Origin: an uncultured cyanobacterium
GTDB lineage: Bacteria; Cyanobacteriota; Cyanobacteriia; Cyanobacteriales; CAWUOF01
Reading direction: 5' to 3'
NCBI GenBank assembly: GCA_963744145.1
Contig: CAVUSO010000001.1
Coordinates: 4,704,001 to 4,768,000, forward strand
Length of the DNA: 64,000 nucleotides
In this document: positions 1 to 64,000 of the stretch, piece after piece
Numbering within the stretch: position 1 is the first letter of the stretch
Layout of the letters: the number at the start of each line of letters is the position of its first letter
Translations under genes and position numbers: made by a program
Notes under the pieces: generated by a model
Told to the model about the DNA's origin: nothing
The model's input: the letters and a program-made list of their open reading frames with translations, nothing else
Database searches by the model: none

Positions 1-1737
1 TGGTGGCGACAAATTGATGACTCCAACTTGATAAAAAAGCTATCATCCAAATTAATAAAAACCGAGTTACGGGCTATTCGTAATGATTTAAACACTAGCG
101 ATGACAGTTTAGAAATAAAACTCGCTAATTTATTCAATCAATTGGCAGAACTGGGCGAAAACCCGTTTCTCTTGATTCTTGATGATTTTGAATGGAATCT
201 CGAACCCCGTCAAGGTCGATTTATTCTCAAGCCTGAAGTTGCGACAGTTTTGTCAGCATTAGTCTGGGCAATCCAAGAGACGGGAACTGGGCATCGGATT
301 TTGATTACCTGTCGCTATGAGTTTAATTCTGAGTTATTGGAATTTTTCTTCTCACAAGGTCTAGAATCTTTTAAAAAAGCTGAATTAACTAAAAAGCTGA
401 ATCGCCTAGAACATTTTAGTTCTGGTAAGCTCTCTGAATATCTACGCGATCGGGCGCTAAGTTTAGCCGATGGCAATCCTCGTTTACTGGAATATCTCAA
501 TGATGAAGTTTTAGGTAAACCAGATGCAGCAGCTAAATTAATCGAGCTAGAACAAAGTCCTGAACTGTGGAAAGACAAAATTATTTGGGAGGAACTGTAT
601 AAGGTTATTGATGAGCCATTACAACGGGTTATTAGCCATTGCCTAATCTACCAAATTCCTGTACCGATGATAGCTTTAGAAGGAGTTTGTGGCTCTCCCG
701 TAATAGCGTTGGAAAATCCCGTTTTTCGGCAGGGGAGAGCACGGAGCAGGGTAGAAGCTTATCACATAAGCTTATGGAACTTAAATAATTTTTACTTATC
801 ACCGCAAGTACGGGACAACCGAGTTTGTGACGCTCTTCCTAATTACCAACAACAGTTACAACGGGGTCAAAAACTGGGGCTTATTGAAATTAGTCCTGAA
901 ATTCAAGAAGAAAATCAAGTCTATTATGTCTCTCGAATTTTACCTCATATAATTCCCAATATTCGACTTTCTGAAGCACCAGAAGTTTATTCGTTGTACA
1001 AGAATGCTCATGAAATATTACATGAGTTATGGGGAAAAATTTACAATGAAAGTAAAGAAAAGTGGCAGGAGATTTTTCGGTTATTGTTTGCGGATAAAGA
1101 AAATCCAGAGCGATTCAGACAGGGATTCTTTAAAATGTTGGCAGTTCAATGCCATTTAGAAGCAGATGAAGCCTTAGAATCAGAAATGAGGAAACTAAAA
1201 GATGAGTTGTCAACGGAGAATTTTTGCGGTCAACTAGAGAACTATTTAAGTCAAAAAGAATGGAGAAAAGCTGATGAGGAAACTGCTTGGATCTTTTATC
1301 AAATGATGGTGCAGAAAGGCTACAAAAATTGGGATGAGTTATGTAAAAACTTTCCCAATGAAATCCTCAACCAGATTGACCAGCTTTGGGTTGATAACAG
1401 TAAAGGACGCTTTGGATTCAGTATTCAAAAACAAATTTGGGAAAGTGTTAATTCAGAAACACGTAAATCGGAAAAATTTGGAAACCTAATAGGTTGGAAT
1501 AAAATAGTAACAGAAAAATGCAATTGGATGTACTACAACACTTTGCTATTCTCGACTGAAGCTGCCACTGGAAGCCTTCCAGCCCTTTGTTATATGAAGG
1601 GAGAATTCATCAAGACAAATGGTGGAGTTTGGGTTGGTGGTTGGATGTTTTATTGTGTAGTTGGGTTTGGGTGGTTATGTGAGTGTGGGTGGGTTGGATT
1701 TCTTCTCTCACGCAAAGATATAAGTTATAAAATATAG
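1..1737 (+). CDS. NTPase-GUN4 domain protein, 5' part outside the window (paralog of 3563..6427, so probably also CHAT-fused)
   Basis: Frame is open from the window start. Walker B LILDDFE, GUN4-like motifs WRKADEET, IDQLWVDNSKGRFGFSIQKQIW and GSLP. Aligns with the 3' part of 3563..6427 and carries a 46-codon in-frame MITE insertion. Confidence 0.85.
   Translation, partial: WWRQIDDSNLIKKLSSKLIKTELRAIRNDLNTSDDSLEIKLANLFNQLAELGENPFLLILDDFEWNLEPRQGRFILKPEVATVLSALVWAIQETGTGHRILITCRYEFNSELLEFFFSQGLESFKKAELTKKLNRLEHFSSGKLSEYLRDRALSLADGNPRLLEYLNDEVLGKPDAAAKLIELEQSPELWKDKIIWEELYKVIDEPLQRVISHCLIYQIPVPMIALEGVCGSPVIALENPVFRQGRARSRVEAYHISLWNLNNFYLSPQVRDNRVCDALPNYQQQLQRGQKLGLIEISPEIQEENQVYYVSRILPHIIPNIRLSEAPEVYSLYKNAHEILHELWGKIYNESKEKWQEIFRLLFADKENPERFRQGFFKMLAVQCHLEADEALESEMRKLKDELSTENFCGQLENYLSQKEWRKADEETAWIFYQMMVQKGYKNWDELCKNFPNEILNQIDQLWVDNSKGRFGFSIQKQIWESVNSETRKSEKFGNLIGWNKIVTEKCNWMYYNTLLFSTEAATGSLPALCYMKGEFIKTNGGVWVGGWMFYCVVGFGWLCECGWVGFLLSRKDISYKI
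691..820. mobile_element. 130-bp MITE with ISL3-like ends, inserted in frame
   Basis: Imperfect TIRs GGCTCTCCCGTA / TACGGGACAACC. 8-bp direct repeat GAGTTTGT at 683-690 and 821-828. Absent from the paralog, which reads VVCAALPNY. Confidence 0.85.
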
Positions 1738-1790
1738 GCTTTTCAGGTATTTTGTCAAGCTAATTTTTTAGTTATTTTTTTACGAAAACA
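1701..1790 (+). other. Conserved GUN4-gene 3' element, copy 1 (TCTTCTCTCRCGCAAAG, stops in three frames, conserved downstream tract)
   Basis: Matches 6408-6494 (TCTTCTCTCRCGCAAAG ... TTTCAGG ... TTTGTCAAGC ... TTTTTACGAAAACA) although the upstream G/T tracts are unrelated. Confidence 0.8.
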
Positions 1791-1821
1791 TAAATAAGTA
1801 GGCGACTGAACAGCCACCTGG

Positions 1822-1896
1822 CATAGCAATTAGCCATCACAAATTTTTCAGCCACCTGGAGAATTTCTGAATTAGTCGATTTCCGTTCGTCCCAAG
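1822..1896 (-). pseudogene. Remnant of the 3' end of a RAYT/Y1-type tyrosine transposase gene
   Basis: High nucleotide similarity to 6659-6733 (CATAGCAATTAGCCATCACAAA..TTTTCAGC.ACCTGG.GAATTTCTGAATTAGTCG). Confidence 0.75.
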
Positions 1897-2079
1897 ATAT
1901 TAGTAACAAGTTAAGGTGATGGGTAAATTAGTTGCGATCGCACAATAGTATTAAATTTAATTCCTAACTGACAAATAGAAAGCGCGATCGCATTTTGTGG
2001 GAGAGCTGAGGTGCGATCGCGACTCAAAAAAATATTAATCAGGTATTTATTCTGTTAAAATTTTGAGATTGTTTTGAAT

Positions 2080-2502
2080 TTATAACTGAGTAGGAATAAT
2101 TAAATCTATAATCTGATTTTTATTCTGACGATAAACTAGAAAATCACGATCTAATGTTAATACACAACTGCCAGCAATTAACTCGGTCATTCTCACTAAA
2201 CAAGCATCGGCTAAAGACATTGGTACATTCTGATAACGTTGCAGCAGTTGTCTAATCGTTTCGCTGTCATCATTCAGTTGAAAAGGAATTTGAATAATTT
2301 TTCTACTGATTAAATTTATCACTGCGTCCTGACCTTTATAGACATCTTGCAACAGAAAACAAGTTTCTGTTATTACCCCTTCGCAAGTCAATAAATGTGG
2401 TTCAATTATTTTCCATTGTTCAATTGCCCAGGAATGTAGATTTTCTTTTTTATTAATAAATGCAACTAATACTCCTGTATCTAGTAACACTTTTTTTCTC
2501 AT
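2080..2502 (-). CDS. vapC: VapC/PIN-domain toxin
   Basis: N-terminal VLLDTGVLVA plus MSLADACLV and LTLDRDF PIN motifs. Overlaps the upstream small gene by 4 nt. Confidence 0.9.
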   Translation of the reverse strand: MRKKVLLDTGVLVAFINKKENLHSWAIEQWKIIEPHLLTCEGVITETCFLLQDVYKGQDAVINLISRKIIQIPFQLNDDSETIRQLLQRYQNVPMSLADACLVRMTELIAGSCVLTLDRDFLVYRQNKNQIIDLIIPTQL

Positions 2503-2753
2503 TTTTTACCCATTCCTTTTAGATATTCTTTATTCGTCCCTAAATCACCAGGGCCAAAATCAACAGATCCAGCAAATTCTTGGGCTGCTTCATAAGCAGA
2601 GATGGGTTGTTTTTCCTTAACTTGCTGTTTCTCCTGCTTTTGGGTTTTATATCGCAAAAACTCAATAAATTCCAAAACAGTATCCTGCTGTTCTATTGTT
2701 AGCATTTCAAGATAATCTAAAATTACATCTTTTTTATTGATCCCCATACTCAT
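2499..2753 (-). CDS. Putative antitoxin (DUF2281-like) of the VapBC pair
   Basis: 84 aa with VLEFIEFLRYK and C-terminal GPGDLGTNKEYLKG, directly upstream of the PIN gene. Confidence 0.75.
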   Translation of the reverse strand: MSMGINKKDVILDYLEMLTIEQQDTVLEFIEFLRYKTQKQEKQQVKEKQPISAYEAAQEFAGSVDFGPGDLGTNKEYLKGMGKK

Positions 2754-2770
2754 AGTTATATTCTCCTAAA

Positions 2771-3094
2771 TTAAATTAAATCGGGATCGATTCCTTGCGA
2801 TCGCAAATAAGCAGCCAATCGTTCTTTCTGTTGTTGTTCTCGATCAGCTCGTACCGTTTCAGCATCAGTCCGTTCGGTCGGATCAGTTTCACGCCAGTAT
2901 ATCCCACTATCTTGTCCGATCGCATATTGACCATCTGGATGAAGATTTTGGAGTGTAGTTGACCGGGAGTCAGTCAGCAAGATACATTGGGCATGTTCTT
3001 GAAAATTTTTCACGAAGGTGCCGTCAGATTCAGGTAATTGAGTATGATTGGGAAAAGGAGGGGGTAAGATGGTGGGGTCAAGACTTTGGACCAT
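2771..3094 (-). pseudogene. Uma2-family endonuclease with a large internal deletion
   Basis: The N-terminus (PNHTQLPESDGTFVKNFQEH...GQDSGIYWR) joins directly to the C-terminal coiled tail (ERLAAYLRSQGIDPD). The nuclease core present in 7356..8123 is missing. Confidence 0.8.
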
Positions 3095-3232
3095 AGTTCT
3101 GAGCGATCCACAACAGGAATGACGAGATGCTTGATTTAAGTATAGCAATTTGAGATTGAGCAGTTTGTTCAGGTTTAATACTTACTACTAAAAAATTAAT
3201 CCAAACAGCGAATATATAGAGGAGATCCACCA

Positions 3233-3553
3233 GTGAAAATTGAAATTGATGGTCAAGATGCGGTTAGCGCTGCTGAGGAATTGCTGAGAATTGAAGGGCT
3301 TGAAGGTAGTTGTAAAATAGTTGATAAAGTGGAGCGAGAAGGAATATTATTAGCTACGATCGCTACAATCGTAGGGATTACCAGTGGTGCTGTGACCATT
3401 GCTAAAGAAATATATGAGTGGTATCAGAAATACCAGAAATCTCAAGGGGCAAAGGCAAAAATTGAGAAAGTGCTAATTATTGGGTCTAATAATCGTCGTT
3501 TGTTGCTCAAGGATGCGACGGTAGAGCAGATTCAGAAGATTCTAGAAGATTAG
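3233..3553 (+). CDS. Small protein with one Gly/Ala-rich hydrophobic helix upstream of a CHAT protease (EACC1-like partner)
   Basis: SD AGGAG before a GTG start. Segment ILLATIATIVGITSGAVTIA preceded by VEREG. Lies 9 nt before the CHAT gene. The EACC1 resemblance is inferred. Confidence 0.6.
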   Translation: MKIEIDGQDAVSAAEELLRIEGLEGSCKIVDKVEREGILLATIATIVGITSGAVTIAKEIYEWYQKYQKSQGAKAKIEKVLIIGSNNRRLLLKDATVEQIQKILED

Positions 3554-3562
3554 GCAGGAACC

Positions 3563-6427
3563 ATGAAAATCCTCCATATTAGTTTAACTGAACAGGGTAA
3601 GGATTATGCTAGTTTGCGTTACTTTTGGAATCATCCTGCTGATTACAAAGAACACAGATTGTCTCTGGCTGAAATTAAAGATTTAGGCAATCAAGCAGAG
3701 ACTGATTACTATACTCGTATTCCTGTGGATTATGCGATTACTGGACAAGCACTCTACAACTGGTTAGATCAGAGCGATCGCGTGTTAGCCAATGCCTTAA
3801 ATCAGCCCCGTCAGGAAGGATTAGTAATTGCGATCGCGACGGATAAAGGAATGGCAAAGTTGCCTTGGGAATTATTGCATGATGGGAAGTGTTTCTTAGT
3901 AGAGAAAAGACCTGCTATTATTCCGGTGCGGTGGGTGCCTAATGGTCAACCGACGATCACGATCGCTAATTCTCCGCAAAATCGACATCTTAATCTGTTA
4001 TTTATGGCCACTTCTCCTTTAGGAGTTGAACCTGAATTAGATTATGAAGCAGAGGAAGGGAAAATTTTAAAGGCGACCCAGCGTACTCCAGTGAATTTGA
4101 GAGTAGAAGAAAGTGGCTCTTTAAGTGAATTGAGTTATCTGGTGCGGAAACAGGAAAAAGACCCAAACCATCCTGATGTTAGCTATTTTGATGTTTTTCA
4201 TTTAACAGGTCATGCAACTTATCAGGAGGGAAAACCCTGCTTTTTGACTGAAGACGAATATGGCAACCGAGTTGATAGTATTACCACAGAAATACGCGAT
4301 GCGCTGACATCTCCCTTACCGCCTTTAATTTTCCTCTCTGGTTGTCGAACTGGTTATTATTCTGAGGAAACAGTTCCCTCAATGGCAGAAGAATTATTAA
4401 AGATGGGAGGAACAGCAATTTTAGGATGGGGGGAAAGAGTCCGTGATACTGATGCAACAGCAGCTGCGTGTAAATTATATTGGCATTTGTCTCAGGGGGA
4501 AGCGGTTACAGATGCTCTATTTTCTACCTATCAAGCCTTGATTCGACAACAAGCACACGATTGGCATAAATTACGGTTATATGTGGCAAATACCTTACCC
4601 CAGATGTTAGTAACTCCTGTAAACACAAGAGGACGAACACAATTGCCTAAACCGAAATTTAGGGATAGTGATCAGCAGTTAAAAGTGGCAAGGGGTGAAG
4701 ATTTTGTTGGTCGTCGCCGTCAGCTCCAGAACTGTTTGCGAATACTAAAGATAGATAATGACAAAGTAGGAGTATTAATTCATGGCATGGGGGGATTGGG
4801 AAAAAGTAGCATTGCCATTCGACTGTCGGATCGGCTATATGAACATGAAAAAGTTCTGTGGCGACAACAAATTGATGCCTCAAGCTTGATAAAAGAGCTA
4901 TCTGATAAATTAATTAAACCAACGTTACGCGATATTCGTGATGATTTAAACAGCAATGACAGATTATATTTTAAGATAGCTAATCTATTCAATCAATTAG
5001 CAGAACTGGGTGAGAAACCGTTTCTCTTGATTCTTGATGAATTTGAATTGAATCTAGAACCCCGTCAAGATCGATACATTCTCAAACCTGAAGTTGCTAC
5101 AGTTTTAGAAGCATTAGTTAGGGCAATCCAAGATACGGGAACTCAAAATCGAATTATTATTACCTGTCGCTATAAGTTTGATTTTAATTTATTGAATTCT
5201 TTTTTCTCTCAAGGTCTAGAAGCTTTTCAAAAAGCTGAATTAACTAAAAAACTGAACCGCTTAGAACATTTTAGTTCTGATCAGCTCTCTCAAGAGCTAC
5301 GCGATCAATCGCTAAGTTTAGCCGATGGCAATCCTCGTTTACTGGAATATCTCAATGATGAAGTTTTAGGTAAACCAGATGCAGCAGCTAAATTAACGGA
5401 ACTAGAACAAAGTCCTGAACAGTGGAAAAACAAAATTATTTGGCCAGACTTGTATAAGCTTATTGATGAGCCTTTACAACAGGTTCTTAGTCATTGCTTA
5501 ATCTATGAAATTCCTGTACCAATGGAAGCTTTAGAAGTAGTTTGTGCTGCTCTTCCTAATTACCAACAGCAATTACATCGAGGGCGTGAACTGGGATTCA
5601 TTGAAATCAGTCCTGACGTTCAAGCAGAAAATCAAGTCTTTCGTTTCTCTCGAATTTTACCTCATATTATTCCTAATATCCGACTTCCTGAAGCACCTGA
5701 AGTTTATTCTTTGTACAAGAAAGCTTATGAAAAGTTACATCAGTTGTGGGGAAACAAACAAAATGAAAGTCCGGAAAAGTGGCAGGAAATTTTTCGGTTA
5801 TTGTTTGCCGATCAAGAAAATCCAGAACGATTCAGACAGGGATTCTATGAGATGTTGGCAGTTCAATATAATTCAGAAGCAGATCAAGCCTTAGAATCAG
5901 ACCTGAGACAACTGAAAAATGAATTATCAACAGATAATCTTTGCCGTCAATTAGAGGATTATTTAAGGCAACAAGAATGGAGAAAAGCTGACGAGGAAAC
6001 TGCCTGGATTTTTTATCAAGTGATGGTGCAGCAAGACTATGAAGATTGGTCCGAGCTATGCAGAAACTTTCCCTGCGAAACCCTCAAGCAGATAGATCAG
6101 CTTTGGGTTGATAACAGTCAAGGACGTTTTGGATTCAGCATTCAAAAGCAAATCTGGGAAAGTGTGGGCGGACATCCTGATGCAAAATATGAAATATATG
6201 AAAAATTTTGTGATAAAGTAGAATGGAGAAAAGAGGGCGAATGGTTGCTTTATAGTAACCTTACTTTTAATAATAACACTACTCCAGAGGGCTACCTCCC
6301 AGTCCTACCGCTCGCTCGCTTTCGCGAGTTTGGGGGTTGGTTGGGATTTATGGGGATGGGATACAAGGGGGATTGGAGATTTGTGAGGGTTGTTGTTGGG
6401 GTGGGTCTCTTCTCTCGCGCAAAGTAA
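3563..6427 (+). CDS. CHAT protease - STAND/AAA NTPase - GUN4 domain protein
   Basis: CHAT LPWELLHD with His in HLTGHA and Cys in LSGCRT. Walker A GMGGLGKS, Walker B LILDEFE. C-terminal GUN4-like motifs (WRKADEET, GRFGFSIQKQIW, GYLP). Confidence 0.9.
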   Translation: MKILHISLTEQGKDYASLRYFWNHPADYKEHRLSLAEIKDLGNQAETDYYTRIPVDYAITGQALYNWLDQSDRVLANALNQPRQEGLVIAIATDKGMAKLPWELLHDGKCFLVEKRPAIIPVRWVPNGQPTITIANSPQNRHLNLLFMATSPLGVEPELDYEAEEGKILKATQRTPVNLRVEESGSLSELSYLVRKQEKDPNHPDVSYFDVFHLTGHATYQEGKPCFLTEDEYGNRVDSITTEIRDALTSPLPPLIFLSGCRTGYYSEETVPSMAEELLKMGGTAILGWGERVRDTDATAAACKLYWHLSQGEAVTDALFSTYQALIRQQAHDWHKLRLYVANTLPQMLVTPVNTRGRTQLPKPKFRDSDQQLKVARGEDFVGRRRQLQNCLRILKIDNDKVGVLIHGMGGLGKSSIAIRLSDRLYEHEKVLWRQQIDASSLIKELSDKLIKPTLRDIRDDLNSNDRLYFKIANLFNQLAELGEKPFLLILDEFELNLEPRQDRYILKPEVATVLEALVRAIQDTGTQNRIIITCRYKFDFNLLNSFFSQGLEAFQKAELTKKLNRLEHFSSDQLSQELRDQSLSLADGNPRLLEYLNDEVLGKPDAAAKLTELEQSPEQWKNKIIWPDLYKLIDEPLQQVLSHCLIYEIPVPMEALEVVCAALPNYQQQLHRGRELGFIEISPDVQAENQVFRFSRILPHIIPNIRLPEAPEVYSLYKKAYEKLHQLWGNKQNESPEKWQEIFRLLFADQENPERFRQGFYEMLAVQYNSEADQALESDLRQLKNELSTDNLCRQLEDYLRQQEWRKADEETAWIFYQVMVQQDYEDWSELCRNFPCETLKQIDQLWVDNSQGRFGFSIQKQIWESVGGHPDAKYEIYEKFCDKVEWRKEGEWLLYSNLTFNNNTTPEGYLPVLPLARFREFGGWLGFMGMGYKGDWRFVRVVVGVGLFSRAK

Positions 6428-6494
6428 TCTGTAAGATATAACAATTTCAGGCCATTTGTCAAGCTTAATTTTGGTACTAATTTTTACGAAAACA
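6408..6494 (+). other. Conserved GUN4-gene 3' element, copy 2
   Basis: Homologous to 1701-1790. Stop codons occur in all three frames within 6425-6441. Confidence 0.8.
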
Positions 6495-6620
6495 TCGGCT
6501 TTCCGCCAATTCGATACCTGGCACTGTTCCGTCTGTCCGTTTTGGCTGTCTGTCTGTTGTTGGAATATATATTTTAGACAGAATAAAGACAGAATGGCCA
6601 GGTGACCAGAACAACACAAA

Positions 6621-6953
6621 CTAAGAATCATTGAAAAACTGTGCAGCGACCTTGGGGTCATAGCAATTAGCCATCACAAACTTTTCAGCTACCTGGCGAA
6701 TTTCTGAATTAGTCGGTTCCCATTCATCCCAAGGCAATTTCATCTGTCCAGGAATACGTCTTTTCGTTTCCTTTGCACTCAAAACCTTGGGCAGTAATTT
6801 ACTTCCCCAGTGACAACGGTTTTCCGGTTTGGGTTGAGGTTTATATTTCTTACAGAACTTGCGATATTTCTCGGCACATTCATCCAAACTTTTCCCCAGA
6901 GCCAAAAAAGCAGGATGCCACTGAGTTAGTCCATCATCGCTCAATCGGTCATA
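6621..6953 (-). pseudogene. C-terminal part of a cyanobacterial RAYT/IS200-like (Y1) tyrosine transposase, 5' truncated by a MITE
   Basis: YDRLSDDGLTQWHPAFLALG...CAEKYRKFCKKYKP...VAEKFVMANCYDP resembles, from recollection, the C-terminus of cyanobacterial Y1_Tnp proteins. The frame runs into the MITE end at 6954. The HUH core is absent. Confidence 0.65.
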
Positions 6954-7307
6954 TACAGCAGATTCGGTCGTTGATGAAGTACAGTAAGATTTGGCATGAA
7001 TGGCGATCGGTTAAAGTCGCTTGTGAGTGATCTGTGTTGGTTGGGCAGGTTTATGATAGTTATCTGTTTGCAGCAGAATTGATTGGTGAACCTGCCCCTA
7101 CAAATCCCGGTTGATTGTGATCATAAATTCATTCACCTGCCCCTACAAATCCTGTTAATCTTGTAATCCTCTAATCCTGATCGATTTTTTGGTGAATCTC
7201 TGTAGGGATGGGTCTACTGAAATTTTTGCTATTTACCCACTAATCATCACGCACCCACCCCCACCCACAGATCAATCTGCTCAATGTATCTTCATAGTCA
7301 ATTGGTA
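6954..7307. mobile_element. Chimeric MITE carrying REP-like repeats
   Basis: Left end TACAGCAGATTC...TGATGAAGTACA resembles the ends of 16246-16572. Right end TGTATCTTCAT..AATTGGTA resembles the end of 44635-44931. Internal GGTGAACCTGCCCCTAC repeats. Confidence 0.75.
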
Positions 7308-7355
7308 TAAGTAAAATAAAAATAGACACTCCCATCAGGACAAGTGTGAACAACC

Positions 7356-8123
7356 ATGACTTCTGTGATCAAAACGACATCAAGGTTAAGACCAGATTTA
7401 CCCGACCATACTGAATTACCTGACTCCGACGATAACTTCGTGAAAAATTTTCAGGAACATCCTCAAAGTATTCTCCTCACCGATTCGATTCAACCAGTAT
7501 TAGACCGTTTACATCCAGATGGACAATATTGTATCGGACAGGACAGTGGTATTTATTGGCGATTAACTGAACCACCTCTAGATGGAGCTGAAGCACCGGA
7601 TTGGTTTTATGTCCCCGATGTCCCCCGGACACTGAATGGACAACTACGACGATCTTATGTGATCTGGCAAGAATTAACTCCCCCAGCGATCGCGATCGAA
7701 TTTGTCTCCGGAAATGGGAAAGAAGAAAGAGATCCTACTCCCTTAAAGGGAAAATTTTGGGTCTATGAACAAGGAATTAAAATCCCCTATTATGCGATCT
7801 ATGAAGTCCAGAAAGCGAGGGTGGAAGTCTATCAACTCCAAGACGATCGCTATGTCAAATTAAGTCCAAATTTCCAGGGACGTTATCCGATTCACTTGAT
7901 GGGAGTAGAATTAGGAATCTGGTCCGGAAGATATCAAACCATGCAACTACCCTGGTTAAGATGGTGGGATGAGCAAGGAAACTTGTTATTAACGGGAAGT
8001 GAAAGAGCCGAAATCGAGCAACGGGAAAAACAACTAGCCCAACAACAACTTGAACAGGAACGACAACGAGTTGAACGTTTAGCGGCTCAATTACGCAGTT
8101 TAGGGATTGAACCGGAATTATAG
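7356..8123 (+). CDS. Uma2-family (PD-(D/E)XK) endonuclease
   Basis: EAPDWFYVP, AIEFVSGNG, KFWVYEQ and LRWWD motifs with a coiled-coil tail. Confidence 0.9.
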   Translation: MTSVIKTTSRLRPDLPDHTELPDSDDNFVKNFQEHPQSILLTDSIQPVLDRLHPDGQYCIGQDSGIYWRLTEPPLDGAEAPDWFYVPDVPRTLNGQLRRSYVIWQELTPPAIAIEFVSGNGKEERDPTPLKGKFWVYEQGIKIPYYAIYEVQKARVEVYQLQDDRYVKLSPNFQGRYPIHLMGVELGIWSGRYQTMQLPWLRWWDEQGNLLLTGSERAEIEQREKQLAQQQLEQERQRVERLAAQLRSLGIEPEL

Positions 8124-8178
8124 TTGACTCGGTGGAGCCGATCGGATCTTATCTAATCAGCAATGATCATAAAACCTG

Positions 8179-8206
8179 GTAGGGGCATATTGCAATATGC
8201 CCCTAC
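8179..8206. repeat. GTAG-type REP palindrome between convergent genes (possible bidirectional terminator)
   Basis: Perfect palindrome GTAGGGGCATATTGCAATATGCCCCTAC. Confidence 0.7.
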
Positions 8207-8216
8207 TGTCAAAAAA

Positions 8217-9101
8217 TTATTTCCGCTTAATCCATACCTTTAACGATTCAATTCGCAAGGACTGTCCCCTTGTTCCGCAATATTGACCATTGGAACACAC
8301 CGCATAGTCCCCTACATTCTGGATATGAGCAGTGTAAAAAACATCATATTTAGATGCTTCTGGACCAGTTAGCTGAATTGAAAAACCTTCAATTCGTCGT
8401 TCTTGATTTCTCGTCCCAGCAAACTTTCCTTCTTCTAACCATGCTGTATCCCCAATTCCTTGAATATGGGCTTGATATCTCAGACTTAATCCTGGCACAG
8501 GTGGATGGATATTGATCTGAAATCCTTCTAAACGGAGGGATTGTCCACGAGTGCCCACCATTTCATTATCTTTGAATTCCCGATCGCCCAAACTCTGGAT
8601 ATTAGCCAAAATTTTTAGAGATACGTCTGAATTTCCTACTGTACTCAAACCTGTGGTAGTGAATCCAGGAGAAACTCCAGTCACAGCACTTTTTGGGTCA
8701 GGCTCATCAAATCTCGGTAGAATAATCACTTCTGGAGTTGCATCCGGGGACGTGGGTTGTCCAAAAATAAAGATATCCGATTGTGGTGTAGGTGCCTTGA
8801 CAGGTGCTGATATTTGATTCACTGGTGGATTTTGGGCGTCAGTCACCTGATTTACTAACAACTCTAAATCTTTCAGGGCAGAAATTTCCCCAGCTTTTGG
8901 GGTCAATGCTGTTAATGTTTGCAAATGTAACTGGGTAAATTCGGTTTGGTAATTTGCCAGTTCCGCTATTAAATTTCCTGATGGTGGGATACCTTTTGCT
9001 TGAAGTTCTTTACCTGCTTGGGATAGACGCTCTCCCAAACTTGAAAATTTTTCTTTAAGTAGGCTTAGTTGTTGGGACAAATCTTTATGGGCTTGGTTCA
9101 T
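8217..9101 (-). CDS. Coiled-coil protein with C-terminal clostridial hydrophobic-W (ChW)-like repeats
   Basis: Three repeats of the AHIQGIGD..W..G...GTRGQSLRxE type. Confidence 0.75.
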   Translation of the reverse strand: MNQAHKDLSQQLSLLKEKFSSLGERLSQAGKELQAKGIPPSGNLIAELANYQTEFTQLHLQTLTALTPKAGEISALKDLELLVNQVTDAQNPPVNQISAPVKAPTPQSDIFIFGQPTSPDATPEVIILPRFDEPDPKSAVTGVSPGFTTTGLSTVGNSDVSLKILANIQSLGDREFKDNEMVGTRGQSLRLEGFQINIHPPVPGLSLRYQAHIQGIGDTAWLEEGKFAGTRNQERRIEGFSIQLTGPEASKYDVFYTAHIQNVGDYAVCSNGQYCGTRGQSLRIESLKVWIKRK

Positions 9102-9213
9102 AACTCAATTACTTTCACTTAGTTCCGATTTAATTTTGCCCTGTCTCGTTCCAGAGTTATAGGGACATTATATGAATTGAGCTAAATTACCAAAAAAAAA
9201 TTTGTTGCTCTCG

Positions 9214-9257
9214 TCATTTCCGATATATCGCGATATGATATTGATATATCGGAATGA
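9214..9257. promoter_or_regulatory. Inverted repeat, probable PadR operator between divergent genes
   Basis: TCATT(T)CCGATATATC ... GATATATCGGAATGA immediately upstream of the padR start. Confidence 0.6.
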
Positions 9258-9272
9258 AACAAGGACAAATTT

Positions 9273-9887
9273 ATGGGTAGAAGATTTCGGTCTTATTTTT
9301 CTGTACCTGCTTGGGTAGGAGTTGATCAAGAAGAGGAGTTGCTGGTCAATCAATGGTTTGCTCAGAGTAAACATGATGGTAAGCGTTTTATGCAAGAAAT
9401 GTTCGGACAAGCTTGGGGTGATGAACCCCGATCGCGTCGTGGGGACATTAAGTTTCTGTTGTTGGAGCTGTTATCGGAGCAACCAAATCACGGTTATGAC
9501 TTGATCAAGCAGATTGAAAACCGTCATGGGGGGGTCCGTCGTCCTAGTCCTGGTTCGGTCTATCCCACTCTGCAATTACTAGAGGATGGGGGTTATGTCA
9601 CGAGTGAACAAAGAGAAGGAAAAAAGATTTACACAATTACAGATGAGGGAAGAAAGCTGCTCAATGAGCGGATTCCACCAGAACCTGCTACTGATTTTGC
9701 TCAGAGTCCTTTTAGTAACTTTCCCGCTAAATTCCAAGAGTTTCATGCACTCAGGAAAGCTGCAACTGATTTAGCTGCTGCGATTATCCAGGTTTCCAGT
9801 TTTGCTGATCCCGAACAAATGAAACGAGTCAGGGAATTGATTGAAGAAACCAAACGGGATATTTATGCTATTCTGGCAGAAAAATAA
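9273..9887 (+). CDS. PadR-family (YqjI-like) transcriptional regulator
   Basis: RRGDIKFLLLELL, HGYDLIK and PSPGSVYPTLQLLED motifs. Confidence 0.92.
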   Translation: MGRRFRSYFSVPAWVGVDQEEELLVNQWFAQSKHDGKRFMQEMFGQAWGDEPRSRRGDIKFLLLELLSEQPNHGYDLIKQIENRHGGVRRPSPGSVYPTLQLLEDGGYVTSEQREGKKIYTITDEGRKLLNERIPPEPATDFAQSPFSNFPAKFQEFHALRKAATDLAAAIIQVSSFADPEQMKRVRELIEETKRDIYAILAEK

Positions 9888-9996
9888 GTCCTGCGCGTGA
9901 GCATTGGTAATCTTTGTTTACTCGAAGGTATTGTGTGTGTGTTTTCAGATCGTTGAAACCTCAATAAATTAAATCAGGTTAATCAAATTAAAACTG

Positions 9997-11547
9997 ATGA
10001 TGACACCAACAGGAAAAGTATATTTGGTGGGTGCTGGTCCGGGAGATGTTGCGTATCTGACTGTGCGATCGCAACAACTTCTGAGTCAAGCTCAAGTTTT
10101 AGTCTATGATGCACTGGTAGATCGTAATTTATTGGGTTTAGTCCCTCAAAATTGTCACCTGTTTAATGTGGGTAAACGTGGTGGTAAACCTTCTTTAGCA
10201 CAAACTAAAATTAATCATCTCCTGGTAGAACAATGTCAAAAAGGTTACCAGGTAGTACGTCTGAAAAGTGGTGATCCATTTATTTTTGGTCGCACTACTA
10301 CAGAAATTCAAGCTTTAATTGCAGCTAATTGTGAATTTGAAGTCATCCCGGGAATTTCGACCGCACTAGCTGCACCTTTATTAGCTGGAATTCCTTTAAC
10401 TGATCCGGTTTTAAGTCGTTGTTTTGCTGTTGCTACTGCTCATAATCCAGAAGAATTGGATTGGGAAATTTTAGCAAATATTGAGACTTTGGTAATTTTG
10501 ATGGGAGGAGGAAATTTACCAGAAATTATCCATCAGTTACATAAACATGGGCGATCGCTTTCTTGTCCAATTGCGATTATACGCTGGGTTGGTCATCCTC
10601 AACAACAGATTTGGACTGGTACTTTAGGAAATATTATTACCCAAACTCAAAATGAGTCTCTTTCTCCCTGTGTCATTGCGATCGGTGAAGTCGTAAATTT
10701 AAGAACGTATTTACAAATTCCACCCACTCCGGAGTTAGTTCTTATGAATCAAAAAAATTCTCTTTCCCATCCTCTACTGAACAAAACTATTTTAGTAACT
10801 CGTGCGATTAGTCAATCCCATGATTTTCGCGATCTGCTCGAATCCCAAGGAGCAAAAGTAATTGAAATGCCCACTTTAGAAATCGGTCCTCCCTCTAGTT
10901 GGGTAGCTTTAGATCATGGGATTAAACAAATTCATACTTTTAACTGGTTAATCTTAACTTCTACTAATGGGGTAGATTATTTTTTTGACAGATTAAGGGT
11001 TTTAAAGAAAGATATTCGCGCTTTAGCTGGATTAAAAATTGCTGTAGTTGGTCAGAAGACCGCAGCAAGTCTCAAACAGTATCAGATTCAACCAGATTTT
11101 ATTCCTCCCAATTTTGTAGCTGATGACTTAGTCGCAAATTTTCCTGAAGATGTAGCTGGGAAAAAAATTATGTTTCCTCGAGTCGAAACCGGAGGAAGGG
11201 AAGTATTAGTAAAGGAATTAGTGGAGCGAGGAGCGGAAGTAGTTGAAATTCCTGCTTATGAATCGCGCTGTCCCCAAGCAATATCCCCTCTAGCATTATC
11301 AGCATTACAGGAACATCAGGTAGATGTAGTTACTTTTGCTAGTTCTAAAACTGTCCAATATTTTGTGAATCTGATTAAAGCTCACGACGGTATATCGTTA
11401 GAAAATGTTTTAATCGCGTCTATTGGTCCACAAACTTCCCACACCTGTCAAACATTATTTGGAAAAGTAGATATAGAAGCAGAAGAATTTACTTTAGAAG
11501 GGTTAACTAACGCCATCATCAATTTTTTTACTTGCGCGAGTAAATAA
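9997..11547 (+). CDS. cobA/hemD: Uroporphyrinogen-III C-methyltransferase / uroporphyrinogen-III synthase fusion
   Basis: VYLVGAGPGD and RLKSGDPFIFGR. HemD half has ILVTRA, LILTSTNGV, TFASSKTV and SIGPQTS. Confidence 0.95.
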   Translation: MMTPTGKVYLVGAGPGDVAYLTVRSQQLLSQAQVLVYDALVDRNLLGLVPQNCHLFNVGKRGGKPSLAQTKINHLLVEQCQKGYQVVRLKSGDPFIFGRTTTEIQALIAANCEFEVIPGISTALAAPLLAGIPLTDPVLSRCFAVATAHNPEELDWEILANIETLVILMGGGNLPEIIHQLHKHGRSLSCPIAIIRWVGHPQQQIWTGTLGNIITQTQNESLSPCVIAIGEVVNLRTYLQIPPTPELVLMNQKNSLSHPLLNKTILVTRAISQSHDFRDLLESQGAKVIEMPTLEIGPPSSWVALDHGIKQIHTFNWLILTSTNGVDYFFDRLRVLKKDIRALAGLKIAVVGQKTAASLKQYQIQPDFIPPNFVADDLVANFPEDVAGKKIMFPRVETGGREVLVKELVERGAEVVEIPAYESRCPQAISPLALSALQEHQVDVVTFASSKTVQYFVNLIKAHDGISLENVLIASIGPQTSHTCQTLFGKVDIEAEEFTLEGLTNAIINFFTCASK

Positions 11548-11578
11548 AATCAATTCTAACCATAGAACAGCTAAATTA

Positions 11579-11619
11579 GTGCTGAATTGTAGGGTAATAA
11601 TTACCCTTAATTCAGCATT
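11579..11619. terminator. Stem-loop after cobA/hemD
   Basis: TGCTGAATT GTAGGGTAAT/ATTACCCT TAATTCAGCA inverted repeat. Confidence 0.5.
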
Positions 11620-11911
11620 AACTGATTGGGGCATATTCTTGACTAAATAAATATTAGTGTAGCACAAAAAGGCAAATAAAGCAACTATAGAACCGGAAAA
11701 ATAAGAATGAAAAAAAATTCCTACAACCTTTGAGAAATAAGGATTGTAACCTTTTTGATTAGAGATAATTAGTCTAATATTAAGAACTTCACAATAATAG
11801 TTAGAATAATATCATGCCTATAAGAAAAATTAATCAAAAATCTATTGCGTTTATTGAATTTATCAGATAGAATTTGAATGTAAAGATATCTTTGATCTTT
11901 AAGGTTCTAAC

Positions 11912-12997
11912 ATGAAGAAAGGGTTCAAATTACTGATTGCTTTAGTCATTGCTTTCTTTAGCATTACTAATGCTGTAAGAGCAGAAGACTTACCAAAGTT
12001 ACCAGGTTATCAAGCAGATTTAAGCCAAACATCTGTTTCTGGTCTTTCATCAGGAGCATTTATGACGGCGCAACTGCACGTAGCCTATTCTGATAAACTG
12101 ATTGGAGCAGGTATCGTTGCTGGTGGGCCTTTCGATTGTGTGGATTCTAGAACTGACAATCCTAATAATTTTCTGAAAGAAGCCACCACAACTTGCATGA
12201 CGCCAGCAGCAAAAATTTCAGGACCAAAAGGTGAGAAGTTATTTGAGCGATCCCAGAAACTTGCCAGTGAAAATAAAATTGCTGATGTAAACAACTTAAA
12301 AGATGATAAAGTTTATCTCTTCAGTGGTGCTAACGACGAAACTGTTAAAACCATAGTAGTTGATGCAGTAGAGCAATTTTATAAATCAGCTGGAGTGCCA
12401 GAAGCAAACATTAAATACGAGAAAGGCGTAAAAGCAGGTCAGGCTAGAGGTGCAGGTCATGCAATTATTGTAGCTGATGGCCCTGTTCCCTGCGATACTA
12501 CAGCACCACCGTATATTAATGACTGTGATGTTACCCAATCCCATGAAATTCTCAAGCATATTTATGGCAAATTAAACGAGCCAACTACATCAGATCAGCT
12601 TAGTGGTAAATTCATCAGGTTTGACCAGAGCGAGTTTGTTAAGGCTAAGGGAACCAGCATGGATGACGTAGGAGTTGTTTATGTACCTGCTGCTTGTGAA
12701 ACCGAATCTTGTAAAGTTCATATTGCTATTCATGGCTGTAAGCAGGGACAAGCAGTGATTGGTGCTCAGTACTATACGACAACTGGCTATAATGAAATAG
12801 CTGATACCAACAAAATTATCGTTTTGTATCCACAGGTTAAGCCTTCAGGTTCAGTTCCACTTAATCCAAAAGGATGTTGGGACTTTTGGGGCTATTCCAG
12901 TCAAGAACCGGCAAAACCAGTTTTTTATACCAGACAGTCTCCCCAAATGCAGGCTATCATAGGTATGGTAGAACGGTTAGGTCAACCCCGTTCTTAA
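11912..12997 (+). CDS. Secreted poly(3-hydroxybutyrate) depolymerase-like esterase
   Basis: Signal peptide, early lipase box SVSGLSSGAFM, and GIVAGGP, HIAIHGCKQ and NPKGCWDFWGY motifs. Confidence 0.85.
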   Translation: MKKGFKLLIALVIAFFSITNAVRAEDLPKLPGYQADLSQTSVSGLSSGAFMTAQLHVAYSDKLIGAGIVAGGPFDCVDSRTDNPNNFLKEATTTCMTPAAKISGPKGEKLFERSQKLASENKIADVNNLKDDKVYLFSGANDETVKTIVVDAVEQFYKSAGVPEANIKYEKGVKAGQARGAGHAIIVADGPVPCDTTAPPYINDCDVTQSHEILKHIYGKLNEPTTSDQLSGKFIRFDQSEFVKAKGTSMDDVGVVYVPAACETESCKVHIAIHGCKQGQAVIGAQYYTTTGYNEIADTNKIIVLYPQVKPSGSVPLNPKGCWDFWGYSSQEPAKPVFYTRQSPQMQAIIGMVERLGQPRS

Positions 12998-13063
12998 TCA
13001 CCAATAATTTGGTGGTTGAAGAGATGGGAAAATTCATTTTCTAATAAAAGAGGAAATCTTGTT

Positions 13064-13616
13064 ATGTCAAACGAACTGACTAAAGAATTCGTGAAAATAA
13101 ACGAGTTAGCAGTAGAGTCATTTACGAATCTTGCTGCTAGTAATGTTGAAGCCGTGAATAATACGTTAACAACCTTTGTGGTGAATCCGGCTGCGATCGC
13201 TACCGCAACTAAGTCTTCCATCAGGTACTTTTAAAAAGTTAAATGAAATTTACACTCATAGTGTGAATAGCTTGTTTCGTAGCCAAATAAAACTGCTGAA
13301 GTTAGATGTCGTATCTCAGTCCTACAAAGATTTAGGCGAGGTGGTGATCGGTTCAATCAATGACTTGACCAAAAAACAAACTGAATTAGTCACAATCTAC
13401 ACCGATGCGATCGCTTCGTCTTTTGAGAAATTAAACAATGCTACGAAAGTAGATGATCTAGGTTGGATTGCAAGTGATACATCTAAGCTGAAAGAAGCCG
13501 TGCAAGAAAACCTAACAAATACAGCTGCGGTGATTACAAGTATCCAGTCTGGGCTAGAAGCTGTGGCTGAAAGTGTTCTTGATGGACTAGCAAAAGAGGA
13601 ACCAGCAAAAGAGTAA
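13064..13616 (+). pseudogene. Helical (phasin-like?) protein split by a +1 frameshift near 13229-13234
   Basis: ORF 13064..13234 (SD AGAGGA) stops at TTT TAA. The +1 frame is open across the junction (SGTFKKLNEIYTHSVNSL) and continues to 13616. The phasin call is inferred from composition and context. Confidence 0.5.
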
Positions 13617-13804
13617 GGGAAAACAGACTAAAGACCTACTTAGTCTCAGTTTAGCCTGTTCCTATTTGCACTTTCTGCTCATAGATGATCAATAACTAAT
13701 GAAGTGGTAGGGGTAATTATTCCCTCTACCGCTTCAGTTTAAATGTTTTTTTTTAATTTTCTGGTGAGACTGGGTACACATACTTTAGAAAAAAACATTG
13801 TTAC

Positions 13805-14029
13805 ATGAATGAAATCTTTATCCTCACTGATGAATATATTCCTTTATGCAATCTGCTAAAGTTTTGTGGTGTCACTCCGAGTGGGGGTATGGCAAAATCA
13901 ATGATCTCAGCGGGATTAGTTAGAGTTGATGGTGCAATAGAACTACGGAAAACCTGCAAGATTCGTGCTGGTCAAATAGTTAGTGGTGAGGGTTTTCAGA
14001 TTCAAGTTCAGCATCCTGAATGCCCATAG
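13805..14029 (+). CDS. S4-domain RNA-binding protein (YbcJ/YaaA-like)
   Basis: YIPLCNLLK, SGGMAKSMI and VDGAIELRKTCKIRAGQ. Confidence 0.85.
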   Translation: MNEIFILTDEYIPLCNLLKFCGVTPSGGMAKSMISAGLVRVDGAIELRKTCKIRAGQIVSGEGFQIQVQHPECP

Positions 14030-14281
14030 ATTACTTGATGATTGACACTATTTTCAACCGATCTTGTTGCCCTGTCAGAATAACTTAGTAAAGTTGTTTG
14101 ATTTTCCTATATTAAAATCTATTTATAAATAAGCGCATTATCCCGGCGTTTTTGTTTACATATCTTTATGTTTTGTTGGCACTATCAGAGGTTATACTAA
14201 TTGAGTAATGAAATTGCTTAGTTGGGTTTTTATAACCAATTGGGCGATGTGATTATCTAATATAAACCTTTACAGTCGCTT

Positions 14282-15013
14282 ATGAAACTCCAATATTTAT
14301 GTGGGTTAGTGGTATCTTTATCACTTTTTGTTCCAAAAATTGCTAGTGCAAGTACCTATACCAATAATGATAGAAGTTTTTCTTTGTCCCTGAATGAAAT
14401 TCAAAGGACAAATAACAGTTTTTATTATATCAATAAAGGTGATCAGGAGTTTCTGGGAGATATTAACATCGATCATATTTCAGAAACCGGAGACATCGTG
14501 ACTTATGATGGTAGTTTTAAAGAAAGTTTACTGGGCAGAAACAGAAATAAAATAATTTGTTCAGGTGATATTAATATGGTGCGACAAAAAAATGGTGATC
14601 GGGTGGAAATGCAATTAAATCGGATATTTAAAAGTGGGGAAAATTGCCTATCTATGGGACAAACCTTTAATATAAAATTAATAGAATCTTTACCGATCGC
14701 TGACGAAAATGGTGATTTTACTAGAAACAATAGTGATACAGATTTATCAGAAACATCAGGTTTTCTAACTTGGTCAAAATGGGAAATTGTGTCTAGTGAT
14801 GGTGATTTAAATTGTCGCGAAAAACCCGATTCGGATGCTTCTATAAAATCTGTTTTTCATGCTGGGCGCGATCGCATTAGTCCCCTGACCAGAGGAGCTA
14901 GTGCTATTGAATTAATTAATGGTGAAACATGGATGAAAATAGGAACAAAGATGGGAATTTGTTATGTTCGTGCTAATTCTAAATATATTCAACCTGTTTC
15001 AATCCCTTATTAA
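14282..15013 (+). CDS. Secreted hypothetical protein with a possible C-terminal SH3b-like domain
   Basis: Signal peptide and the LNCREKP...W....CYVRANSKYIQPV pattern. Confidence 0.6.
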   Translation: MKLQYLCGLVVSLSLFVPKIASASTYTNNDRSFSLSLNEIQRTNNSFYYINKGDQEFLGDINIDHISETGDIVTYDGSFKESLLGRNRNKIICSGDINMVRQKNGDRVEMQLNRIFKSGENCLSMGQTFNIKLIESLPIADENGDFTRNNSDTDLSETSGFLTWSKWEIVSSDGDLNCREKPDSDASIKSVFHAGRDRISPLTRGASAIELINGETWMKIGTKMGICYVRANSKYIQPVSIPY

Positions 15014-15852
15014 TTTAACTTAAAGCCTAAGTGGTTTAAAGTAGTTCGTAATTGCTCTCGTCCCGATAAAGATTCTGGACCAGCAATGCGTTTGATCGAA
15101 TGTTCAGACCAATCACCATTAACAGACATTTTTTGTTGAGAATAAAAAGTTTTCATAACTTCATTGTAACGACTAATTGCCTCATCTTGAACAGATAAAC
15201 TATAATTTTCTTGGTGCAATACAGCCTGTTGAGGTAAACGCGGTTTAATCTCTGCTGGATGATTAAGATCGGGATATCCTAAGCACATTCCAAAAACTGC
15301 AAATACCTGGGGAGGAAGTTGAAGTAATGCAGCTACTTCTTCTGGATGATTGCGGATTCCTCCAATATAAACTGTTCCTAAACCAAGTGATTCAGCAGCA
15401 ATAGTGGCATTTTGTGCTGCTAGGGTAGCATCAATAGTTGCAGTGACAAACATTTCTAAATAATCCAGTCCCACCTGGGGTAATTCAGATTGATTAGCAA
15501 TATAACTTAATCGGGCTAAATCTGCTAACCATACTAAAAATAAGGGACATTGACGAATATGTGCTTGATTACCAGCTAATTGAGATAACTGTTCCTTTTT
15601 GTTGGTTGTCTCAACTGCAACTACACTCCAAGTTTGGAGATTAGCAGAAGTAGCAGCAGATTGAGCTGCGGCTATAATAATTTCTAAGGTTCCTTTTGGC
15701 AGTGGTGTTGGCAAATAAGCCCGAATTGAACGATGATTCAGTAATGTTTGCAGAGATTCATTAATAATATTTTCTGGCGAAAATGCTTCGGCTCCATAAC
15801 GCTGAACAATTAATTCAGCTAGATTTAAACTTTGCTTCATTGATTTACCCAA
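15010..15852 (-). CDS. NADPH-dependent nitroreductase / FMN reductase (NfsA/Frp family)
   Basis: LLNHRSIRAY, AQSAATSANLQ, AAESLGLGTVYIGGIRN and KPRLP motifs. Confidence 0.92.
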   Translation of the reverse strand: MGKSMKQSLNLAELIVQRYGAEAFSPENIINESLQTLLNHRSIRAYLPTPLPKGTLEIIIAAAQSAATSANLQTWSVVAVETTNKKEQLSQLAGNQAHIRQCPLFLVWLADLARLSYIANQSELPQVGLDYLEMFVTATIDATLAAQNATIAAESLGLGTVYIGGIRNHPEEVAALLQLPPQVFAVFGMCLGYPDLNHPAEIKPRLPQQAVLHQENYSLSVQDEAISRYNEVMKTFYSQQKMSVNGDWSEHSIKRIAGPESLSGREQLRTTLNHLGFKLN

Positions 15853-15940
15853 CTCTACTATATGATCATATTATACTTGGAACTCAGCCATGTCAATATT
15901 TCGGACAGGTTTTGATTAGCAATAAGAGAATAAGGATTTA

Positions 15941-16234
15941 ATGGCGATCGCCTCAGAGCTAAAAACTGTCTGGGCACAAGGAAAAGGTATTCTTACTCTT
16001 CAGGATCTCCCCATTCCACTCCATGGATATGTCTATCGATTATGGGTAATGATCGATCGCGATCAGATTCCTTGTGGAATTGTCAATATCAATACTAAAG
16101 AACTAACTTCTGAGCAATTTTTCCTGCCTATTGATCTCTATGAAGATGGCATATCTGGAGTTTTTATTACCTTAGAATCTTCCCAATTAAGTCGATATCC
16201 AACCGGATCTATAGTCATGCAGAATGTGTGGTAA
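15941..16234 (+). pseudogene. C-terminal fragment of an anti-sigma factor (RskA-like)
   Basis: LQDLP..YVYRLW..CG and ITLE....PTGSIVM resemble the RskA C-terminal domain. No N-terminal or TM part and no adjacent sigma gene. Confidence 0.55.
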
Positions 16235-16245
16235 ATTTTATAATA

Positions 16246-16572
16246 TACAGCATCTTCCAGGTTTATGAAGTATAGCAGTGTTGTTTGTAATGTCAGATGG
16301 GTGAGGTTCATTCAGGTGATCTGTGGGGCAGGGCGGGTTCATTAAGGTTATTTGTGTGTGGCAAATTCATCGGTGAACCCGCCCCTACAGGGGATAAAAA
16401 TATTCGGATCTGGGATTATTTACCAAAAAATCGATGAATTTATGATGATAATCAACCAGGATTTGTAGGGGCGGGTTCACCAATCAATTCTGATCCAAAT
16501 CGATCACCATCATAAACCCGCCCAACCAAACGAGATAACTGAATGTACTTCATCAATGTAGAATCTGCTGTA
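16246..16572. mobile_element. MITE with TACAGCA ends and internal REP-like repeats
   Basis: TACAGCATCTTCC..TTATGAAGTA at left, TACTTCATCAA..GAATCTGCTGTA at right. Internal GGTGAACCCGCCCCTAC / GTAGGGGCGGGTTCACC. Confidence 0.75.
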
Positions 16573-16606
16573 AATTGTAGCGATCGCCAGATATCGGTCA
16601 ATCCGG

Positions 16607-16916
16607 GTAGGGGCTTTCGCATTTCGGCAAATCAATCATTACTTAAACGTTTACCCTGAGTTTACCCTGAGCGGAGTCGAAGTTTACCCTGAGCGTAGTC
16701 GAAGGGGGCGTAGTCGAAGGGAAGAATAATATTACCGAAATGCTTTGCCCTTGCCATTTATGCAACAAACCGATCAACTATATATTATAAAATCCATTCA
16801 GTTAAGATTTTTTGGGATATCTCAGCGCAGAAGAAGGGTGAAGCATTCGGATATAATATTACTAGTTTGATTGTTCAATTGTCGCCCGAATGCTTCACCC
16901 CTACACTTAACTGAAT
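16607..16916. repeat. Cluster of nested REP-like elements
   Basis: GTAGGGGC..GCATTTCGG...CCGAAATGCTTTGCCC contains CCCTGAGCGxAGTCGAAG tandem units. It is followed by a TTCAGTTAAG...CTTAACTGAA shell containing GAAGCATTCGG...CCGAATGCTTC. Confidence 0.7.
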
Positions 16917-16952
16917 CGCAACAGAGGTATCTAATGCAATCTCACCACTCAT
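16912..16952 (-). pseudogene. First codons of a vapC gene truncated by a repeat element
   Basis: ATG at 16952 overlaps the antitoxin 3' end and reads MSGEIALDTSVAI (PIN start motif), then runs into CAGTTAAG. Confidence 0.6.
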
Positions 16953-17151
16953 TAAAATCTACCTGGCGACAGTCTGTGGTAATTGCTCGTTGTAGTTCCT
17001 CCGCTTCAGAGTCACTTAAAATTCCGGCAAATTTGGCAAGGGAATTTTTTTGGCGTATTGCCTTAACCCGATAGAAAAAATCTAGCACTGTTTGTACTAG
17101 GTCATCTGGGGCTTGTTCTAGTTCCTGAATCAACTGCTCAAGATTAGTCAT
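16942..17151 (-). CDS. Orphaned small antitoxin (DUF2281-like)
   Basis: LIQELEQAPDDLVQTVLDF and FAGILSDSEAEELQ. The downstream toxin is truncated. Confidence 0.65.
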   Translation of the reverse strand: MTNLEQLIQELEQAPDDLVQTVLDFFYRVKAIRQKNSLAKFAGILSDSEAEELQRAITTDCRQVDFNEW

Positions 17152-17241
17152 AGACTTTTTTAGGTTCTTTTACCATAAAGCATAGTACGGTTAAAGTATC
17201 TATAGACATTTTAGCTAAATTTGAAGCAAAAACCGACCTGT

Positions 17242-20200
17242 TCAAGTCTCCTCTAACCAAGTTTGAATCGCAGATAATAAATTGGCTTGATGAGGTGGAA
17301 AGCCTTTTAACGGTGCTTCTAGGGGTTCATTGGTTAGCCAGGCGATCGCCAGGGTATCAGTGAGTTGGTAACAAAAGTCGATCACTTCTGGGGTGGGATG
17401 TTCGCAATGGGTAAGCAGGAGGTTGAGTTTTGGTAAGTTGAAGGTTAATTTGCATTGATCAATGCTATAACATAGGTCAGCGGGGGTGGCAACTCTGGGA
17501 TACATTTGCTCAGGAAATGCTTGTTTCCAGATGCGTCTGCACAGGATTTGGGCAATTTCGCCTTCTCTGGTTTCCGTTGCTAGAATGTCGGCATTGATAC
17601 AAACAATTGGCAGATTTTGCAATTTGATGGAAAGTTCTATCTGTTGATTGTCTAGATTATCAACAGTTGAATTATTTCCCACTGGAATCTGTTCGGTAGT
17701 TTCTGGATGGTAGATAGTGGTGGGATGATGCCATGCTTGATAAAATTGGGGATAGGGAAGTTTCATAGCACAGTCCCAAACAACTTTGTAGCATTGATCA
17801 AATCTGTCAAAGTTACTTTTGTAAACTTCATTACTGAGACAGTCTTTTAAAGCTGAGACAACCCCTGCATATTGTTCAGGTGTGGTTAATATTTTCTCCA
17901 AACTGGATACTACTTGCGAACGAGTAGATTCATCCTCAGTGGTGGCCAGAAGTTTGACTAAAGTGTCGATCAGACCACGGGTATTTTTACTGTCAGTAGT
18001 TGACAGATGTTTGACTAAAGCGGTGAATACTTTCGGATGATGTTTGACTAAAATGGTGAGCGCTTCAAGATTTCGAGCAATTTTCTCAAAAATCTTTGCC
18101 GCTAAACGACGGGTATTTTCACTGTCAGTGATTGACAGATATTTGACTAAAGTAGTGAGCGCTTCCGGACGTTTGACTAAAAAAGCAGTGAGCGCTTCCG
18201 GATTTCGAGCAATTTTCTCAAAAATCTCTATCATTTTCCCCAAAATCTCTGCCGCTTGCCGACGGGTCAATTCATTTTCATTGGTTTTCAGAAGTTTAAC
18301 TAAAGCGGTGAGCGATTCCGGATTTCCTGGAACAATTTTATCCAAACTACCTGCCGCTTTCAAACGGGTTAATACATTTTCACTGGTTTTTAGAATTTCG
18401 ACTAAAGCCGCGATCGCTTCCAGATTTCCTGGAGCAATTTTCCCCAAACTATCTGCCGCTTGCCAACGGATATCTTCATCGTCAGTGGTTGCCAGAATTC
18501 TGACTAAAGCGGTGATCACTGCCTGATTTCCTGGATCAATTTCCTCCAATATTTTTGCCGTTTGCCAACGGGTAAATTCATTGTCAGTAGTTGCCAGAAT
18601 TCTCACTAAAGTGGAGATCGCTTCCAGATTTCCCGGAGCAATTTTCCCCAAACTATCTGCCGCTTGTAAACGGATCAATTCATTTTCACTGTTTTTCAGA
18701 AGTTCGACTAAAGCCGCGATCGCTTCCGGATTTCCTGGCGCAATTTTCTCCAAACTATCTGCCGCTTGCTGACGGGTAGATTTATTGTTAGTGGTTGCCA
18801 GAATTCTGACTAAAGCAGCGATCGCTTCCAGATTTCCTGGAGCAATTTTCCCCAAACTATCTGCCGCTTGCCAACGGATATCTTCATCGTCACTGTTTTT
18901 CAGAAGTTCGACTAAAGCAGTGATCACATCCAGATTTCCTGGAGCAATTTTCCCTAAACTAGATGCTGCTATCTGACAAATAACTTTATTTTCATTGGTT
19001 TTCAGAAGTTCGACTAAAGCAGCGATCACCTTCAGATTTTCTGGAGCAATTTTCCCCAAAATATCTGCCGCTAGACCACAGGTAATAAATTCATTTTTAT
19101 TGGTTTTCAGAAGTTTGACTAAAGCGGTGATCGCTTCCGGATTTCCTGGAGCAATTTGCTTCAAACTATATGCCGCTTGCAAACGACAACGAATAAATGA
19201 TGTATCATTATTGGTTGCCAGAATTCTGACTAAAGCGGCGATCGCTTCCAGATTGCCTAGAGCGATTTCAGCCAAATGCTCTACCGCCTCACTAAAATTA
19301 TCTGGGCAATGTTCGAGGATTTCACTAAGTTTTGTAATAAGTTCTGTAATGGCTAGTTGTCGAATCGTTTCTGGTATTATCTCTCTTGCCTCTGCTTCAA
19401 TTCGATAAAAATAAGTTCTCCATTCCCTTTTCTCAATATTAAAATCACCAAATGCCCATTTAATTACCTGTTTAACAATTTGTGAAGCCAGGGAACAATT
19501 TTTAAATTCATTAATTGCTGCTGCTGCTATAAAATAGGGTTGATATTCATAAAAATCTCTGCATCCATCATCAAAATTTACTAACGCCTGAATCAACCTC
19601 TCCTTTTCCTTATTTTCAATATTCTCACGCCCCACCCACAACAAAATGACATGCTTCCATTGCGGCTGAAAAATCCGATATTCTTTCCCATCAATCGGAA
19701 AATCATCATGATCTTTAGGTAAAAAATAATCCCAATCATCCACTGCCAATGCTGCAAAATACTCCTGAAATGTGGCATGATAAAAGGCATACACTGGCTC
19801 CCTAAGATTTTCGGCTGCTACCCCCACCTCATTTAACCAACCCAACCTTAATGCCTGATCTAAGAGCGAATTCTCATTCCGGTTACCCAAATATTGACAA
19901 ATAAACTGATGGGTTAACCGAAACCTTGTTCCCTCTCCATCTAGGGACGCTTTTGCTAACTTTCCTAAACCTGCATTCAAACTATCTATTTCCGTTTTTG
20001 TCATAGGAAACTCTTTTTTCTTCCAATCATACATATAGTCCACAAAACTCTGATACAGCTCGGCAGTTGTATCGGGTAAACTTCCCTCTTGCCAAATCGA
20101 TGATAATAAGGTTAACCGGAGGGGATTGCGGCATAAATCCTTAATCCGTTCTTTCCCTGGGGTTTGCAGTGCTTCCCACAAAGATTCACCTAACTTCATT

Positions 20201-21363
20201 TCTGGTTTTTCCCCAGACAAACTCCGAAACCACCTTTGGTTAAACTGCTGCATTTGTTCATCCTGAAATGGTTGAGTCAGATAGGTTTGAAAACCCTGTA
20301 ACTGGGATGGGTTACCTTGCCACAGATTCAATCGACAGGAGATGATTAATTGAGATTGTGTCACCCAACCTTGCAACGATAAAGCATCTCTAGCTGTATC
20401 GTTCATTTCATCCAATCCATCCAAGAGTAACCAGACTCTACCCTCCTTAAATTTTTGCTCCCAGTCTGCCTTAATTTCTTCGGTGGGATTTATAAAAGCA
20501 TCTTCCAGCCAAATTTCTTGTAAATAGTCCCCCAAGCGTTTATTACCCAAATTTCCGAGGGATATCCAAATCACTAAATCATCGGTTTCTTCTAATAACC
20601 AAAATGCTAATTTCTGTAATAAAGTAGTTTTTCCGGCTCCGGGTTCCCCACTAATAACAAGATTTTTTTGTTTCCCTTGGCTAAGTACTTCCTGGAGAAA
20701 CTCACCGTAGGTAAACCGTTTTTCCACTTCCTGTCGATCATAAAATTCCGAACCGCGCTCTGGAGCGATATCTTGTTTGTGTGCTTCATGGTGATGGGGC
20801 TTCAGTTTAACCAGTGCTAAATCAATAAATAATTCTTCTTCAACTAAATTCCGATTAAACTGGGCTTTTAATAAACTATTACTGCTTAACTGTTTATGAC
20901 TTTCCAACATCCGTAGACAAACATCTTGCCACTCCTCAAGTTTTAGTTGGCGATTTTCTCCTATGTTGATATCAATTGATGGCAAATTTATTTCGTTTTC
21001 AGATTGCCATTGCGGATATTTTTCGTTCCAAAGCCAATTAAAAATATCTCGCCAGGCTTCTTGTCCTTTCGGTGGTCTTGCTTTCTTTCTTTTTTGGCTT
21101 CCTGGGTTTATTGTTTGCGAAGAAATCGGACAATCTTGATTGTCATAAAATTTTTGACAAATGGTCTCTACGTGGTATGTAATACTTTGTTGTATATGCA
21201 ATACTTTTTTTTCTTCTTCAACAATACTTTTTAGGAGAGTCATATTTTCCTTATGTTCATTCTCTTTATCGAACCTTAGCAGAAACATTTTTTCTTTTTT
21301 TTCTGTAATGCCATATTGTCTAGCAATTGTTTTGAGAAAAACCTGCTCTCGTGACTGTTTCAT
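17242..21363 (-). CDS. NACHT NTPase with a HEAT-repeat array and a C-terminal alpha/beta (NCAB1-like) domain; NLR-like
   Basis: Walker A GEPGAGKTT, Walker B LLLDGLDE, NPLRL and FYHATFQEYFAA. About 34-aa repeats (AADSLGKIAPGNxEAIxALVxLL). ATG 21363 preferred over the ORF-track start at 21423. Confidence 0.9.
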   Translation of the reverse strand: MKQSREQVFLKTIARQYGITEKKEKMFLLRFDKENEHKENMTLLKSIVEEEKKVLHIQQSITYHVETICQKFYDNQDCPISSQTINPGSQKRKKARPPKGQEAWRDIFNWLWNEKYPQWQSENEINLPSIDINIGENRQLKLEEWQDVCLRMLESHKQLSSNSLLKAQFNRNLVEEELFIDLALVKLKPHHHEAHKQDIAPERGSEFYDRQEVEKRFTYGEFLQEVLSQGKQKNLVISGEPGAGKTTLLQKLAFWLLEETDDLVIWISLGNLGNKRLGDYLQEIWLEDAFINPTEEIKADWEQKFKEGRVWLLLDGLDEMNDTARDALSLQGWVTQSQLIISCRLNLWQGNPSQLQGFQTYLTQPFQDEQMQQFNQRWFRSLSGEKPEMKLGESLWEALQTPGKERIKDLCRNPLRLTLLSSIWQEGSLPDTTAELYQSFVDYMYDWKKKEFPMTKTEIDSLNAGLGKLAKASLDGEGTRFRLTHQFICQYLGNRNENSLLDQALRLGWLNEVGVAAENLREPVYAFYHATFQEYFAALAVDDWDYFLPKDHDDFPIDGKEYRIFQPQWKHVILLWVGRENIENKEKERLIQALVNFDDGCRDFYEYQPYFIAAAAINEFKNCSLASQIVKQVIKWAFGDFNIEKREWRTYFYRIEAEAREIIPETIRQLAITELITKLSEILEHCPDNFSEAVEHLAEIALGNLEAIAALVRILATNNDTSFIRCRLQAAYSLKQIAPGNPEAITALVKLLKTNKNEFITCGLAADILGKIAPENLKVIAALVELLKTNENKVICQIAASSLGKIAPGNLDVITALVELLKNSDDEDIRWQAADSLGKIAPGNLEAIAALVRILATTNNKSTRQQAADSLEKIAPGNPEAIAALVELLKNSENELIRLQAADSLGKIAPGNLEAISTLVRILATTDNEFTRWQTAKILEEIDPGNQAVITALVRILATTDDEDIRWQAADSLGKIAPGNLEAIAALVEILKTSENVLTRLKAAGSLDKIVPGNPESLTALVKLLKTNENELTRRQAAEILGKMIEIFEKIARNPEALTAFLVKRPEALTTLVKYLSITDSENTRRLAAKIFEKIARNLEALTILVKHHPKVFTALVKHLSTTDSKNTRGLIDTLVKLLATTEDESTRSQVVSSLEKILTTPEQYAGVVSALKDCLSNEVYKSNFDRFDQCYKVVWDCAMKLPYPQFYQAWHHPTTIYHPETTEQIPVGNNSTVDNLDNQQIELSIKLQNLPIVCINADILATETREGEIAQILCRRIWKQAFPEQMYPRVATPADLCYSIDQCKLTFNLPKLNLLLTHCEHPTPEVIDFCYQLTDTLAIAWLTNEPLEAPLKGFPPHQANLLSAIQTWLEET

Positions 21364-21443
21364 ATTCCCTTCACTGCTTTTTACCTTAGCACTGATTGTA
21401 ATTAAAGTGGAAGAAAATGTCAAGAGGAATCCATAAAAATCAT

Positions 21444-21487
21444 TAAATAGAAAATTTCTATTTAATTTCTATTTAATTTCTATTATT
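21444..21487. repeat. Palindrome plus 11-bp tandem repeats in a divergent promoter region
   Basis: TAAATAGAAAATTTCTATTTA followed by repeated ATTTCTATTTA units. Confidence 0.55.
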
Positions 21488-21550
21488 TGCCTAATTTACT
21501 CTCTATTTAAGTTTTTGATAGTTTGGCATTGTCGAATTCAAATAACAATT

Positions 21551-21910
21551 ATGCAGCATATTACAGACATTCTTCCCAAGGTCACAGCTAACTCTCTCGC
21601 TGTAAATAACAGACTGATTGTAGAAAATGCGATCGCCATGTCTAAAGTAACCGTTAATCCCTTGCTCTATTCCCTTGTTTGTCAAGTGCCTACTACCAAG
21701 CTTTCCAAAACCAAACTGCACATCCATAAAATAATCAAACCATGTAGCGGTTACAATGGTTCTCTCTCTAACCGAAATTGGCTTGATCCCAAAGCTAATC
21801 GCTGGTATCCTGAACCTACTCCACAACTTTGCAAACGTCCTCCGCAATGGTTAAATCCTTGGGAGAAAGTGCGATCGCGATCGAAGTTCTTACCCAGAAT
21901 TTCATGTTAA
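21551..21910 (+). CDS. Hypothetical protein divergent from the NACHT gene
   Basis: ORF with ATG at 21551, followed by a hairpin at about 21955-21990. Confidence 0.45.
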   Translation: MQHITDILPKVTANSLAVNNRLIVENAIAMSKVTVNPLLYSLVCQVPTTKLSKTKLHIHKIIKPCSGYNGSLSNRNWLDPKANRWYPEPTPQLCKRPPQWLNPWEKVRSRSKFLPRISC

Positions 21911-22037
21911 TCATCCCGACGGATTGATTTTTACTTCCCCACTCTTCTTAGAAAAATAGGGCTGTTCTATTCATAAGGAATAGCCCTTTTCCTCTCAAAT
22001 TATTAACTTGATTAACTAACTTTTAGGTAAATCATCA

Positions 22038-22256
22038 ATGTTGTTCATTAAAGAAAAACCGGAATTATTTCCTCAAGCGATCGAGGGAATAGTGACCGAA
22101 CAAATTTCGTCAGTGCAACCGGGAAGAATCAAATGTGTAGGAACTTATTGGCCCGCACGACTTTATCAGATGGAATCTCCTATCACCCTAATACCTGAGC
22201 AAGTAGTCTCCGTTGTGGGTCGTATAGGTATTACATTGCTAGTCATACCCCAATAG
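22038..22256 (+). CDS. NfeD-like C-terminal OB-fold small protein
   Basis: GRIKCVGTYWPAR and VSVVGRIGITLLV. Confidence 0.8.
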   Translation: MLFIKEKPELFPQAIEGIVTEQISSVQPGRIKCVGTYWPARLYQMESPITLIPEQVVSVVGRIGITLLVIPQ

Positions 22257-22269
22257 GTTTCAGTTAATT

Positions 22270-22312
22270 GTAGGGGCGTTCGCGCAGCGTGCCGTAGAGT
22301 AAACGCCCCTAC
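22270..22312. repeat. GTAG-type REP hairpin
   Basis: GTAGGGGCGTT...AACGCCCCTAC. The internal TTCGCG.AGCGTGCCGTAG unit recurs at 52990. Confidence 0.65.
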
Positions 22313-22414
22313 AGGTAACTTGCATTGGTTTATGAATCTTATGCTTTAGAGGCTATACGTTGATGTTGGCTGTTTTTAGCTAACTATTATAGTTGATCTG
22401 TTGGCTTTATCTAT

Positions 22415-23395
22415 TTAATATCCCCGCTGATTAAACCAATCTACAGCATCTTTTAATGCGATCGTAATCGGTGTTTGTGATAATCCTAGTTCTTGAACTG
22501 CTTTACTAGCATCATAATACATCGGTTCGATTGCCATTCGCACTCCATCTAAAGGAATTGAGGGAGTTTTACCTAAGTTCGCGAGAATTTTTTCGTCAAT
22601 CCAAGCAATGCTTAAGGGTAACCAATGGGGTACGGATTGCTGTGGTGCTTTTAATCCAGTAATTTGCTCTAAGTAATCTAATAGTGTTTTGAGAGTCATA
22701 TTTTCATAACCCAGAATATATCGATCGCCCGTTTTTCCTTTTTTCCAAGCTAGCAAATGTCCTCTAGCGACATCACGCACATCGATAAAATTTAACCCTG
22801 TATTTACATAAAATGGCATTTGTCTTCGCAAAAAACGTAAAATAATATCTCCGGTTGGAGTTGGTTTAATATCCCAAGGTCCAATGGGACTGCTAGGATT
22901 GACGATTACCACATCTTGTCCAGATTCTACTGCTTGAAATGCTGCTTGTTCAGCCAGAAATTTAGACTTTTTGTAGTGACCGACTAAGTCCTCTAACTTG
23001 CTTTGATAACTTTCTGTTGCGATCGCTCCTTTTTTAACTCCAATTGCCGCGACTGAGCTAGTATAAACTACACGCTCAACTCCAGCTTGACGAGCTGCAC
23101 TTAAGACATTTTTTGTTCCTAATACATTATGACGATAAAGTAAATCCCGATCGGTTTGCCATAAGGAATAATAAGCAGCAACATGAAAAACACATTCACA
23201 ATCTAGCATTTGCTGCCATAAATTTTGATCATTTAGATCCCCAGTCACTATTTCTACGGTTAGATTCTGCAAGTTATCGAGAACACTGTGAGGACGAACT
23301 AAACATTTGACAGTGTAACCTTCATTTAATAACAATCGGACTAAATTGGCACCAATAAAACCCGTACCACCAGTGACAAAAACTTTCTTAGTCAT
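22415..23395 (-). CDS. hpnA: Hopanoid-associated NAD-dependent epimerase/dehydratase
   Basis: VTGGTGFIG, FHVAAYY, YKKSK and GPWDIKPTPTG motifs. Confidence 0.88.
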   Translation of the reverse strand: MTKKVFVTGGTGFIGANLVRLLLNEGYTVKCLVRPHSVLDNLQNLTVEIVTGDLNDQNLWQQMLDCECVFHVAAYYSLWQTDRDLLYRHNVLGTKNVLSAARQAGVERVVYTSSVAAIGVKKGAIATESYQSKLEDLVGHYKKSKFLAEQAAFQAVESGQDVVIVNPSSPIGPWDIKPTPTGDIILRFLRRQMPFYVNTGLNFIDVRDVARGHLLAWKKGKTGDRYILGYENMTLKTLLDYLEQITGLKAPQQSVPHWLPLSIAWIDEKILANLGKTPSIPLDGVRMAIEPMYYDASKAVQELGLSQTPITIALKDAVDWFNQRGY

Positions 23396-26148
23396 GAGGA
23401 TTTTGACGATTGATTTTTCCCAAACCGAGGATAGATTTTATCTACCACAGCATACATCACCGGAATGACAAATAAACTTAGTATAGTTGATGTTACCAAA
23501 CCACCAGCGATCGAGACAGCCATAGGCGATCGCAATTCTGAACCTGCACCGAGACCTAAAGCAATGGGCACCATCCCTAAAATTGTAGCCGCAGTTGTCA
23601 TCATAATCGGTCTCAGACGTACAGGTCCTGCGGTAAGGATCGCTTCATGACAATCTAATCCGGTCTTGCGTAACTGATTAATATAATCTACCAACAAAAT
23701 TCCATTTTTATTGGTTAATCCCAGCAAAAAGATAAAACCAATCAGTGAGATCATGCCAAAATCACTTTTAGTCAAATATAACGCTAACATCGCTCCGACT
23801 AAAGACAATGGTAAAGAAAACGCAATAATTAACGGATCAACCAAACTTTTGAATAACAAAATTAGCACTACCAGAATCGACAAAACCGAGAGTGCTGAAG
23901 TAGTGCCAAAACTACCAAATATTTCCCCAATTCGGGCTGAATCGCTACCCAAATCTAACTTCACACCTGGAGGTAAAATTGGTTTTGCTTGAGCAACAAT
24001 CTGATCGGTAGCATCTCCGAGACTTAAATCTTTGCTTAAATTAGCAGATACATAAGCTACTCGTCGAGCATTTAAGTGTTGGATTTCAAATACATTACCT
24101 TTACCATTTTCTTCACCTGTCGCAGTTACATCAGCAAATCCGGGCAATTTTTTCATTTGCTCTTTAATATCTTTAGCTGCTTGACTGAGGGATTTTAGAT
24201 CATCACCTTGTAAGGCAATTTGGAGAGGTTTTTGACCACCAGTATCTACAAATTGAATATCTTCGACACTGGTATTCACCCCAGCTAAATTCGGTAATTG
24301 TTGCCGAATTTGGTCTTGTACTGCTACAGTTGATCTTGTGCGATCGCTTTTAAGTTTAATATAGAGAGTACCTTTATTTGGTTCACCTTCACGGGAACCA
24401 ACGATGGTAAAAATTTTGTCTACTTCTGGTGATTTGCTCACCACATCTTCGAGTTTTTTTGCTACCTCAAGTGAATCATTTAAAGGATTGGGCATGACGA
24501 TTTGCGATTTCAAATAATCCTCAGCTGATTCAGGAGGTATATCTGAATTGTCCGGTTCTGCGCTATTTGATTGGGAAAGGTCTTGACTTAATTCCTGTTG
24601 AGCAAAAGTTGGCAATGGTGCAGTATAAACAATATTAAATTCTCCCCGATCAAGTTTCGGAATAAACCCTTTTGGAATCAGAGGAATCATCCCCATCCCA
24701 GCAATAAAACTGGATATAGCTAAGGCAATTACTATCTTTTTGTGATTTAATGACCATTGTAATAAATTTCGATAAATATGAGCAATATTTTTGCCTAAAA
24801 TTCCTTCTTGATGAGCAGATTGATGGGGATTTTGTTTAAGCCAAAAAACAGCTAATACTGGTGATAAAGTTCGAGAAACTAGCAAAGAAATGAGTAGTGC
24901 TGCGGAGACAGTCACCCCAAACGGTTTAAAAAATTGACCAATTAGACCACTCATTAATGCGATCGGCATAAATACAGCTACAGCAGTTAAGGTTGCTGCT
25001 GTAACAGTTAAACCAATTTCATTAGTAGCAGTAATTGCCGCTTGTCGAGGTGGTTCACCCAATTCTAAATGTCGAGTAATATTTTCCACATCAACAATCG
25101 CATCATCGACAATAATCCCAATTACTAATGCTAGGGCTAATAAAGTAATAGTTTCTAAATTGAAACCATAACTTGCCATAATCATAAACGTTCCCAATAG
25201 AGAAGTTGGAATCGCTAGAGCCGAAATAAAAGTAGCTCTCCAATTCCACAAAAATGGAAATATAACAATTACCGATAAGACAATCGCTTCAATTAAAGCA
25301 TCAATAGTAGATTGGGTAGCTTGACGAATATATTCTGCTTGGGTTGCTGCTAAGTGTAATCGCACATTGGGCAACTGAGATTGTAATCTTCCGACGGCTT
25401 TTTCTACTTCAGAGACAACATCTAAAGTATTAGCATTACCACGTTTAATCACCTGAAAAGCTAAAGCTTCTTTACCATTAAATCTAACTAATGTTGGTGG
25501 TTGTTGAGGATTGGGAGGAGGAATTTCTGATTTGGCAGTTGGAGGATTATTATTATTCTGAGACCCTAAATCGGCTTCATTAGTACCGAGCAGAATAACT
25601 TTCAGCACTCCAGTCAAATTAGTAATTGCAGGTACAATTTGCGATCGCGCGGTTTTAGTTAGTTCGGTCAGATTCTGAGTGGAACTCTCAATCGTATAAC
25701 TAATAGCAGCTGACTCATTCAGATTGAGCGGAATAATTTTAAAAGCTGCTCCCTTGGGTAAAGTCAACTGGTTCAGTTTTTTTTCCACTTGATGACTCGA
25801 CTCTTCTAGGTTTGTCCCCACAATAAAAGCCACACTAATGGCACTTTGACCCGGATAACTAGAAGAATGGATGTCATCTAGTCCATTCAGAGATTGGAGT
25901 TGCTGTTCGATCGGTTGCGTCAGTTTTGCTTCTGTATCCAGAGCAGTATTAAAAGGACCAGTCGCGTTTACCACCACTACCGGAAAGGTAATATCTGGAA
26001 ACAGCGCGTATTTAAGGGAGGTAAAAGCCAAAAATCCTGCTACAGTTACAGCAATCCAAAACCCCAGAGTTAACCAGGGATAGGCGATCGCTAATCGAGA
26101 AATATTAAATTGTTCTCTGAGGGATGCACTGTCATTTGACTTAGCCAT
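23392..26148 (-). CDS. RND (AcrB/AcrD/AcrF family) efflux transporter permease, short form
   Basis: GIIVDDAIVDVENI, KNGILLVDY and RLRPIMMTT motifs with multiple TM segments. Confidence 0.92.
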   Translation of the reverse strand: MAKSNDSASLREQFNISRLAIAYPWLTLGFWIAVTVAGFLAFTSLKYALFPDITFPVVVVNATGPFNTALDTEAKLTQPIEQQLQSLNGLDDIHSSSYPGQSAISVAFIVGTNLEESSHQVEKKLNQLTLPKGAAFKIIPLNLNESAAISYTIESSTQNLTELTKTARSQIVPAITNLTGVLKVILLGTNEADLGSQNNNNPPTAKSEIPPPNPQQPPTLVRFNGKEALAFQVIKRGNANTLDVVSEVEKAVGRLQSQLPNVRLHLAATQAEYIRQATQSTIDALIEAIVLSVIVIFPFLWNWRATFISALAIPTSLLGTFMIMASYGFNLETITLLALALVIGIIVDDAIVDVENITRHLELGEPPRQAAITATNEIGLTVTAATLTAVAVFMPIALMSGLIGQFFKPFGVTVSAALLISLLVSRTLSPVLAVFWLKQNPHQSAHQEGILGKNIAHIYRNLLQWSLNHKKIVIALAISSFIAGMGMIPLIPKGFIPKLDRGEFNIVYTAPLPTFAQQELSQDLSQSNSAEPDNSDIPPESAEDYLKSQIVMPNPLNDSLEVAKKLEDVVSKSPEVDKIFTIVGSREGEPNKGTLYIKLKSDRTRSTVAVQDQIRQQLPNLAGVNTSVEDIQFVDTGGQKPLQIALQGDDLKSLSQAAKDIKEQMKKLPGFADVTATGEENGKGNVFEIQHLNARRVAYVSANLSKDLSLGDATDQIVAQAKPILPPGVKLDLGSDSARIGEIFGSFGTTSALSVLSILVVLILLFKSLVDPLIIAFSLPLSLVGAMLALYLTKSDFGMISLIGFIFLLGLTNKNGILLVDYINQLRKTGLDCHEAILTAGPVRLRPIMMTTAATILGMVPIALGLGAGSELRSPMAVSIAGGLVTSTILSLFVIPVMYAVVDKIYPRFGKNQSSKSS

Positions 26149-26245
26149 TTGAGGAAATTATTGCACCAAGTATTAAGGGTAGTAGTTATACTAGCGTCCT
26201 GAGAGTAGTTTTGTTACTTTAGTTGATTTATCGGGGACATGAGTA

Positions 26246-27103
26246 ATGAAAATCGGATCTGAAGCCCATAAACAGTTGTTCTGTCAAAGCTTTCTAGAGA
26301 GTTACCTGGAATATGAACCCCAAGCTTTAGCTTGGCCCAATTTAGATCAGGTGACCCTCGATCGCTTACGCAGTATTCCTTTTTGGGAAGAAGCTCTGTA
26401 TACTGAACGTACTGCTGGGGTTATGGTGAGTAGTTTTGCCGAAACCATCGATGACCCCATGATTAAAACCGCGATCGCACTTCAAGGAAAAGAGGAAACT
26501 CGTCACGGTCAGATGCTCGAATTTTTGGTTAATCATTATGATATCAAGATCGGCGATCGCCAGGTTTTGCCAATTCCCGACCAGATCGAACAAGCGTTTA
26601 TCAGTTTTGGGTATTCCGAGTGTCTTGATTCTTTCTTTGCTTTTGGTTTATTTGAAATTGCCCGTCAATCTAGGATATTTCCCGAAGCATTTTTTACGAT
26701 TTTCGATCCTATTCTAGACGAAGAAGCCCGTCATATTGTTTTTTTTGTCAATTGGGTAGCTTATTTACAAGCTAATCGTGGTCGGGGTGCTAGAATTTTC
26801 CGAGCAGCCCATTCTCTCTGGAATTATGGTGGAGCATTGCGTCATCTTTTTGACATTATCAGCGGTACTGGACCACAAAATGAAGGATTTACCGCCACTA
26901 GCGCTGATAGTTTTGATCTTGATATCACACCAGAGATTTTTCTCTCTACCTGTGTGCAAGAAAATAAACGACGGATGAGTAAATATGATCCCCAACTACT
27001 TCAACCGGAACTATTACCGAGATTAGCAACAGTGGCTCAACAAACACTGAACTTATGGCCAAAAAAAGCCCAAGCTGCCAATCATCGCACCCAACTAAAT
27101 TAA
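26246..27103 (+). CDS. Ferritin-like (di-iron) domain protein
   Basis: Two ExxH motifs (EETRH, EEARH). Confidence 0.8.
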   Translation: MKIGSEAHKQLFCQSFLESYLEYEPQALAWPNLDQVTLDRLRSIPFWEEALYTERTAGVMVSSFAETIDDPMIKTAIALQGKEETRHGQMLEFLVNHYDIKIGDRQVLPIPDQIEQAFISFGYSECLDSFFAFGLFEIARQSRIFPEAFFTIFDPILDEEARHIVFFVNWVAYLQANRGRGARIFRAAHSLWNYGGALRHLFDIISGTGPQNEGFTATSADSFDLDITPEIFLSTCVQENKRRMSKYDPQLLQPELLPRLATVAQQTLNLWPKKAQAANHRTQLN

Positions 27104-27111
27104 ATCGCTTA

Positions 27112-27279
27112 TACCAATTCTTGATCAAGCTGCATAGAATTGATCCCCCCAGCCCCCTTAAAAAGGGGGAGCAATCCCCCCAGCCCCCTTAAAAAGGGGG
27201 AGCCGGAATTCTTAAAGTCCCCCTTTTTAAGGAGGATTTAGGGGGATCGGGATCTGTGCAACTTCACATTAAATTGGTA
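27112..27279. mobile_element. MITE with TACCAATT ends, TTA target duplication and CCCCCTTAAAAAGGGGG cargo
   Basis: TTA|TACCAATT...AATTGGTA|TTA. Internal duplicated ATCCCCCCAGCCCCCTTAAAAAGGGGGAGC. Confidence 0.8.
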
Positions 27280-27591
27280 TTAATAGTAGGAACGTGATTT
27301 AATCAGGATACGTTCCTACCAAAATCGGATATCGCGATCGCTCCTAAGTCTGATCTAGGCGAGCGTGATCAAAAATAACTCTGATTAGAGAAATATAGTT
27401 TTCATTATTTAATATTTAAGATATCTTAAAGTTAAGGTCTATAAACATTAACTTAATCATAATATAAATAACATAAAGTTAATCATAGTTAAACTGTTAA
27501 CACCATTAATAAAAATCCAAAAAAAGTGTTATTTATAGACATAAAATATATCAAAAAATATGTTAAATCTATAAAAGCACAAAAAAAATCT

Positions 27592-29976
27592 ATGAAAATC
27601 AAACAGTTATTTATAACTAATAGAGATTATTTCTGGCAAATACTGCTATTAATTCTTACTTATTTCTGCGTTGGAAAAATATCTATATCAATAGGTTCTT
27701 TACCTGGAAACGTAACCGCAGTATGGCCATTAGCTGGAATTAATTTAGCCGCACTACTATTACTGGGATATCGCGTTTGGTGGGGAATTGGACTGGGGTG
27801 TTTTTTTCTAGAATTTTCCATTTATGGACTTACACAAATTGGGATCTTCCTGGAATTAAGCATAACAATAGGAGTTATAGCAGAATTAATTTTAGCTACC
27901 TATTTGATTAAGCGATTTGTGAAAAATCGTTATTTACTAGATCGATCTCAGGATATTTTCTTATTTTTAATAATAACTACTTTGTGTTTTTTCATATCCC
28001 CTAGTATCAGTGTTACAGCTATATGTCTTGGGGGAAAAGCTCCTTGGGAAGCCTATAGCATAATTTGGTATACATGGTGGACGTCAGAAGTAGTTGGGAT
28101 GATTATTTTCGCTCCTATATTTTTAGCATGGAGCCAGAAAGGCGAACAAATTCAAGAAATTATCAAACAAAAGATTAGTGAAGCAACTATTTTAATAGTA
28201 TTAGTAATTACCATTAGTTTAATTACCTTTCGTCTTAGCTATCCCATCGAATATATCTTGATTCCCCTATTAATGTGGTCGGCTTTTAGCTTAAAACAGA
28301 TAGGGGCAACTTTACTAATCGTAATTGTCTCACTGATTTCAATTATCGGCACCGCTCATGGTTTCGGTCCTTTTGTTCGTCCATCAGTTAATGAGTCTTT
28401 AGTATTATTGCAATCTTTTGTAGCTGTGGTTGCTTTAACTACCCTAATTTTATCCGCTCTAATTACTGAAAACCAGCAGGGACAAGCAAAACTGATTACA
28501 GTTAATCAAGAACTAGAAAGATTTAATCAAGAATTAGATTTACGAGTCAAAGAAAGAACAAATGAACTGAAAATAGCTAAAGAAGTTGCTGATAATGCTA
28601 ATCAAGCTAAAAGCGAATTTCTGGCTAATATGAGTCACGAATTACGAACACCTCTAAATGGGATTTTAGGTTATGCTCAAATTCTCGGACGTGCCAAAGT
28701 TATTCCTGAGAAAGAAAAACATCAAGTCAACATTATTTATCAGTGTGGTTCTCATCTACTAACTCTAATTAATGACGTTCTAGATATTGCCAAAATTGAG
28801 GCTCGTAAACTTGAACTTGTACCTAGTGCCATTCATTTACCATCTCTAGTACAAGGTGTGGTGGAAATCTCCCAAATCCGCGCTCAACAAAAAGGTATTG
28901 ATTTTTACTATACTCCAGATCCTAGGTTACCTCATGGTGTTATTGCTGATGAAAAACGTTTGCGACAGGTACTAATTAACCTCTTAGGTAATGCAATTAA
29001 ATTTACTGATCAAGGTAGTGTCACTCTAAAAGTTGAGCCATTAAACTCAAATACTAATCCAACTCTATTTGCTTACCTCCGCTTTTCTGTTGTCGATACT
29101 GGAATTGGAATTAGTGATGAAAATATTCCGAAACTATTCCAAGCATTTCAACAAGTAGGCGATCGCACTCGTCAAGCGGAAGGAACTGGATTAGGATTAG
29201 CGATTAGTCAACAAATTGTCCAATTGATGGGAGGGAAAATTAAAGTAGAGAGTACCTTGGGAGTAGGAAGTAAATTCTTTTTTGAAGTCAAATTACCACT
29301 CAATAAGGAATGGGTACAACAACAAACAAATAAGGCTGGGAATATTATTAGCTATAATGGAGATAAAAAACAAATATTAATTATAGACGATCGTTGGGAA
29401 AATCGAGCAGTAATTGTTAATTTATTATCACCGATTGGTTTTGTAGTTAGGGAAGCGGAGAATGGAAAAGAAGGATTAGATAAAATCAGGGAAAATCACC
29501 CAGATTTAGTAATTACAGATTTAGCAATGCCCGTAATGGATGGATTTGAATTTCTTAAACAATTGCGAAATAATCAAAATTTAAAACATACAAAAGTTCT
29601 AGTTTCCTCAGCATCTGTAGCTGAAATAGATCAACAAATGAGCTTAGATGCAGGTGGGGATGATTTTCTTGCTAAACCAGTTTATGCCCAAGATTTATTT
29701 AACCTCTTAGCCCATCACTTACAAATTACTTGGAATTATGAAGAAGTCGAAATAGCCCAGCAACAAGAAATCATATTTCCCCCAGTAACAGAACTAGAAA
29801 AAATCTACCAATCTAGTAGAATTGGTGATATGGATACAGTGATCAATGAAGCTACTCGGTTAGAACAGTTGAATCCAGCATATCAACCTTTTGTTACTCG
29901 TTTAATTGAGTTTACCGACAATTTTGATGATACTGGTATTATCGAATTTCTGGAACCTATTATGCGATCGCCATAA
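27592..29976 (+). CDS. MASE1-domain hybrid sensor histidine kinase / response regulator
   Basis: Multi-TM N-terminus (AVWPLAG), H-box [16 protein letters not shown]-box [11 protein letters not shown] boxes, receiver [12 protein letters not shown]-track start is 27526. Confidence 0.93.
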
Positions 29977-30245
29977 TTTAATCTGTAAAAATACTTAGCG
30001 ATTAATCTGGAACCTAACTTCACCTTAAGACTGAAACTTCACTGGTAATTTGAATTTTATCTCTGACCACGAGACGGATGAGACGGTCTCAGGACCTACG
30101 TGAGCTTTGGCAAGCTAGAAAACTTAAAAGATGCTGTACAGAAAAATTTTAGGGTTTTCTGTGAAAATTTCTGCGTAATTTTTTGGCACTGGTCCGATAC
30201 GTAAATGAACCTCCTTAAAAATCGTCAAAATTGGTCAGTGTAACT

Positions 30246-30485
30246 ATGGCTAATATGTCGCCTTCCTCTAAACGCAGTAAAAGACGCCAGTTACTTTCAC
30301 TATATGGAAACTACTGTTGCTGGTGCCGTAAGCAGATGAGAAGATCGGAAAGAACCATTGAACATTTAATTCCCAAAAGTCTGGGAGGTTCCAACGCACT
30401 CTCCAACCTACGTTTGGCTTGTTTTAGTTGTAATAATTCGCGGGGCAACAGCCTCATCCCCCCAGTTAGAAAAAATTTATTGTAA
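30246..30485 (+). CDS. Small HNH endonuclease
   Basis: CCWC...TIEHLIPKSLGGSNALSNLRLACFSCNNSRG. Confidence 0.88.
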   Translation: MANMSPSSKRSKRRQLLSLYGNYCCWCRKQMRRSERTIEHLIPKSLGGSNALSNLRLACFSCNNSRGNSLIPPVRKNLL

Positions 30486-30540
30486 TTTTACAGTAAATAC
30501 AGTAAATTGGTATAAGCCACTAGTACCTGTAAAAAATGGT

Positions 30541-31233
30541 ATGGATGATTTAGATAAACGGCTAGCTAATTTAATTACCCAACTACAGCAAGCTCCACCA
30601 CAAACGAGTAAATGGCGATCGGCTATGAATTATTTACTGCGGGAAATTCAGCAACTCCCTGGATTAGTCAAATCTTCTCACCCAGACTATCCGACTGCAT
30701 TAAACCTTACCTTAGTATGGGTCAGCCATAATATAGCTAATTTTCAGCTACGTTCTTCTTCGGTTTCAAAGAGTTTAGAAATCTGGATTAACGGCTATCA
30801 TCGTTGGCGAATTAAAGATTTGTATGCTCCAGATAAAGATGCTGCAATTAGCTTAGATGCTCCGATTCAAGAAGAAGCTGGTGAAAGAACTCTACTTGAA
30901 CAAATACCTGCTTTTACACTTAGCGGTTTGGATGGTTTAATTGAAAATAACCAAAAAGAAACGACTCAACGTATCGGGTTAGAATTAGAGGTATACATCG
31001 AACAAGATCCAGAAGAAAACCTTAAAAATAGCTATCCTCGCTCGTACCCTGAATGTAACTGTCAATTTCTCAGCAAAAGACGAATCCTAAAAGAACCCCC
31101 AGACAAATTTGCAGATGTCGCAAGAGAACTCAATATTAAATACACTACAGTTAATTCTCATTGGCAGAGGAAATGCCAACCATTGCTACAAGAAATCGCT
31201 AAAAATCTGGGATATCAACAGGAGCAACAATAA
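30541..31233 (+). CDS. Sigma-70/ECF-like (HetZ-related) regulator
   Basis: WINGYHRWRIKD (region-2-like), ISLDAPI and a C-terminal HTH (FADVARELNIKYTTVNSHWQRKC). Paralog of 47640..48338. Confidence 0.7.
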   Translation: MDDLDKRLANLITQLQQAPPQTSKWRSAMNYLLREIQQLPGLVKSSHPDYPTALNLTLVWVSHNIANFQLRSSSVSKSLEIWINGYHRWRIKDLYAPDKDAAISLDAPIQEEAGERTLLEQIPAFTLSGLDGLIENNQKETTQRIGLELEVYIEQDPEENLKNSYPRSYPECNCQFLSKRRILKEPPDKFADVARELNIKYTTVNSHWQRKCQPLLQEIAKNLGYQQEQQ

Positions 31234-31994
31234 TGAACAATACAGAAACACCTTTACTAAGAGTAATGCTAGAACCAGAAGCACACAAAATTGCGCGGCA
31301 ATTGGCGGCTGTGCAAGCAACAGTTAATAAAGGAAAGCGAGTTTACTTGAATACTTTAGCTGTTTACGCAGTCTCTACCTATTTAAAATGGTTGCAAATT
31401 AAAACCGATCTGAATAATTCAGATAGCTTTGATCCAGTAAAAACCGCTTTATCCAATGTAGCTGATTTAGTGATTCCTGGTATGGGTAAACTAGAGTGTT
31501 GTCCGGTTTTACCAGGTGAAAAAACCATCTCTTTATCATCAGATGTAATAGAAAATCCCATCGGTTATGTTGCCGTCCAATTTACAGAGAATTTAGACTC
31601 CGTACAACTATTGGGATTTGCGCCAAGTCAAGATCCGTTAAATATTCCACAATTGTTAGCATTAACAGAACTTATGCCTATTGATGCTCTGAGCGAACAA
31701 ATTACTCGCTTGGAAAATGCGATCGCATTTCTAGAAACAGATGACCAAGTAGCAGTGCAGGTGCGTTCTCAGATAGAAACCCAATCTTGGAGTGATATTA
31801 TTAATCAGTTAGAACGCATTTACCGAACTTGTGATGAGTATGAATGGCGGTATGCAGGAGGAGAAATATTAGCTGGAGATGCGATCGCTGTTGATGCTAC
31901 TCGCGAAACAATTCAACAAAATGATAGCGAATTACAAGATTTAGCCGAAATACTAATGGAAAAATTAGCAAAAATTTGGAGAGATATTGTGTAG
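31233..31994 (+). CDS. DUF1822-family protein
   Basis: KRVYLNTLAVYAV, ADLVIPGMGKLECCPV and IGYVAVQ...LLGF. Translationally coupled to the upstream gene (TAATG). Confidence 0.85.
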   Translation: MNNTETPLLRVMLEPEAHKIARQLAAVQATVNKGKRVYLNTLAVYAVSTYLKWLQIKTDLNNSDSFDPVKTALSNVADLVIPGMGKLECCPVLPGEKTISLSSDVIENPIGYVAVQFTENLDSVQLLGFAPSQDPLNIPQLLALTELMPIDALSEQITRLENAIAFLETDDQVAVQVRSQIETQSWSDIINQLERIYRTCDEYEWRYAGGEILAGDAIAVDATRETIQQNDSELQDLAEILMEKLAKIWRDIV

Positions 31995-32106
31995 GGGCGA
32001 AGCATTCGGGCGAAAATTTATCACTTAAATCCGTTAATTTTATATCCGAATGCTTCGCCCTTCTTCGCCGAGATCCCCAAAAATATTCTTAACTGAACCG
32101 TATTGA
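31991..32106. repeat. GTAG-type REP plus CTTAACTGAACCG end motif; the REP supplies the DUF1822 stop codon
   Basis: GTAGGGGCGAAGCATTCGG...CCGAATGCTTCGCCC. The TAG at 31992-31994 is the stop. Confidence 0.7.
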
Positions 32107-32137
32107 TATTTAACACCCTTTGCAATAAAAGACAATT

Positions 32138-35100
32138 ATGAATTCACAACGACGCGAAGATTATTACAGATTGATCTACCAATTATTAACCTGTCGGAAT
32201 GGAGAACAGCCAGAAATTATGATGGCTCACCCAGATTTAATCGATGATGGGTTAGTGGAAGCTCTAAAAGAAATAGCCACCCTGATGATGCAGCAAGGCA
32301 ATCAACAATATGCGAATTATTTAAACTATGTTGCCGAGCATCTGCATTTAGAACCATTTTTTAAAAGTAGTGTTACTAACCCAAAAAATTCTATTCAGGA
32401 ACCATCCCTAAACCCAAACCTCTTAAAAATGCCGATTAATTTACAGGAAATGCTGCAAATTTTCGGGGAAAATTGGGGTGATACGCAAAGACTTTACCAA
32501 CTACTATCTCCCTATTTAGATAAACTGGATGACAATTTTGTTGAGCAGTTTCGTAACTGGATATTTTCTATAAAAAATTCCCAATTCTCAGAAGTTTTAC
32601 ATAACTTAGCAAAAGTAATAAGCAACTTTAGCAGTCTCCTTTGGCATTGTCCTTTGGGGAATAGAGCGATCAACTTAGAAATTGCTCTGATCGGGCGTGA
32701 GTTTTTTGAATTGGTTGTTAGGCGCGATGAATTTCCCGAAGAATGGGCAAATAACCAATTCGATCAAGCCCCTATTTACCGCCATCGGATTCGAGGAAAT
32801 CGTGCTGATAATTTGGAAAAAGCAAGATCGGCTTGTGAGCAAGCTTTGCAAGTATATACTCGAGATCGTTTCCCAGAAAAATGGGCGAGCATACAAAGTA
32901 ATTTAGGTCTAGTTTATAATAACAGAATTGTTGGGGAAAAAGCGGCTAATCTAGAAAAAGCGATCGCTTGCTATGAAACAGGATTACAAGTTGTTAACCG
33001 CACTCAACTTCCTGAAATTTGGGGTATACTTCAAAATAATCTGGGTGATGCCTATTTGAACAGAATTCAGGGTAATAAAACAGAGAATATAGAGAAGGGG
33101 ATCGCTTGCTATCAAGTTGCACTACAGGTGCGTACTCGATCTGCATCTCCCTATTATTGGGCTAGTAGCCAATTTAGCCTTGGTAATGCCTATAATAAAA
33201 GGATTTTAGGTGACAAAAAACAGAATCTAGAAAAGGCAATTTCAGCATATATTAACGCTTTAGAAGTTTATACAATTTCTGATTATCCTGAGCGATGGGC
33301 AGGAGCAAAAAGCCAGCTGGGAAATGTCTACGGCGAAACAGGTCAAATCACTGAAGCACTTGACTGTTTCCGTGCTGCGTTACAAGTCTTTACTCCCAGT
33401 GCTTTTCCCAGAGATTGCATACTAACTGGATCGAATTTAGGCAAAATAGCCTTAGCTGCTGGTATGAAAGCAGAAGCTTTTGAAGGTTTTGCAATTGCAA
33501 TTGAAGCTGTTGAACAAAGCCGCCGTTGGGCTGGTACTGCTGTCCACCAGCAAGAAATTACCGAAGAGGTGTTTGCCTACGCAAACATGGTAGTTTTTTG
33601 TATCATCAATGGAGAGAAAGATAAAGCCAGAGAATATGCCAAGCGTTCTGCTTCTCAAGAAATTTTAAAACTTTTAGATACTGATGAAATTCAACAGATT
33701 TACTCAAAGTCAGAATTTATCGGACGGATATTGCAAGCAACTGCTGAAAATGGCTCAAAACCGGAATTAGTCTATCAAATTTTAGAAAGTAATATCAATA
33801 AATTAGACGATTCTTTTGTTCAGAGCTTGCAAGATATTGGAAATACTTTGGGTATGATGCCATCATTCCAAGCTATTAACGGTGCTGCAACTATTTTAAG
33901 TTTTAGCCATCTGGTTCAGCAATTTGCACAAGGCGATCGCGTAATTAATTTTAAAATTGCTTCTACAGGTTATGAGGTAGCTGCCACTGTTTTTACTAAA
34001 GAAGCTTTTCCCGAACATTGGGAAAATATTCAAAATGCGGTACGAGAACTATTTCATCTTCAACTATTTGAAGCAGTATTAGAAAATAAAAATCCTAAAG
34101 ATTTAGACTCTTTACTAGAAGAAAACAAGCACAAACTTGATGAGCGATTTGCTACTGTATTGCGATTGAAAACAACAGCTAGGCTATCTGAAATGCCGCC
34201 AGAGAATGCAAAGTATATTGCTGAAATTCTTATACATTTGAGTGCTATTATCCAAAATTTTCCCCAAGGTAAAGTGGCAAATAATTTAGAAATTGCCATT
34301 ACAGGGTATGAGGTAGCCTCTACTGTCTTAACTCGCGAAGCATTTCCAGAACAATGGGCTTTATGGCAAACTTTTCTGGGTAATGCTTATCACCGTCGAG
34401 TTAAGGGTGATGCGGCAGAAAACTTAGAAAAAGCGATCGCTCATTTGCAGAATGCCTTACAAATTAATCCCCGCGAAGCATTCCCAAAACGTTGGGCAGA
34501 GATTCAAAATAATTTGGTCATTGCTTACTGCTATCGGATTCGTGGCGATCAATTAGAAAATGCAGAATTGGCAATTGCCGCAGGTATGGCTGCAATGGAA
34601 GTGTACACCCGTGAAGCATTCCCGGAAGGATGGGGAAAAATTCAAAACAATTTGGGTATTGTGTATCGCGATCGCGTTGGTGGTGACAAGGCGGAAAACT
34701 TGGAACTAGCGATCGCTTGTTATCAAAATGCTTTGTTAATCCGTACCCGTGAGGATTTTCCAAAACTGTGGGCGGAAACTCAAATGAATTTGGGATCTGC
34801 CTATCGACATCGGCGCAAAGGTCACAAGGCAGAAAATTTGGAACTAGCGATCGCTGCCAACTTTGCCGCCTTACAAGTTTACACCAAAGAAACTTTTCCT
34901 AGAGATTGGGCTGGCGTTCAAATGAATTTGGGCAATGCTTATCTTGATCGGCAGAAAGGAAATTCCTTTGAGAACCTAAAAAACGCTGCACTTGCCCACC
35001 AAGCTGCCTTAGAAATCTTTACCTTAGATGAATTTCCCCAAAATTGGGCAATGACCCAAATGAACTTAGGAAATACCTATGAATTACAATGGCACGAGGA

Positions 35101-36952
35101 AAAGGCGATCACTTGTTATCAGTCAGCTTTAAAAGTTTTTACACCTACTGCTTTTCCTCTCCTATGTCTCAATACGGGACGAAGGCTGGGCGATGTGGCA
35201 TTTTCATTGAGGAAATGGACGGAAGCAATCAAAGGATATGGTATCGCGATCGAAGCTGTAGAAACCAGTCGCACTTGGGCAACTTCCGAATTTCGCCGTC
35301 AAAAGATTTTGGCAGATGCGATCGACATTTACCAAAACATAGTGCAAGCCTGTATTAATAATCATCAACTGGATAAAGCTATTGAGTATGTAGAACGTTC
35401 TCGGTCTAAACGACTTGTTGATTTAATAGCTAGTAATGACCTTTACTCATCTGGAGAAATTCCTGTTGAAATCCAACCGTATTTGCAAGAGTTTGAATCA
35501 CTACAACAGCGGATTGACAACCACCGAGAGTATTATATTAGCAGCAATTTGGAGGGAAACCAAATCGGCCAAAAGCAACAAAAACGTGCTGCTATACAGG
35601 CTTATAACGAAACAATAGCTTCTCTAGAAGCTGAAAAACAGTTAGTATGGGAACAGATTCGCCGTCTCGATCCGGTACTGGCTGGTCAAATCCAAGTTAA
35701 GTCCCTGGAATTATCATCTATACAGCAACTCATTGACCAGCCCACTACCGCTATTCTTAGCTTTTATACTACTGTCAATGCTACTCATATTTTTGTGATC
35801 AAACAAAACCAGATTACTTTACATAGTTGCGCTAAGATAAGAAAAGTTTTAGCTGACTGGTTAAACTTATATATTGAAAATACAGAACTTTGGAAAGAAC
35901 AGTTGAGTTCGATGCTGGCTGAATTAGCTAAATCTCTGCAATTGCAGAACTTAATAGCACAGCATTTAGAGGAAATTTCCTCACTCATTATTGTTCCACA
36001 TTGGGAGCTTCATCAGATTCCTTTCGCTGCTTTACCCATTGCAGAGGAAGAATATTTAGGAGATAAATTTCTCATTCACTATACCCCTAGCTGCCAAATC
36101 TTGGAATTTTGTCAGCAACGTCCTTCTTTATTAGGAAATAACGGAAAATATGGACTTGTAGAAGATGCTACAGAAGATTTACCTTATGCTAGTTTTGAAG
36201 GTGAACAACTAGCAAATTTGTACAATATTCCAGATAATCTACGCTTAAAAGGTCGTCAAGAAGCTACGGTGAGCAAGTATCAAAAACTGATCCAAAGTGT
36301 TGAGGTTATTCACTCTAGTCATCATGCTCGTTCACGTCTTGATAATCCTTTAGAATCTACCTTGATTTTAGGAGATGGTTGTATTACCCTGGGTCAGTTA
36401 ATGACTCCAGGATGGCGTTTACCTCAGTTATCAGATGTATTCTTATCTTGTTGTGAAACGGGTTTAGGTATAGCTGAAATAACTGATGATATCCTAACTT
36501 TTTCAACCGGATTTTTGTCTGCTGGCGCTAGAAGCGTTATTAGCACTCTTTGGGCAGTTGATGATTTAGCAACGGCGCTGTTTTCGATATTTTACTATCA
36601 GAATCGACAACAAGGTTTAAATCGAATTGAGGCTCTCAGAAAGGCTCAAGTTAGTCTGCGTAATCTTACGGACGAACAGCTGAATAATGTTTACAAACCT
36701 CAGCTAAAACCACTTTTAGCCCAAAAATTAAAGGCATTTCAAACAAGGCGTAAACAGGTTAAACAACAACAAAATGACTATTTACCGGAATCTGAATTCT
36801 ATCAGCAATTAGATCAAGAGTATAAGGAATGCGATCGCATTGGCAAATTAATCTATCAATCCCAAAAAAACTTGGAGTCTTTTTGTCAGGAATTAAAACC
36901 TTTTTCAAATCCTTTTTACTGGGCAGCTTTTATCTGTACAGGTTTGCGATAG
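32138..36952 (+). CDS. TPR-CHAT (caspase-like) protease with two TPR blocks
   Basis: 40-aa TPR repeats (FPExWAxxQNNLGxAY), ERSRSKRL, IIVPH, HSSHHA, LSCCETG, STLWAVDD and PFYWAAF. Confidence 0.93.
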   Translation: MNSQRREDYYRLIYQLLTCRNGEQPEIMMAHPDLIDDGLVEALKEIATLMMQQGNQQYANYLNYVAEHLHLEPFFKSSVTNPKNSIQEPSLNPNLLKMPINLQEMLQIFGENWGDTQRLYQLLSPYLDKLDDNFVEQFRNWIFSIKNSQFSEVLHNLAKVISNFSSLLWHCPLGNRAINLEIALIGREFFELVVRRDEFPEEWANNQFDQAPIYRHRIRGNRADNLEKARSACEQALQVYTRDRFPEKWASIQSNLGLVYNNRIVGEKAANLEKAIACYETGLQVVNRTQLPEIWGILQNNLGDAYLNRIQGNKTENIEKGIACYQVALQVRTRSASPYYWASSQFSLGNAYNKRILGDKKQNLEKAISAYINALEVYTISDYPERWAGAKSQLGNVYGETGQITEALDCFRAALQVFTPSAFPRDCILTGSNLGKIALAAGMKAEAFEGFAIAIEAVEQSRRWAGTAVHQQEITEEVFAYANMVVFCIINGEKDKAREYAKRSASQEILKLLDTDEIQQIYSKSEFIGRILQATAENGSKPELVYQILESNINKLDDSFVQSLQDIGNTLGMMPSFQAINGAATILSFSHLVQQFAQGDRVINFKIASTGYEVAATVFTKEAFPEHWENIQNAVRELFHLQLFEAVLENKNPKDLDSLLEENKHKLDERFATVLRLKTTARLSEMPPENAKYIAEILIHLSAIIQNFPQGKVANNLEIAITGYEVASTVLTREAFPEQWALWQTFLGNAYHRRVKGDAAENLEKAIAHLQNALQINPREAFPKRWAEIQNNLVIAYCYRIRGDQLENAELAIAAGMAAMEVYTREAFPEGWGKIQNNLGIVYRDRVGGDKAENLELAIACYQNALLIRTREDFPKLWAETQMNLGSAYRHRRKGHKAENLELAIAANFAALQVYTKETFPRDWAGVQMNLGNAYLDRQKGNSFENLKNAALAHQAALEIFTLDEFPQNWAMTQMNLGNTYELQWHEEKAITCYQSALKVFTPTAFPLLCLNTGRRLGDVAFSLRKWTEAIKGYGIAIEAVETSRTWATSEFRRQKILADAIDIYQNIVQACINNHQLDKAIEYVERSRSKRLVDLIASNDLYSSGEIPVEIQPYLQEFESLQQRIDNHREYYISSNLEGNQIGQKQQKRAAIQAYNETIASLEAEKQLVWEQIRRLDPVLAGQIQVKSLELSSIQQLIDQPTTAILSFYTTVNATHIFVIKQNQITLHSCAKIRKVLADWLNLYIENTELWKEQLSSMLAELAKSLQLQNLIAQHLEEISSLIIVPHWELHQIPFAALPIAEEEYLGDKFLIHYTPSCQILEFCQQRPSLLGNNGKYGLVEDATEDLPYASFEGEQLANLYNIPDNLRLKGRQEATVSKYQKLIQSVEVIHSSHHARSRLDNPLESTLILGDGCITLGQLMTPGWRLPQLSDVFLSCCETGLGIAEITDDILTFSTGFLSAGARSVISTLWAVDDLATALFSIFYYQNRQQGLNRIEALRKAQVSLRNLTDEQLNNVYKPQLKPLLAQKLKAFQTRRKQVKQQQNDYLPESEFYQQLDQEYKECDRIGKLIYQSQKNLESFCQELKPFSNPFYWAAFICTGLR

Positions 36953-36956
36953 CTGA

Positions 36957-37042
36957 TAGCTCCCAACCCTTAAGAGGGAAGGGGGAGAAAGATAATTCTT
37001 GCTCCCCTTTCCTCCTAGGAGAGGGGTTGGGGGAGAGGTCTC
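36957..37042. repeat. Cyanobacterial intergenic palindromic repeat (second copy at about 58036-58143)
   Basis: AAGGGGGAG...TCTTGCTCCCC...AGGAGAGGGGTTGGGGGAGAGGTC is shared by both copies. Confidence 0.7.
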
Positions 37043-37129
37043 TTCAGCGCGATCGCATTTACTGACTTCATGCGATCGGATTCGCAACTATGTTGAAAAA
37101 TTCAGATGATCAATATTCTTCCTAGAAAA

Positions 37130-37345
37130 TTATACTCCTAGCTTCAAAATATTGCGACGGATAGCATATAACAATCGATTAGCGATCAGTAAATCATCTT
37201 GGCGCAGTGAGTCTGTTAATAAAGTCTCTTTTAATTGCTGCCGCTCTTGATTAGTAATGTATCCGGACAGAATAGCTTTACTAAATATTTCAGCTAGGAC
37301 ATTGTAGGTAGGACGCTCATAGTTAGAAATTGTACAGGTATTCAT
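37130..37345 (-). CDS. Small cyanobacterial hypothetical protein
   Basis: SGYIT..ERQQLK..LL and ANRLLYAIRR pattern. Confidence 0.65.
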   Translation of the reverse strand: MNTCTISNYERPTYNVLAEIFSKAILSGYITNQERQQLKETLLTDSLRQDDLLIANRLLYAIRRNILKLGV

Positions 37346-37597
37346 TTGATTTTCCTTGGTTTTATAAGTTGATTAATCTGCGAGTTGCTGAATTTTATAT
37401 TTTTATTATCCCTTGACTCCCTTTCCTAGTAAGTGATATAGAGTTTAACAGAATGGTGATTGTTTTACCTGTACCAAGTGAGTGATTTTCGGTTTCCAAG
37501 TGAGCCATATCACTAAACTAGCCCAAATGGGTGATACCAGAGGGTTTGGTTGATCGCTCAAACCCTCGCACCACCTAGATCAACCAGAGAATTTCAG

Positions 37598-39430
37598 TTA
37601 GGGTTTCCAACCATTAAAAATATTTGGTCTGATGACAGGAGTAGAAAACATTGCTTGAAAAGCTTGATCGCGCTGGGTCGGAGTTTCTGTGCCCCATTTT
37701 GATAAGCTTTCATAAAAAAAGAAAGATACACCAGAAAAACCTCGATCGCGTACAACTTGGATTTGATTTTGAATGTGGGTAACGGGAATGGAGCGTCCTT
37801 TTAAACCAGTAAAAATGCCGATCGCTACAGGGATATGACTTTTTGCTAGTTTTACTTCTTCCCGCTCTAACTCCGTGATAAATCTCTTCATGTCATCTCG
37901 ATATACTTGGAGGACTAATTCTTCAATCCATCCCCGTCGTTCCCAGGTAAACCAATCCTGTAAAGAAACTGGTAGGGAAAAATGCAAAGGATTAGGAGCT
38001 AGGGAAATAATGCAGTTATTTTTATGAGCTTTGATGGTTTGAAAAACTCGTTCCATGAACGCATTCATTTGATCCGATCGCCATCTTACCCAAAAACTAT
38101 CTTGATAATTATCAGGAGGAAGTTGTTTAGTTTCTTGCTGGTACATGGCTATGGTCGCAGGATCATAACCAAATTCAACTGGTAAGGCAAAATGGTCATC
38201 AAATTGAATGCCATCAACATCATAGTTACTGACAATTTCTGCGATCAAATCAAGCATAAATTGTTGCACTTCTGGATGAAGAGGATTTAACCAAACTCGA
38301 TCATATATACCTTCTTTTTCAATTAAAGAACCGTTGCGACGATGGGTGAGCCAATCGGGGTGACGCTGAACTAATTCAGAATCAGCAGGAGCCATAAATC
38401 CAAATTCAAACCAAGGAATCACACTCATTCCTTTTTGATGTCCTTGCCGAATTATTTCTTTCAGCATATCTCGTCCTTTCGTTCCTAAATCGGGATCGAG
38501 GGATGAATCTAAAGGTGTAACGAGACGTACTGAACGCCCAATCACTCGTTGGGCAACTTGACTGGGATAAAGAGTATAACCCCAATTCCATACAGTAGGA
38601 TAGATGGTATTAAAGTTTAATTGGGCTAGATGTTTAACTGCTTTGGTAATACCCTGTGGAGAAAATAAAACATCACTATCAATATTAGTAATCCAAGTTC
38701 CTCTAATTTCTTGAGATTGAACTTTGGGGGGATTGCTGGTCGGATTAGAGTTAACAATATATTGATTAGGAATTAGCCCGGAAAGCCCTAATGCTTGACA
38801 AAAGAAACTTGCTACTTCAGCACGACTAGCGGGTTGGGTGGGCTGCAAAGTTCTGAGATCAGGATAATTAACCACTAACTGTTTTTCTGTAGCCGCAGCG
38901 ATCGCATTACGGAAAGAATTAGGAATTGCTGCCACATCATCAAAAGCTGCATTTAATATTTGATCACTAGCTTGACTTGGACTATATTTTAATCCGGTCA
39001 CTAAAGCAACCAAAGCTTCACCGCGCTGGATTTTTTGATTGGGATTAAAAACTCTTTCTAAATAACCACTGAGAAATCCGGTCGTATAAGCATATTCAAT
39101 TGCATCCCCAGCCCAATAATTTGAGGGAATATCCACAAATTTAATTGGTTCACGCACCGCCGGGAGGGCTGGAAATGCTCCATTAATCATCACGGCAAAT
39201 TCAGTTCGGGTTAATGGTGCTTCTGGATGAAAAGACCCATCCTGATAGCCATTAATAATATGTCTTTTGGCTAGTTCTTCTATACAAGGTTGTGCCCAAT
39301 GATCTTGGACATCTGGAAATTTTGATTGAGCGGATACGGGAGAGAGAAACAGCGCGATCGCACTCATTAATCCAGCGAAGAGAGCAAATTTAGACCACCA
39401 TTTAGGGAATTTCAGCATATTGAGCCACAA
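37598..39430 (-). CDS. SLH-domain glycoside hydrolase family 10-like (GHL10/DUF187) protein
   Basis: Signal peptide, SLH repeats (FPDVQDHWA, GYQDGSFHP), EIRGTWIT, WFEFG and DGIQFDDHF. Confidence 0.9.
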   Translation of the reverse strand: MWLNMLKFPKWWSKFALFAGLMSAIALFLSPVSAQSKFPDVQDHWAQPCIEELAKRHIINGYQDGSFHPEAPLTRTEFAVMINGAFPALPAVREPIKFVDIPSNYWAGDAIEYAYTTGFLSGYLERVFNPNQKIQRGEALVALVTGLKYSPSQASDQILNAAFDDVAAIPNSFRNAIAAATEKQLVVNYPDLRTLQPTQPASRAEVASFFCQALGLSGLIPNQYIVNSNPTSNPPKVQSQEIRGTWITNIDSDVLFSPQGITKAVKHLAQLNFNTIYPTVWNWGYTLYPSQVAQRVIGRSVRLVTPLDSSLDPDLGTKGRDMLKEIIRQGHQKGMSVIPWFEFGFMAPADSELVQRHPDWLTHRRNGSLIEKEGIYDRVWLNPLHPEVQQFMLDLIAEIVSNYDVDGIQFDDHFALPVEFGYDPATIAMYQQETKQLPPDNYQDSFWVRWRSDQMNAFMERVFQTIKAHKNNCIISLAPNPLHFSLPVSLQDWFTWERRGWIEELVLQVYRDDMKRFITELEREEVKLAKSHIPVAIGIFTGLKGRSIPVTHIQNQIQVVRDRGFSGVSFFFYESLSKWGTETPTQRDQAFQAMFSTPVIRPNIFNGWKP

Positions 39431-39864
39431 AAACCTGATCCTACAGTAGCATTAGTAAAAATTTTACTATAATGGCACTATTAATAATATTGGCCAACCG
39501 CCCAGAATCAGAAATTATCGATTCACAACGGGTCAAAGATCAAATCAGAAAATCTGGTTCAAGCTATCCGAAATCACCCATCTAGGTGATGTAATTAAAT
39601 GAATAGGAATATATCTTCTTAATGTTTAATTTGGCAATATTTAAGAAATTCATAAATTATTACTTCAGCCAAGGAACTAAGTGTCATACTACAACCGTCT
39701 AGCTTCAAGTAGCTTGATTTAAAATATTGCTGGTGCGTTACTTGTATAAGCTAGTCACCTAATCTTGAATCCAATTGCGAGAATCTGCTTGTACATACCC
39801 CAACGAGTCGCGTGCCCACAATTTTTCCACTTGTTTCTTACAGCACCAATTCGTGAGGAGTCTT

Positions 39865-40338
39865 ATGAACGATAATACCCAAAACCACTCTCCTACGCAA
39901 CCACGTCCTCTGGTTCTAGCTTTAATGCTCACTAGTATTCTGGCTTTCCAGGTATATCCGACGCTAACTAACAAAGCAGGTGCTGTTTCTAGTCCTCTCG
40001 AACTCAAACACCAAATCGGCTTGATTAAAAGAGAATTAATTGACCAAAATCTGGCAACCGATTTATCTAATGAGTTACCCCAACAAGTAGCTAATGCTGT
40101 TTTTCAAGATATTTTTCAAAAACAGGGAATTTCTCCACAAGCTCTCCGGATTGTAGCAGCTCAACAAAAAGAATGGCCAAATGGTTGTTTGGGTTTAGCT
40201 GAAAAAGATGTTTTTTGTACTGAAGCCATAGTTCGTGGATGGAAAGTAGTTGTCACTACAGCACAACAGTCTCAATTAGCTTGGACTTATCGCACTAATG
40301 GGTCTGGAACTAGCGTGAAGTTAGAACAGTCTAAATGA
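39865..40338 (+). CDS. Hypothetical exported protein
   Basis: SD GAGGAG, hydrophobic N-region, WPNGCLGL...CTEAIVRGW...YRTN motif. Confidence 0.7.
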   Translation: MNDNTQNHSPTQPRPLVLALMLTSILAFQVYPTLTNKAGAVSSPLELKHQIGLIKRELIDQNLATDLSNELPQQVANAVFQDIFQKQGISPQALRIVAAQQKEWPNGCLGLAEKDVFCTEAIVRGWKVVVTTAQQSQLAWTYRTNGSGTSVKLEQSK

Positions 40339-40366
40339 GATTAAGGATTTGTAATTAATCTTGCTG

Positions 40367-40404
40367 ATCAAGATAATCCGTCTAAGCGGGTTATCTTGTT
40401 TTTA
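40367..40404 (+). terminator. Probable intrinsic terminator
   Basis: CAAGATAATCCG-loop-CGGGTTATCTTG followed by a T run. Confidence 0.55.
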
Positions 40405-40707
40405 TAAGTATGAGTACATCAGTCTGACATTTTTAACTATTTTTAATAGTAAAAATTGCAGCGGATAATTAAAGATTTAGTAAATTATCCAGCTTCTACA
40501 TATATTTACGGTATTAATATTTATACCTATTCTGTTAAAATTCTAAATAAGATCAGGCTGATTGCTATTTTCTAGCGACTGGTCAGATTTTAACTAATTA
40601 GGTGTTTGCTCAAGCCCAATTTAATCAAGGGTGCAAGGGGCTTATGATTTTGAGGATGTCACATCCAATCCCTATTCCCACTTACAGGATCTCATCTGTG
40701 AGGATTT

Positions 40708-40893
40708 ATGCAAAATACTTCCAATACCCCCCTTGAATCTGAGAAAAAAAGTTCTATTATTCTACATAGAATGTTTTTGGCATTAATTTTTACAGGAATA
40801 TTATATATAACTGTTATGCCAAGTATACCCCTATCTTCATCCGCTATCCCTAGGGCTACTAAAGATGAGCTGAAGTTTTCCCTGTCTTTCTAG
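40708..40893 (+). CDS. Small single-TM hypothetical protein
   Basis: SD GAGGA and hydrophobic stretch MFLALIFTGILYITVM. Confidence 0.5.
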   Translation: MQNTSNTPLESEKKSSIILHRMFLALIFTGILYITVMPSIPLSSSAIPRATKDELKFSLSF

Positions 40894-41050
40894 GATCTGA
40901 AAGAGTTGGATCATCGTGGATGGGTCATGGTGGTAACTAGTAGGGCCGATCTGTGAAAATATAAACTCCGGTTTTTTGATCGGGATAGTGTTGTATTTTG
41001 ATCGGAGTTACTTTAAAATTCTGTTCATTAAGAATTTATTGATCAAGTTT

Positions 41051-41653
41051 ATGAATGATCAAATCTTACATCGTGAGTATCTAAAGGCACAATTTCCCCA
41101 ACACCAAAAGCCAAATCGGAGTGTGCAAAGTCAGTTTGCCCAAGAACAAAGTTTTTACTATTTTGCTTATGGTTCTTGTATGTGTCCTGTGGATTTAAAG
41201 CGATCGCTAGGAGAGAATACCTATAATTATGTGATTGGTCCAGCAATTTTAACTGGATATCGGTTAGGTTTTTATTGTCATTATCGTCGTCGTAACTGTG
41301 GTGTTCTTGATATCGTCAAAGATCCCCATGCTTGTGTCCAGGGTGTGTTGTATCGTTTACCTTGGCGACTGAGCGATCGTCTTGATGAGCGAGAGGATGT
41401 TCCTGGTGGTTTATATCAACGGGAAATTATCTCAGTCTATACCCAAAATCAGCTCTATGAAAAAGTTAGAACCTATACAGTAATTAATAAATTGTCAGAA
41501 GAACAAGCTCCAAATGACTGGTATTCCAATATAGTTTTGCGTGGAGCTTCTACCTGTGGACTACCAGAACCCTATTACTGGCAATTATTTAACCATATAC
41601 ACCAATTACAACAGCGTCACTATCAAACTCAACTACATCGTAGCTGCACTTAG
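41051..41653 (+). CDS. Gamma-glutamylcyclotransferase family protein
   Basis: YYFAYGSCM, VQGVLY and LDERE motifs. Confidence 0.88.
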   Translation: MNDQILHREYLKAQFPQHQKPNRSVQSQFAQEQSFYYFAYGSCMCPVDLKRSLGENTYNYVIGPAILTGYRLGFYCHYRRRNCGVLDIVKDPHACVQGVLYRLPWRLSDRLDEREDVPGGLYQREIISVYTQNQLYEKVRTYTVINKLSEEQAPNDWYSNIVLRGASTCGLPEPYYWQLFNHIHQLQQRHYQTQLHRSCT

Positions 41654-41784
41654 GCTCAAATAGGATGTACCTGGACTGATGGTAGGGCGATCGAGAACCT
41701 GACTTTTCCCGTTATTTTTTTTGGCTAGTAATGTTTACAGCCATCACAGAGCTTAAAGTTGTATTGTGCAAGTTAGATATTTAT

Positions 41785-42342
41785 CTACAAAATCTCATCA
41801 ACCCTAATTACTAAATCTGGAAAGGCAAGAGGTGAGATTGAGTTACCGCGTCTGAATTGTTGGATACTTTCATAACCATTAGAACCAGGGTTGCGATAAA
41901 CCTCGACCAATTCGGCCCTGATATCTACGATCCAAAGTTCAATAATTCCTGCTTGACTGTAGAGGACTGATTTCACATTACGATCGTTGTTAATGGTAGT
42001 ATCCGCTACTTCAATTAATAGATATACATCTTGAGGTTGTGGGAGCTGATCCCTGTAACAATCTTCACGCAATTTCAAAATTGATAGATCGGGCTCTGGT
42101 TCTAATCCTCCATTTAGCCTGACCGGGCTTTGCATTACGACAAAAGCACAATTATTTAAAAGGCTGGGGAAAATTCTATTCAATCGAATCAAACAGCTTA
42201 AATGACGAGTACCCATTGGTGCCATAAGAATAATATCCCCATCAATTAGTTCTGTCCGTTCATCTGGTCCAATTATCCCAACCTCACCTAGTTTGTGATA
42301 TTCCTCTACAGTGAATTTTTTTCTTGTTGCAACTATGGTCAT
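41785..42342 (-). CDS. Uma2-family endonuclease
   Basis: FTVEEYHKL, ELIDG, EPEPD, LLIEVAD and YSQAGIIELWIVD. Confidence 0.9.
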   Translation of the reverse strand: MTIVATRKKFTVEEYHKLGEVGIIGPDERTELIDGDIILMAPMGTRHLSCLIRLNRIFPSLLNNCAFVVMQSPVRLNGGLEPEPDLSILKLREDCYRDQLPQPQDVYLLIEVADTTINNDRNVKSVLYSQAGIIELWIVDIRAELVEVYRNPGSNGYESIQQFRRGNSISPLAFPDLVIRVDEIL

Positions 42343-42620
42343 AATTCTCACCATCCTATACTTGCGATCAGCTCGTGATACTTGTTCCAGATTTTGTCTA
42401 TCATACCATTTAAACGACGCAAATACGTTAAATTTTCCGGCTATTCGATCGCTAGATCGTCGTATGTTGTGCCAGGTTTACCCTATTAACTAAATTTTGA
42501 TGGGGATAATATCAAGATTTGTTAACTTATCGCCAAAATTGAGGAATATTTATAAGATTTTGTAAAAATGAATACAGAAAATCTTAGATTTATATTTTCC
42601 CAATGCCACGGAGAAGTTAT

Positions 42621-42860
42621 ATGTCTCGACCAGCAAGTCCCGTTTATTCGTCAGTGCTAGAGGGAGCGATCGCTTCCGGTTGGAGTCCCGTTTGCCACAT
42701 TACCTACAACCGGGATACATGGGTCAAGTTACTGCAAGCTCCAAGTGAGTATGCTGCTTCAGAAGCAAAGTTACTCTGTGAGGAATCCTCCGATCGCTGG
42801 GTCACATGGGTGCCGGATCATGGTGAAGCGGTTCTAGATAGAAGTGAGTTCTATTGTTGA
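42621..42860 (+). CDS. Small cyanobacterial hypothetical protein
   Basis: WVKLLQAPSEYA..EAKLLC...WVTWVPDHGEAVL. Confidence 0.7.
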   Translation: MSRPASPVYSSVLEGAIASGWSPVCHITYNRDTWVKLLQAPSEYAASEAKLLCEESSDRWVTWVPDHGEAVLDRSEFYC

Positions 42861-42890
42861 TTCAGGGAAGTTTTAATTTATACCACTCAA

Positions 42891-43202
42891 TTGACAGATC
42901 AAAAGATCATAAAGGTGAAGGTGATGAATACCGAATCGTTAATAGATTGGGATGAAATGTTTGAGTACCTACCGGGGATGATCGTCGAATTAAAAGACAA
43001 ACCCGGGGTTTTTCATCAGATTGATTACTATGAAGTAATGATGGTGCCACCAATCTGGTTAGTCAATGATCCCCGTCCACGTTACCCTAGCGAATTGCGG
43101 ATTGTGTCGCGTCAAGCAGTCCAAGTTTGTGAATTAGAACCTGTTAGTAGTCAATCGGGTTCCATTCCAAATCCATATACATATATATCTGCAAATTTAT
43201 AA
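42891..43202 (+). CDS. Small cyanobacterial hypothetical protein
   Basis: MMVPPIWLVNDPRPRYP motif. The start may be the ATG at 42924. Confidence 0.6.
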   Translation: MTDQKIIKVKVMNTESLIDWDEMFEYLPGMIVELKDKPGVFHQIDYYEVMMVPPIWLVNDPRPRYPSELRIVSRQAVQVCELEPVSSQSGSIPNPYTYISANL

Positions 43203-44010
43203 CGTTCGTCTTTTTCGCGCCATTGGACAACACCTATTTCACCCAGAACAGAAACAAATTCTTCAAAACTTCCGAGCAGACGATCTGATATCTTATTCCA
43301 GATTGCCTGCAATTGTTCTTTTGATAAAAAAGCTGATTCTCCTTTCAGCAAATCAAAAAATATAGTCAAATAACCATATTCCTCTTTAATTTCCTCACAA
43401 CGTTTTTTTGATGCTTCCCGCAAACCAAATTCTAGGGATTTCCCTTGGAGTAAACGCTCTGTCCGCAATTTACTTGTAGGTAGTCCTTGATAACTTAGCT
43501 CTTGCTCTTTTGCGGCTTTGAGTAATATACTTAAACTGCGAGGAAAATTAGTACCACTTGAGTCTGTTAATCTTTCATAAACCCATTGAGATACTTTTTT
43601 AGCCCGATTTCCACCTCGACGACTTCCCCAAAGAATTTCTAAAACTTTATCAATAGTATCTTCACTAGCTTGATCAATACTTTCAATTGCGATCGGAGAA
43701 ATTCGGTCAACTAAATTCTTAAAATCTTCAGATTGTAGGGTTTGACGAAGTGCTAATCGTAAAAAGTCAATCCGATTCAATTGTAAAATAATATCGCGTC
43801 CAGTAAAATAACTTTTGTTATCAAAGATTAAACGATTCCAAATATCTTCCCTCAAGAATATTTTAAACCTAATTTCTGCTAATCTATGAGCATCACAAGA
43901 TTGAACTAATTGAAATAATCCAGTTAATGCTGATTGTCTTACTTCTCTTTTTTCAGAAAAATCTTCATCTAAATCATCGTAGAGAAACCATAATTTTTGA
44001 GACTTATCCC
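43151..44010 (-). pseudogene. C-terminal fragment of a P-loop ATPase, truncated by IS701
   Basis: The frame extends upstream of the ORF-track start (LWFLYDDLDEDF Walker B, KIFLREDIW) up to the IS end near 44010. No Walker A or start codon. Confidence 0.7.
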
Positions 44011-45277
44011 TATGATTGTCACTCTAGATAAAGTATAATAGGGACAATAAGCTAAAAGTCTCATCTGATATATGGTAGAACCAAAATCAAGCCCTCAAAC
44101 GGTCAGCTTTATCGATGACTATTGTCAATATTATCAAAAGCTGTTTCCAGAAGTGCGAAGCTTTACAGCTTTTAAATATTTGTACATTGGGTTACTTTCG
44201 GAATTAAAACGGAAATCCTGACCAGAAATTGCGAAACTGGTTGGGTTAAAAAATTCCCAATCATTACATCATTTTTTCCAAAACTCACCCTGGTTAGCCG
44301 AGCAATTAAAATTAGCGCGATTGCAATTAATCTTAAAAATTTTAAATGGCAGAGAAATTACTGCGATCGTTGATGAAACAGGAGACCCAAAAAAAGGAAA
44401 AACTACAGATTATGTCAAGCGGCAATATATTGGGAACTTGGGTCAGCTAGAAAACGGAATTGTAGCGGTAACGGTATATGGTTTAATTGATCACTTAACT
44501 ATTCCTCTGACCTTTGAAGTTTATCAACCGCAAGAGCGACTAAACCCAGGAGATAAATATAAAATAAACCACAACTAGCTGGTGAAATGTTAAAAGAGCG
44601 ACCGAGGATGGGATTTAATTTTAAATTAGTTTTATACCAATTAACTATGAAATTGCACTTAATCTGAGGTTGATCTGTTAGGCCAGGGCAGGTTTATAAT
44701 GGTGATCTGTTGGTGGCAAAATTGACTGGTGAACCTGCCCCTACCAATTTTATCCTCAATTTGCGGATTTCTGTAGTAGGGGCGGGTTCGCCCAGATTTT
44801 TGAAATTTACCAATTAATTAGAAAAACCCGCCCGGGTTCACCGAGATGTTTGACATTTACCTACTAATCATCAAAACCCACCCTCACCCACAGATCAATA
44901 TACATCAATGTATCTTCATGGTGAATTGGTATTAGCAGATAGCTTATATGGTGAAAGTGCCAGTAATTTTATTAGTGTATTAGATGAATTACAGCTTAAC
45001 TTTGTGATGTCAATTCGGAGTAGCCACAAGGTGCTGATGGCAAAAGGCCAAAAAGTTCTCAGGAATAGATGGCGGAAATTTGAGCGAGTTTTTACCAATG
45101 GAAAAACCCAAGAACGATAGATAAGAGAAATAATTTTTGGTCAACGTCGTTGTGATCAATATTGGCAAATTACGACAGACAAAGAGGAATTATCTCAGAA
45201 TGAGACTTGGTATGTAATCACCAAAGTTCCGGGGATTAAGTATGAGCAATTTGGTCAATTCTATGGATTAAGAACTT
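44011..45277 (+). mobile_element. Degenerate IS701-family element (transposase pseudogene from ATG 44072)
   Basis: IDDYC..Y..LFPEVRSF, IVDETGDPKKGKTTDYVKRQYIGNLG and VLADSLYG. Premature stops, a frameshift, a MITE insertion and a truncated 3' end. Boundaries approximate. Confidence 0.85.
44635..44931. mobile_element. 297-bp MITE with TACCAATT ends and TTA target duplication inside the IS701 transposase
   Basis: GTT TTA|TACCAATT...AATTGGTA|TTA GCA GAT. Removing it restores KLVLADSLYG. Confidence 0.85.
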
Positions 45278-45430
45278 TCATCCCCCCTACGTTCGGCAAC
45301 ATACTGGATAGATCACTTAAATTGATTTTGAGCGAGGCGATCGCGCGATCAGAATAACCTAGCATGATCAAAATTTTACCATAATTTCAGCCAACTTGCT
45401 AAAATGCGATCGGAGTATTTATGATCACAG

Positions 45431-46483
45431 ATGAACCAGCCTCAAACCGAATTCGATAGTCCGTGGAAAGACATACTAGAACTTTATTTTGCCGATTTTA
45501 TCCGGTTCTTTCTGCCAACAGCTTATGCAGAAATCGACTGGGAACGTCCCCCAGAATTTTTGGACAAAGAACTGCAAAAAGTGGTGCGGGATGCAGAACT
45601 GGGGAGACGATTAGTGGATAAGTTAGTCAAGGTTTGGCGCAAAAATGGTACAGAAACTTGGGTATTAATTCACATCGAAGTCCAAAACCAAGAAGAATCG
45701 GAATTTAGCGAACGAATGTTTGTTTATAATTACCGCATCTATGACAAGTATCGCCGACCAGTAGTCAGTTTAGCCATCTTAGGAGACGAACGCAAAAATT
45801 GGCGACCCCAGGAATTTGGTTATCAATTATGGGAAACCAAAGTTCAGTTTAACTTTAAAGTAGTCAAGTTGCTAGACTACTTGACGCAATGGTCAGAGTT
45901 AGAGACCAGCCGCAACCCTTTTGCTATAGTAGTAATGGCTCATCTCAAAGCCCAACAGACCAAGGATGATCGTCAGGAACGGAAAAAATGGAAATTGATG
46001 TTAATCAGACGACTGTATGAGCAGAACTACTCAAGAATAGATGTAATTAATTTATTTCAATTTATCGATTGGGTGATGAGTCTACCAAGGGAGTTAGAGC
46101 AGGAGTTTTGGCAAGAAGTACAACAATTAGAGGAGGAAAGAAGTATGCCATATATCACCAGTGTCCAAAGAATCGGTCGTGAAGAGGGCCGTCAAGTCGG
46201 GATTCAAGAGGGTCGTCAAGTCGGGATTCAAGAGGGTCGTCAAGTCGGGATTCAAGAGGGTCGTCAAGTCGGGATTCAAGAGGGTCGTCAAGTCGGGTTA
46301 TTAAAAGGGATTGAACTAGGTTTAAAGCTCAAATTTGGTGCTCCAGGTTTAGCCCTTCTCCCGGAAATTTTGGGCATTACCGATCCTGGTCGATTGGAAA
46401 CGATTTTGTTAGGATTAGAAACTGCTTCTACTTTAGATGAATGGCGGACTCTCTATCAGTCCACCAATTCAGATTCAGTTTGA
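45431..46483 (+). CDS. Rpn/YhgA-like PD-(D/E)XK nuclease (transposase_31-related)
   Basis: FDSPWK, VDKLVKV, LIHIEVQ and RMFVYNYRI, with a C-terminal MPYITS plus EG-repeat tail. Confidence 0.85.
   Translation: MNQPQTEFDSPWKDILELYFADFIRFFLPTAYAEIDWERPPEFLDKELQKVVRDAELGRRLVDKLVKVWRKNGTETWVLIHIEVQNQEESEFSERMFVYNYRIYDKYRRPVVSLAILGDERKNWRPQEFGYQLWETKVQFNFKVVKLLDYLTQWSELETSRNPFAIVVMAHLKAQQTKDDRQERKKWKLMLIRRLYEQNYSRIDVINLFQFIDWVMSLPRELEQEFWQEVQQLEEERSMPYITSVQRIGREEGRQVGIQEGRQVGIQEGRQVGIQEGRQVGIQEGRQVGLLKGIELGLKLKFGAPGLALLPEILGITDPGRLETILLGLETASTLDEWRTLYQSTNSDSV
46145..46483 (+). CDS. Probable internal in-frame small protein (RpnS-like antitoxin)
   Basis: Perfect SD AGGAGG at 46131-46136, 8 nt before the in-frame ATG at 46145. 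Confidence 0.6.
   Translation: MPYITSVQRIGREEGRQVGIQEGRQVGIQEGRQVGIQEGRQVGIQEGRQVGLLKGIELGLKLKFGAPGLALLPEILGITDPGRLETILLGLETASTLDEWRTLYQSTNSDSV
46181..46300 (+). repeat. Five 24-bp coding tandem repeats (QEGRQVGI)
   Basis: Consecutive CAAGAGGGTCGTCAAGTCGGGATT units. Confidence 0.95.
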
Positions 46484-46576
46484 GTCAATATTTATGGCGA
46501 TCGCTTTAACTAAAAATCTCTCACCGCGATCGCCAAGCGATAAAAATAAGTTCAAAGTATTAACAAAGATTTAGCA

Positions 46577-47353
46577 TTACCCATATCGAATGGCAACAAG
46601 TAATTCATCAACCCACTGTTGGTCAGACTCCGATAGCTTTGGTAAAGGAACGGGTTGATGATAATCAATGCGAATGTGATAGCTACCGCGCTCATAAACA
46701 CCCAGTACAATAGCTTGTAAATCGACTGCTAATTCTGGCTCATTCGATTTGAGGGGTAACCAGAAGTTGGGGATTGGCTCTCTCAATTGAAATTCATATA
46801 AATCTGCCATTGGTCGAGTAGTAGCTCGGCTCACTACAATCCGATAGTCGCTTATTTCTTCTACTCCAATCATGGGCATAGGTGTATTTTCTCGCAGTAA
46901 ATCAATCTCAATTAGGTGAGATGAACTGCTCAGTATGCGTTGTCTTTTCTTCTCATAAATAGTTCGTCCTTCGCCTTTGCGCTTATTTTTGGGTGATAGT
47001 ACCTCAATTACAGTAATCACCTGATGAGTGCCCACTTCCCGCACTTCTAAATAGCGCTCTTTTACTTCAATTGACATCGGGAGTCGGATTTGTTTGGGGA
47101 GAGGTTGAGTAGCGATCGCTTGGGTCGCGATCGGAGTTTTTGAGGTTGTCAGTACAATAGCATCGGGGATTCCCACCAGTAATTCATGATGATCGTCATC
47201 TAGATAAGTGCGAGTTTCGATCGCTACATAGTACATGGGTTGTAGAGCGGGAGTAAGTGTATCAGAAATTGCCACAATCAATCGGTTGTGAAATTCGTGC
47301 CAGAGGGCTGATAATTCCAGATAGGGGTTCATCCCAGGAAATGGGGATGGCAT
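46577..47353 (-). CDS. DUF4058-family protein
   Basis: MPSPFPGMNPYLE, IEVLSPKNK and HLIEIDLLR. Confidence 0.85.
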   Translation of the reverse strand: MPSPFPGMNPYLELSALWHEFHNRLIVAISDTLTPALQPMYYVAIETRTYLDDDHHELLVGIPDAIVLTTSKTPIATQAIATQPLPKQIRLPMSIEVKERYLEVREVGTHQVITVIEVLSPKNKRKGEGRTIYEKKRQRILSSSSHLIEIDLLRENTPMPMIGVEEISDYRIVVSRATTRPMADLYEFQLREPIPNFWLPLKSNEPELAVDLQAIVLGVYERGSYHIRIDYHQPVPLPKLSESDQQWVDELLVAIRYG

Positions 47354-47423
47354 CGATGAAACTCCCATAGGATAAAGATTCTCAATTAATATATCCTAAT
47401 ACCTAAATTTGTGCCTTGGTGTT

Positions 47424-47602
47424 ATGAATTTGGCTATCAGTTATGGGAAACCAAAGTTCAGTTTAACTTTAAAGTAGTCAAGTTGCTAGACTACCTGACT
47501 CAATAGCCAGATTTAGAGACAAACCGCAATATTTTTGCTATAGTAGTAATAGCTCATAGCCCAAGAAACCAAGGATAATTGCCAGAAATGGCAAAAATGG
47601 AA
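47424..47602 (+). pseudogene. Degenerate internal fragment of the Rpn gene
   Basis: Near copy of about 45812-45992 (TATGGGAAACCAAAGTTCAGTTTAACTTTAAAGTAGTCAAGTTGCTAGACTAC) with a stop and a small deletion. Confidence 0.8.
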
Positions 47603-47639
47603 CATTTTCAGGAAGAATCCCTTTAAAACTTCTACATTT

Positions 47640-48338
47640 ATGGATAAACAGCTATACGAACTTATTACAGAAGTGTGTCAACACCCCTTGAAAAACCTGA
47701 AAAGACGAAAGACGATCAATCTGTTGCTGATCGAAATTCAAAGATTACCAGGATTACTGAAATCGTCCCATCCAGACTACTTAGACGCTTTAAATCGGAC
47801 ACTAGAGTGGGTAAATCAAAAACTTTGTCAAGACTTCAATCCTGATCAACCCTTGGTGCAAAAGCGTTTCCAACAATGGGTCAACAGTTACTTGTACTGG
47901 CGAATTAGAGATTTATACTCATCAAAAAAAACCGCTCTTAGCTTAGATCCACCCATAGGAAACGATCGAAGCGAAACTTCTCTAGTATATCTGCTATCAA
48001 AAACAGGTTTTGAACCTTGTCCTACACTTACTGGAATTGATGGTTATATTGAAAAATTAGAAAGAGAGCAACAGCAGGTGCTTGGGCTAAAATTAGAACA
48101 ACATATTTTGGCAGATCCAAATGGAAAATTGCAAAATTGTCATCCTAAAAGTTATCCAAATTGTAACGCTCAATTACTCAGCACTAGAGTTCTATTAAAA
48201 GACCCACCAGATAAATTTAGCGCGATCGCACTTGAGCTTTCGATCAACTACCAAACTCTCAAATCACATTGGGAAAGAAAATGTCGTCCTCTGTTGCAAG
48301 AAATTTTACTAGAATTAGGATATAAATCTGAGGTTTAA
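47640..48338 (+). CDS. Sigma-70/ECF-like (HetZ-related) regulator, copy 2
   Basis: LPGLLKSSHPDY, WVNSYLYWRIRD and HTH FSAIALELSINYQTLKSHWERKC. Confidence 0.7.
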   Translation: MDKQLYELITEVCQHPLKNLKRRKTINLLLIEIQRLPGLLKSSHPDYLDALNRTLEWVNQKLCQDFNPDQPLVQKRFQQWVNSYLYWRIRDLYSSKKTALSLDPPIGNDRSETSLVYLLSKTGFEPCPTLTGIDGYIEKLEREQQQVLGLKLEQHILADPNGKLQNCHPKSYPNCNAQLLSTRVLLKDPPDKFSAIALELSINYQTLKSHWERKCRPLLQEILLELGYKSEV

Positions 48339-49132
48339 TGATGAACAGCACAGAAATACCACTGATCACAGTTCCGTTAGGTCGTGAATTTCATGCTAGA
48401 GCAAAGGAATTGACTACCAAAGCTATGCAACTAGCAAATCCAACCAATAAACATCAAATAGGAAAGCGAGTTTATCTGAATACCTTAGCAGTTTATGCTG
48501 TTGATAGTTATCTGAGATGGCAAGCATACCAAGCAGATTTTAGTCAAAGTAATAGCAGCGATCCTATTTTATGTTCCCGCTGGGATGTAGCAGATTTAAT
48601 GATTCCTGGTATTGGTAAATTAGAATGTCGTCCGATTGGGGAAGGGGAAACTGTTTTGACTCTACCATCGGAAGTGACAGAAGACCGGATTGGGTATTTC
48701 CTAGTACAATTGGGGGAACATTTAGACTCAGCAACTCTATTAGGATTTGTGCCAGCTTTTGCTCCTTCTAACTTACCAAAACAGATCGCGATCGCTAACC
48801 TCCAGTCTCTTGATGCTTTTCTAGAGTATCTTGATCGATTGGAATTAGCCAACAATTTTTTCCAAGGAGATGATCCAGTTGCAGTCCGAGTCCGGGAGGT
48901 GTTGGAAAATAATCCCTTTTCAGAAATAATTGCACAATTAGAACGCATTTGGCGAAGTGAAACTGATCCTGAAAAACCTTATGCTATAAAAGATATCCTT
49001 GCTGGTAGTACAGCGGGTTTAAAGACCGATCGCGAATCTATAACTATTGATGATGAACTTGAAATTGAATTACTAGAACTAGCGGAGAGTTTAATAGAAA
49101 AATTAGCAGAAATTTGGGATTATCCTACATAA
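48338..49132 (+). CDS. DUF1822-family protein, copy 2
   Basis: KRVYLNTLAVYAV and ADLMIPGIGKLECRP. TAATG coupling to the upstream gene. Confidence 0.85.
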   Translation: MMNSTEIPLITVPLGREFHARAKELTTKAMQLANPTNKHQIGKRVYLNTLAVYAVDSYLRWQAYQADFSQSNSSDPILCSRWDVADLMIPGIGKLECRPIGEGETVLTLPSEVTEDRIGYFLVQLGEHLDSATLLGFVPAFAPSNLPKQIAIANLQSLDAFLEYLDRLELANNFFQGDDPVAVRVREVLENNPFSEIIAQLERIWRSETDPEKPYAIKDILAGSTAGLKTDRESITIDDELEIELLELAESLIEKLAEIWDYPT

Positions 49133-49181
49133 AAATAGCTACTTAGACTGGATCAATATCAAGAAATATATCAAAATACCT

Positions 49182-52100
49182 ATGGATAAACAACGCCGAC
49201 AATTTTATCACGATTTTCTAAATAAAGCCGCACAATTTATGCAAGAAAATGGGATTAATCAACAAGAAGTTTACCCTTTTCTAAATGAAAACTTAGATAA
49301 ACTAGATGATAATTTACCCAGCATCCTACAAGAATGGTCGGAATTAATGTTGTTAATGATTGGGCTAAATAAAGCCCATCAAATGGCTACATGGATGAAT
49401 GTTTTTGGCGAGTTGATTTTTAATTTTCCTGGGGGTAATAGAGCAAATAACATAGAAATAACTATTGCTGCTTATAATATTGCTTCCCCATTCGTTAATC
49501 GCTATCTAGAACCAGGAATTTGGAGTGTCGTTCAAATTAATTTGGGAATTGCTTATCACAAACGAATTAAAGGCGATCGCTCCTTTAATATAGAACAAGC
49601 TATCCAATGCTATCAAGCAGTTTTACAAATCTGTGTTCAGCAAAATTTAACCACTGAGTATGGATATGCTCAAATAAATTTAGGAAATGCTTACTTTGAT
49701 AGAATCCAGGGAAATTGGGCAGAAAATATCGAGCAATGTATACAAGCTTACGAAGCAGCTTTACCAATTTATACCTACTCCACATTTCCCAAAGAATGGG
49801 CAGCTATACAATGTAATTTAGGGGTAGTTTATAAAGATAGAAGTATAGGCGATCGCGCTCAAAATTTGGAGATGGCTATTAGATCTAGTGAAGCAGCATT
49901 GACAGTTCATACCCGAAGTGCATTTCCTTTAGATTGGGCAAAAAATTACAATAATTTAGGCAATTCTTATAGAGAACGAATTGTTGGGGAAAAAGCAGAT
50001 AATTTAGAAAGAGCGATCGCTGCATTCCAAGCCACATTGCCAATTTACACCCAACAGAATTTCCCAGAAAAATGGGCAGATACTCAAAATAATTTAGGTA
50101 CGGTCTATTCGCAACGGCTCAAAGGTGAAAGAGCCGAAAATTTAGAGCAGTCTATTTCTTATTATCAAGCAGCTTTGACAGTTTTAACAAAAGCAGAGTT
50201 TCCCCAAAAATGGGCAGCAATTCAAAATAATTTAGGAGTAGCCTACAGTAGCAGAATTAAGGGCGAGATTATTGCCAATATAGAAGCAGCGATTAGTTGC
50301 ATTCAAGCATCATTGGACGTTTATACCCGTGAGGGGTTTCCCGAAGAATGGGCGCAATGTCAAAACACTTTGGGGAGTGCTTACTTCGATCGAATTAAGG
50401 GCGATCGCGCTGAAAACATAGAGCAAGCAATTAAATATTACAAAGCAGCTTTACAAATTCGTACCCGCGAAACATTACCCAGGGATTGGGCGATGTCTCA
50501 AAATAATTTGGGAGCAGCTTATTTAGCTCGAATTAAAGGCGATCGCGCTGAAAATATAGAGGAGGCTATTCAATCCTCTAAAACAGCTATGCTTGTTTAC
50601 ACTTATGAAACAATGCCTGAAAATTGGGCAAATGTTCAACTCAATTTGGGTAATGCCTATAGTAATCGAATTAATGGAGAAAAAGCTGAAAATTTAGAAC
50701 AGGCAATTCGCTACTATGAAGCGGCATTATGTGTATATAATCGCTCTGCTTTTCCTCAAAAATGGGCTGAAATTAAAAATAATTTGGCTATTGTATATGT
50801 TGATCGAATTGAAGGCGATCGAGCTGAAAATTTAGAACAAGCACTTGCATGTTGTCAAGCAGCATTACAAGTTCAGACTCGCGATACTTTACCTCAATAT
50901 TGGGCAAATACGCAAATCAATATGGGTAATACCTACTCTGATCGGATTTGTGGTGAAACTTCGGAAAACATAAAAACTGCAATTATTTGCTTTCAAGCAG
51001 CTTTACAAGTCTACACTAAAGAATCCTTTCCCTACGATTGGGCATTAATTATGAACAATTTGGGAAATGCTTATAGAAAGTTGAATAAAATTGATGAAGC
51101 GATCGCCTATTTTCGTTTAGCTCTCGAAATTAATACACCAATTGCGAACCCGAGCGAATGTCTCACAGCCGGAAAAAACTTGGGTGATACTGCCTTTAAC
51201 GCTCAACGTTGGGCAGCAGCGATTGAAGGTTACGATCTGGCTATCAAAGCTATAGAAACTAGCCGTTCTTGGACAAGTACTGAAGCGAGGAGACAAGAGA
51301 TTTTAAAATCAGGCATTTTGGTTTATGCTAACTTAGTGCAAGCTTGCATTAACTGCGGACAGTTCGAGCAGGCGATTGAGTATGCAGAGCGATCGCGATG
51401 CCAACGTTTAGTAGATTTGATGGCAAGTAATAACTTATCATATAATAGAGAAAATGACTCACAGGTTTATAAATATTTGCAAGAATATGAAAGACTACAA
51501 AAGCAAATTGATGCTTACTATAAGAACAATAACCGAGATTTTGGTAAAGTTCAAAATTTAACTGAAAATCGAGCTGGATTACAACCAGATGATAAAATTA
51601 TTCAGAATTGGGAAACTCAAAAACAGCAAATTTGGGAACAACTTCGGCGTTTAGATCCTGTTCTAGCGGGTCAAATTCAAGTCAGTCCTATATCTTTAGA
51701 TGCAATTCAAAAATTAATTGACTATCCAACCGCAATTTTGAGTTTTTATACGACACCTGATGGAATTCATATTTTTATAGTACGACAGACTAAAATTACT
51801 TACCACAGATGTAATAATTTAGATGGTGAAACATTTTCAAATTTAGTTCATGACAAATGGTTAATCATTTATTTAACTAAAAAAGAGGAATGGAAAAATA
51901 GTTTAGTATCAGTATTAAAAGAACTAGCTGAACTTCTAAATATAGAAAACTTAATTAGTCAGCATTTAAGTGGTGTTGAAGAACTGATTATTATACCCCA
52001 CTGGTTTCTGCACTCTCTTCCATTTGCAGCGTTACCTATTGACAATGATCAATATTTGGGAGACAAGTTTTTAATCCGTTATATTCCCAGTTGCCAAATT

Positions 52101-52949
52101 TTGGAATTTTGTCAGAAACGTTCTCAAGTAGACCAAACCCTAACCTATGGTACGATTGAAGATGCTACTGAAGATTTACCCTGTTCGAGTTTTGAAGGTG
52201 TTCAAATTGCTCAACTGCATAATATTCCCCGTTATTTACGCTTAAGTGGTCGCACAGAAGCTACTGTCAATAATTATCGTCAGTTAGTTAAACAAGTGCA
52301 AGTGATTATTAGCAGTCACCATGCCCAATCTCGCTTTGATAATCCTCTAGAATCTAAATTGATTTTATCAGATGGTAGTATTACTTTAGGACAACTATTA
52401 ACACCTGAATGGCGATTTCCCCATTTGGTGGATGTATTTCTTTCCTGTTGTGAAACAGGTTTAGGTTTGACTTTATTAACAGACGATGTTTTTACCCTTG
52501 CTAGTGGATTTTTGTGTGCAGGTGCTAGAAATGTAGTTAGTACACTTTGGGCAGTTGATGATTTAGCAACGGCGTTATTTTCGATTTTTTATCATCAATA
52601 TCGACACAGAGGCTCCTGTCGTCCAGCAGCTTTGCAACAAGCCCAGGAAGAACTACGCACCTTAAGCGGGGAAACCCTCGCTACTATTTACCAACCTCAA
52701 ATAAATTTGCTATTGAATGAGAAATTTCAGCAACTAGATCGGGCACGTAAAGAAGCAAAAACTCATCGCGATCGCTACCCGAAAGATACCCCAGAATATA
52801 TGCAATGGGATGAAGAATACAAACAGAATTTTAACGCTAGCGATCGCATTCGTCAGACCAAAAAAAGACTTCAAACTATCAGTCAAGAAGCATTTCCCTT
52901 CTCTCACCCCTTTTACTGGGCTGCGTTTATCTGTTCAGGTTTGCGCTAA
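49182..52949 (+). CDS. TPR-CHAT protease
   Basis: 40-aa TPR array, SSHHA, LSCCETG, STLWAVDD and HPFYWAAF. Confidence 0.93.
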   Translation: MDKQRRQFYHDFLNKAAQFMQENGINQQEVYPFLNENLDKLDDNLPSILQEWSELMLLMIGLNKAHQMATWMNVFGELIFNFPGGNRANNIEITIAAYNIASPFVNRYLEPGIWSVVQINLGIAYHKRIKGDRSFNIEQAIQCYQAVLQICVQQNLTTEYGYAQINLGNAYFDRIQGNWAENIEQCIQAYEAALPIYTYSTFPKEWAAIQCNLGVVYKDRSIGDRAQNLEMAIRSSEAALTVHTRSAFPLDWAKNYNNLGNSYRERIVGEKADNLERAIAAFQATLPIYTQQNFPEKWADTQNNLGTVYSQRLKGERAENLEQSISYYQAALTVLTKAEFPQKWAAIQNNLGVAYSSRIKGEIIANIEAAISCIQASLDVYTREGFPEEWAQCQNTLGSAYFDRIKGDRAENIEQAIKYYKAALQIRTRETLPRDWAMSQNNLGAAYLARIKGDRAENIEEAIQSSKTAMLVYTYETMPENWANVQLNLGNAYSNRINGEKAENLEQAIRYYEAALCVYNRSAFPQKWAEIKNNLAIVYVDRIEGDRAENLEQALACCQAALQVQTRDTLPQYWANTQINMGNTYSDRICGETSENIKTAIICFQAALQVYTKESFPYDWALIMNNLGNAYRKLNKIDEAIAYFRLALEINTPIANPSECLTAGKNLGDTAFNAQRWAAAIEGYDLAIKAIETSRSWTSTEARRQEILKSGILVYANLVQACINCGQFEQAIEYAERSRCQRLVDLMASNNLSYNRENDSQVYKYLQEYERLQKQIDAYYKNNNRDFGKVQNLTENRAGLQPDDKIIQNWETQKQQIWEQLRRLDPVLAGQIQVSPISLDAIQKLIDYPTAILSFYTTPDGIHIFIVRQTKITYHRCNNLDGETFSNLVHDKWLIIYLTKKEEWKNSLVSVLKELAELLNIENLISQHLSGVEELIIIPHWFLHSLPFAALPIDNDQYLGDKFLIRYIPSCQILEFCQKRSQVDQTLTYGTIEDATEDLPCSSFEGVQIAQLHNIPRYLRLSGRTEATVNNYRQLVKQVQVIISSHHAQSRFDNPLESKLILSDGSITLGQLLTPEWRFPHLVDVFLSCCETGLGLTLLTDDVFTLASGFLCAGARNVVSTLWAVDDLATALFSIFYHQYRHRGSCRPAALQQAQEELRTLSGETLATIYQPQINLLLNEKFQQLDRARKEAKTHRDRYPKDTPEYMQWDEEYKQNFNASDRIRQTKKRLQTISQEAFPFSHPFYWAAFICSGLR

Positions 52950-52980
52950 CTCTTACAGCCTTAACTTGTCATCAATGAAT

Positions 52981-53243
52981 GTAGGGGCGTTCGCGAGAGC
53001 GTGCCGTAGGCATAGCATTCGGGCGATAATTAATCGCATAAAACCATTAATATTATATCCGAATGCTTCGCCCTTCTTCTTTGCCGAATCCATCAAAACA
53101 TTCTTCATTGAACCGGATTTATATATAGTTGATCTGTTGGTTTCATAGATGGTGAGGGCAAAGCATTTCGGTAATATTTTCTTCGTTTCAGTAATAATTT
53201 ATTCGCCGAAATGCTTTGCCCCTAAGGTTAACTGAACTGGATT
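52981..53243. repeat. REP/MITE cluster between tandem CHAT genes
   Basis: GCATTCGG...CCGAATGCTTCGCCC and GGGCAAAGCATTTCGG...CCGAAATGCTTTGCCC hairpins with TGAACCGGATT and TTAACTGAACTGGATT ends. Confidence 0.7.
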
Positions 53244-53259
53244 GGCACTTAATATAAGT

Positions 53260-53320
53260 GGAAATTGAATTACTAGAACTAGCCGAGAGTTTACTAGAAA
53301 AATTAGCAAAAATTTGGGAT
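53260..53320 (+). pseudogene. Duplicated 3' end of the DUF1822 gene
   Basis: GAAATTGAATTACTAGAACTAGC.GAGAGTTTA.TAGAAAAATTAGCA.AAATTTGGGAT matches 49061-49120. Confidence 0.85.
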
Positions 53321-53385
53321 GATAATATATAATAAAATTAGCTAGTCAATCTGGTGAAAAATTAGAAATATATCAAAGGTTAACT

Positions 53386-56300
53386 ATGGATGAGAAACGC
53401 CGACGAGCTTATCACAATTTTCTAGATCAAAGTATATATTATATCATTACTGAAAATGGTTCTAATCAACAAAAATTTTACCAATTTTTAGCAGACAACT
53501 TAGATCAGCTAGATGATAATTTACCCAACTTATTAGAAGAATACTCAAAAGCACTTTTGTCAATAGTTGCGTCTGACGAAACCATTGATATCGCCAATTG
53601 TATGGGAACTTTTGGCGATTTAATTGTTAATTTTAATTTAGGTAATAAAGCCAATAATATAGAAATTGGTATTGCTGCTTACAATATTGCTCTTCCACTT
53701 TTGAACTGCTATTTAGAAACAGAAAATTGGGTGATTATTAAACATAGGTTGGGAATTGCTTATTCCAACCGAATCAAAGGTGATCGTTCTTCCAATATAG
53801 AGCAGACTATTAAATGCTATCAAGCCGTTTCAGAAATATGTACCCAGACAAATTTAACGTCTTATTGGGCAACAAATCAGTTAAATTTAGGAAGTACTTA
53901 CTTTGCTAGAATTGAGGGAAATCGAGCGGAAAATATGGAGCAATCGCTCCAATGTTACCAGGCAGCTTTACAATTTTATACCTACTCAGCATTTCCCCAA
54001 CGCTGGGCAGATACGCAAAGTAACTTAGGGTTCGCTTACCAAAAAAGGATTAAGGGCGATTCCTCTCTAAATTTAGAGATGTCAATTAGCTGTAGCAAAG
54101 CAGCATTAGATGTCTATACTCAAAACGCATTTCCTTGGGATTGGGCTAGAACTCATGAGAATTTGGGTGATACTTACCAAAAACGACTTGTTGGTAAAAA
54201 ATCAGATAATTTAGAGCAAGCAATTTCTCATTATGAGGCAGCGTTGAGAGTTTTTACAAAAGAAGAGTTTCCCCAAAGATGGGCGATAATTCAAATTAGT
54301 TTAGCTATAGTCTACCTACAACCAATTAGGGGCGAGATAGTTGCCGATATAGAATCAGCTATCCGTTATAATCAAGCATCATTGGAAGTTCATAATCGCG
54401 AAATTTTTCCTGAATTCTGGGCACTTATCCAAAGTAATTTAGGGGTAGCTTATATAGATAGAATTAAGGGCGATCGCGCTCAGAATTTGGAGCTAGCGAT
54501 TAGTTATATTAACGCAGCATTGGAAGTTTATACAAGAAGTAGATTTCCTTTAAATTGGGCAAAAAGTCATCAGATATTAGGCGATATTTATCAAAAACGT
54601 GTTGTTGGTAAAAAATCAGAAAATTTAGAGACTACTATCGCTGCATTAGAATCTGCATTGCAAGTCTACAACAAGCAGGATTTTCCAGAAGAATGGGCGC
54701 GTACTCAAAATTATTTAGGTACTGCATATAACGAGCGGATCGAAGGTGAAATCGCCGAAAATGTAGAGAAGGCAATTTCTTATCATGAAGCAGCATTGAC
54801 AGTTTTTACAAAAGCAGAGTTCCCGCAGCAATGGGCAACGACTCAAGATCATTTAGGAACAGCCTATGGCAATCGAATTAGGGGCGATGTAGCTACCAAC
54901 TTAGAAACACAAATTAGTTATTATCAAGCATCATTACAAGTTGACGCTTATGAATCATTTCCCCGTCATTGGGCGTTGACTATGAACAATTTGAGTACGG
55001 CTTACCACCGCCGAATTAAAGGCGATCGCGCTGACAATATAGAGCAAGCAATTCAATATGTTAAAAAGTCTTTACAAATTTATACCCGCGAGATATTGCC
55101 CAAAGATTGGGCGAGGTCTCAACAGAATTTGGGGGTATATTACTTTGATCGAATTAAGGGCGATCGCACTGAAAATATAGAGCAGGCTATTCAATACTAT
55201 CAATCGGCTATGCTTGTTTACGCTTCTGAAGCAATACCTCAAGATTGGGGAAATATTCAATTCAATTTGGGTAGTGCCTATGGTGTGCGAATTGCTGGTC
55301 AAGAATCTGAAAACTTAGAACAGGCAATTCGTTACTATGAATCTGCGTTGCTCGTTCATACTCGCTCAGAGTTTCCCCAAAAATGGGCTGAAATTAAAAA
55401 TAACTTGGCTAGGGTATATTTCCAGCGAATTGAAGGTGATCGAGCTGAAAATTTGGAACAAGCTATTGAGTGTACCCAAGCTGCTTTGCAAGTTCAGACT
55501 CGCGATGCTTTTCCTCATGTTTGGGCAGATAAACAAAGCACTTTGGGACAAGCCTATTACTTGCGAATTTGCGGCGAAAAGTCTGAAAACATAAAAGCAG
55601 CGATCGCTTGCTATCAAGCAGCTTTACAAGTCTACACTAGAAAATCATTTCCCCGTGGTTGGATGTCTATTATGAACGGGTTGGGAATCGCTTACAGGAA
55701 GTTAGAAAAAATTGATGAAGCGATCGCCTATTTTCGTTTAGCTCTCGAAATTACTACCCCAATTGCGGACCCGATTGAATGTCTCAGATATGGAAGAAAT
55801 TTGGGTGAGACTGCGTTTAGCGATCAACGTTGGGCAGCAGCAATTGAAGGTTATGATCTGGCGATCAAAGCTATAGAAACTAGCCGTTCTTGGACAAACG
55901 TTGAAGCGAGGAGACAAGAGATTTTAAATTCAGGCTTTATGGTTTATGCTGACTTAGTGCAAGCTTGCATTAACTGCGAACAGTTCGATCAAGCAATTGA
56001 GTATGCAGAGCGATCGCGTTGCCAAAGTTTAGTAGATTTGATGGCCAGTAATGACTTATCATATAATAGCGAACTCGATCCACAAGTTTATAAATATTTG
56101 CAGGAATATGAGAACATACAGAGGCAAATTGATAACTACCATCAGACTAACAATTCTGGTAATAGCCGAGAGTTGAGTATTATTGAAACTTTGACTGGAA
56201 ATCGAGCTGGACTAAAACCAAATGATCAAACTATTAAGAATTGGGAAACTCAGAAACAACAAATTTGGGAACAACTTCGGCGTTTAGATCCCGTCCTAGC

Positions 56301-57582
56301 GGGTCAAATTCAAGTCACGCCTATACAGTTAGCTGCAATCCAACAATTAATTGACTATCCAACAGCAATTCTGGGTTTTTATACGACCATTAATGCAATT
56401 CATATCTTTATAGTACGACAGAAGAACATCACTTATCATAGTTGTAATAAGCTGGATGGTGAAACATTTTCAAAGTTGCTTCATGATAAATGGTTAACAC
56501 TTTATTTAACTAACAAAGAGGAATGGCAAAATAGTTTAATATCTGAATTAAAAGAACTAGCGGAACTTTTAGATTTAGAGAACTTAATTAATCAGCATCT
56601 AAGTGGTGTTGAAGAACTCATTATTATTCCCCACTTGTATCTGCATCTTCTTCCATTTGCAGCGTTACCAATTGAGAACAGTCAATATTTAGGAGACAAA
56701 TTTTTAATCCGCTACATTCCCAGTTGCCAAATTTTAGAATTTTGCCAGAAACGTTCTCAAGTAGACAAACCCCGAACCTATGGCACTATTGAAGATGCTA
56801 CTGAAGATTTACCCTGTTCGAGTTTTGAGGGTGTTCAAATTGCTCAACTGCATAATATTCCCCGTTATTTACGCTTAAATGGTCGCACGGAAGCTACTGT
56901 TAACAACTATCGTCAGTTACTTAAAGAAGTGCAAGTGATTATTAGCAGTCACCATGCCCAAGCCCGCTTTGATAATCCTCTGGAATCTAAGTTGATTTTA
57001 TCAGATGGTAGCATTACTTTAGGACAACTATTAACACCTGAATGGCGACTCCCCCATCTAGTAGATGTGTTTCTTTCCTGTTGCGAAACAGGTTTAGTTT
57101 TTACAGCAATAACAGACGATGTTTTTACCCTTGCTAGTGGATTTTTGTGTGCAGGTGCTAGAAGTGTAGTTAGTACACTTTGGGCAGTTGATGATTTAGC
57201 AACGGCGTTATTTTCGATTTTTTATCATCAATATCGACACAGAGGCTCCTGTCGTCCAGCAGCTTTGCAACAAGCGCAGGAAGAACTACGCACCTTAAGC
57301 GGGGAAACCCTCGCTACTATTTACCAACCTCAAATAAATTTGCTATTGAATGAAAAATTTCAGCAACTAGATCAGGCACGTAAAGAAGCAAAAACTCATC
57401 GCGATCGCTACTCCAAAGATACCCCAGAATATGTGCAATGGGATGAAGAATATAAACAGAATTTTAACGCTAGCGATCGCATCCGTCAGACCAAAAACGG
57501 ACTTCAGGTGATCAGTCAAGAAGCATTTCCCTTCTCTCACCCCTTCTACTGGGCAGCTTTTATCTGTTCTGGTTTGCGCTAA
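53386..57582 (+). CDS. TPR-CHAT protease, tandem paralog
   Basis: Longer TPR array. CHAT domain nearly identical to that of 49182..52949. Confidence 0.93.
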   Translation: MDEKRRRAYHNFLDQSIYYIITENGSNQQKFYQFLADNLDQLDDNLPNLLEEYSKALLSIVASDETIDIANCMGTFGDLIVNFNLGNKANNIEIGIAAYNIALPLLNCYLETENWVIIKHRLGIAYSNRIKGDRSSNIEQTIKCYQAVSEICTQTNLTSYWATNQLNLGSTYFARIEGNRAENMEQSLQCYQAALQFYTYSAFPQRWADTQSNLGFAYQKRIKGDSSLNLEMSISCSKAALDVYTQNAFPWDWARTHENLGDTYQKRLVGKKSDNLEQAISHYEAALRVFTKEEFPQRWAIIQISLAIVYLQPIRGEIVADIESAIRYNQASLEVHNREIFPEFWALIQSNLGVAYIDRIKGDRAQNLELAISYINAALEVYTRSRFPLNWAKSHQILGDIYQKRVVGKKSENLETTIAALESALQVYNKQDFPEEWARTQNYLGTAYNERIEGEIAENVEKAISYHEAALTVFTKAEFPQQWATTQDHLGTAYGNRIRGDVATNLETQISYYQASLQVDAYESFPRHWALTMNNLSTAYHRRIKGDRADNIEQAIQYVKKSLQIYTREILPKDWARSQQNLGVYYFDRIKGDRTENIEQAIQYYQSAMLVYASEAIPQDWGNIQFNLGSAYGVRIAGQESENLEQAIRYYESALLVHTRSEFPQKWAEIKNNLARVYFQRIEGDRAENLEQAIECTQAALQVQTRDAFPHVWADKQSTLGQAYYLRICGEKSENIKAAIACYQAALQVYTRKSFPRGWMSIMNGLGIAYRKLEKIDEAIAYFRLALEITTPIADPIECLRYGRNLGETAFSDQRWAAAIEGYDLAIKAIETSRSWTNVEARRQEILNSGFMVYADLVQACINCEQFDQAIEYAERSRCQSLVDLMASNDLSYNSELDPQVYKYLQEYENIQRQIDNYHQTNNSGNSRELSIIETLTGNRAGLKPNDQTIKNWETQKQQIWEQLRRLDPVLAGQIQVTPIQLAAIQQLIDYPTAILGFYTTINAIHIFIVRQKNITYHSCNKLDGETFSKLLHDKWLTLYLTNKEEWQNSLISELKELAELLDLENLINQHLSGVEELIIIPHLYLHLLPFAALPIENSQYLGDKFLIRYIPSCQILEFCQKRSQVDKPRTYGTIEDATEDLPCSSFEGVQIAQLHNIPRYLRLNGRTEATVNNYRQLLKEVQVIISSHHAQARFDNPLESKLILSDGSITLGQLLTPEWRLPHLVDVFLSCCETGLVFTAITDDVFTLASGFLCAGARSVVSTLWAVDDLATALFSIFYHQYRHRGSCRPAALQQAQEELRTLSGETLATIYQPQINLLLNEKFQQLDQARKEAKTHRDRYSKDTPEYVQWDEEYKQNFNASDRIRQTKNGLQVISQEAFPFSHPFYWAAFICSGLR

Positions 57583-57701
57583 CTCAAGGCATTTGTCCAG
57601 GTATGTTTGCGCTTGGGCGCTAGATTCGGAGGGCGCTGAAGCGCTACTAGGTGCCTTTTTTGGTGCCAGTCGGGTAAGTCTGATTTATTTTTCCAAAAAT
57701 T

Positions 57702-57734
57702 TGCATAATTCTGCGACTACACCCTGGTTAATAG
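57702..57734 (+). promoter_or_regulatory. Bipartite motif TGCATAA-N17-GGTTAATAG, copy A
   Basis: Same boxes and spacer at 60543 and 61040, each upstream of a + strand gene. Confidence 0.6.
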
Positions 57735-57799
57735 AAGAACGCAGTTGGCCAACTTGCTTCTCCAAAAATTTCAGATTTACCTTAACGGAGAAATGAGCC

Positions 57800-58003
57800 A
57801 TGATATCTACAATTTTATCGTCTTTCCTCATGTTTGGCATAATTGTGCCTTCACATCAGGGAAGCAATATTACGCATGAGGAACAAATTTCAGCATCTGA
57901 TCAAGTCCTATCCCATCACCCGCAATTAGATATTTTTCAGCATGAAACAAAAAAAGATGGGAATGGAGATGACGATCCCATTGTTCCCCCTAATCGACGC
58001 TAA
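57800..58003 (+). CDS. Small putatively secreted peptide
   Basis: GGAG upstream, hydrophobic N-terminus MISTILSSFLMFGIIVP and polar tail ending DDDPIVPPNRR. Confidence 0.6.
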   Translation: MISTILSSFLMFGIIVPSHQGSNITHEEQISASDQVLSHHPQLDIFQHETKKDGNGDDDPIVPPNRR

Positions 58004-58035
58004 TTCAGGGCTGTTTCAATCTCCCTTCTAACATA

Positions 58036-58143
58036 GCAGACCTAACCCCCCAGCCCCCTTCCCTGCAAGAGAAGGGGGAGCAATTAATATGATTAATTCT
58101 TGCTCCCCTCTCCTCCCAGGAGAGGCGTTGGGGGAGAGGTCAA
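58036..58143. repeat. Intergenic palindromic repeat (same family as 36957-37042)
   Basis: GACCTAACCCCCCAGCCCCCTTCCC...GGGGGAGAGGTC. Confidence 0.7.
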
Positions 58144-58147
58144 ACAA

Positions 58148-60151
58148 TTAATTATTGATCGAACTCAAACGTTGACGTGCGTTAATTTTCCAAATATCTA
58201 ATTCTGGCAGTCTCCAATTTATTCCTTGAGTTTTATGATCGCTTTGGTTATATTTGAGAAAATTTTCATAATAAACTAATGCTTCTTGGATATTTCCTTG
58301 AGCCTCCTTCACTTGTGCCAAAAGATAATGTGTTGGTGAATAAACCTGATTTAACTCCAGGGATTTTAAAAGCTGTAACTCAGCTTCATTATAGCGATTT
58401 TCAAGAAAATAAGCCCACCCCAAATTTTTGGACAAAGCTGCTAAAACTAGATCATCTTTGACTTTTCCTAAAATCGGCAATATCAGATTAATTGATGTCT
58501 CTAGATTTCCAGAGATAATTTCCAACCGAGCTAAATTACTAATAGCAGCATAAGCCCCTCGATTATTAAATTTGGCAGCAATTTGATAGTGATTTATTGC
58601 CTTAGCTAAATCTTGCAACTGTTCATAAGTAGCTCCTAGGTTATAGTGAGCTGGAGCTAAGTCAGGATTAAATCTAATCGCTTGGCTTAAGTAATATTTA
58701 GCAGTTTGAAACTCTCCAGCTAAATAATTTTTATGACCAACTTGATTAAAATATTTAGCAAGCAATTGATGAGTTATGTATTGTTTTATTTCTGGATTTA
58801 GAGTAAAAATATCTTCTACTTCTGGAGAATCTTTTACTAAAAACTCTTCCCTAATCAGTGACTCTAAAGCAGGTTGCAAATCAGACATTTCTCCCGCAAC
58901 AGATAGATTTGATTTTAAATCATTGCAACTAACTGGTTTATTTTTTAAGGCTAAATAACAGAGGATGTAATTCTCTATATCTGATAAATCAGCACTGTTT
59001 TTTTGCAAAAAATCTCGCAGGATATTCTGGATAATTAAAGTAGCTTGCTGGATAAATTGGGTGAAATTTCCTGAAAATATGTGATCAAAGTTAGTGGTGA
59101 CTATTTTTAAAAGTAAAGGATTATTACCATAGAGTTGGAGTAACTCAGAAAATAGACTATTTTCCGGACTACTCGAGAACCTTTTGGCTGAATAGATAAT
59201 TTTTTCGACGCTTTGCTCATCTAAGCCATTTAATGGTAATACTTTAATCTTGGAGTTTTCTGTGGTGATAAAAATAAGTTCTGGGTGGAGATACCAACTG
59301 ATAAGTAATAAACAACTTTGATGGGGTGATGTTACTATTTGGTGAAATAGCTCTGCATAATTTTCGTATCCTTGTTGATAGCAATTACTACTTTGAAGAA
59401 TGCTATCAACTTGATCTAATATTACCAAACACCGTGCCGAACTTAGGTATTTGAGTAATAAACCGATTCTGGTTTCCGTATTCTCTAGTAAGTCGGTTTC
59501 TGGTTGGGGAGATAGGAATTTAAGTAAATCGTTTAAAATATCTGACATCAATGGGCGTTCTTTGAGCGATCGCCAAATGCAATAATCAAACTCACCTTGA
59601 ATTTCTTGTACTGTCCTTACAGCCAAGGTGGTTTTACCAATTCCTCCTATTCCTAATAGTGCTACCAATCGGTAAGCATCCTTAACTATATATTGTTTTA
59701 AAACGGTAAATTCAGGATTACGACCATAAAAAATAGGGACATCAGGTGCATCACCCCAATCTATCCGGGGGTTGATTTTCGCGATCGCTGTTTCTGGGTA
59801 ACTACCTTTACTAATAGATGGGGTAACATCCTCAATAGTAGACTGTACTGGATCAGGTTGAGCAGAAATCCCATCACTAGCTGTACCATTAGTAAAATTA
59901 GTAACCTGTCGTTGGTATTGAGAAAGGAGGATTTGCTGTAATTTAGCCAATTTTCCTGGTCCTCGTCCCCTAATCTCAAATTTCTTGTAAACCTCACCTA
60001 GTCTTTTCTGAAGCGCTTCTTTACTGATATCCAATTCTTTAGCGATCGAGTGCATGGGTTGACCTTTGAGGGCTCTGGAAAGAGCTTCAAATTCGCTGTC
60101 GGAAACACGAAAATTTCTAGCTAGATTTTTTAAAAAGTTTTGGGGAATCAT
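58148..60151 (-). CDS. HTH - NB-ARC - TPR protein
   Basis: N-terminal HTH (IAKELDISKEALQKRLGEVYKKF), DWGDAPDVPIFYGR, Walker A GIGGIGKTT, GNNPLLL and C-terminal TPRs. Confidence 0.88.
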   Translation of the reverse strand: MIPQNFLKNLARNFRVSDSEFEALSRALKGQPMHSIAKELDISKEALQKRLGEVYKKFEIRGRGPGKLAKLQQILLSQYQRQVTNFTNGTASDGISAQPDPVQSTIEDVTPSISKGSYPETAIAKINPRIDWGDAPDVPIFYGRNPEFTVLKQYIVKDAYRLVALLGIGGIGKTTLAVRTVQEIQGEFDYCIWRSLKERPLMSDILNDLLKFLSPQPETDLLENTETRIGLLLKYLSSARCLVILDQVDSILQSSNCYQQGYENYAELFHQIVTSPHQSCLLLISWYLHPELIFITTENSKIKVLPLNGLDEQSVEKIIYSAKRFSSSPENSLFSELLQLYGNNPLLLKIVTTNFDHIFSGNFTQFIQQATLIIQNILRDFLQKNSADLSDIENYILCYLALKNKPVSCNDLKSNLSVAGEMSDLQPALESLIREEFLVKDSPEVEDIFTLNPEIKQYITHQLLAKYFNQVGHKNYLAGEFQTAKYYLSQAIRFNPDLAPAHYNLGATYEQLQDLAKAINHYQIAAKFNNRGAYAAISNLARLEIISGNLETSINLILPILGKVKDDLVLAALSKNLGWAYFLENRYNEAELQLLKSLELNQVYSPTHYLLAQVKEAQGNIQEALVYYENFLKYNQSDHKTQGINWRLPELDIWKINARQRLSSINN

Positions 60152-60542
60152 TGTAATAAGCTACTACATAAGTAATATAAACAGCTATTTTACCTAAAAT
60201 TTCTCGCGATCGAGGAGTACGCTCTTCTCCCAGAGAAATTCCTCAGTTATTTTCAATTGTAATGGTTTTTTCTCATTTTAATCAGTATGACAGAAGTATT
60301 TATCTTGATTAACCATAGATTTTTTGCTAGAGTAAAACTCTTGTCCATAAATAAATACCACCATATTCGAGCCGAAGGAGATAAATAACCAATCCCTTTG
60401 GGTGATTAACTCATTTTTAATGAGATTTTTTTCTCAGATAGTTGACATTTGCGGAAAAAGCAGTTAGGCTTATCTCAGTTAGAGCAGAAGCAGTGGTCGG
60501 ACTAGTGTCCTCTAGCAGACCAGAAACTTTCTTGTGTGTGTC

Positions 60543-60575
60543 TGCATAATTTTTTGGCGTTGCCCTGGTTAATAG
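60543..60575 (+). promoter_or_regulatory. Bipartite motif TGCATAA-N17-GGTTAATAG, copy B
   Basis: Identical boxes and 17-nt spacer, upstream of the gene at 60671. Confidence 0.6.
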
Positions 60576-60670
60576 TTGGAAGTTTAGATTAAGGAAGATG
60601 TACAGAAATATGCTGTTCCTAAACAGGAAGTTAGAAAAATGCGATCGCGAGGTTCACACAGGAGTAAACT

Positions 60671-61021
60671 TTGATTAAGTTTGTTGGACAAGTCGAATTA
60701 CGCAACCGTCGTTGCGTTTATTATCAGGATAATTCTTACAGAGTAGAGCAAGTCAATCCAAATAGAGAACAAGTAACTTACTCTTATGATATTCCTGACA
60801 CAGCGGTTGAGTATCTATACAATGAATTAAAAGGTTGTAAAGTTACAAAAACAGATGCTGCTAGGGTTCTTCAACGAGTTGCGATCAGCTTGGAACTTCC
60901 ATTTACTCACGGCTGGAAACTTGACTATTACGCTCAGGAAGCATTAATAGTTCTGGTAGCATTAGGTAAAGCACGTTTAAGTCAAGAATACCGAAGTTAC
61001 TTTTACACCATTGTCTCCTGA
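60671..61021 (+). CDS. Hypothetical protein
   Basis: SD AGGAG before a TTG start, 116-aa ORF. Confidence 0.7.
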   Translation: MIKFVGQVELRNRRCVYYQDNSYRVEQVNPNREQVTYSYDIPDTAVEYLYNELKGCKVTKTDAARVLQRVAISLELPFTHGWKLDYYAQEALIVLVALGKARLSQEYRSYFYTIVS

Positions 61022-61039
61022 TTTGGTTTTCCAAAAACT

Positions 61040-61072
61040 TGCATAATTTTTTGACCTGATCCTGGTTAATAG
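61040..61072 (+). promoter_or_regulatory. Bipartite motif TGCATAA-N17-GGTTAATAG, copy C
   Basis: Identical boxes and spacer. The upstream flank CTGATTT..TTTTCCAAAAA is shared with copy A. Confidence 0.6.
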
Positions 61073-61143
61073 TTAGAAGTTCGGAGTTGAAAATTTAAAA
61101 CTCAGACATCCCGTCAGTCAACACATAAATATTGAGGTATAAA

Positions 61144-63318
61144 ATGTTTAATATCCCAGCTACTTTTGGTGCAGTTATAACAGAGCTTAGAGAATACAGA
61201 GGTTTAAGTAAATCCCAATTGGCAGAAAAATTTAATATTGATGAGGATATAATTGACCAGATTGAGTCTGGAGAATTACCAAGTATTTCCGACGCTGAAG
61301 ATATTTTAAATAAAATAGGGGTTGAAGATTTAAACAGTCTTGAAAAATTTACCAATCAAAATTATGAAATTTTACCAAGACCACCTTTTTATCATCCTGA
61401 TCGAGATGCTCTATACTTAGCAGAATTAACTCTTCGCAAAATTAGAGATTTTCGTCATCAGCAAAAAGAACCACCTAGACTACTTGACCAACGAGCAGAA
61501 ATGCTTGAAAAGAGGCTTAAAGAAACACTTTCCGATCATCTTTATCCATTGAACTATTCTATCGCCTATATTGGACAAATTGGTGTTGGAAAAACTACTG
61601 CTATCTGCCAACAATACGGCTTAATATCTGAGGAAACAGATAAATTTTTATTAGAAACTGGAGGAGGAGGTACGACTATTTGTGAAGTTAGAATTAAGCA
61701 AGGAAATCAATATTCTATTTATGTGGAATCTATAGAACAGAAAGAAATATATGAACTATCAAAAAGTCTTTGTGCAAGTTTTAGTCAAAATTTACCACAA
61801 AACCAGTCTCAAGGTGTTTCTAAAGAAATAGAAAGAGCTTTACGTAATATGGCTAAAGTTATAAAACCCAAACCTCCAAAATCTCCAAAATCTCCAAAAT
61901 CTTCAAAATCAACTTCTCAGCAACTACATAACAATAATAATATAACTCAAAAACCAATAGAAGATCCATTAAAACAGCTTGCAGAAAGCTCAGGAAATTT
62001 TGAGAAATTATGTGGAGAATTTATAGAAAAATTATCTCTATGGAAAAGAACTCAAACAGAAATATTTTATGATGAATCAGATAAAATATCAGGTTGGAAA
62101 TGGTTACAAACGAACTTTAAAAATATTAACAATGGACGAGATGAACGTTTTTCATTACCTAAATTAATAACTATCACTGTACCAAACGATGCACTGAATA
62201 TATCCACTATTTACAAATTTGAGATAATTGACACTAAAGGAATTGATCAAACTGTTATTCGTCCCGATCTTCAAAATTGTATTAACGATAGTAAAACGCT
62301 TATAATTCTATGTTCGCCTTTTAATACTGCCCCTTGTCCATTAGCAGTTCAAAAAATTATTAGTGAGTTGAATGAAACTGGACGCTCAAATGCTTTGAAA
62401 GAAAGAGTTAATATTTTGGTATTGCCAAGAACAGGTGAAGCGATCAATATGAGAAGTGATGATGGTGAGCAGACGGAGGATGATGATGATGGTTACAGAA
62501 TGAAATCTGAACAGATAGAACTGGCACTTAGACGTATTAATACAAATCATATACCTCCTATACATTTTTTTAATTATAGTTCAGACGACCCCGATGATTT
62601 TAATGAATTCATTATTGATAATTTATTAAAATTTCGACAAAAAAAGATTGATATTATTAATGAAACGGATAGTGATATAGATAGTTTAATACAAAATCAA
62701 GAAGAAGAGTATTATAGAGCATCTTGGGAACAGGTAACAAGAAGAATAGAAAATTTCATAGAACGACATTCTGAATTACCTCATGATAATTGGAGAATCG
62801 AACAAGATTTACTTTCTGCAATTGTAGAAACTCACCCTAGAACACTATGGGCATCAATGCGACGCAGAGGTGAAGAATACTTATACGTTTATGACCTGCT
62901 TAATAATAGTGCAAGAAAAGAAGCTGTTAAATGCACTAACAATATATTAAATCGTTTAGATGAGCTAGTGCAGGATATGCTTGGAGATAACGAATTGCAA
63001 CCAGTACATCAATTCCTTAGAGGTTTAAATGTTTTTATTGATCTTGGTCGTAATAATTTTTTAAACGCAGTTGAAATAATCACATCTCAAGTTTTTCGTG
63101 ATGAGCTGTATAATGATGATTGTATTTGGGATGAATGTTGTGGGCTATGGGGACAAGGAAGAGGATTTCGAGATAGAATTAAAGAAAAATTTTATTATTG
63201 GTTTACAAATTATGATCATATATATCTTTATGATAATTTAAAGTCTGCTATCAATAACAGTTGGAAAAACAAATTTTTAAATGAGCTTCAGAAAAAAGTA
63301 GAACTTTTCCAAGAGTAA
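61144..63318 (+). CDS. XRE-HTH fused to a dynamin-like/TRAFAC GTPase
   Basis: HTH LREYRGLSKSQLAEK..IDQIESG, G1 GQIGVGKTT, G2-like TTICEV, G3 IIDTKG and a helical C-terminus. GAGG precedes ATG 61144. Confidence 0.75.
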   Translation: MFNIPATFGAVITELREYRGLSKSQLAEKFNIDEDIIDQIESGELPSISDAEDILNKIGVEDLNSLEKFTNQNYEILPRPPFYHPDRDALYLAELTLRKIRDFRHQQKEPPRLLDQRAEMLEKRLKETLSDHLYPLNYSIAYIGQIGVGKTTAICQQYGLISEETDKFLLETGGGGTTICEVRIKQGNQYSIYVESIEQKEIYELSKSLCASFSQNLPQNQSQGVSKEIERALRNMAKVIKPKPPKSPKSPKSSKSTSQQLHNNNNITQKPIEDPLKQLAESSGNFEKLCGEFIEKLSLWKRTQTEIFYDESDKISGWKWLQTNFKNINNGRDERFSLPKLITITVPNDALNISTIYKFEIIDTKGIDQTVIRPDLQNCINDSKTLIILCSPFNTAPCPLAVQKIISELNETGRSNALKERVNILVLPRTGEAINMRSDDGEQTEDDDDGYRMKSEQIELALRRINTNHIPPIHFFNYSSDDPDDFNEFIIDNLLKFRQKKIDIINETDSDIDSLIQNQEEEYYRASWEQVTRRIENFIERHSELPHDNWRIEQDLLSAIVETHPRTLWASMRRRGEEYLYVYDLLNNSARKEAVKCTNNILNRLDELVQDMLGDNELQPVHQFLRGLNVFIDLGRNNFLNAVEIITSQVFRDELYNDDCIWDECCGLWGQGRGFRDRIKEKFYYWFTNYDHIYLYDNLKSAINNSWKNKFLNELQKKVELFQE

Positions 63319-63519
63319 ATATGCGGCATCGCAAAGATCCCATTACTGATTGAAGTTAGCGATCACAAATAGATAAATTCCCTAGAAAATCTGCGGCACT
63401 GAGGCAAATCAAATTGACAATGACGCAATTAGAAAAATGCGATCGCTCGTACTCTTGACAGAAGCTATCACTCAGTGTGATAAACTAGAACTAGAAGCAG
63501 GATTAATTCACAATGTTCT

Positions 63520-63554
63520 TTGACACTCCCACCTCTAAAGGGGATGGAATTCTT
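63520..63554. mobile_element. Possible IS200/IS605-type end hairpin remnant
   Basis: TTGACACTCCCACCTCTAAAGGGGATGGAATTCT: TTGAC followed by an imperfect hairpin, fused to the truncated xisH. Confidence 0.5.
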
Positions 63555-63589
63555 AAGAGATTTCGCTCTTAGTATCCCTATTGCTATGC

Positions 63590-63807
63590 TCATGTATGAT
63601 TTTCATGCCGCTCTCGGTCAATACATTGTATACCGAAATCTCATTCAACTTACCGCGACCGAATATATGTTATATTTGGCAATTGATGATGTCGTATACA
63701 AAGAGTTCTTTCAACGTAAGGCTGTACAAGTAGTTACTCATCAGAATCAGCTTCTTTTAATAGTAGTTGAAATGGAAAAAGAGGAAATTAGGCAATGGAT
63801 AAATTAG
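63590..63807 (+). pseudogene. xisH: XisH-family protein, 5' truncated
   Basis: YDFHAALGQYIVYR...LYLAI...EEIRQWIN. The N-terminus and the EIKSF catalytic motif are absent. Confidence 0.8.
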
Positions 63808-63992
63808 AATACTATCGCAGCTACATTACTATGTATCTTCGCATTAAAAATGGCAAAATTTGGGTTGAAGAAGATTGGACGGATTTGGGTGTAGTTGACG
63901 ATTTATTAGCAGCAGAAATTCCTCAGAGTGATATAGTTTTAGAATTTCATCATCCCAGTAAACGACCTTTCACAGAATTTGCTACAGCTTGA
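63795..63992 (+). pseudogene. xisI: XisI-family protein with an internal deletion
   Basis: MDKLEYYR..I joins directly to LRIKNGKIWVEEDWT...IVLEFHHPSKR. Only 65 aa. Confidence 0.8.
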
Positions 63993-64000
63993 TGAGAAAC

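Follow-up and report, generated by a model that had tools for sequence, protein, structure and literature searches.

A variable G/T-rich spacer and a DNA box read in three frames at the 3' ends of cyanobacterial GUN4 genes

Introduction

The first gene in a window of 64,000 nucleotides from an uncultured cyanobacterium (the window is the whole stretch of DNA that was analysed) ends in a tract, positions 1621-1700, that consists of 38 G, 35 T, 7 A and no C. These counts agree with what had been read from the letters alone, and they raise the question of how a coding sequence came to be composed so largely of two bases. The original prediction was that the tract may have come from biased nucleotide addition or repeated micro-insertion rather than from ordinary codon evolution. 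Its negative part stands: ordinary change of codons within one frame is not how the stretch evolves, because the DNA box that follows it is read in three frames and the use of these frames is unclustered on a tree of the domains. Biased nucleotide addition is unproven: neither a donor nor a sign of micro-duplication was found, and no variability at the level of strains was seen.

In multicellular cyanobacteria, proteins of the STAND, CHAT and kinase types that end in a GUN4 domain rank among the most frequent predicted switches of immunity or cell death. In the sources concerned (PMC7159879; preprint 10.1101/2022.07.19.500537), the GUN4 sensor end has so far been treated as a tetrapyrrole-binding domain. 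The segment past the G-H-L-P motif in the sensor paralogues is no conserved part of the GUN4 fold. It is a frame-blind spacer followed by a cross-genus DNA element that is tied to a Y1 transposase.

The end of gene 1

Gene 1 (1..1737, plus strand) is an open reading frame whose 5' end is cut by the window. It encodes a CHAT / STAND-NTPase / GUN4 fusion; the full protein, P0001, has 1005 amino acids and carries PF12770, PF00931, PF13191 and PF05419. Its paralogue, gene 2 (3563..6427, plus strand), is complete, encodes 954 amino acids with CHAT, AAA_16 and GUN4 domains, and is 63% identical to it. The GUN4-like domain of gene 1 occupies 1228..1605 of the plus strand (aa 410-535) and matches Pfam PF05419 with E=1.9e-25 and 90.1 bits, against a curated cut-off of 29.2, over profile positions 9-131 of 141. 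Alignments with the GUN4 structures in the PDB end at the last conserved motif, which is G-S-L-P in gene 1 (1570-1581) and G-H-L-P in the family. The tract peptide (aa 541-567) lies beyond the matched profile positions.

The remainder of gene 1 is comprised of a variable spacer of 39 codons (1582..1698, plus strand), ALCYMKGEFIKTNGGVWVGGWMFYCVVGFGWLCECGWVG, and a 3' box (1699..1737, plus strand), TTTCTTCTCTCACGCAAAGATATAAGTTATAAAATATAG, which starts CTTCTCTCACGCAAAG and is read as FLLSRKDISYKI followed by a stop. The box has one stop codon in each frame, spaced 7 nt apart: TAA at 1721-1723, TAA at 1728-1730 and TAG at 1735-1737. All parts of the GUN4-end module are present in gene 1, namely the G-x-L-P motif, the spacer, the box and stops in three frames within about 20 nt. 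The tract, together with the 85-nt C-free run that surrounds it (1617-1701; G38 T37 A10), forms the 3' two thirds of the spacer. The region 1678-1791 has DNA matches to three other GUN4 ends, and the conserved columns continue past the box. They include a non-coding stretch after the stop (1745..1790, plus strand), TTTCAGG..TTTGTCAAGCT..TTTTTACGAAAACAT, which the alignment shows to be common to the 3' flank of gene 2 and to other GUN4 gene ends. A search of Rfam over 1500-2100 returned two chance-level rows only (E about 1).

The run 1617-1701 is the longest C-free run of the window, followed by 54 nt at 6184-6237 and 47 nt at 3032-3078, and the three 80-nt windows richest in G+T (73/80) begin at 1620-1622. 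The plus strand of the 7.70 Mb genome contains 40 C-free runs of at least 60 nt, among which that of gene 1 is the seventh longest. The six longer ones are visibly periodic, and that of gene 1 is the longest non-periodic run on this strand. The reported absence of a fixed period was confirmed by Tandem Repeats Finder (0 rows for 1500-1800); one 13-nt direct repeat pair, 85% identical, is present. The suggestion of repeated micro-insertion fared less well, since k-mer repeats do not significantly exceed those of dinucleotide shuffles (k=6, P=0.054; k=7, P=0.086). A template or donor copy was likewise sought on both strands of the genome, where no exact match is longer than 16 nt, compared with 14-17 nt for thirty dinucleotide shuffles.

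Frame 1 of the tract encodes GGVWVGGWMFYCVVGFGWLCECGWVGF. An A-poor tract had been expected to stay open in any frame; frame 1 is indeed open, but the other two have one stop each within 1621-1701. The third codon positions of the tract contain A.15, C 0, G.33 and T.52, as against A.35, C.15, G.18 and T.32 in the rest of gene 1. Given the peptide and the codon usage of the genome, 23 third positions are G or T where 18.1 are expected (P=0.019), and none is C where 3.1 are expected (P=0.03). Taken alone, this synonymous-site excess of gene 1 is weak, and it is post hoc. The tract contains five GGG runs, and a G-quadruplex would need one 15-nt loop.

An AF2 model of the end of gene 1 has a pLDDT of about 90 over the GUN4 domain and low confidence in the spacer, with 10-residue block means of 56 and 51. 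In the 180-residue model a short helix is predicted at 165-171 (block pLDDT 66-73). An identical contig over 1200-1811 was found in one public soil metagenome run, which is uninformative on variation. The 40 relatives that were compared are all from other genera; among foreign DNA the best match reaches 68% over 347 nt, and the closest foreign proteins are 59-67% identical.

The spacer family

Forty-four of the 54 GUN4 matches of the genome were examined, and 38 of these GUN4-like domains have a spacer between the G-H-L-P motif and the end of the gene. Such spacers are also found in other cyanobacterial genera. The domains that carry them stand as modules at the C-termini of signalling proteins, CHAT/STAND and kinase proteins among them. 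The spacers are 11-41 codons long and unalignable between copies. A conserved orthologous peptide, which would speak against the original prediction, was not found: the tails cannot be aligned between paralogues, nor between orthologues that are 76-84% identical just upstream. The residues are rich in G (21%), V (11.5%), W (8.4%, 6 times the proteome value) and C (4.9%, 5 times). The base frequencies of the 38 spacers are 0.10 for C and 0.17 for A, many of them contain homopolymer runs of G and T, and the bias tracks the strand of the gene on both chromosome strands. No copy of this family-wide variable spacer is purer than the tract of gene 1, and few are longer. The spacer of gene 2 (6302-6406; 35 codons) has a G+T content of 0.74; C-free runs lie at 6184-6237 and 6365-6406. 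Its box (6407-6427) is read in a different frame from that of gene 1, as LFSRAK and a stop.

No cassettes common to the spacers were found; their common substrings do not exceed 14 nt, roughly 1 nt more than in mononucleotide shuffles. A tail anchor or transmembrane tail was considered and rejected, as the 19-residue Kyte-Doolittle maximum is at least 1.6 in 4 of the 38 tails and 1.55 in gene 1. Many tails have 4-9 charged residues.

Whether the bias is confined to codon positions 1 and 2, which would also speak against the original prediction, can be read from the synonymous sites. It is not so confined. The 37 spacers other than that of gene 1 (880 codons) have 293 third-position G where 184.9 are expected (z=+11.9), 174 third-position A where 237.9 are expected (z=-5.6) and 82 third-position C where 117.0 are expected (z=-3.6); paralogues are not independent, which inflates these z-scores to an unknown degree. 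The GUN4 domain bodies have no such excess of third-position G (z=-3.1). The result was replicated at 23 loci of other genomes (430 codons), with z=-5.6 for A, -6.8 for C, +6.3 for G and +6.4 for T at third positions, and the base composition of these foreign spacers is equal across the three codon positions. The bias begins abruptly past G-H-L-P: in eight upstream bins the z-score for third-position G or T ranges from -7.1 to +1.4, and no mutational bias leaks into the synonymous sites of the adjoining domain.

The amino acid composition of the spacers correlates with the expectation from nucleotide frequencies at r=0.92, and that of the two unused frames at r=0.93. Off-frame stops number 91 of 1762, against 93.4 for codon shuffles (z=-0.4), and 6 of the 38 spacers are open in all frames. 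The idea that openness in all frames is a selected property is thus not borne out. Since the spacers are not depleted in off-frame stops, they are not being selected to tolerate every frame, and a single frameshift would in many cases cut the protein short. The G/T bias is no rule but a trend: in a sample chosen blind to the box, the G+T content of the 60 nt before the box has a mean of 0.65 and a range of 0.45-0.88, and is at least 0.65 at 7 of 14 loci.

The box and the triple stop

The spacer is followed by a pyrimidine-rich DNA box (CTCTTCTCTCGCGC...) with a consensus of approximately CTCTTCTCTCGCGCAAAGACTTGTAA. One box DNA has three readings, LLSRKDL, LFSRAKTCNL and SSLAQRLVTCKI, each ending in a stop, and every frame gives an ending of the L/F/S-R type because the box is pyrimidine-rich. 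Codon offsets 0, 1 and 2 are used at 5, 8 and 3 loci of this genome and at 5, 11 and 7 foreign loci; these two locus sets were found using the box itself, and conservation in the 20-nt core is partly by construction. The box-blind set, picked through NTPase motifs, has the three offsets at 5, 6 and 3 loci. A strict regular expression applied to 118 foreign homologues recovered the three endings in 23, 20 and 20 of them. With up to 2 mismatches in 20, the box occurs in 34 of 301 genomes of the class and in 28 of 144 genera, and the reversed control gave 2 hits. Every copy seen has one orientation and lies at the end of a GUN4 domain, within the reading frame. A full-text literature search found no account of the three-frame box in print.

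Of 39 box loci, 17 have stops at +3, +10 and +17. Every frame meets a stop within 20 nt at 20 of the 39, compared with a mean of 1.3 and a maximum of 7 for shuffles. No conserved hairpin or terminator was detected after the box, as the folding energies of 46 nt are no better than those of shuffles (mean z=+0.19; z below -1 at 4 of 39 loci). Some of the box loci allow a stem, CTGTARC..GYTTCAG, to be drawn. The complement of the box, as read from the consensus, carries TTAC twice, 7 nt apart.

Frame switches and divergence

On a tree of 45 domain bodies the frame of the box needs 20 changes, compared with a mean of 20.5 for shuffled labels (P=0.49); some 120 residues underlie this tree, in which 20 of the 42 inner branches are unresolved. 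Branches with an SH-aLRT of at least 95 alone force 5-7 changes per frame class.

The contrast between spacer and flanks is seen within a single kinase gene that has four tandem GUN4 domains. These repeats are 92-96% identical over 390 nt upstream and share 23-26 of 26 positions in the box, and their spacers are 39-53% identical, the chance level for two-letter DNA. The identical flanks could be due to gene conversion that halted at old heterology and not to fast change of the spacer. Five clusters of proteins at 90% identity from other cyanobacteria (6-14 members) have tails that are no more variable than the bodies: variable columns number 2/38, 0/40, 0/44, 6/44 and 0/75 in the tails and make up 3.4-22% of the bodies. 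Strain-level variability of the spacer was not seen in any of these five clusters, within which spacer change is slow or episodic.

The Y1 transposase

Genes 1 and 2 are both followed by parts of a convergent Y1 transposase gene. The remnant beside gene 1 (1823..1900, minus strand; tblastn, C1:4705823-4705900) comprises the last 26 or so codons of a long Y1 (IS200-like) gene, and a fuller homologue of it matches Pfam Y1_Tnp at 8.3e-19; an NCBIfam scan of the remnant itself returned no family. The copy beside gene 2 (6624..7004, minus strand) is N-terminally truncated and has 127 codons. Its C-terminal motif, ..PGQ..LPWDEWEPTNSEIRQVAEKFVMANCYDP, matches intact Y1 reading frames of 248-267 amino acids that lie beside boxes in three other genomes, where they are convergent and located 125-175 nt after the box.

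Y1 remnants follow six boxes in this genome: the two at 1823-1900 and 6624-7004 of the window and four others. Convergent Y1_Tnp matches, in intact reading frames of 248-332 amino acids, were found about 0.5 kb past the box in 4 of 5 other genomes tested, and one of those genomes has a single Y1_Tnp match overall. The genome analysed here has one intact long Y1 gene (C1:6189069-6189440), and no box occurs within 700 nt of its 3' end.

Origin of the spacer

The end of gene 1 probably belongs to a family-wide arrangement in which a frame-free spacer is followed by a three-frame box with a triple stop, and the spacer evolves as G/T-rich DNA and not as codons. The spacer between G-H-L-P and the box could then alter its length by any number of bases with the ending of the protein kept; changes of any length are tolerated because the box gives an ending and a stop in each frame. 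The G/W/V/F/C/L-rich peptide would be the plain product of G/T-rich DNA in whichever frame it is read. Frame switches would result from indels in the spacer or from its replacement, presumably on the time scale of gene duplication and speciation. A may be kept low because it creates stops, and the box is perhaps held constant by a function at the DNA level, of which recognition by the Y1 enzyme is the most plausible. This explanation does not cover the scarcity of C, which equals that of A in the spacers.

A more far-reaching version, in which the GUN4 end is a purpose-built, frame-agnostic diversification module with a domesticated long Y1/HUH transposase, is rather unlikely. The Y1/HUH enzyme would recognise the box and open the DNA at its 5' edge, every event of repair or joining would leave behind a fresh G/T-rich spacer, untemplated and of any length, and the three-frame ending with its triple stop would then ensure a complete protein. 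If true, it would provide new C-terminal specificities for dozens of immune-type sensors and a mechanism of junctional diversity that operates without a reverse transcriptase. The creation of spacers de novo, which gives the original prediction a concrete form, is likewise unlikely; untemplated or slipped G/T-biased synthesis would fill in the spacer during the repair of a break beside the box (for example one made by the neighbouring Y1/HUH enzyme) or on the joining of an element carrying the box to a GUN4 domain, comparable to junctional N-regions. Sharp borders on both sides of the spacer, arbitrary and frame-blind lengths and a resemblance to random G/T-rich DNA with no frame signature are consistent with such an origin. 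So are the absence of a donor copy in the genome and of shared blocks (longest common substring at most 14 nt), the Y1 transposase gene linked to the box in several genera, and the stability within clusters, which fits episodic, event-linked creation. Against it, the analysis identified no enzyme of such bias, gene 1 has no internal signal of micro-insertion or duplication, the spacers lack G/T richness at half of the box-blind loci, and the intact long Y1 gene of the genome is not beside a box.

Selection on the protein would reverse the relation between peptide and DNA: in-frame codon change would have produced a Gly/Trp/Val-rich hydrophobic tail, such as a membrane anchor or a pocket-filling lid, and the G/T bias would follow from the residues. 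This is decidedly improbable, because the third positions have an excess of G and T given the amino acids (z=+11.9, replicated), the unused frames have the same composition, and three frames are used to read the DNA downstream, for which the tree forces at least 5-7 switches in each frame class. Moreover, a 19-residue Kyte-Doolittle mean of 1.6 is reached in only 4 of 38 tails (1.55 in gene 1), and the pLDDT of the spacer is 51-56. Several observations nevertheless agree with protein-level selection. Relative to the nucleotide prediction, G (21.1% vs 15.6%), W (8.4% vs 5.2%) and A are somewhat in excess and R is below (4.5% vs 7.8%). The bias of gene 1 is mostly explained by its peptide and the codon usage of the genome, the tails are stable in species-level clusters as purifying selection would give, and the final residues form the predicted short helix (165-171, pLDDT 66-73). 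Strand-specific hypermutation, in which deamination (C to T, A to G) would act on a coding strand exposed by an R-loop, a G-rich fold-back or opening by the transposase, accounts for the identity of the depleted bases. They are the two that deaminate, and the faster one, C, is the more depleted (C 0.10 and A 0.17 in the family; no C and 10 A in the 85 nt of gene 1); the bias also follows the strand of the gene on both chromosome strands. Deamination, however, cannot produce changes of length and frame, the bias stays out of the C/T-rich box and of the synonymous sites in the adjoining domain, and variation within clusters is absent, all of which makes this explanation very improbable. An active contingency or diversity-generating locus, with fast ongoing variation by repeat slippage or a DGR-like retroelement, is suggested by the G and T homopolymer runs of many spacers, and related cyanobacterial STAND/CHAT proteins are DGR targets according to two papers (PMC10907252, PMC7517822). 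It is extremely unlikely in view of the absence of a tandem repeat (TRF) and of a template repeat in the genome, differences that are not A-specific, tails that are invariant in 3 of 5 clusters and elsewhere no more variable than the bodies, and the identical contig in the sole public run that contains this DNA.

The reading as a frame-free spacer with a three-frame box has consequences for annotation, as three 'different' C-termini are one DNA element, and it is a caution against reading GUN4 tails as conserved peptides. Spacer and box are a testable candidate for how sensor ends diversify or shuffle. They also provide a clean natural case of a single DNA sequence kept readable in all three frames.

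Comparison with known systems

A DGR depends on a reverse transcriptase and a template repeat, and the changes that it makes are A-specific and lie in a C-type-lectin fold. Cyanobacterial conflict proteins of the STAND, CHAT and kinase types have C-terminal sensors that are diversified by DGRs (PMC10907252, PMC7517822). The GUN4 ends resemble these targets in that multidomain proteins of the same kinds carry them, again in multicellular cyanobacteria, and that the C-terminal part in the sensor position is variable. They differ in having no template, in changing in length and frame, and in showing no variability in species-level clusters. A DGR variable region was rejected for the tract on its longest exact match in the genome (16 nt on either strand, shuffles 14-17 nt), and a simple-sequence contingency locus on the empty TRF result at 1500-1800 and on the tails of the five clusters of other species, which are not hypervariable.

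REP sequences with their RAYT (REP-associated Y1 transposase) and the ends of IS200/IS605 elements are a second group of systems with which the box can be compared. Like them, the GUN4 box is a short DNA element dispersed in many copies at the 3' ends of genes, and next to one copy of it lies a gene for a Y1/HUH transposase, which at least one genome has only once. For the triple stop there is a precedent in insertion-sequence ends that halt translation in every frame. Unlike the REP and IS200/IS605 sequences, the GUN4 box, in all copies seen, has one orientation at a GUN4 end and is translated, and it yielded no significant hairpin. The TTAC in the complement of the box may resemble the target sites of IS608-type elements.

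Residues 410-535 of gene 1 match the family of canonical GUN4/Ycf53 (PDB 1Y6I, 1Z3X, 4YKB, 7E2R). The canonical copy of this genome has the same G-H-L-P motif, followed by ..LLNHP. Canonical Gun4 has a fixed segment of 13 residues after G-H-L-P (LTNQLRGVRVINS in this genome), in place of which the sensor paralogues have the variable, G/T-encoded spacer.

The telomeres of budding yeast consist of irregular TG(1-3) repeats. The tract of gene 1 is like them, in composition only, as a non-periodic strand of G/T runs with almost no C or A; unlike them, it is internal and coding.

The C-free tract of gene 1

Gene 1, a 5'-cut open reading frame (ORF; 1..1737, + strand), encodes a CHAT/STAND/GUN4 fusion and is 63% identical to its complete paralogue, gene 2 (3563-6427), which has CHAT, AAA_16 and GUN4 domain matches. 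Near its 3' end lies a tract (1621-1700) with the composition originally reported: G 38, T 35, A 7 and C 0. The full C-free run comprises 85 nt (1617-1701) and is the longest of the window; the next, of 54 nt (6184-6237), belongs to the end of gene 2, which contains another of 42 nt. The + strand of the 7.70 Mb genome has 40 C-free runs of at least 60 nt, of which this is the seventh longest; the six longer ones are all clearly periodic. The tract is free of any fixed period, as had been noted: TRF gave no match on it, a single repeat pair of 13 nt (85%) is present, and the excess of k-mer repetition over dinucleotide shuffles is not significant (k=6, P=0.054; k=7, P=0.086). Inside the ORF the tract codes for GGVWVGGWMFYCVVGFGWLCECGWVGF. 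The remark that an A-poor tract tends to stay open in any frame does not hold here, each of the two other frames having one stop within it.

The Pfam GUN4 match of gene 1 ends at aa 535, which is profile position 131 of 141, and the alignment to solved GUN4 structures ends at the same place. As read from the sequence, the gene continues with G-S-L-P (1570-1581, +; G-H-L-P in the family), a spacer of 39 codons (1582-1698, +) and the ending FLLSRKDISYKI* (1699-1737, +; asterisks denote stops). The tract makes up the 3' two thirds of this spacer. It is one example of a spacer evolving as G/T-rich DNA, blind to the reading frame, between the domain and a conserved DNA element, the box, which closes the gene whatever the frame. 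Such frame-blind evolution supports the general idea of the original prediction, namely that something other than ordinary codon evolution gave rise to the tract.

The extreme single-base-free runs of the genome are mostly long periodic C-free or G-free arrays, for example at 7240817-7241134, 2423401-2427051 and 7203640-7203884 of G000 C1, the source genome's own contig, with units such as GGTGTGGGTGTG.. and TTGGGG/TTGGGTTGGG. Further GUN4 ends are found among these runs (416491-416567 and 277820-277887). Gene 1 also carries an in-frame insert of 46 codons (aa 229-274, window ~687-822) that is absent from gene 2. It is a dispersed repeat with 11 further genome copies at 74-88% identity, and looks like a MITE lying in frame within the coding region.

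The box and its three frames

Immediately 3' of the spacer the DNA is conserved, approximately as CTCTTCTCTCGCGCAAAGACTTGTAACCTGTAAGATATAA, and the conservation extends past this box into non-coding DNA. The box is translated in three frames: CTT CTC TCG CGC AAA GAC TTG TAA gives LLSRKDL*, CTC TTC TCT CGY GCA AAG ACY TGT AAC CTG TAA gives LFSRAKTCNL*, and TCT TCT CTG GCG CAA AGA CTT GTA ACC TGC AAG ATA TAA gives SSLAQRLVTCKI*. The frame differs between gene 1 (LLSRKD..) and gene 2 (LFSRAK*). Codon offsets 0, 1 and 2 were counted 5, 8 and 3 times in 16 loci of the source genome and 5, 11 and 7 times in 23 foreign loci found with the box, after exclusion from these two sets of 10 of 49 matches with an upstream ORF below 100 aa or G+T below 0.58. 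In a box-blind set, retrieved through NTPase motifs without use of the box, the counts were 5, 6 and 3 in 14 loci. This set comprised 79 loci, of which the 43 with a match extending into the GUN4 part were inspected; the box was found in 16 of them at no more than 7 of 26 mismatches and in 14 at no more than 5. With up to 2 mismatches allowed, the 20-nt core of the box was found in 34 of the 301 genomes of the class, and at genus level in 28 of 144; the reversed core pattern, used as a control, gave two matches. A strict regular expression assigned 23, 20 and 20 of 118 foreign homologues to the three endings; many of the remaining 55 are variants or truncated proteins.

Stops at +3, +10 and +17 past TTG are present in 17 of 39 box loci. 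All three frames are stopped within 20 nt in 20 of the 39 (shuffles: mean 1.3, maximum 7), a count in which the first stop belonged to the search pattern and the second and third were independent of it. Gene 1 retains the triple-stop design, one stop per frame being read on the + strand at 1721-1723 (TAA), 1728-1730 (TAA) and 1735-1737 (TAG). Some tails, such as those of the foreign protein P0003 (Kamptonema animale) and of the locus L047 (..SLFSRRKTFISLFSRKDL; ..LFSRTLFWHRAPRTLFSRTDL), have two successive box endings, which seem to represent a duplication of the box itself.

Composition of the spacers

The genome has 54 GUN4 matches. The ends of 44 were inspected, the 10 weakest or fragmentary ones being excluded, and spacers were delimited in 38, the exceptions being the canonical Gun4 and five copies in which the tail is long and atypical or the motif is lacking; the 3' limit of 15 of the 38 was placed by hand. 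These spacers are 11-41 codons long and mutually unalignable, their DNA is G+T-rich, and they are enriched in the residues G (21.1%), V (11.5%), W (8.4%) and C (4.9%). G+T ahead of the box averages 0.65 in the box-blind set vs 0.50 in gene bodies, and 7 of the 14 loci reach 0.65; with a spread of 0.45-0.88, the G/T richness is not uniform.

Given the peptide and the codon usage of the genome, gene 1 alone has a modest third-position excess (GT3 23 vs 18.1 expected, P=0.019; C3 0 vs 3.1 expected, P=0.03). Unlike this modest signal, the pooled excess in the other 37 spacers (880 codons) is strong: G3 was observed 293 times with 184.9 expected (z=+11.9), A3 174 times with 237.9 expected (z=-5.6) and C3 82 times with 117.0 expected (z=-3.6). 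Usage in spacers is raised for GGG (0.37 vs 0.15), GTG (0.43 vs 0.20), TTG (0.39 vs 0.15) and AGG (0.22 vs 0.05). No comparable bias is seen in the GUN4 domain bodies of these genes (G3 z=-3.1). The result was replicated in 23 loci of other genomes (430 codons; A3 z=-5.6, C3 z=-6.8, G3 z=+6.3, T3 z=+6.4), whose spacers are almost equal in base composition at codon positions 1-3. The onset is abrupt past G-H-L-P: the GT3 z, -7.1 to +1.4 across eight upstream bins, is +4.0 in the first five codons of the spacer, +5.1 in the middle and +4.3 in the last five. Amino-acid make-up agrees with the expectation from nucleotide frequencies no better in the real frame (r=0.92) than in the unused frames (r=0.93).

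Stop avoidance readily explains the low A, the density of off-frame stops being 5.2% in spacers vs 9.1% in domain bodies, but not the low C. Several other accounts of the spacer were considered. Selection for openness in every frame was rejected, with 91 off-frame stops vs 93.4 expected and 6 of 38 spacers wholly open, as was a general membrane anchor, supported in 4 of 38 tails only. A confidently predicted fold is disfavoured by AF2 pLDDT values, which are ~90 for the domain, 56 and 51 for the spacer blocks and 66-73 for the terminal LLSRKD helix. The genome holds no donor copy of the tract, so that the spacer was not copied from elsewhere, and no blocks common to several spacers were found. 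Passages on GUN4 in four sources (PMC7159879; preprint 10.1101/2022.07.19.500537; PMC2853523; PMC7517822) treat it solely as a tetrapyrrole-sensing domain, and a full-text literature search found no published account of the GUN4 tail or the box.

Frame switching and tempo of change

On a tree of 45 domain bodies, built with the tails left out, the frame states need 20 changes, and shuffled labels average 20.5 (P=0.49). SH-aLRT support reaches at least 95 on 7 of 42 inner branches, 20 being unresolved; the branches at or above 95, taken alone, force 5-7 changes per frame class. A strongly supported clade of four copies from the source genome, three of them in one tandem gene array, contains two frames, and the members of a strongly supported foreign pair end in different frames. 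Near-identical copies of one box variant, TCTCTCGCGTCGAGACTTGTAGAC, occur in four tandem GUN4 genes spaced ~3.3 kb apart at G000 C1:1293545-1303365; translation gives SLASRLVDCNI* in three of these genes and LLSRRDL* in the remaining one.

A Ser/Thr kinase ORF of 1066 aa (G000 C1:~7458200-7461400, minus strand) contains four near-identical tandem GUN4 domains. The upstream ~390 nt of the repeats are 92-96% identical and the box agrees at 23-26 of 26 positions; the spacers all differ, their 39-53% identity being the chance level for two-letter DNA. Gene conversion may lie behind the identical flanks. Translation continues through the box into the following domain in repeats 1-3 (..SLFSSLDSN..), and in repeat 4 the same box DNA in another frame closes the protein (..LFSRL*). 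No conserved orthologous peptide was found, in line with the original prediction: in five orthologue-like proteins with 76-84% identity up to G-H-L-P, the tails cannot be aligned and end in all three frames. The kinase-repeat spacers and these five tails both suggest that spacers diverge fast relative to their flanks.

Against such fast divergence, hypervariability of the tail was not found in five 90%-identity clusters, Microcystis and Woronichinia included, each with 6-14 members having a C-terminus. Variable columns numbered 2/38 in the tail and 3.4% in the body for cluster 1, 0/40 and 3.6% for cluster 2, 0/44 and 4.3% for cluster 3, 6/44 and 7.3% for cluster 4, and 0/75 and 22.1% for cluster 5. 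Tails are no more variable than bodies, and nothing here therefore indicates that a rapid generator is still at work; spacer change is slow, or linked to rare events. Biased nucleotide addition or repeated micro-insertion, the mechanism first proposed, is unsupported, with no strain-level variability, no donor and no micro-duplication. It is possible that the spacer is made at rare joining or repair events adjoining the box, perhaps with the enzyme of a neighbouring Y1 (IS200-like) transposase gene.

The surroundings of the box

Remnants of a convergent gene lie 3' of gene 1 (1823-1900) and of gene 2 (6624-7004), and the same remnant follows four further boxes of the genome. A fuller homologue matches Pfam Y1_Tnp (IS200-like family, 8.3e-19). 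In four of five other genomes tested, there is a convergent Y1_Tnp match, in an open frame of 248-332 aa, ~0.5 kb past a box, and in one of them it is the sole Y1_Tnp match of the genome. The Y1 ORF ends 125-175 nt past the box in three loci, with the C-terminal motif of the window remnants. The single intact long Y1 copy of the source genome is not beside a box. A hairpin 3' of the box was unsupported, and an Rfam search there gave nothing.

In the interval that separates the box from the end of the convergent Y1 gene, ~70-175 nt past the box, short blocks are conserved in L054, L058 and L064, loci from three genera (CATTT(T)CTAC.G.CATAAT.CACCT; GTTACCTGGCACCTG), and a similar block, GATACCTGGCAC, occurs in the flank of gene 2. 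Between the two GUN4 genes, at 2083-2753 (minus strand), a gene for a PIN-domain protein of 140 aa (E=4.6e-9) overlaps by 4 nt an upstream 84-aa ORF without Pfam match, the same layout as in a VapBC-type toxin-antitoxin pair. A 106-aa ORF (3233-3553), with no Pfam match, stops 10 nt short of the start codon of gene 2.

Follow-up and report, generated by a model that had tools for sequence, protein, structure and literature searches.

The locus raises the question of why two paralogous genes that lie about 2 kb apart, with flanks of ~75-90% alignable identity, should end in tails that cannot be aligned with one another and then be closed by the same DNA element read in different frames. The window, the whole stretch of 64,000 nucleotides that was analyzed, contains a widespread cyanobacterial module in two copies, both decayed. 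In this module a GUN4-like sensor domain forms the C terminus of a signaling or conflict protein, which here is a fusion of a CHAT protease and a STAND-type NTPase. The first-pass annotation of this DNA had claimed that the same module occurs twice, and every element that it listed (the genes, the tails, the motif, the tract, and the Y1 relics) was found. Because the pattern is repeated in dozens of independent loci, it lies far beyond chance; no earlier description of the module was found in the literature. The features of the two copies are as follows.

1-1737, forward strand: 3' portion (1737 nt) of gene A, which encodes a CHAT-NTPase-GUN4 protein (Pfam GUN4, 1.9e-25)
1582-1700, forward strand: tail A, hypervariable, 119 nt, G/T-rich in its 3' two-thirds, with no alignment to tail B
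1701-1737, forward strand: three-frame cap A, CHAT-type variant (LLSRKDISYKI, FFSHAKI, and SSLTQRYKL, each followed by a stop)
1738-1790, no strand assigned: rest of conserved block A, from its alignment to copy B
1823-1906, reverse strand: Y1 relic A, spanning 28 codons (tblastn, E 4e-7 to 1e-7)
3563-6427, forward strand: gene B, complete, encoding a CHAT-NTPase-GUN4 protein of 954 aa (P0002; Pfam CHAT, AAA_16, and GUN4)
6302-6407, forward strand: tail B, hypervariable, 106 nt, G/T-rich, with no alignment to tail A
6408-6441, forward strand: three-frame cap B (LFSRAK, the frame used, SLLSRKVICKI, and SSLAQSNL, each followed by a stop)
6442-6526, no strand assigned: non-coding part of block B, alignable to 29 other loci with no large gaps
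6527-6620, no strand assigned: extra A-poor DNA from the right edge of the block to the Y1 stop codon, in copy B only
6624-6968, reverse strand: Y1 relic B, whose stop codon occupies 6621-6623 (tblastn, 82-83% identity, E about 5e-64)

The 5' end of gene A lies outside the window; the full protein (P0071, 1005 aa) is encoded on the same 7.63-Mb contig, and its tail is identical to that of gene A. The scores of A and B against the Pfam GUN4 profile (PF05419) are 90.1 and 104.5 bits, respectively, compared with a curated gathering cutoff of 29.2, and the matches stop at profile positions 131 and 126 of 141, near the GxLP motif, which is present as GSLP at 1570-1581 in A and as GYLP at 6290-6301 in B. 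Alignments of the GUN4 domain of the module to 1y6i, 1z3x, 7e2r, and 4ykb also end at GxLP. Canonical Gun4, the Mg-chelatase cofactor, is a stand-alone protein of ~230 aa that has an N-terminal domain of its own and in which GHLP is followed by a short, fixed C terminus, whereas the GUN4 domain of the module is fused to CHAT and NTPase domains.

The unalignable tails of the two genes had been described as starting at GxLP. Their lengths of 119 and 106 nt stand, but the divergence between A and B begins about 130 nt upstream of GxLP, near 1450 and 6168; in other sets of loci, the left boundary of the tail falls exactly on the GxLP codons. Downstream of the tails the alignment of A and B resumes and extends to 1790 and 6494. 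The sequence TCTTCTCTCRCGCAAAG has two copies in the window, at 1701 and 6408, and none elsewhere in it (chance expectation 0.01), and its frame differs between the genes, giving LLSRKDISYKI in A and LFSRAK in B. The three stops of each cap are spaced by 7 nt, at 1721, 1728, and 1735 in A and at 6425, 6432, and 6439 in B. Block B terminates with GATACCTGGCAC at 6513-6524, an exact motif match, and block A breaks off after ACGAAAACAT, the end motif TACCTGGCAC being absent from it in a motif search. The A-poor stretch at 6527-6620 is missing from copy A and from the other loci. The convergent transposase 3' ends previously assigned to 1822-1896 and 6621-6953 are present, with their coordinates corrected to 1823-1906 and 6624-6968.

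The comparison set comprised 78 related loci from many cyanobacterial genera, containing 85 GUN4 domains, and a cassette was counted if its 25-nt core had no more than 6 substitutions. A conserved DNA cassette terminates 63 of the 85 domains. It opens a gap-free block of ~125 nt, of which the cap is the first 40 nt, and each frame of the cap gives the C-terminal motif of the family (hydrophobic-x-S-R...) and then a stop. In the main cassette the frames read LFSRVETCKL, LLSRRDL, and SSLASRLVKCNI, each with its own stop at 7-nt spacing. Tail length modulo 3 is 0, 1, and 2 in 26, 20, and 17 of the 63 cassette-ended instances, which bears out the proposal that the end cassette is frame-independent, and among 121 database proteins the endings are similarly distributed (24, 23, and 20 for the main cassette and 6, 6, and 10 for the CHAT-type variant, the other 32 being unmatched by the patterns). 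All three endings are still spelled in 34 of 63 cassettes, and all three stops are kept in 50. With three stops 7 nt apart, any tail length therefore gives a complete protein. The identity of the cassette is 0.84 over all positions, as compared with 0.57 at third codon positions of the core, and the cap is equally conserved in loci without a Y1 remnant (0.857 over 28 pairs). The proteins that host the module vary in architecture, including kinases, caspase-like peptidases, and TPR, vWA, and CHAT proteins from several genera. A cassette search on both strands of 785 kb of locus sequence and the 64-kb window gave 62 matches, 61 of them at recorded GUN4 ends; the remaining match, in L014, has an in-frame stop 16 nt upstream of the cassette. 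We know of no natural precedent for DNA that is kept functional as a C terminus in all three frames. Docking of the cap onto the GUN4 domain was considered and dropped, the structure model being uninformative, with the tail and cap below pLDDT 50.

The block is sharply delimited at either side. Its right end is G[AT]TACCTGGCAC, located at exactly +109 in 25 loci, and the block and the GUN4 core diverge together. A hairpin of the REP or IS-end type in the block is unsupported: RNAalifold on 30 sequences gave a consensus with 0 pairs, 14 single-strand DNA folds covering both strands had z-scores of -0.42 to +1.17, and the only recurring palindrome is the 5-bp mini-palindrome TCTCG-CGT-CGAGA. Rfam searches gave nothing at gathering score in 4 loci and only two chance-level matches in positions 1-9000 of the window. 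The possibility that the block is a hidden coding sequence on the Y1 strand was also rejected: its conservation is without 3-nt periodicity (0.94, 0.84, and 0.90), and in some Y1 proteins the end motif encodes QCQVS, in others VPGIG.

The tails begin directly after GxLP, are ~30-140 nt long, and have sharp edges, with GxLP on one side, the cassette on the other, and both flanks conserved. Among 79 pairs of loci with at least 80% core identity, the tail is identical in 7 and replaced in 72; the identity of the replaced tails is 0.27-0.63 (0.46 +/- 0.08 for shuffled tails), and no pair of the 79 has a tail identity between 0.65 and 0.9. In comparisons of different species a tail has either stayed the same or been exchanged completely, and orthologous tails can persist unaltered, as in the 7 identical pairs, a behavior that is unlike the continuous hypervariation of diversity-generating retroelements (DGRs). 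GUN4 subfamilies that have neither cassette nor Y1 have alignable tails (0.68-0.87 in 4 pairs).

The G/T bias of the tails is the same at all three codon positions, and G+T at the third positions of GGN and GTN codons is 84 and 78% in tails versus 45 and 51% in the core. The tails are of low complexity, with G-runs of up to 12 (L067) and local repeats (L064); the most frequent 5-mers include GGTGG, GTGGG, and TGGGG, and a canonical G-quadruplex motif is present in 16 of 61 tails. Some are of ordinary base composition (L029 and L058), and tails of this type (L029, L058, and L068) are replaced equally completely. An in-frame stop is found within the tail in only 3 of 63 instances, all of which adjoin Y1. 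In comparisons that involve 7 loci with intact Y1 and tests picked after the data were seen, a tail with an in-frame stop is found in 2 of 7 instances beside intact Y1 versus 1 of 56 others (p = 0.03, post hoc), and the G+T content is 0.82 beside intact Y1 versus 0.76-0.77 otherwise (p = 0.045). No second copy of any tail was found in its own locus (~6 kb on each side) or in the window, no non-orthologous pair reaches 0.7 identity among 1830 pairs of tails, and the tail of L029 has no match in phage or plasmid collections. Scanning of 36 open reading frames in the window revealed no reverse transcriptase family, in agreement with the earlier statement that the window holds neither a reverse transcriptase nor a template. 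To our knowledge, no enzyme is known that makes G/T-rich DNA. Growth of the tail from the cap side only was rejected because G+T rises only weakly along it (0.69 over the first 10 nt versus ~0.8 beyond), as was a mirror-image junction in the C/A-rich linker upstream of GUN4, where the bias is moderate (A+C 0.63) and such linkers are common.

Full-length PF01797 proteins match both relics in the window (6968-6624 at 82% identity and E 4e-64, and 1906-1823 at E 4e-7, both on the reverse strand), and PF01797 is carried by 120 of 120 homologs among the matches listed; the assignment of 6621-6953 to a Y1/HUH protein is thereby confirmed, the fragment of relic B itself having no Pfam or NCBIfam match. 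The HUH motif (NHxHY) and the catalytic tyrosine (Tyr122) do not vary among the aligned proteins (40 of 40). The catalytic domain is missing from both window copies, with residues 141-255 of the 255-aa protein left in B, where the HUH motif and catalytic Tyr are gone, and residues 216-243 in A; they had been correctly described as broken. A Y1 gene or relic is present in 30 of the 78 GUN4 loci, and all 30 matches are on the opposite strand, convergent and directly behind the block, in a zone that makes up 7% of the strand-specific search space, a distribution that agrees with the prediction of convergent enrichment downstream of GUN4 genes. One further match is a second copy adjoining the first, and in cyanobacterial plasmids 4 of 4 Y1 copies face a GUN4 gene. 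Full-length coverage is found in 9 of 78 loci, the copy in L020 being in two pieces, and full-length Y1 genes include those of L025, L046, and L055 and of Nostoc plasmids; most modules are without an intact Y1, and most Y1 copies are relics. In the relics of L002, L043, and L073, a deletion breakpoint coincides with the right block edge. In 8 full-length copies, nothing is conserved upstream of the Y1 start codon, which argues that there is no second element end. The C-terminal domain is modeled with low confidence, and searches with it returned its own family and weak leads only from the Atlas and no sequence match in the PDB. Non-cyanobacterial relatives have no recurring partner gene in three plasmid loci, and we know of no agreed cellular role for relatives of this family.

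Of the label RAYT/Y1 that had been given to this gene, the Y1/HUH part holds: its fold is closest to that of the RAYT-REP complex 4er8, and Foldseek matches 4er8, 2vjv, and 2xm3 at E ~1e-6. The RAYT part needs correction, as the full-length homolog P0123 scores 64.5 bits with the NCBIfam model NF047646 (REP_Tyr_transpos), which has a cutoff of 80, and no REP-type hairpin was found. Like RAYT (TnpA-REP) proteins, the enzyme of the module is a single-domain HUH/Y1 protein encoded beside a short conserved DNA element and outside any two-ended insertion sequence, and in its NHVH, WE, and YIHANP motifs, its length, and its C-terminal domain it resembles the class 2 RAYT subclasses, for which a conserved C-terminal domain and the lack of a REP are described (PMC6006769). 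In contrast to REP sequences, the block is non-palindromic, and its motifs are located only at GUN4 ends, with no genome dispersal over the 785 kb of loci and the 64-kb window; also unlike RAYT genes, many copies of the module are possible per genome, each with a GUN4 gene and most of them decayed. The catalytic fold is shared with IS200/IS605 enzymes (IS608, ISDra2, and IS200 structures), and the Y1 copies decay like transposase genes, but the module has no second conserved end or subterminal hairpins, its Y1 position is fixed relative to one host domain, and the Y1 family scores 24.3 bits with the IS200 model, compared with a cutoff of 55.

The patterns in these sequences lead us to infer that Y1 is the cause of tail turnover. 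In the reading that we favor, to which we give slightly under an even chance, the Y1 enzyme would bind the block and would nick and rejoin single-stranded DNA at the block edge; DNA would be lost and gained at the nick, turning the tail over, and the gained DNA might come from slippage or untemplated synthesis. The cap would be kept functional in three frames because each such event re-draws the reading frame. As both Y1 copies in the window are dead, the tails seen there would be either fossils or products of an enzyme acting in trans. We put forward with greater reserve, as a distinct but tentative possibility, that the module is a targeted protein diversification system that operates without reverse transcriptase, in which a domesticated HUH/Y1 nickase acts at the block, junctional DNA is lost and gained, and the three-frame cap completes every protein, forming a counterpart of antigen-receptor junctional diversity on cyanobacterial STAND, caspase, and kinase conflict sensors. 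V(D)J recombination places variable-length, biased junctional DNA between conserved segments, and the downstream segment is usable in three frames. The module has a variable, biased junction and a downstream segment used in three frames, and the likeness is one of analogy only: the machinery is unrelated, and any somatic events within a population would be hypothetical for the module.

A rather unlikely alternative, which nevertheless carries appreciable weight, is that Y1 is a bystander, being an ancestral passenger or a selfish gene that homes to the block, and that slippage or G-rich instability, together with diversifying selection on a ligand-contacting loop, changes the tails while the cap serves as a frameshift buffer. 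The low-complexity tails with their G-runs and local repeats, the G-quadruplex motifs, the equal conservation of the cap without Y1 remnants, and the preponderance of relics among Y1 copies are in keeping with this, and no hairpin is available for recognition by Y1, hairpins being what known Y1 enzymes recognize. Whatever the frame, codons composed only of G and T specify Gly, Val, Trp, Cys, Leu, and Phe, and the bias could thus represent a frame-robust encoding. Slippage, however, leaves unexplained the fixed length of the 85 non-coding nucleotides of the block and its invariant end motif, as well as the strictness with which Y1 keeps its place and orientation (30 of 30 cases); it predicts tails of intermediate similarity, which are absent from the 79 pairs, and does not account for the equally complete replacement of tails of ordinary composition or for the lack of hypervariable tails in the GUN4 subfamilies that lack Y1. 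Contingency loci likewise have low-complexity, G-rich DNA inside an open reading frame, where a change in length shifts the frame, and the tails have features of this type in their G-runs and short repeats, yet all three frames end in the manner typical of the family. They differ in that the module swaps a whole segment between relatives rather than a repeat count, and as all three of its frames are productive, an on/off switch would not be expected.

Some integrative elements supply the gene into which they insert with a new 3' end, and the block and Y1 could by the same token be an IS200/IS605-like element that inserts into GUN4 tails, with the cap at its end completing the gene in any frame and tail length reflecting the landing site. 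The sharp block edges, conservation of the cap as DNA across orders, transposase-like decay of Y1, and fold similarity to RAYT and to the TnpA proteins of IS608 and ISDra2 agree with insertion, but an old cap would be expected on the far side and none was found beyond the Y1 genes on either strand of the 785 kb of loci and the 64-kb window; together with the missing subterminal hairpins and the divergence of the block in step with the GUN4 core, this makes the proposal improbable. An ordinary history, in which a gene and its downstream DNA were duplicated in tandem and the C-terminal loop then diverged rapidly or underwent gene conversion, the motif and transposase fragment being duplicated flank, fits the proximity and flank identity of A and B and the start of their divergence before GxLP, and with two local copies only, co-occurrence in the window is not independent evidence. 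It accounts for the presence of two copies in the window but not for the nature of the module, whose arrangement of cap, block, and Y1 recurs in dozens of loci of varied genera and architectures, and as a full explanation, which is contradicted by that recurrence, it is very improbable. We consider templated diversification, whether through a DGR-like retroelement or through silent donor cassettes that feed gene conversion, to be equally remote. The DGR-diversified FGS domains occur in the same kinds of proteins as GUN4 domains (PMC7159879 and PMC7517822), and the cap and GxLP region might serve as homology anchors. DGRs also act on a variable region at the C terminus of a ligand-binding domain, in cyanobacterial proteins of the kinase, caspase, and CHAT/STAND kinds, and have a conserved DNA element directly after the variable region, the DGR initiation site, to which the block may be analogous. 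IS200/IS605 transposases have been reported in the vicinity of DGR variable proteins and could be members of this Y1 family. Against a template stand the absence of any reverse transcriptase family from the 36 window open reading frames scanned, of a template repeat or second tail copy from the loci and the window, of any similar non-orthologous pair among the 1830 comparisons, and of a phage or plasmid source for the L029 tail. Moreover, DGRs rewrite adenine-templated positions and preserve the frame, whereas the module varies in length, frame, and all four bases and needs a three-frame cap.

Regardless of mechanism, one stretch of DNA is functional as a C terminus in three frames that are used about equally, a sharply bounded segment of a sensor is replaced between close relatives with its flanks conserved, and a Y1/HUH family is tied to one host domain at fixed distance and orientation. 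Should Y1 drive the turnover, the module would be a new class of diversity generator beside DGRs, a function would be assigned to a domesticated tyrosine transposase, and the GUN4 domains of cyanobacterial immune-like systems would be seen not as plain tetrapyrrole sensors but as variable receptors. The three-frame cap is also a possible design element for frame-tolerant gene fusions.

Genes A and B in the window are paralogs, and each belongs to a module composed of the GUN4 sensor domain, a replaceable tail following the domain's GxLP motif, a three-frame cap (a DNA cassette) that ends the gene, a fixed block of about 125 nt that the cap opens, and a convergent Y1 gene, coding for a transposase-like HUH protein (PF01797), of which the window retains relics.

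1..1737, + strand: gene A, Pfam GUN4 domain, 5' end beyond the window
1570-1581, + strand: GSLP motif of A
1721, 1728, 1735, + strand: cap stops of A, one per frame, 7 nt apart
1906..1823, - strand: Y1 relic A (tblastn, residues 216-243)
3563..6427, + strand: gene B, Pfam GUN4, CHAT and AAA_16 NTPase
6290-6301, + strand: GYLP motif of B
6425, 6432, 6439, + strand: cap stops of B, one per frame, 7 nt apart
6513-6524: block end motif of copy B
6968..6624, - strand: Y1 relic B (tblastn, residues 141-255 of 255, 82% identity)

As the first-pass annotation had described, pairwise alignment finds the two tails unalignable past GxLP (119 nt in A, 106 nt in B) and rejoining at a common motif, TCTTCTCTCRCGCAAAG, which occurs in the window only at positions 1701 and 6408 (0.01 expected by chance) and from which the alignment runs via a non-coding tract to 1790 in A and 6494 in B. 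The onset of divergence at GxLP needs amendment for this pair, in which similarity is already lost from about 130 nt upstream of that motif. Because the tails differ in length by 13 nt, the common motif is read in different frames, giving LLSRKDISYKI* in A and LFSRAK* in B; the two frames of the B cap that are not in use spell SLLSRKVICKI* and SSLAQSNL*.

With the GUN4 region of B as query, 260 proteins were found, and among the 120 listed the domain terminates kinases, caspase-like peptidases, CHAT-NTPases, TPR, vWA and FGE-type proteins. GUN4 proteins end in few recurrent motifs, the main types among 121 proteins being LFSRVETCKL-like (24), LLSRRDL-like (23) and SLASRLVKCNI-like (20), with the CHAT-type variants LFSRIKT (6), LLSRQDLTYKV (6) and SLASRLNL (10); 32 of the 121 endings lie outside the patterns used for classification. 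Three-frame translation around each stop codon reveals a conserved cassette, ~TCTCTTCTCTCGCGTCGAGACTTGTAAAGTGTAACATNTAAGG, at the gene ends, which different genes read in differing frames, and the three protein endings are three frames of this one DNA cassette. The genome scan covered 78 loci from many genera, in a collection that represents each species by a single genome, and the flanks reach about 6 kb to either side. Its 85 GUN4 instances include 63 that carry the 25-nt cassette core with at most 6 substitutions, and in these the tail length modulo 3 is 0, 1 and 2 in 26, 20 and 17 cases, so that the frame-independent end cassette first proposed from A and B holds well beyond them. All three endings are intact, each reaching a stop, in 34 of the 63, two endings in 13, and one or none in 16, and the three stops are kept at +23, +30 and +37 in 50. 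Cassette identity over all positions is 0.84, versus 0.57 at third codon positions of the conserved core (300 locus pairs). Two cassette frames, offset by 7 nt, spell hydrophobic-x-S-R-hydrophobic-x-x-C-x-hydrophobic, and the cassette-free GUN4 subfamilies (L030, L062, L006, L049 and L053) encode the equal protein motif with other codons; therefore the ending motif is a requirement at the protein level, to which the cassette is an overprinted answer. Two GUN4 domains in tandem occur in L056, L062, L014 and several proteins; the inner domain retains its own tail and cap, and translation continues through these in the LFSRVETCK frame to a Pro-rich linker. Within the tails of L031 and L039 and at the end of protein P0015 (..SLFSRRKTFISLFSRKDL) there is a partial second copy of the cap's 5' half, which points to breakage and repair having recurred at the junction.

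The segment past GxLP in GUN4 proteins ranges from a few to more than 60 residues, with abundant Gly, Trp and Val. Among 79 locus pairs with a nucleotide identity of at least 80% in the domain core, 7 have a common tail (identity at least 0.9) and the remaining 72 have tail identities of 0.27-0.63, with no pair between these two classes; for shuffled tails the identity is 0.46 +/- 0.08 and at most 0.63. Across the compared pairs, cassette identity is 0.8-1.0 and that of the following 80 nt reaches 0.97, and the 72 pairs with different tails use the same frame in 29 cases and different frames in 43. Flanks are near-identical, and tail boundaries razor-sharp at the GxLP codons and the cassette, in a trio from Nostoc and in a set from Microcoleus/Tychonema; the inserts between these boundaries are unrelated and measure 42, 111 and 142 nt in one of the sets and 49-116 nt in the other. 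Tail base composition (G 0.43, T 0.33, A 0.12, C 0.11) is equal at all three codon positions, and G+T at the degenerate third positions of GGN and GTN codons amounts to 84% and 78% in tails versus 45% and 51% in the core; the G/T bias therefore belongs to the DNA itself and does not stem from a choice of amino acids. No tail donor was found in the tails' own loci or in the window, nor for the L029 tail in phage or plasmid collections, and no reverse transcriptase family was detected among the 36 window ORFs scanned. In locus L008, two genes with unrelated N-terminal parts have in common only a 470-nt GUN4-domain segment (1418-1887 and 6676-7145, 95% identity), which stops exactly at GxLP and is followed by wholly different tails; the GUN4 domain therefore acts as a separate recombining unit. 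The linker 30-60 nt before the domain start (70 GUN4 instances) has an A+C content of 0.63 and codes for Pro, Thr and Gln; its moderate C/A bias complements that of the tail, and it may be an ordinary interdomain linker only.

The cassette forms the first 40 nt of the block, which aligns without gaps in 30 loci and stops abruptly past G[AT]TACCTGGCAC. Of 63 instances, 31 have this end motif no more than 300 nt downstream, and its offset is exactly +109 in 25 loci; 14 of the 78 loci contain the 12-mer without mismatch, each time on the + strand and at the block-end position. The non-coding part has invariant patches and zero indels, its conservation (0.63 versus 0.57 at synonymous sites) being only modestly higher. 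The block has no coding periodicity, consensus structure, unusual folding energy or Rfam match. In copy B the interval from the right edge of the block to the Y1 stop codon is filled exactly by a stretch of about 94 nt (6527-6620) that is poor in A, rich in T, G and C, and has short inverted repeats inside; a deletion crosses the same edge in copy A.

The ORF fragment 6621..7010(-) has no Pfam or NCBIfam match of its own. Of 221 candidates in a search for longer proteins, 128 proved to be relatives. PF01797 is present in all of the 120 listed, whose lengths run from 239 to 301 aa, and 40 aligned full-length proteins show no variation in the HUH motif (NHxHY) or at Tyr122, which places the fragment in the Y1/HUH family, as originally supposed. 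Since the relics cover only residues 141-255 and 216-243, the catalytic half is missing from both window copies, which are indeed broken. The structure model is confident for the N-terminal domain, whose closest match is 4er8, the E. coli RAYT (REP-associated tyrosine transposase) in complex with a REP hairpin; the IS608, ISDra2 and IS200 transposases come next. Against the NCBIfam RAYT model the family reaches 64.5 bits, under the cut-off of 80. Y1 subclasses with a conserved C-terminal domain and without REP are described in the available text of PMC6006769. The stretch 7029-7152, where the absent Y1 half would be, contains an inverted repeat (GGGCAGGTT...AACCTGCCC) and two copies of a 17-nt repeat, CCTGCCCCTACAAATCC, with a one-mismatch copy at 16459-16475.

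The proposed enrichment of Y1 homologs behind GUN4 genes is borne out in the genome scan. tblastn with 120 Y1 proteins found a match in 30 of 78 loci (30 of the 69 with at least 1200 nt past the domain), all 30 on the minus strand directly behind the GUN4 domain, in a zone covering 7% of the strand-specific search space; the sole further match is a second copy adjoining the first in L034. Coverage is full-length in 9 loci, including L020 in two pieces, and the other matches are relics, mainly of the C-terminal end. N-terminal parts abut the right edge of the block in L002 (1711-2121), L043 (2269-2517) and L073 (~6524-6602), so that a deletion breakpoint recurs at the GGCAC boundary. In the reverse search, four of four full-length cyanobacterial plasmid copies of Y1 face a GUN4-like gene that carries both the cap and the block, and three non-cyanobacterial relatives have no recurrent partner gene. 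No conserved second end was found upstream of Y1 and no cap beyond a Y1 gene, 61 of 62 cassette matches lying at recorded GUN4 ends and the other in L014, where an in-frame stop precedes the cassette by 16 nt. Just past the 5' end of the intact Y1 of L019 (~7340-7520) are about eight tandem copies of a 21-nt unit, GTTACAACATTAAGTCTTACA, which resembles the start of the block and the portion of the cap that holds the stop codons.

The main rival to a role of Y1 in tail diversification holds that Y1 is no more than co-inherited, or is selfish, the tails arising by slippage of G-rich DNA and selection, and the cap having evolved as a frameshift buffer. The links between Y1 and tail state are weak, being small comparisons picked after inspection of the data: the three tails with an in-frame stop ahead of the cap all adjoin Y1 (post hoc), such tails number 2 of 7 beside intact Y1 versus 1 of 56 others (p = 0.03; post hoc, small), and tail G/T is 0.82 beside intact Y1 versus 0.76-0.77 (p = 0.045; post hoc, small). 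We infer that Y1 takes part in tail turnover, because it is strictly adjacent, because the conserved block between the two genes is otherwise unexplained, and because Y1, cap and hypervariability are jointly absent from other GUN4 subfamilies; the cassette-free ones are without Y1 and have alignable tails (0.68-0.87, 4 pairs) and downstream DNA that is not alignable.

In the literature searched, no paper was found joining GUN4 to an IS200 or tyrosine transposase, the three ending peptides gave one unrelated match only, and nothing relevant was found on three reading frames or a hypervariable GUN4-like domain. The available portions of PMC7159879, PMC8195603 and a bioRxiv preprint present GUN4 as a domain that senses tetrapyrroles in the conflict systems of cyanobacteria, and the words transposase and frameshift are absent from PMC7159879. 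IS200/IS605 transposases are reported near 9 DGR variable proteins in the accessible text of PMC7517822.

Gene A has, relative to B, a 144-nt in-frame insertion (693-836, 48 additional residues) with GCTCT[CT]CC at both edges and inverted repeats GCTCTCCC/GGGAGAGC inside, which looks like a small palindromic mobile insert within the ORF. A 106-aa ORF (3233-3553) without Pfam or NCBIfam match, 9 nt 5' of gene B, may encode an adaptor of the CHAT-NTPase protein. The interval that separates the GUN4 modules contains a PIN-domain toxin gene (2080-2502) and an overlapping VapB-like antitoxin gene (2499-2753). Conflict-system genes are dense in the window (17242-21423, 32138-36952, 49182-57582 and 58148-60151) and include those for a NACHT-HEAT protein, an NB-ARC-TPR protein and three TPR-CHAT proteins, two of the latter with a DUF1822 gene ahead.

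What the first reader, a model, noticed from the sequence alone, without database searches (positions are those of the whole stretch)
1582..6953. Candidate tail-diversification system: GUN4 genes with variable G/T tails, a frame-independent end cassette and a convergent RAYT/Y1 transposase
Seen: the same module occurs twice. After the GxLP motif of the GUN4 domain the two otherwise similar paralogs become unalignable for 119 nt (1582-1700) and 106 nt (6302-6407). They rejoin at TCTTCTCTCRCGCAAAG, continue into a conserved non-coding tract (to 1790 and 6494), and are followed by the convergent 3' end of the same transposase-like gene (1822-1896 and 6621-6953). Established: Y1/HUH enzymes (IS200 TnpA, RAYT) nick and rejoin ssDNA near hairpins, and DGRs diversify C-terminal ligand-binding regions but need an RT and a template repeat, neither of which is in the window. 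Inference: a domesticated HUH nuclease cuts at or near the conserved motif and variable-length, possibly untemplated, sequence accumulates there, varying the putative sensor tail of a CHAT-NTPase protein. Both local transposase copies are broken, so activity would be in trans or historical. Only two copies support this here.
Basis: partly seen in the sequence, partly recalled or inferred. Interest (0 to 1): 0.93.

Follow-up and report, generated by a model that had tools for sequence, protein, structure and literature searches.

The report
Transposase-linked rewriting of sensor gene tails
In many cyanobacteria a tamed DNA-nicking transposase faces genes whose last stretch is replaced by new, random-looking, G/T-rich DNA, which looks like an undescribed way of varying ligand-binding sensor loops and cyclic-peptide cores without a reverse transcriptase.

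Summary
Confirmed and far wider than two copies.

- **In this genome:** 32 further-parsed GUN4-domain ends carry a private G/T-rich stretch between the G[HY]LP codons and a fixed cassette with stops in all three frames.
- **Variation:** in 32 of 32 related pairs (flanks 85-98% alike) the stretches are no more alike than shuffles. No genomic template or DGR template repeat was found. Stops are purged (5 seen, 80 expected).
- **Transposase link:** the fragment is the C-terminal half of a Y1/HUH (RAYT-type) protein. In a 151-genome sample, 33 of 37 full-length relatives face a GUN4-type tail.
- **Shared box:** a GATACCTGGCAC box lies at a fixed distance. The same enzyme clade and box also face cyanobactin and lanthipeptide-type precursor genes.

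Best reading (0.6): the enzyme nicks at the cassette edge, and biased, mostly untemplated synthesis rewrites the loop that lines the GUN4 pocket.

Not shown: nicking, the polymerase, variation within a strain. G/T purity does not track an intact enzyme, and this genome has none fully intact. A preprint reported the procA version only. This scan noted the GUN4 and cyanobactin cases before, here and on other DNA.

The parts
1..1737 (+). 3' part of gene 1 (NTPase region + GUN4-like domain; begins before the window)
   Evidence: ORF open from base 1; Pfam GUN4 E 1.8e-25; 838 codons open upstream of the GUN4 hit
1582..1698 (+). variable region 1, G/T-rich, after GSLP
   Evidence: composition; 1621-1698 = G38 T33 A7 C0
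1699..1821 (+). end cassette 1 and fixed spacer, degenerate; box replaced by an 11-nt copy of transposase sequence (1811-1821 = 1849-1859)
   Evidence: 70 of 86 aligned bases identical to cassette 2
1823..1900 (-). remnant of the last ~26 codons of the RAYT-type gene
   Evidence: tblastn 77% identity, E 3.9e-7; translation
3233..3553 (+). 106-aa ORF directly upstream of gene 2; no family
   Evidence: an ORF of like size sits at the same place in the Nostoc plasmid modules (homology not tested)
3563..6427 (+). gene 2: CHAT protease domain + STAND-type NTPase + GUN4-like domain, 954 aa
   Evidence: Pfam CHAT 5.8e-18, AAA_16 3.8e-9, GUN4 7e-30; GUN4 fold Z 16.2, rmsd 3.1 over 135 residues
6302..6405 (+). 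variable region 2, 104 nt, 76% G+T, after GYLP; replaces the loop equivalent to Synechocystis GUN4 209-219
   Evidence: low pLDDT loop followed by a helix at model residues 157-166; pocket residues from PMC1084334 passages
6406..6444 (+). three-frame end cassette (TCTCTTCTCTCGCGCAAAG... with TAA in each frame), 5-nt deletion in this copy; inferred nick site at its 5' edge
6445..6512 (+). spacer of conserved length, weak sequence conservation, no consensus fold
6513..6524 (+). GATACCTGGCAC box, shared with cyanobactin and procA-type modules; inferred enzyme-binding site
6525..6620 (+). second length-variable stretch between box and transposase stop, with short local repeats
6621..6968 (-). C-terminal half of a Y1/HUH (RAYT-type) gene, residues 141-253, no HuH or Tyr; its 5' part is replaced by a genome-wide short repeat from about 6954

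Best explanation
A domesticated Y1/HUH nuclease clade of cyanobacteria runs a site-directed junctional diversifier. SHOWN by comparison: the unit is cargo 3' end / variable region / TC-starting pyrimidine cassette / spacer of fixed length / GATACCTGGCAC box / convergent enzyme gene. The enzyme gene often decays to a C-terminal stub while cassette and box persist. The variable region is replaced whole between close copies, has no template in the genome, is G/T-biased at all codon positions, and often holds direct copies of the flank just upstream. INFERRED: (1) the enzyme, in cis or in trans, is positioned by the box and nicks the coding strand at the cassette edge (N^TCTCTT or C^TCTT), holding the cassette's 5' T as a phosphotyrosine, as TnpA_REP does at C^T. 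(2) The free upstream 3'-OH is trimmed to a variable depth and extended by G/T-biased, mostly untemplated synthesis, with occasional slip-back copying of the G[HY]LP region. The polymerase is unknown: a general host polymerase or the enzyme itself. (3) The enzyme rejoins the new end to the cassette. (4) Codons made only of G and T cannot be stops and give Gly/Val/Leu/Trp/Phe/Cys, and the cassette gives a short helix and a stop in every frame, so most products are full proteins with a new hydrophobic loop across the GUN4 pocket of CHAT-NTPase, kinase and similar conflict or signalling proteins. Selection then keeps open, useful tails. In this genome the process is probably historical: both window copies are stubs and the one near-complete gene is interrupted.
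For: Linkage: 22 of 26 loci with >=900 nt of flank face GUN4; the other 4 face small peptide ORFs. Of 37 full-length genes in 151 evenly drawn genomes, 33 face a GUN4-type tail (31 by tblastn, 2 cut by contig ends), always convergent (hand tally). In this genome 6 of 9 stub hits are convergent behind GUN4. Cassette in 27 of 34 genomes with the enzyme and 29 of 117 without (kin not independent). Geometry: box at 110-114 nt in 64 of 92 cassettes. Common denominator across unrelated cargo: the same clade and box face TIGR04446 cyanobactin precursors (enzyme in the loci of 7 of 13 genomes and box at 144-145 nt in 7 of 19 rows) and procA-type genes. A T precedes the constant part in both GUN4 (61 of 77) and cyanobactin genes (16 of 19 rows; 4 of 4), where it is a free third codon position. 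Replacement: 32 of 32 pairs at shuffle level; tandem repeats within one gene; plasmid pair with 34 and 66 nt; four cyanobactin cores in identical units, the broken one G/T-rich with copies of both flanks. Not amino-acid selection alone: Gly/Val third positions 79% G/T against 43% in the gene body. Direct upstream copies of >=9 nt: 17 of 155 (one a mis-called boundary), against 3 for a control stretch and 1 inverted. Selection: 5 stops against 80 expected in 140 tails. Chemistry of relatives: C^T cleavage with a 5'-phosphotyrosine (PMC3333891 passages).
Against: G+T purity of the last 30 nt is not higher beside an intact enzyme (0.75, n=22) than in genomes without a full-length one (0.73, n=44; p=0.53; genome-level p=0.054) (one N-run row dropped). 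No variation between strains or reads was shown: run X1 is identical across tail 1 (possibly the source sample), and two metagenome contigs share one identical 45-nt tail (L038, L042). 19 of 155 tails are under 60% G+T, and picocyanobacterial cores are not G/T-rich. No hairpin of the REP or IS200 type was found in the cassette. No polymerase, RT or nucleotidyltransferase recurs beside the enzyme, and this genome has no PolX, AEP primase, Y-family polymerase or Ku hit (96% complete). The strand of synthesis cannot be read from the duplications. The procA preprint's authors withdrew their causal claim.
Confidence: 0.6

Rival explanations
1. The enzyme only spreads or once delivered the cassette-box unit. 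The tail changes by ordinary slippage and repair in a G-rich (quadruplex-prone) loop that the three-frame cassette makes tolerant of indels.
Against: Slippage copies existing sequence and should leave partial similarity, but pairs with 93-98% flank identity are at shuffle level. The sequence is near first-order random, not periodic. It does not explain a sharp 3' edge at a fixed distance from an enzyme-linked box, the conserved T in two unrelated cargo classes, or cyanobactin cores, which have no three-frame cassette.
Confidence: 0.2
2. The enzyme nicks as proposed, but the new DNA is captured: short single-stranded fragments (or single nucleotides cut from donor ends) are joined on by repeated strand transfer, with no polymerase.
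For: TnpA_REP does strand transfer between low-specificity CT sites (PMC3333891 passages). One 31-nt duplication (L011) has a blunt junction. Some long A-rich tails look like foreign coding DNA. No polymerase partner was found.
Against: No genomic source: 9 of 1933 17-mers match elsewhere, mostly GGT repeats, against 0.2% for shuffles. Pure G/T tracts of 30-46 nt would need pieces of 1-3 nt.
Confidence: 0.1
3. A reverse transcriptase acting in trans (DGR-type, or stuttering on a short A/C-rich RNA like telomerase) writes the tail.
For: A truncated DGR-like RT lies elsewhere in this genome (type judged from recalled motifs). RTs of 354-377 aa occur in 4 of 5 multi-module genomes checked. DGRs vary similar cyanobacterial proteins (PMC7517822 passages).
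Against: No template repeat: all 19 cassette hits are in genes, and A-to-N matches are no more frequent than for shuffles in 6 of 32 tails tested. Lengths run 20-276 nt. No periodic unit. G057 has five cassettes with mostly G/T-rich tails and only an RT with an internal stop. The antisense promoter-like site in the window is not conserved above shuffles.
Confidence: 0.07

Closest known systems
procA (prochlorosin precursor) genes facing tnpA_REP in marine picocyanobacteria (Laurenceau et al., bioRxiv 10.1101/2020.03.09.984088; whole main text read, supplements not seen)
   Same: Convergent orientation, conserved intergenic distance, C-terminal enzyme stubs, variation focused on the 3' coding end. 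Same enzyme clade (profile hits E ~1e-89 in two small-genome relatives) and the same box.
   Different: The cargo here is a protein domain (GUN4), with G/T-biased fill and a three-frame cassette. The main text does not describe the box, calls the association unique to picocyanobacteria, proposes recombination, and its note withdraws the causal claim.
TnpA_REP/RAYT and REP-BIME (E. coli; PMC3333891 passages, PMC8266576 abstract and section 28) and class 2.1 TnpA_Y1 (PMC6006769 passages and section 20)
   Same: Y1 HUH fold (4er8 TMq 0.42, rmsd 3.7); NH[IV]HY and YIHANP motifs; low copy number; C-terminal extension; variable linkers next to CT sites.
   Different: No REP hairpin or GTAG guide was found; the target is inside a coding sequence; the new DNA is not a copy of the element.
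Diversity-generating retroelements of cyanobacteria (PMC7517822 passages; PMC7159879 passages)
   Same: Vary the C-terminal ligand-binding end of kinase, CHAT/caspase and vWA-MoxR-type proteins; remote targets in trans.
   Different: No RT beside the module, no template repeat, length not preserved, not adenine-specific, GUN4 fold instead of C-type lectin.
Hypervariable cores of anacyclamide/piricyclamide cyanobactins (TIGR04446; PMC6162287 passages)
   Same: Constant flanks with unrelated cores. The sph cluster has a transposase between sphE and sphF, as in G100 (whether it is this clade was not checked).
   Different: The passages read give the transposase no role; cores must stay in one frame and are not G/T-pure.
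Junctional N-addition in V(D)J recombination (recalled, no call)
   Same: Works like it: a domesticated transposase cuts, ends are trimmed and filled without template, and a binding loop varies in length.
   Different: Unrelated enzymes (DDE RAG plus TdT), single-strand HUH chemistry here, no segment joining.

Membership tests
Diversity-generating retroelement | RT gene with the element | tested here: not met
   No RT family recurs in 38 enzyme loci; the genome's three RT hits lie >240 kb from the window, the DGR-like one truncated
Diversity-generating retroelement | Template repeat matching the variable region except at adenines | tested here: not met
   on 6 of 32 tails, at shuffle level
Diversity-generating retroelement | Length-preserving, codon-patterned substitution | tested here: not met
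   Lengths 20-276 nt; no codon-position bias; all frames used
Diversity-generating retroelement | C-type lectin or Ig target fold | tested here: not met
   GUN4 fold, Z 16.2, rmsd 3.1, 135 aligned
Class 2 TnpA_Y1 (RAYT/TnpA_REP) | HuH motif and Y--NP catalytic motif | tested here: met
   In intact relatives; Pfam Y1_Tnp over cut-off for this genome's copy; NF047646 62.4 bits, below its cut-off of 80. Absent from the window stubs
Class 2 TnpA_Y1 (RAYT/TnpA_REP) | Y1 transposase fold | tested here: met
   Foldseek: IS608, ISDra2, 4er8, E 2e-6 to 3e-5; model pLDDT 67
REPtron (RAYT with REPs) | Flanking REP hairpins with GTAG guide | tested here: not met
   No consensus structure on either strand and no covariation in 34 cassettes; no strong inverted repeat
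TnpA_Y1 subclass 2.1 | About 240-250 aa with a C-terminal extension resembling an HTH, no REPs | tested here: inconclusive
   254-270 aa with extension; extension modelled at low confidence; no subclass profile available
Class 2 TnpA_Y1 (RAYT/TnpA_REP) | Nicks ssDNA, 5'-phosphotyrosine, strand transfer | not testable with these tools
   Needs purified enzyme
IS200/IS605 insertion sequence | About 150-aa TnpA, near-identical copies, subterminal hairpins | tested here: not met
   NF033573 21.5 bits against cut-off 55; 1-3 full-length copies per genome; no hairpin at the 3' side (5' side not examined)
procA-tnpA_REP association | Convergent pair, conserved spacing, C-terminal stubs, hypervariable 3' coding end | tested here: met
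procA-tnpA_REP association | Cargo is a lanthipeptide precursor, with an intergenic terminator-like hairpin | tested here: not met
   Cargo in the window is CHAT-NTPase-GUN4; no consensus fold
procA-tnpA_REP association | G-quadruplex at the constant/variable border | not tested
   No predictor run; tails are 41% G
Canonical GUN4 (Mg-chelatase cofactor) | L210, R214, R217 after GHLP for porphyrin binding | tested here: not met
   That stretch is the variable region; the canonical copy at C1:1114753 keeps it and has no cassette (numbering from PMC1084334 passages)

The most novel reading that the evidence does not exclude
Cyanobacteria own a reverse-transcriptase-free, V(D)J-like junctional diversifier. 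One HUH transposase clade, guided by a 12-nt box at a set helical distance, nicks gene ends and has them refilled with untemplated G/T DNA, possibly by the enzyme itself. The same machine makes the hypervariable loops of GUN4-type sensors and the hypervariable cores of cyanobactin and prochlorosin-type peptides.
Probability: 0.42. Interest if true: 0.96.

Novelty: new variant of a known kind. Interest (0 to 1): 0.86.

Why it matters
Only a few ways of targeting variation to one gene region are known in bacteria. This would add one that changes length and sequence without a template. It would make a long-open question directly testable: how cyanobactin and prochlorosin cores become hypervariable between constant flanks. 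The comparison gives an enzyme, a binding box, a spacing and a predicted nick site, and intact modules exist on plasmids of cultured Nostoc. It would recast GUN4-like domains as a variable receptor repertoire of multicellular cyanobacteria, parallel to the lectin domains of DGRs, and could give a compact tool for peptide or loop libraries in living cells. The label 'new variant' is chosen because a preprint described the same architecture for procA; the mechanism, if shown, has no established counterpart that I found.

Tried and rejected
- Template elsewhere in the genome: none above shuffles.
- Deamination of a copied strand (A to G, C to T): 0 of 1391 purine/pyrimidine 34-mers match.
- Snap-back (inverted) copying: 1 of 77, 1 of 155.
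- DGR template.
- Structured RNA or ssDNA hairpin in the cassette: no fold, no covariation.
- Antisense sigma-70 promoter at 6462-6433: not above shuffles in 64 cassettes; rejected as a general feature.
- Helical periodicity of conservation inside the spacer: no peak at 10.5. The T-to-box distances (103-104, 112-113, 144-145) differ by 9 and 32, which fits whole turns only roughly and is not a test.
- Coding capacity of the spacer on the other strand: stops seen by eye in several copies.
- Partner polymerase: none.
- Genome-wide G/T window scan: mostly Pro/Thr repeats, 15 of 174 windows at GUN4, not discriminating.
- Reads: one holder, contigs only, identical over tail 1, tail 2 not listed as spanned; no RNA holder listed.
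- Invariant plasmid pairs (Tolypothrix, 0 differences in 3387 nt; Stanieria, same tail) lack a clear cassette or enzyme, so they test nothing.
- Profile search of PDB sequences with the enzyme alignment: 0 hits.
- mixed two boundary conventions, so its frame and junction counts were redone on family-1 tails.
- The adenine excess at the junction (34 of 127 against 16%, p=0.002) may be A-addition or an ancestral cassette base; not used as support.
- Literature searches that found no description of the GUN4 system: (open-access library only).
Full report
Observation. The two modules are as described. Gene 2 (3563-6427) is CHAT + AAA_16 + GUN4, and gene 1 ends in GUN4. After G[SY]LP come 117-118 nt and 104 nt that are 77% and 76% G+T; 1621-1698 contains no C. 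Only 0.15% of 60-nt windows of the chromosome reach 75% G+T. The pair in the window is a weak test by itself, because the paralogs already differ before GxLP (79 of 141 against 199 of 240 identical). Both cassettes are damaged, and the transposase pieces (1823-1900, 6624-6968) lack the catalytic half.

The genome. The window lies in a 7.7-Mb cyanobacterial genome (group inferred from relatives named). It has 50 GUN4 tblastn hits. For 32 of them I could parse motif, variable region and cassette; window copy 1 was too degenerate for the parser. Their G+T runs from 0.64 to 1.00, two being pure G/T over 30 and 46 nt. All 19 matches to cassette family 1, and 8 of 9 to family 2, sit behind GUN4. Four tandem GUN4 repeats in one ORF and a neighbouring gene have near-identical flanks and unrelated, in-frame inserts. 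The canonical GUN4 gene keeps its normal tail and has no cassette.

Is the region replaced? Among 155 non-redundant tails from this genome, GTDB genomes and metagenome contigs, 32 pairs have upstream flanks at least 85% alike. In all 32 the variable regions are about as alike as shuffles (largest excess 0.12), also at 97-98% flank identity (many pairs share members). Two modules on one Cylindrospermopsis plasmid have almost identical flanks and tails of 34 and 66 nt. Against: two metagenome contigs share one identical, non-G/T 45-nt tail, and the only run holding the window is identical across tail 1 (contigs only, perhaps the source sample). Variation within a strain is therefore not shown.

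What kind of DNA is it? Lengths are 20-276 nt, median 58; composition is G 0.41, T 0.33, A 0.16, C 0.11; 55 of 155 tails are at least 80% G+T and 19 are under 60%. The bias is the same at all codon positions. It holds at free third positions of Gly/Val codons (79% against 43% in the gene body), so it arises at the DNA level. Trinucleotides follow a first-order chain. There is no genomic template, no purine/pyrimidine-pattern template and no A-to-N template above shuffles. Direct copies of the upstream flank of 9 nt or more occur in 17 of 155 tails (one is a mis-called boundary), against 3 for a control stretch and 1 inverted; one tail holds successive copies of the cassette start. All three frames are used (44/40/56 of 140), ending in LLSRKDL, SSLAQRLVxCxI or LFSRAKTCNL types, and only 5 tails contain a stop where 80 are expected. 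So the tails are translated and selected.

Where does it sit in the protein? The model matches solved GUN4 (Z 16.2, rmsd 3.1 over 135 residues). The variable region is a low-confidence loop followed by a helix that includes the cassette-coded residues. In Synechocystis GUN4 the residues after Pro208 (Leu210, Arg214, Arg217, Val218, Ala219) line the porphyrin pocket (PMC1084334, passages). The region varied is thus the lip of the ligand pocket; the ligand of these GUN4-like domains is unknown. GUN4 is described as an effector in cyanobacterial vWA-MoxR conflict systems (PMC7159879, passages), and one such neighbourhood in this genome ends in a GUN4 tail (family names read from recalled motifs).

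The enzyme. The stub matches a near-complete gene at C1:6188628-6189446 that passes the Y1_Tnp cut-off. That gene carries an 8-codon insertion and an early TAA about 20 codons before the normal end, so this genome has no clearly intact copy (96% complete). Intact relatives are 254-270 aa with NH[IV]HY and YIHANP. They fold like IS608, ISDra2 and TnpA_REP transposases and score below the curated RAYT cut-off. They best fit subclass 2.1 of PMC6006769 (passages and section 20), which lacks REPs.

Linkage. Of 33 GTDB loci, 26 have at least 900 nt downstream: 22 face GUN4 and 4 face short ORFs that look like double-glycine peptide precursors (motif recalled). In 151 genomes drawn evenly from the class, the enzyme profile hits 34 and the cassette pattern 56, with 27 in common. 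Of 37 full-length genes, 26 have the cassette convergent within 350 nt (my tally of the two tables), 6 more face GUN4 by tblastn, 1 faces GHLP plus cassette at a contig end, 1 faces cyanobactin precursors, 1 (this genome) a small peptide ORF, 1 is at a contig end, and 1 faces nothing recognisable. 87 of 92 cassettes lie behind GUN4, and 64 of 92 have the box at 110-114 nt. A Nostoc flagelliforme plasmid has the window's layout with an intact enzyme. No other gene family recurs beside the enzyme except peptide transport genes.

Unrelated cargo. In G100 an intact enzyme faces four TIGR04446 cyanobactin precursor genes in identical units, whose variable stretches (about 22, 28, 96 and 28 nt) differ. 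The long one is broken, G/T-rich and holds copies of both flanks, and the box lies 143-144 nt from the constant T. In 401 genomes, 13 have such precursors; 7 of the 13 have this enzyme in the fetched loci, 7 of 19 parsed precursors have the box at 144-145 nt, and 16 of 19 have T before the Pro codon. The sphaerocyclamide paper notes a transposase between sphE and sphF and, in the passages read, gives it no role (PMC6162287). The same box follows procA-like genes in a small-genome relative (11 boxes) and Nostoc peptide arrays. The Laurenceau preprint (whole main text; supplements closed, and they may show the box or further relatives) reported procA facing tnpA_REP, called it unique to picocyanobacteria, and later withdrew the causal claim. 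That three unrelated cargo classes share only the enzyme, the box and a sharply bounded variable region is the main argument that the enzyme causes the variation.

Results against. G+T purity does not rise beside an intact enzyme (0.75 against 0.73, p=0.53, one N-run row dropped; first pass). This test is blunt, since the enzyme may act in trans and tails outlive it, but it gave no support. No hairpin was found. No specialised polymerase was found in this genome. RTs are common in these genomes, so an RT in trans is unlikely but not excluded.

Mechanism. E. coli TnpA_REP cleaves C^T with low specificity, forms a 5'-phosphotyrosine and does strand transfer (PMC3333891 passages; PMC8266576 abstract and section 28). 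The cassette's invariant part begins at a T in TC-TCTT: 87 of 140 tails keep both leading bases, and when the C is lost the T is at background level. This fits a nick at that edge, with the cassette held by the enzyme while the upstream 3' end is trimmed, extended and rejoined. The nick, the strand and the polymerase are inferred. One chemical hint, recalled and untested: G and T share a Watson-Crick donor/acceptor pattern, as C and A do, so one protein pocket could select either pair.

Verdict. The feature is real, widespread and selected. It is not a DGR, a REPtron or an IS200 element by the tests above; it shares clade and architecture with the procA association. Eight literature searches (open-access library only) found no account of the GUN4 system. 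Other papers opened: PMC7517822, PMC4603692, PMC13500794 and PMC10783134, passages only. Earlier notes of this scan describe the same tails in this and other genomes and one cyanobactin case. I read them after forming my reading and, for cyanobactins, after finding the array; they are not counted as support. Confidence in an enzyme-driven diversifier 0.6 (0.7 with the capture variant); interest 0.86.

Noticed in passing
L193 / L212 (G100:C1:1721498-1724100): Intact enzyme facing four cyanobactin precursor genes in identical ~505-nt units with different cores; PatF-, PatA- and PatG-like genes (read from recalled motifs) lie behind the enzyme.
   Followed up: yes
L001 (G000:C1:6188107-6189506): The genome's near-complete enzyme gene faces a 54-aa double-glycine-type peptide ORF and sits beside HlyD/ABC-transporter-like genes; it has a 24-nt in-frame insertion and an early stop.
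   Followed up: partly
L019, L023, L031, L004: The enzyme faces tandem small peptide precursors in Nostoc, each ending in the box, and a Nif11/NHLP-like ORF in an alphaproteobacterial bin.
   Followed up: partly
window 6525-6620 and equivalents: A second length-variable stretch with stuttered short repeats lies right after the box; in several copies it ends in an inverted copy of the box core (CCAGGT).
   Followed up: partly
L166, L095, L182, L006: One variable region beside an intact enzyme is an N run in the assembly, and several contigs end at or inside the variable region; this may reflect mixed tails in the reads or just repeats.
   Followed up: no
window about 685-825: Gene 1 carries an in-frame insertion of about 138 nt relative to gene 2, bounded by a short direct repeat.
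   Followed up: no
window 2080-3148 and 7356-8123: A PIN-like toxin-antitoxin pair and Uma2-like ORFs (one truncated) separate and follow the modules; names from recalled motifs.
   Followed up: no
G000:C1:3189607-3191091, 5012059-5012886, 5091596-5093697: A 494-aa stand-alone RT, a truncated DGR-like RT, and an RT gene overlapping a cas1-like gene.
   Followed up: no
G000:C1:7024125 tail; L190: Very long tails (276 nt and more) stay open and read as membrane-like Phe/Leu/Trp/Ile peptides.
   Followed up: no
G000:C1:2896331 (-), 2540584 (-), 5579212 (-): Cassette or box pieces with no GUN4 gene directly upstream; probably orphaned ends.
   Followed up: no
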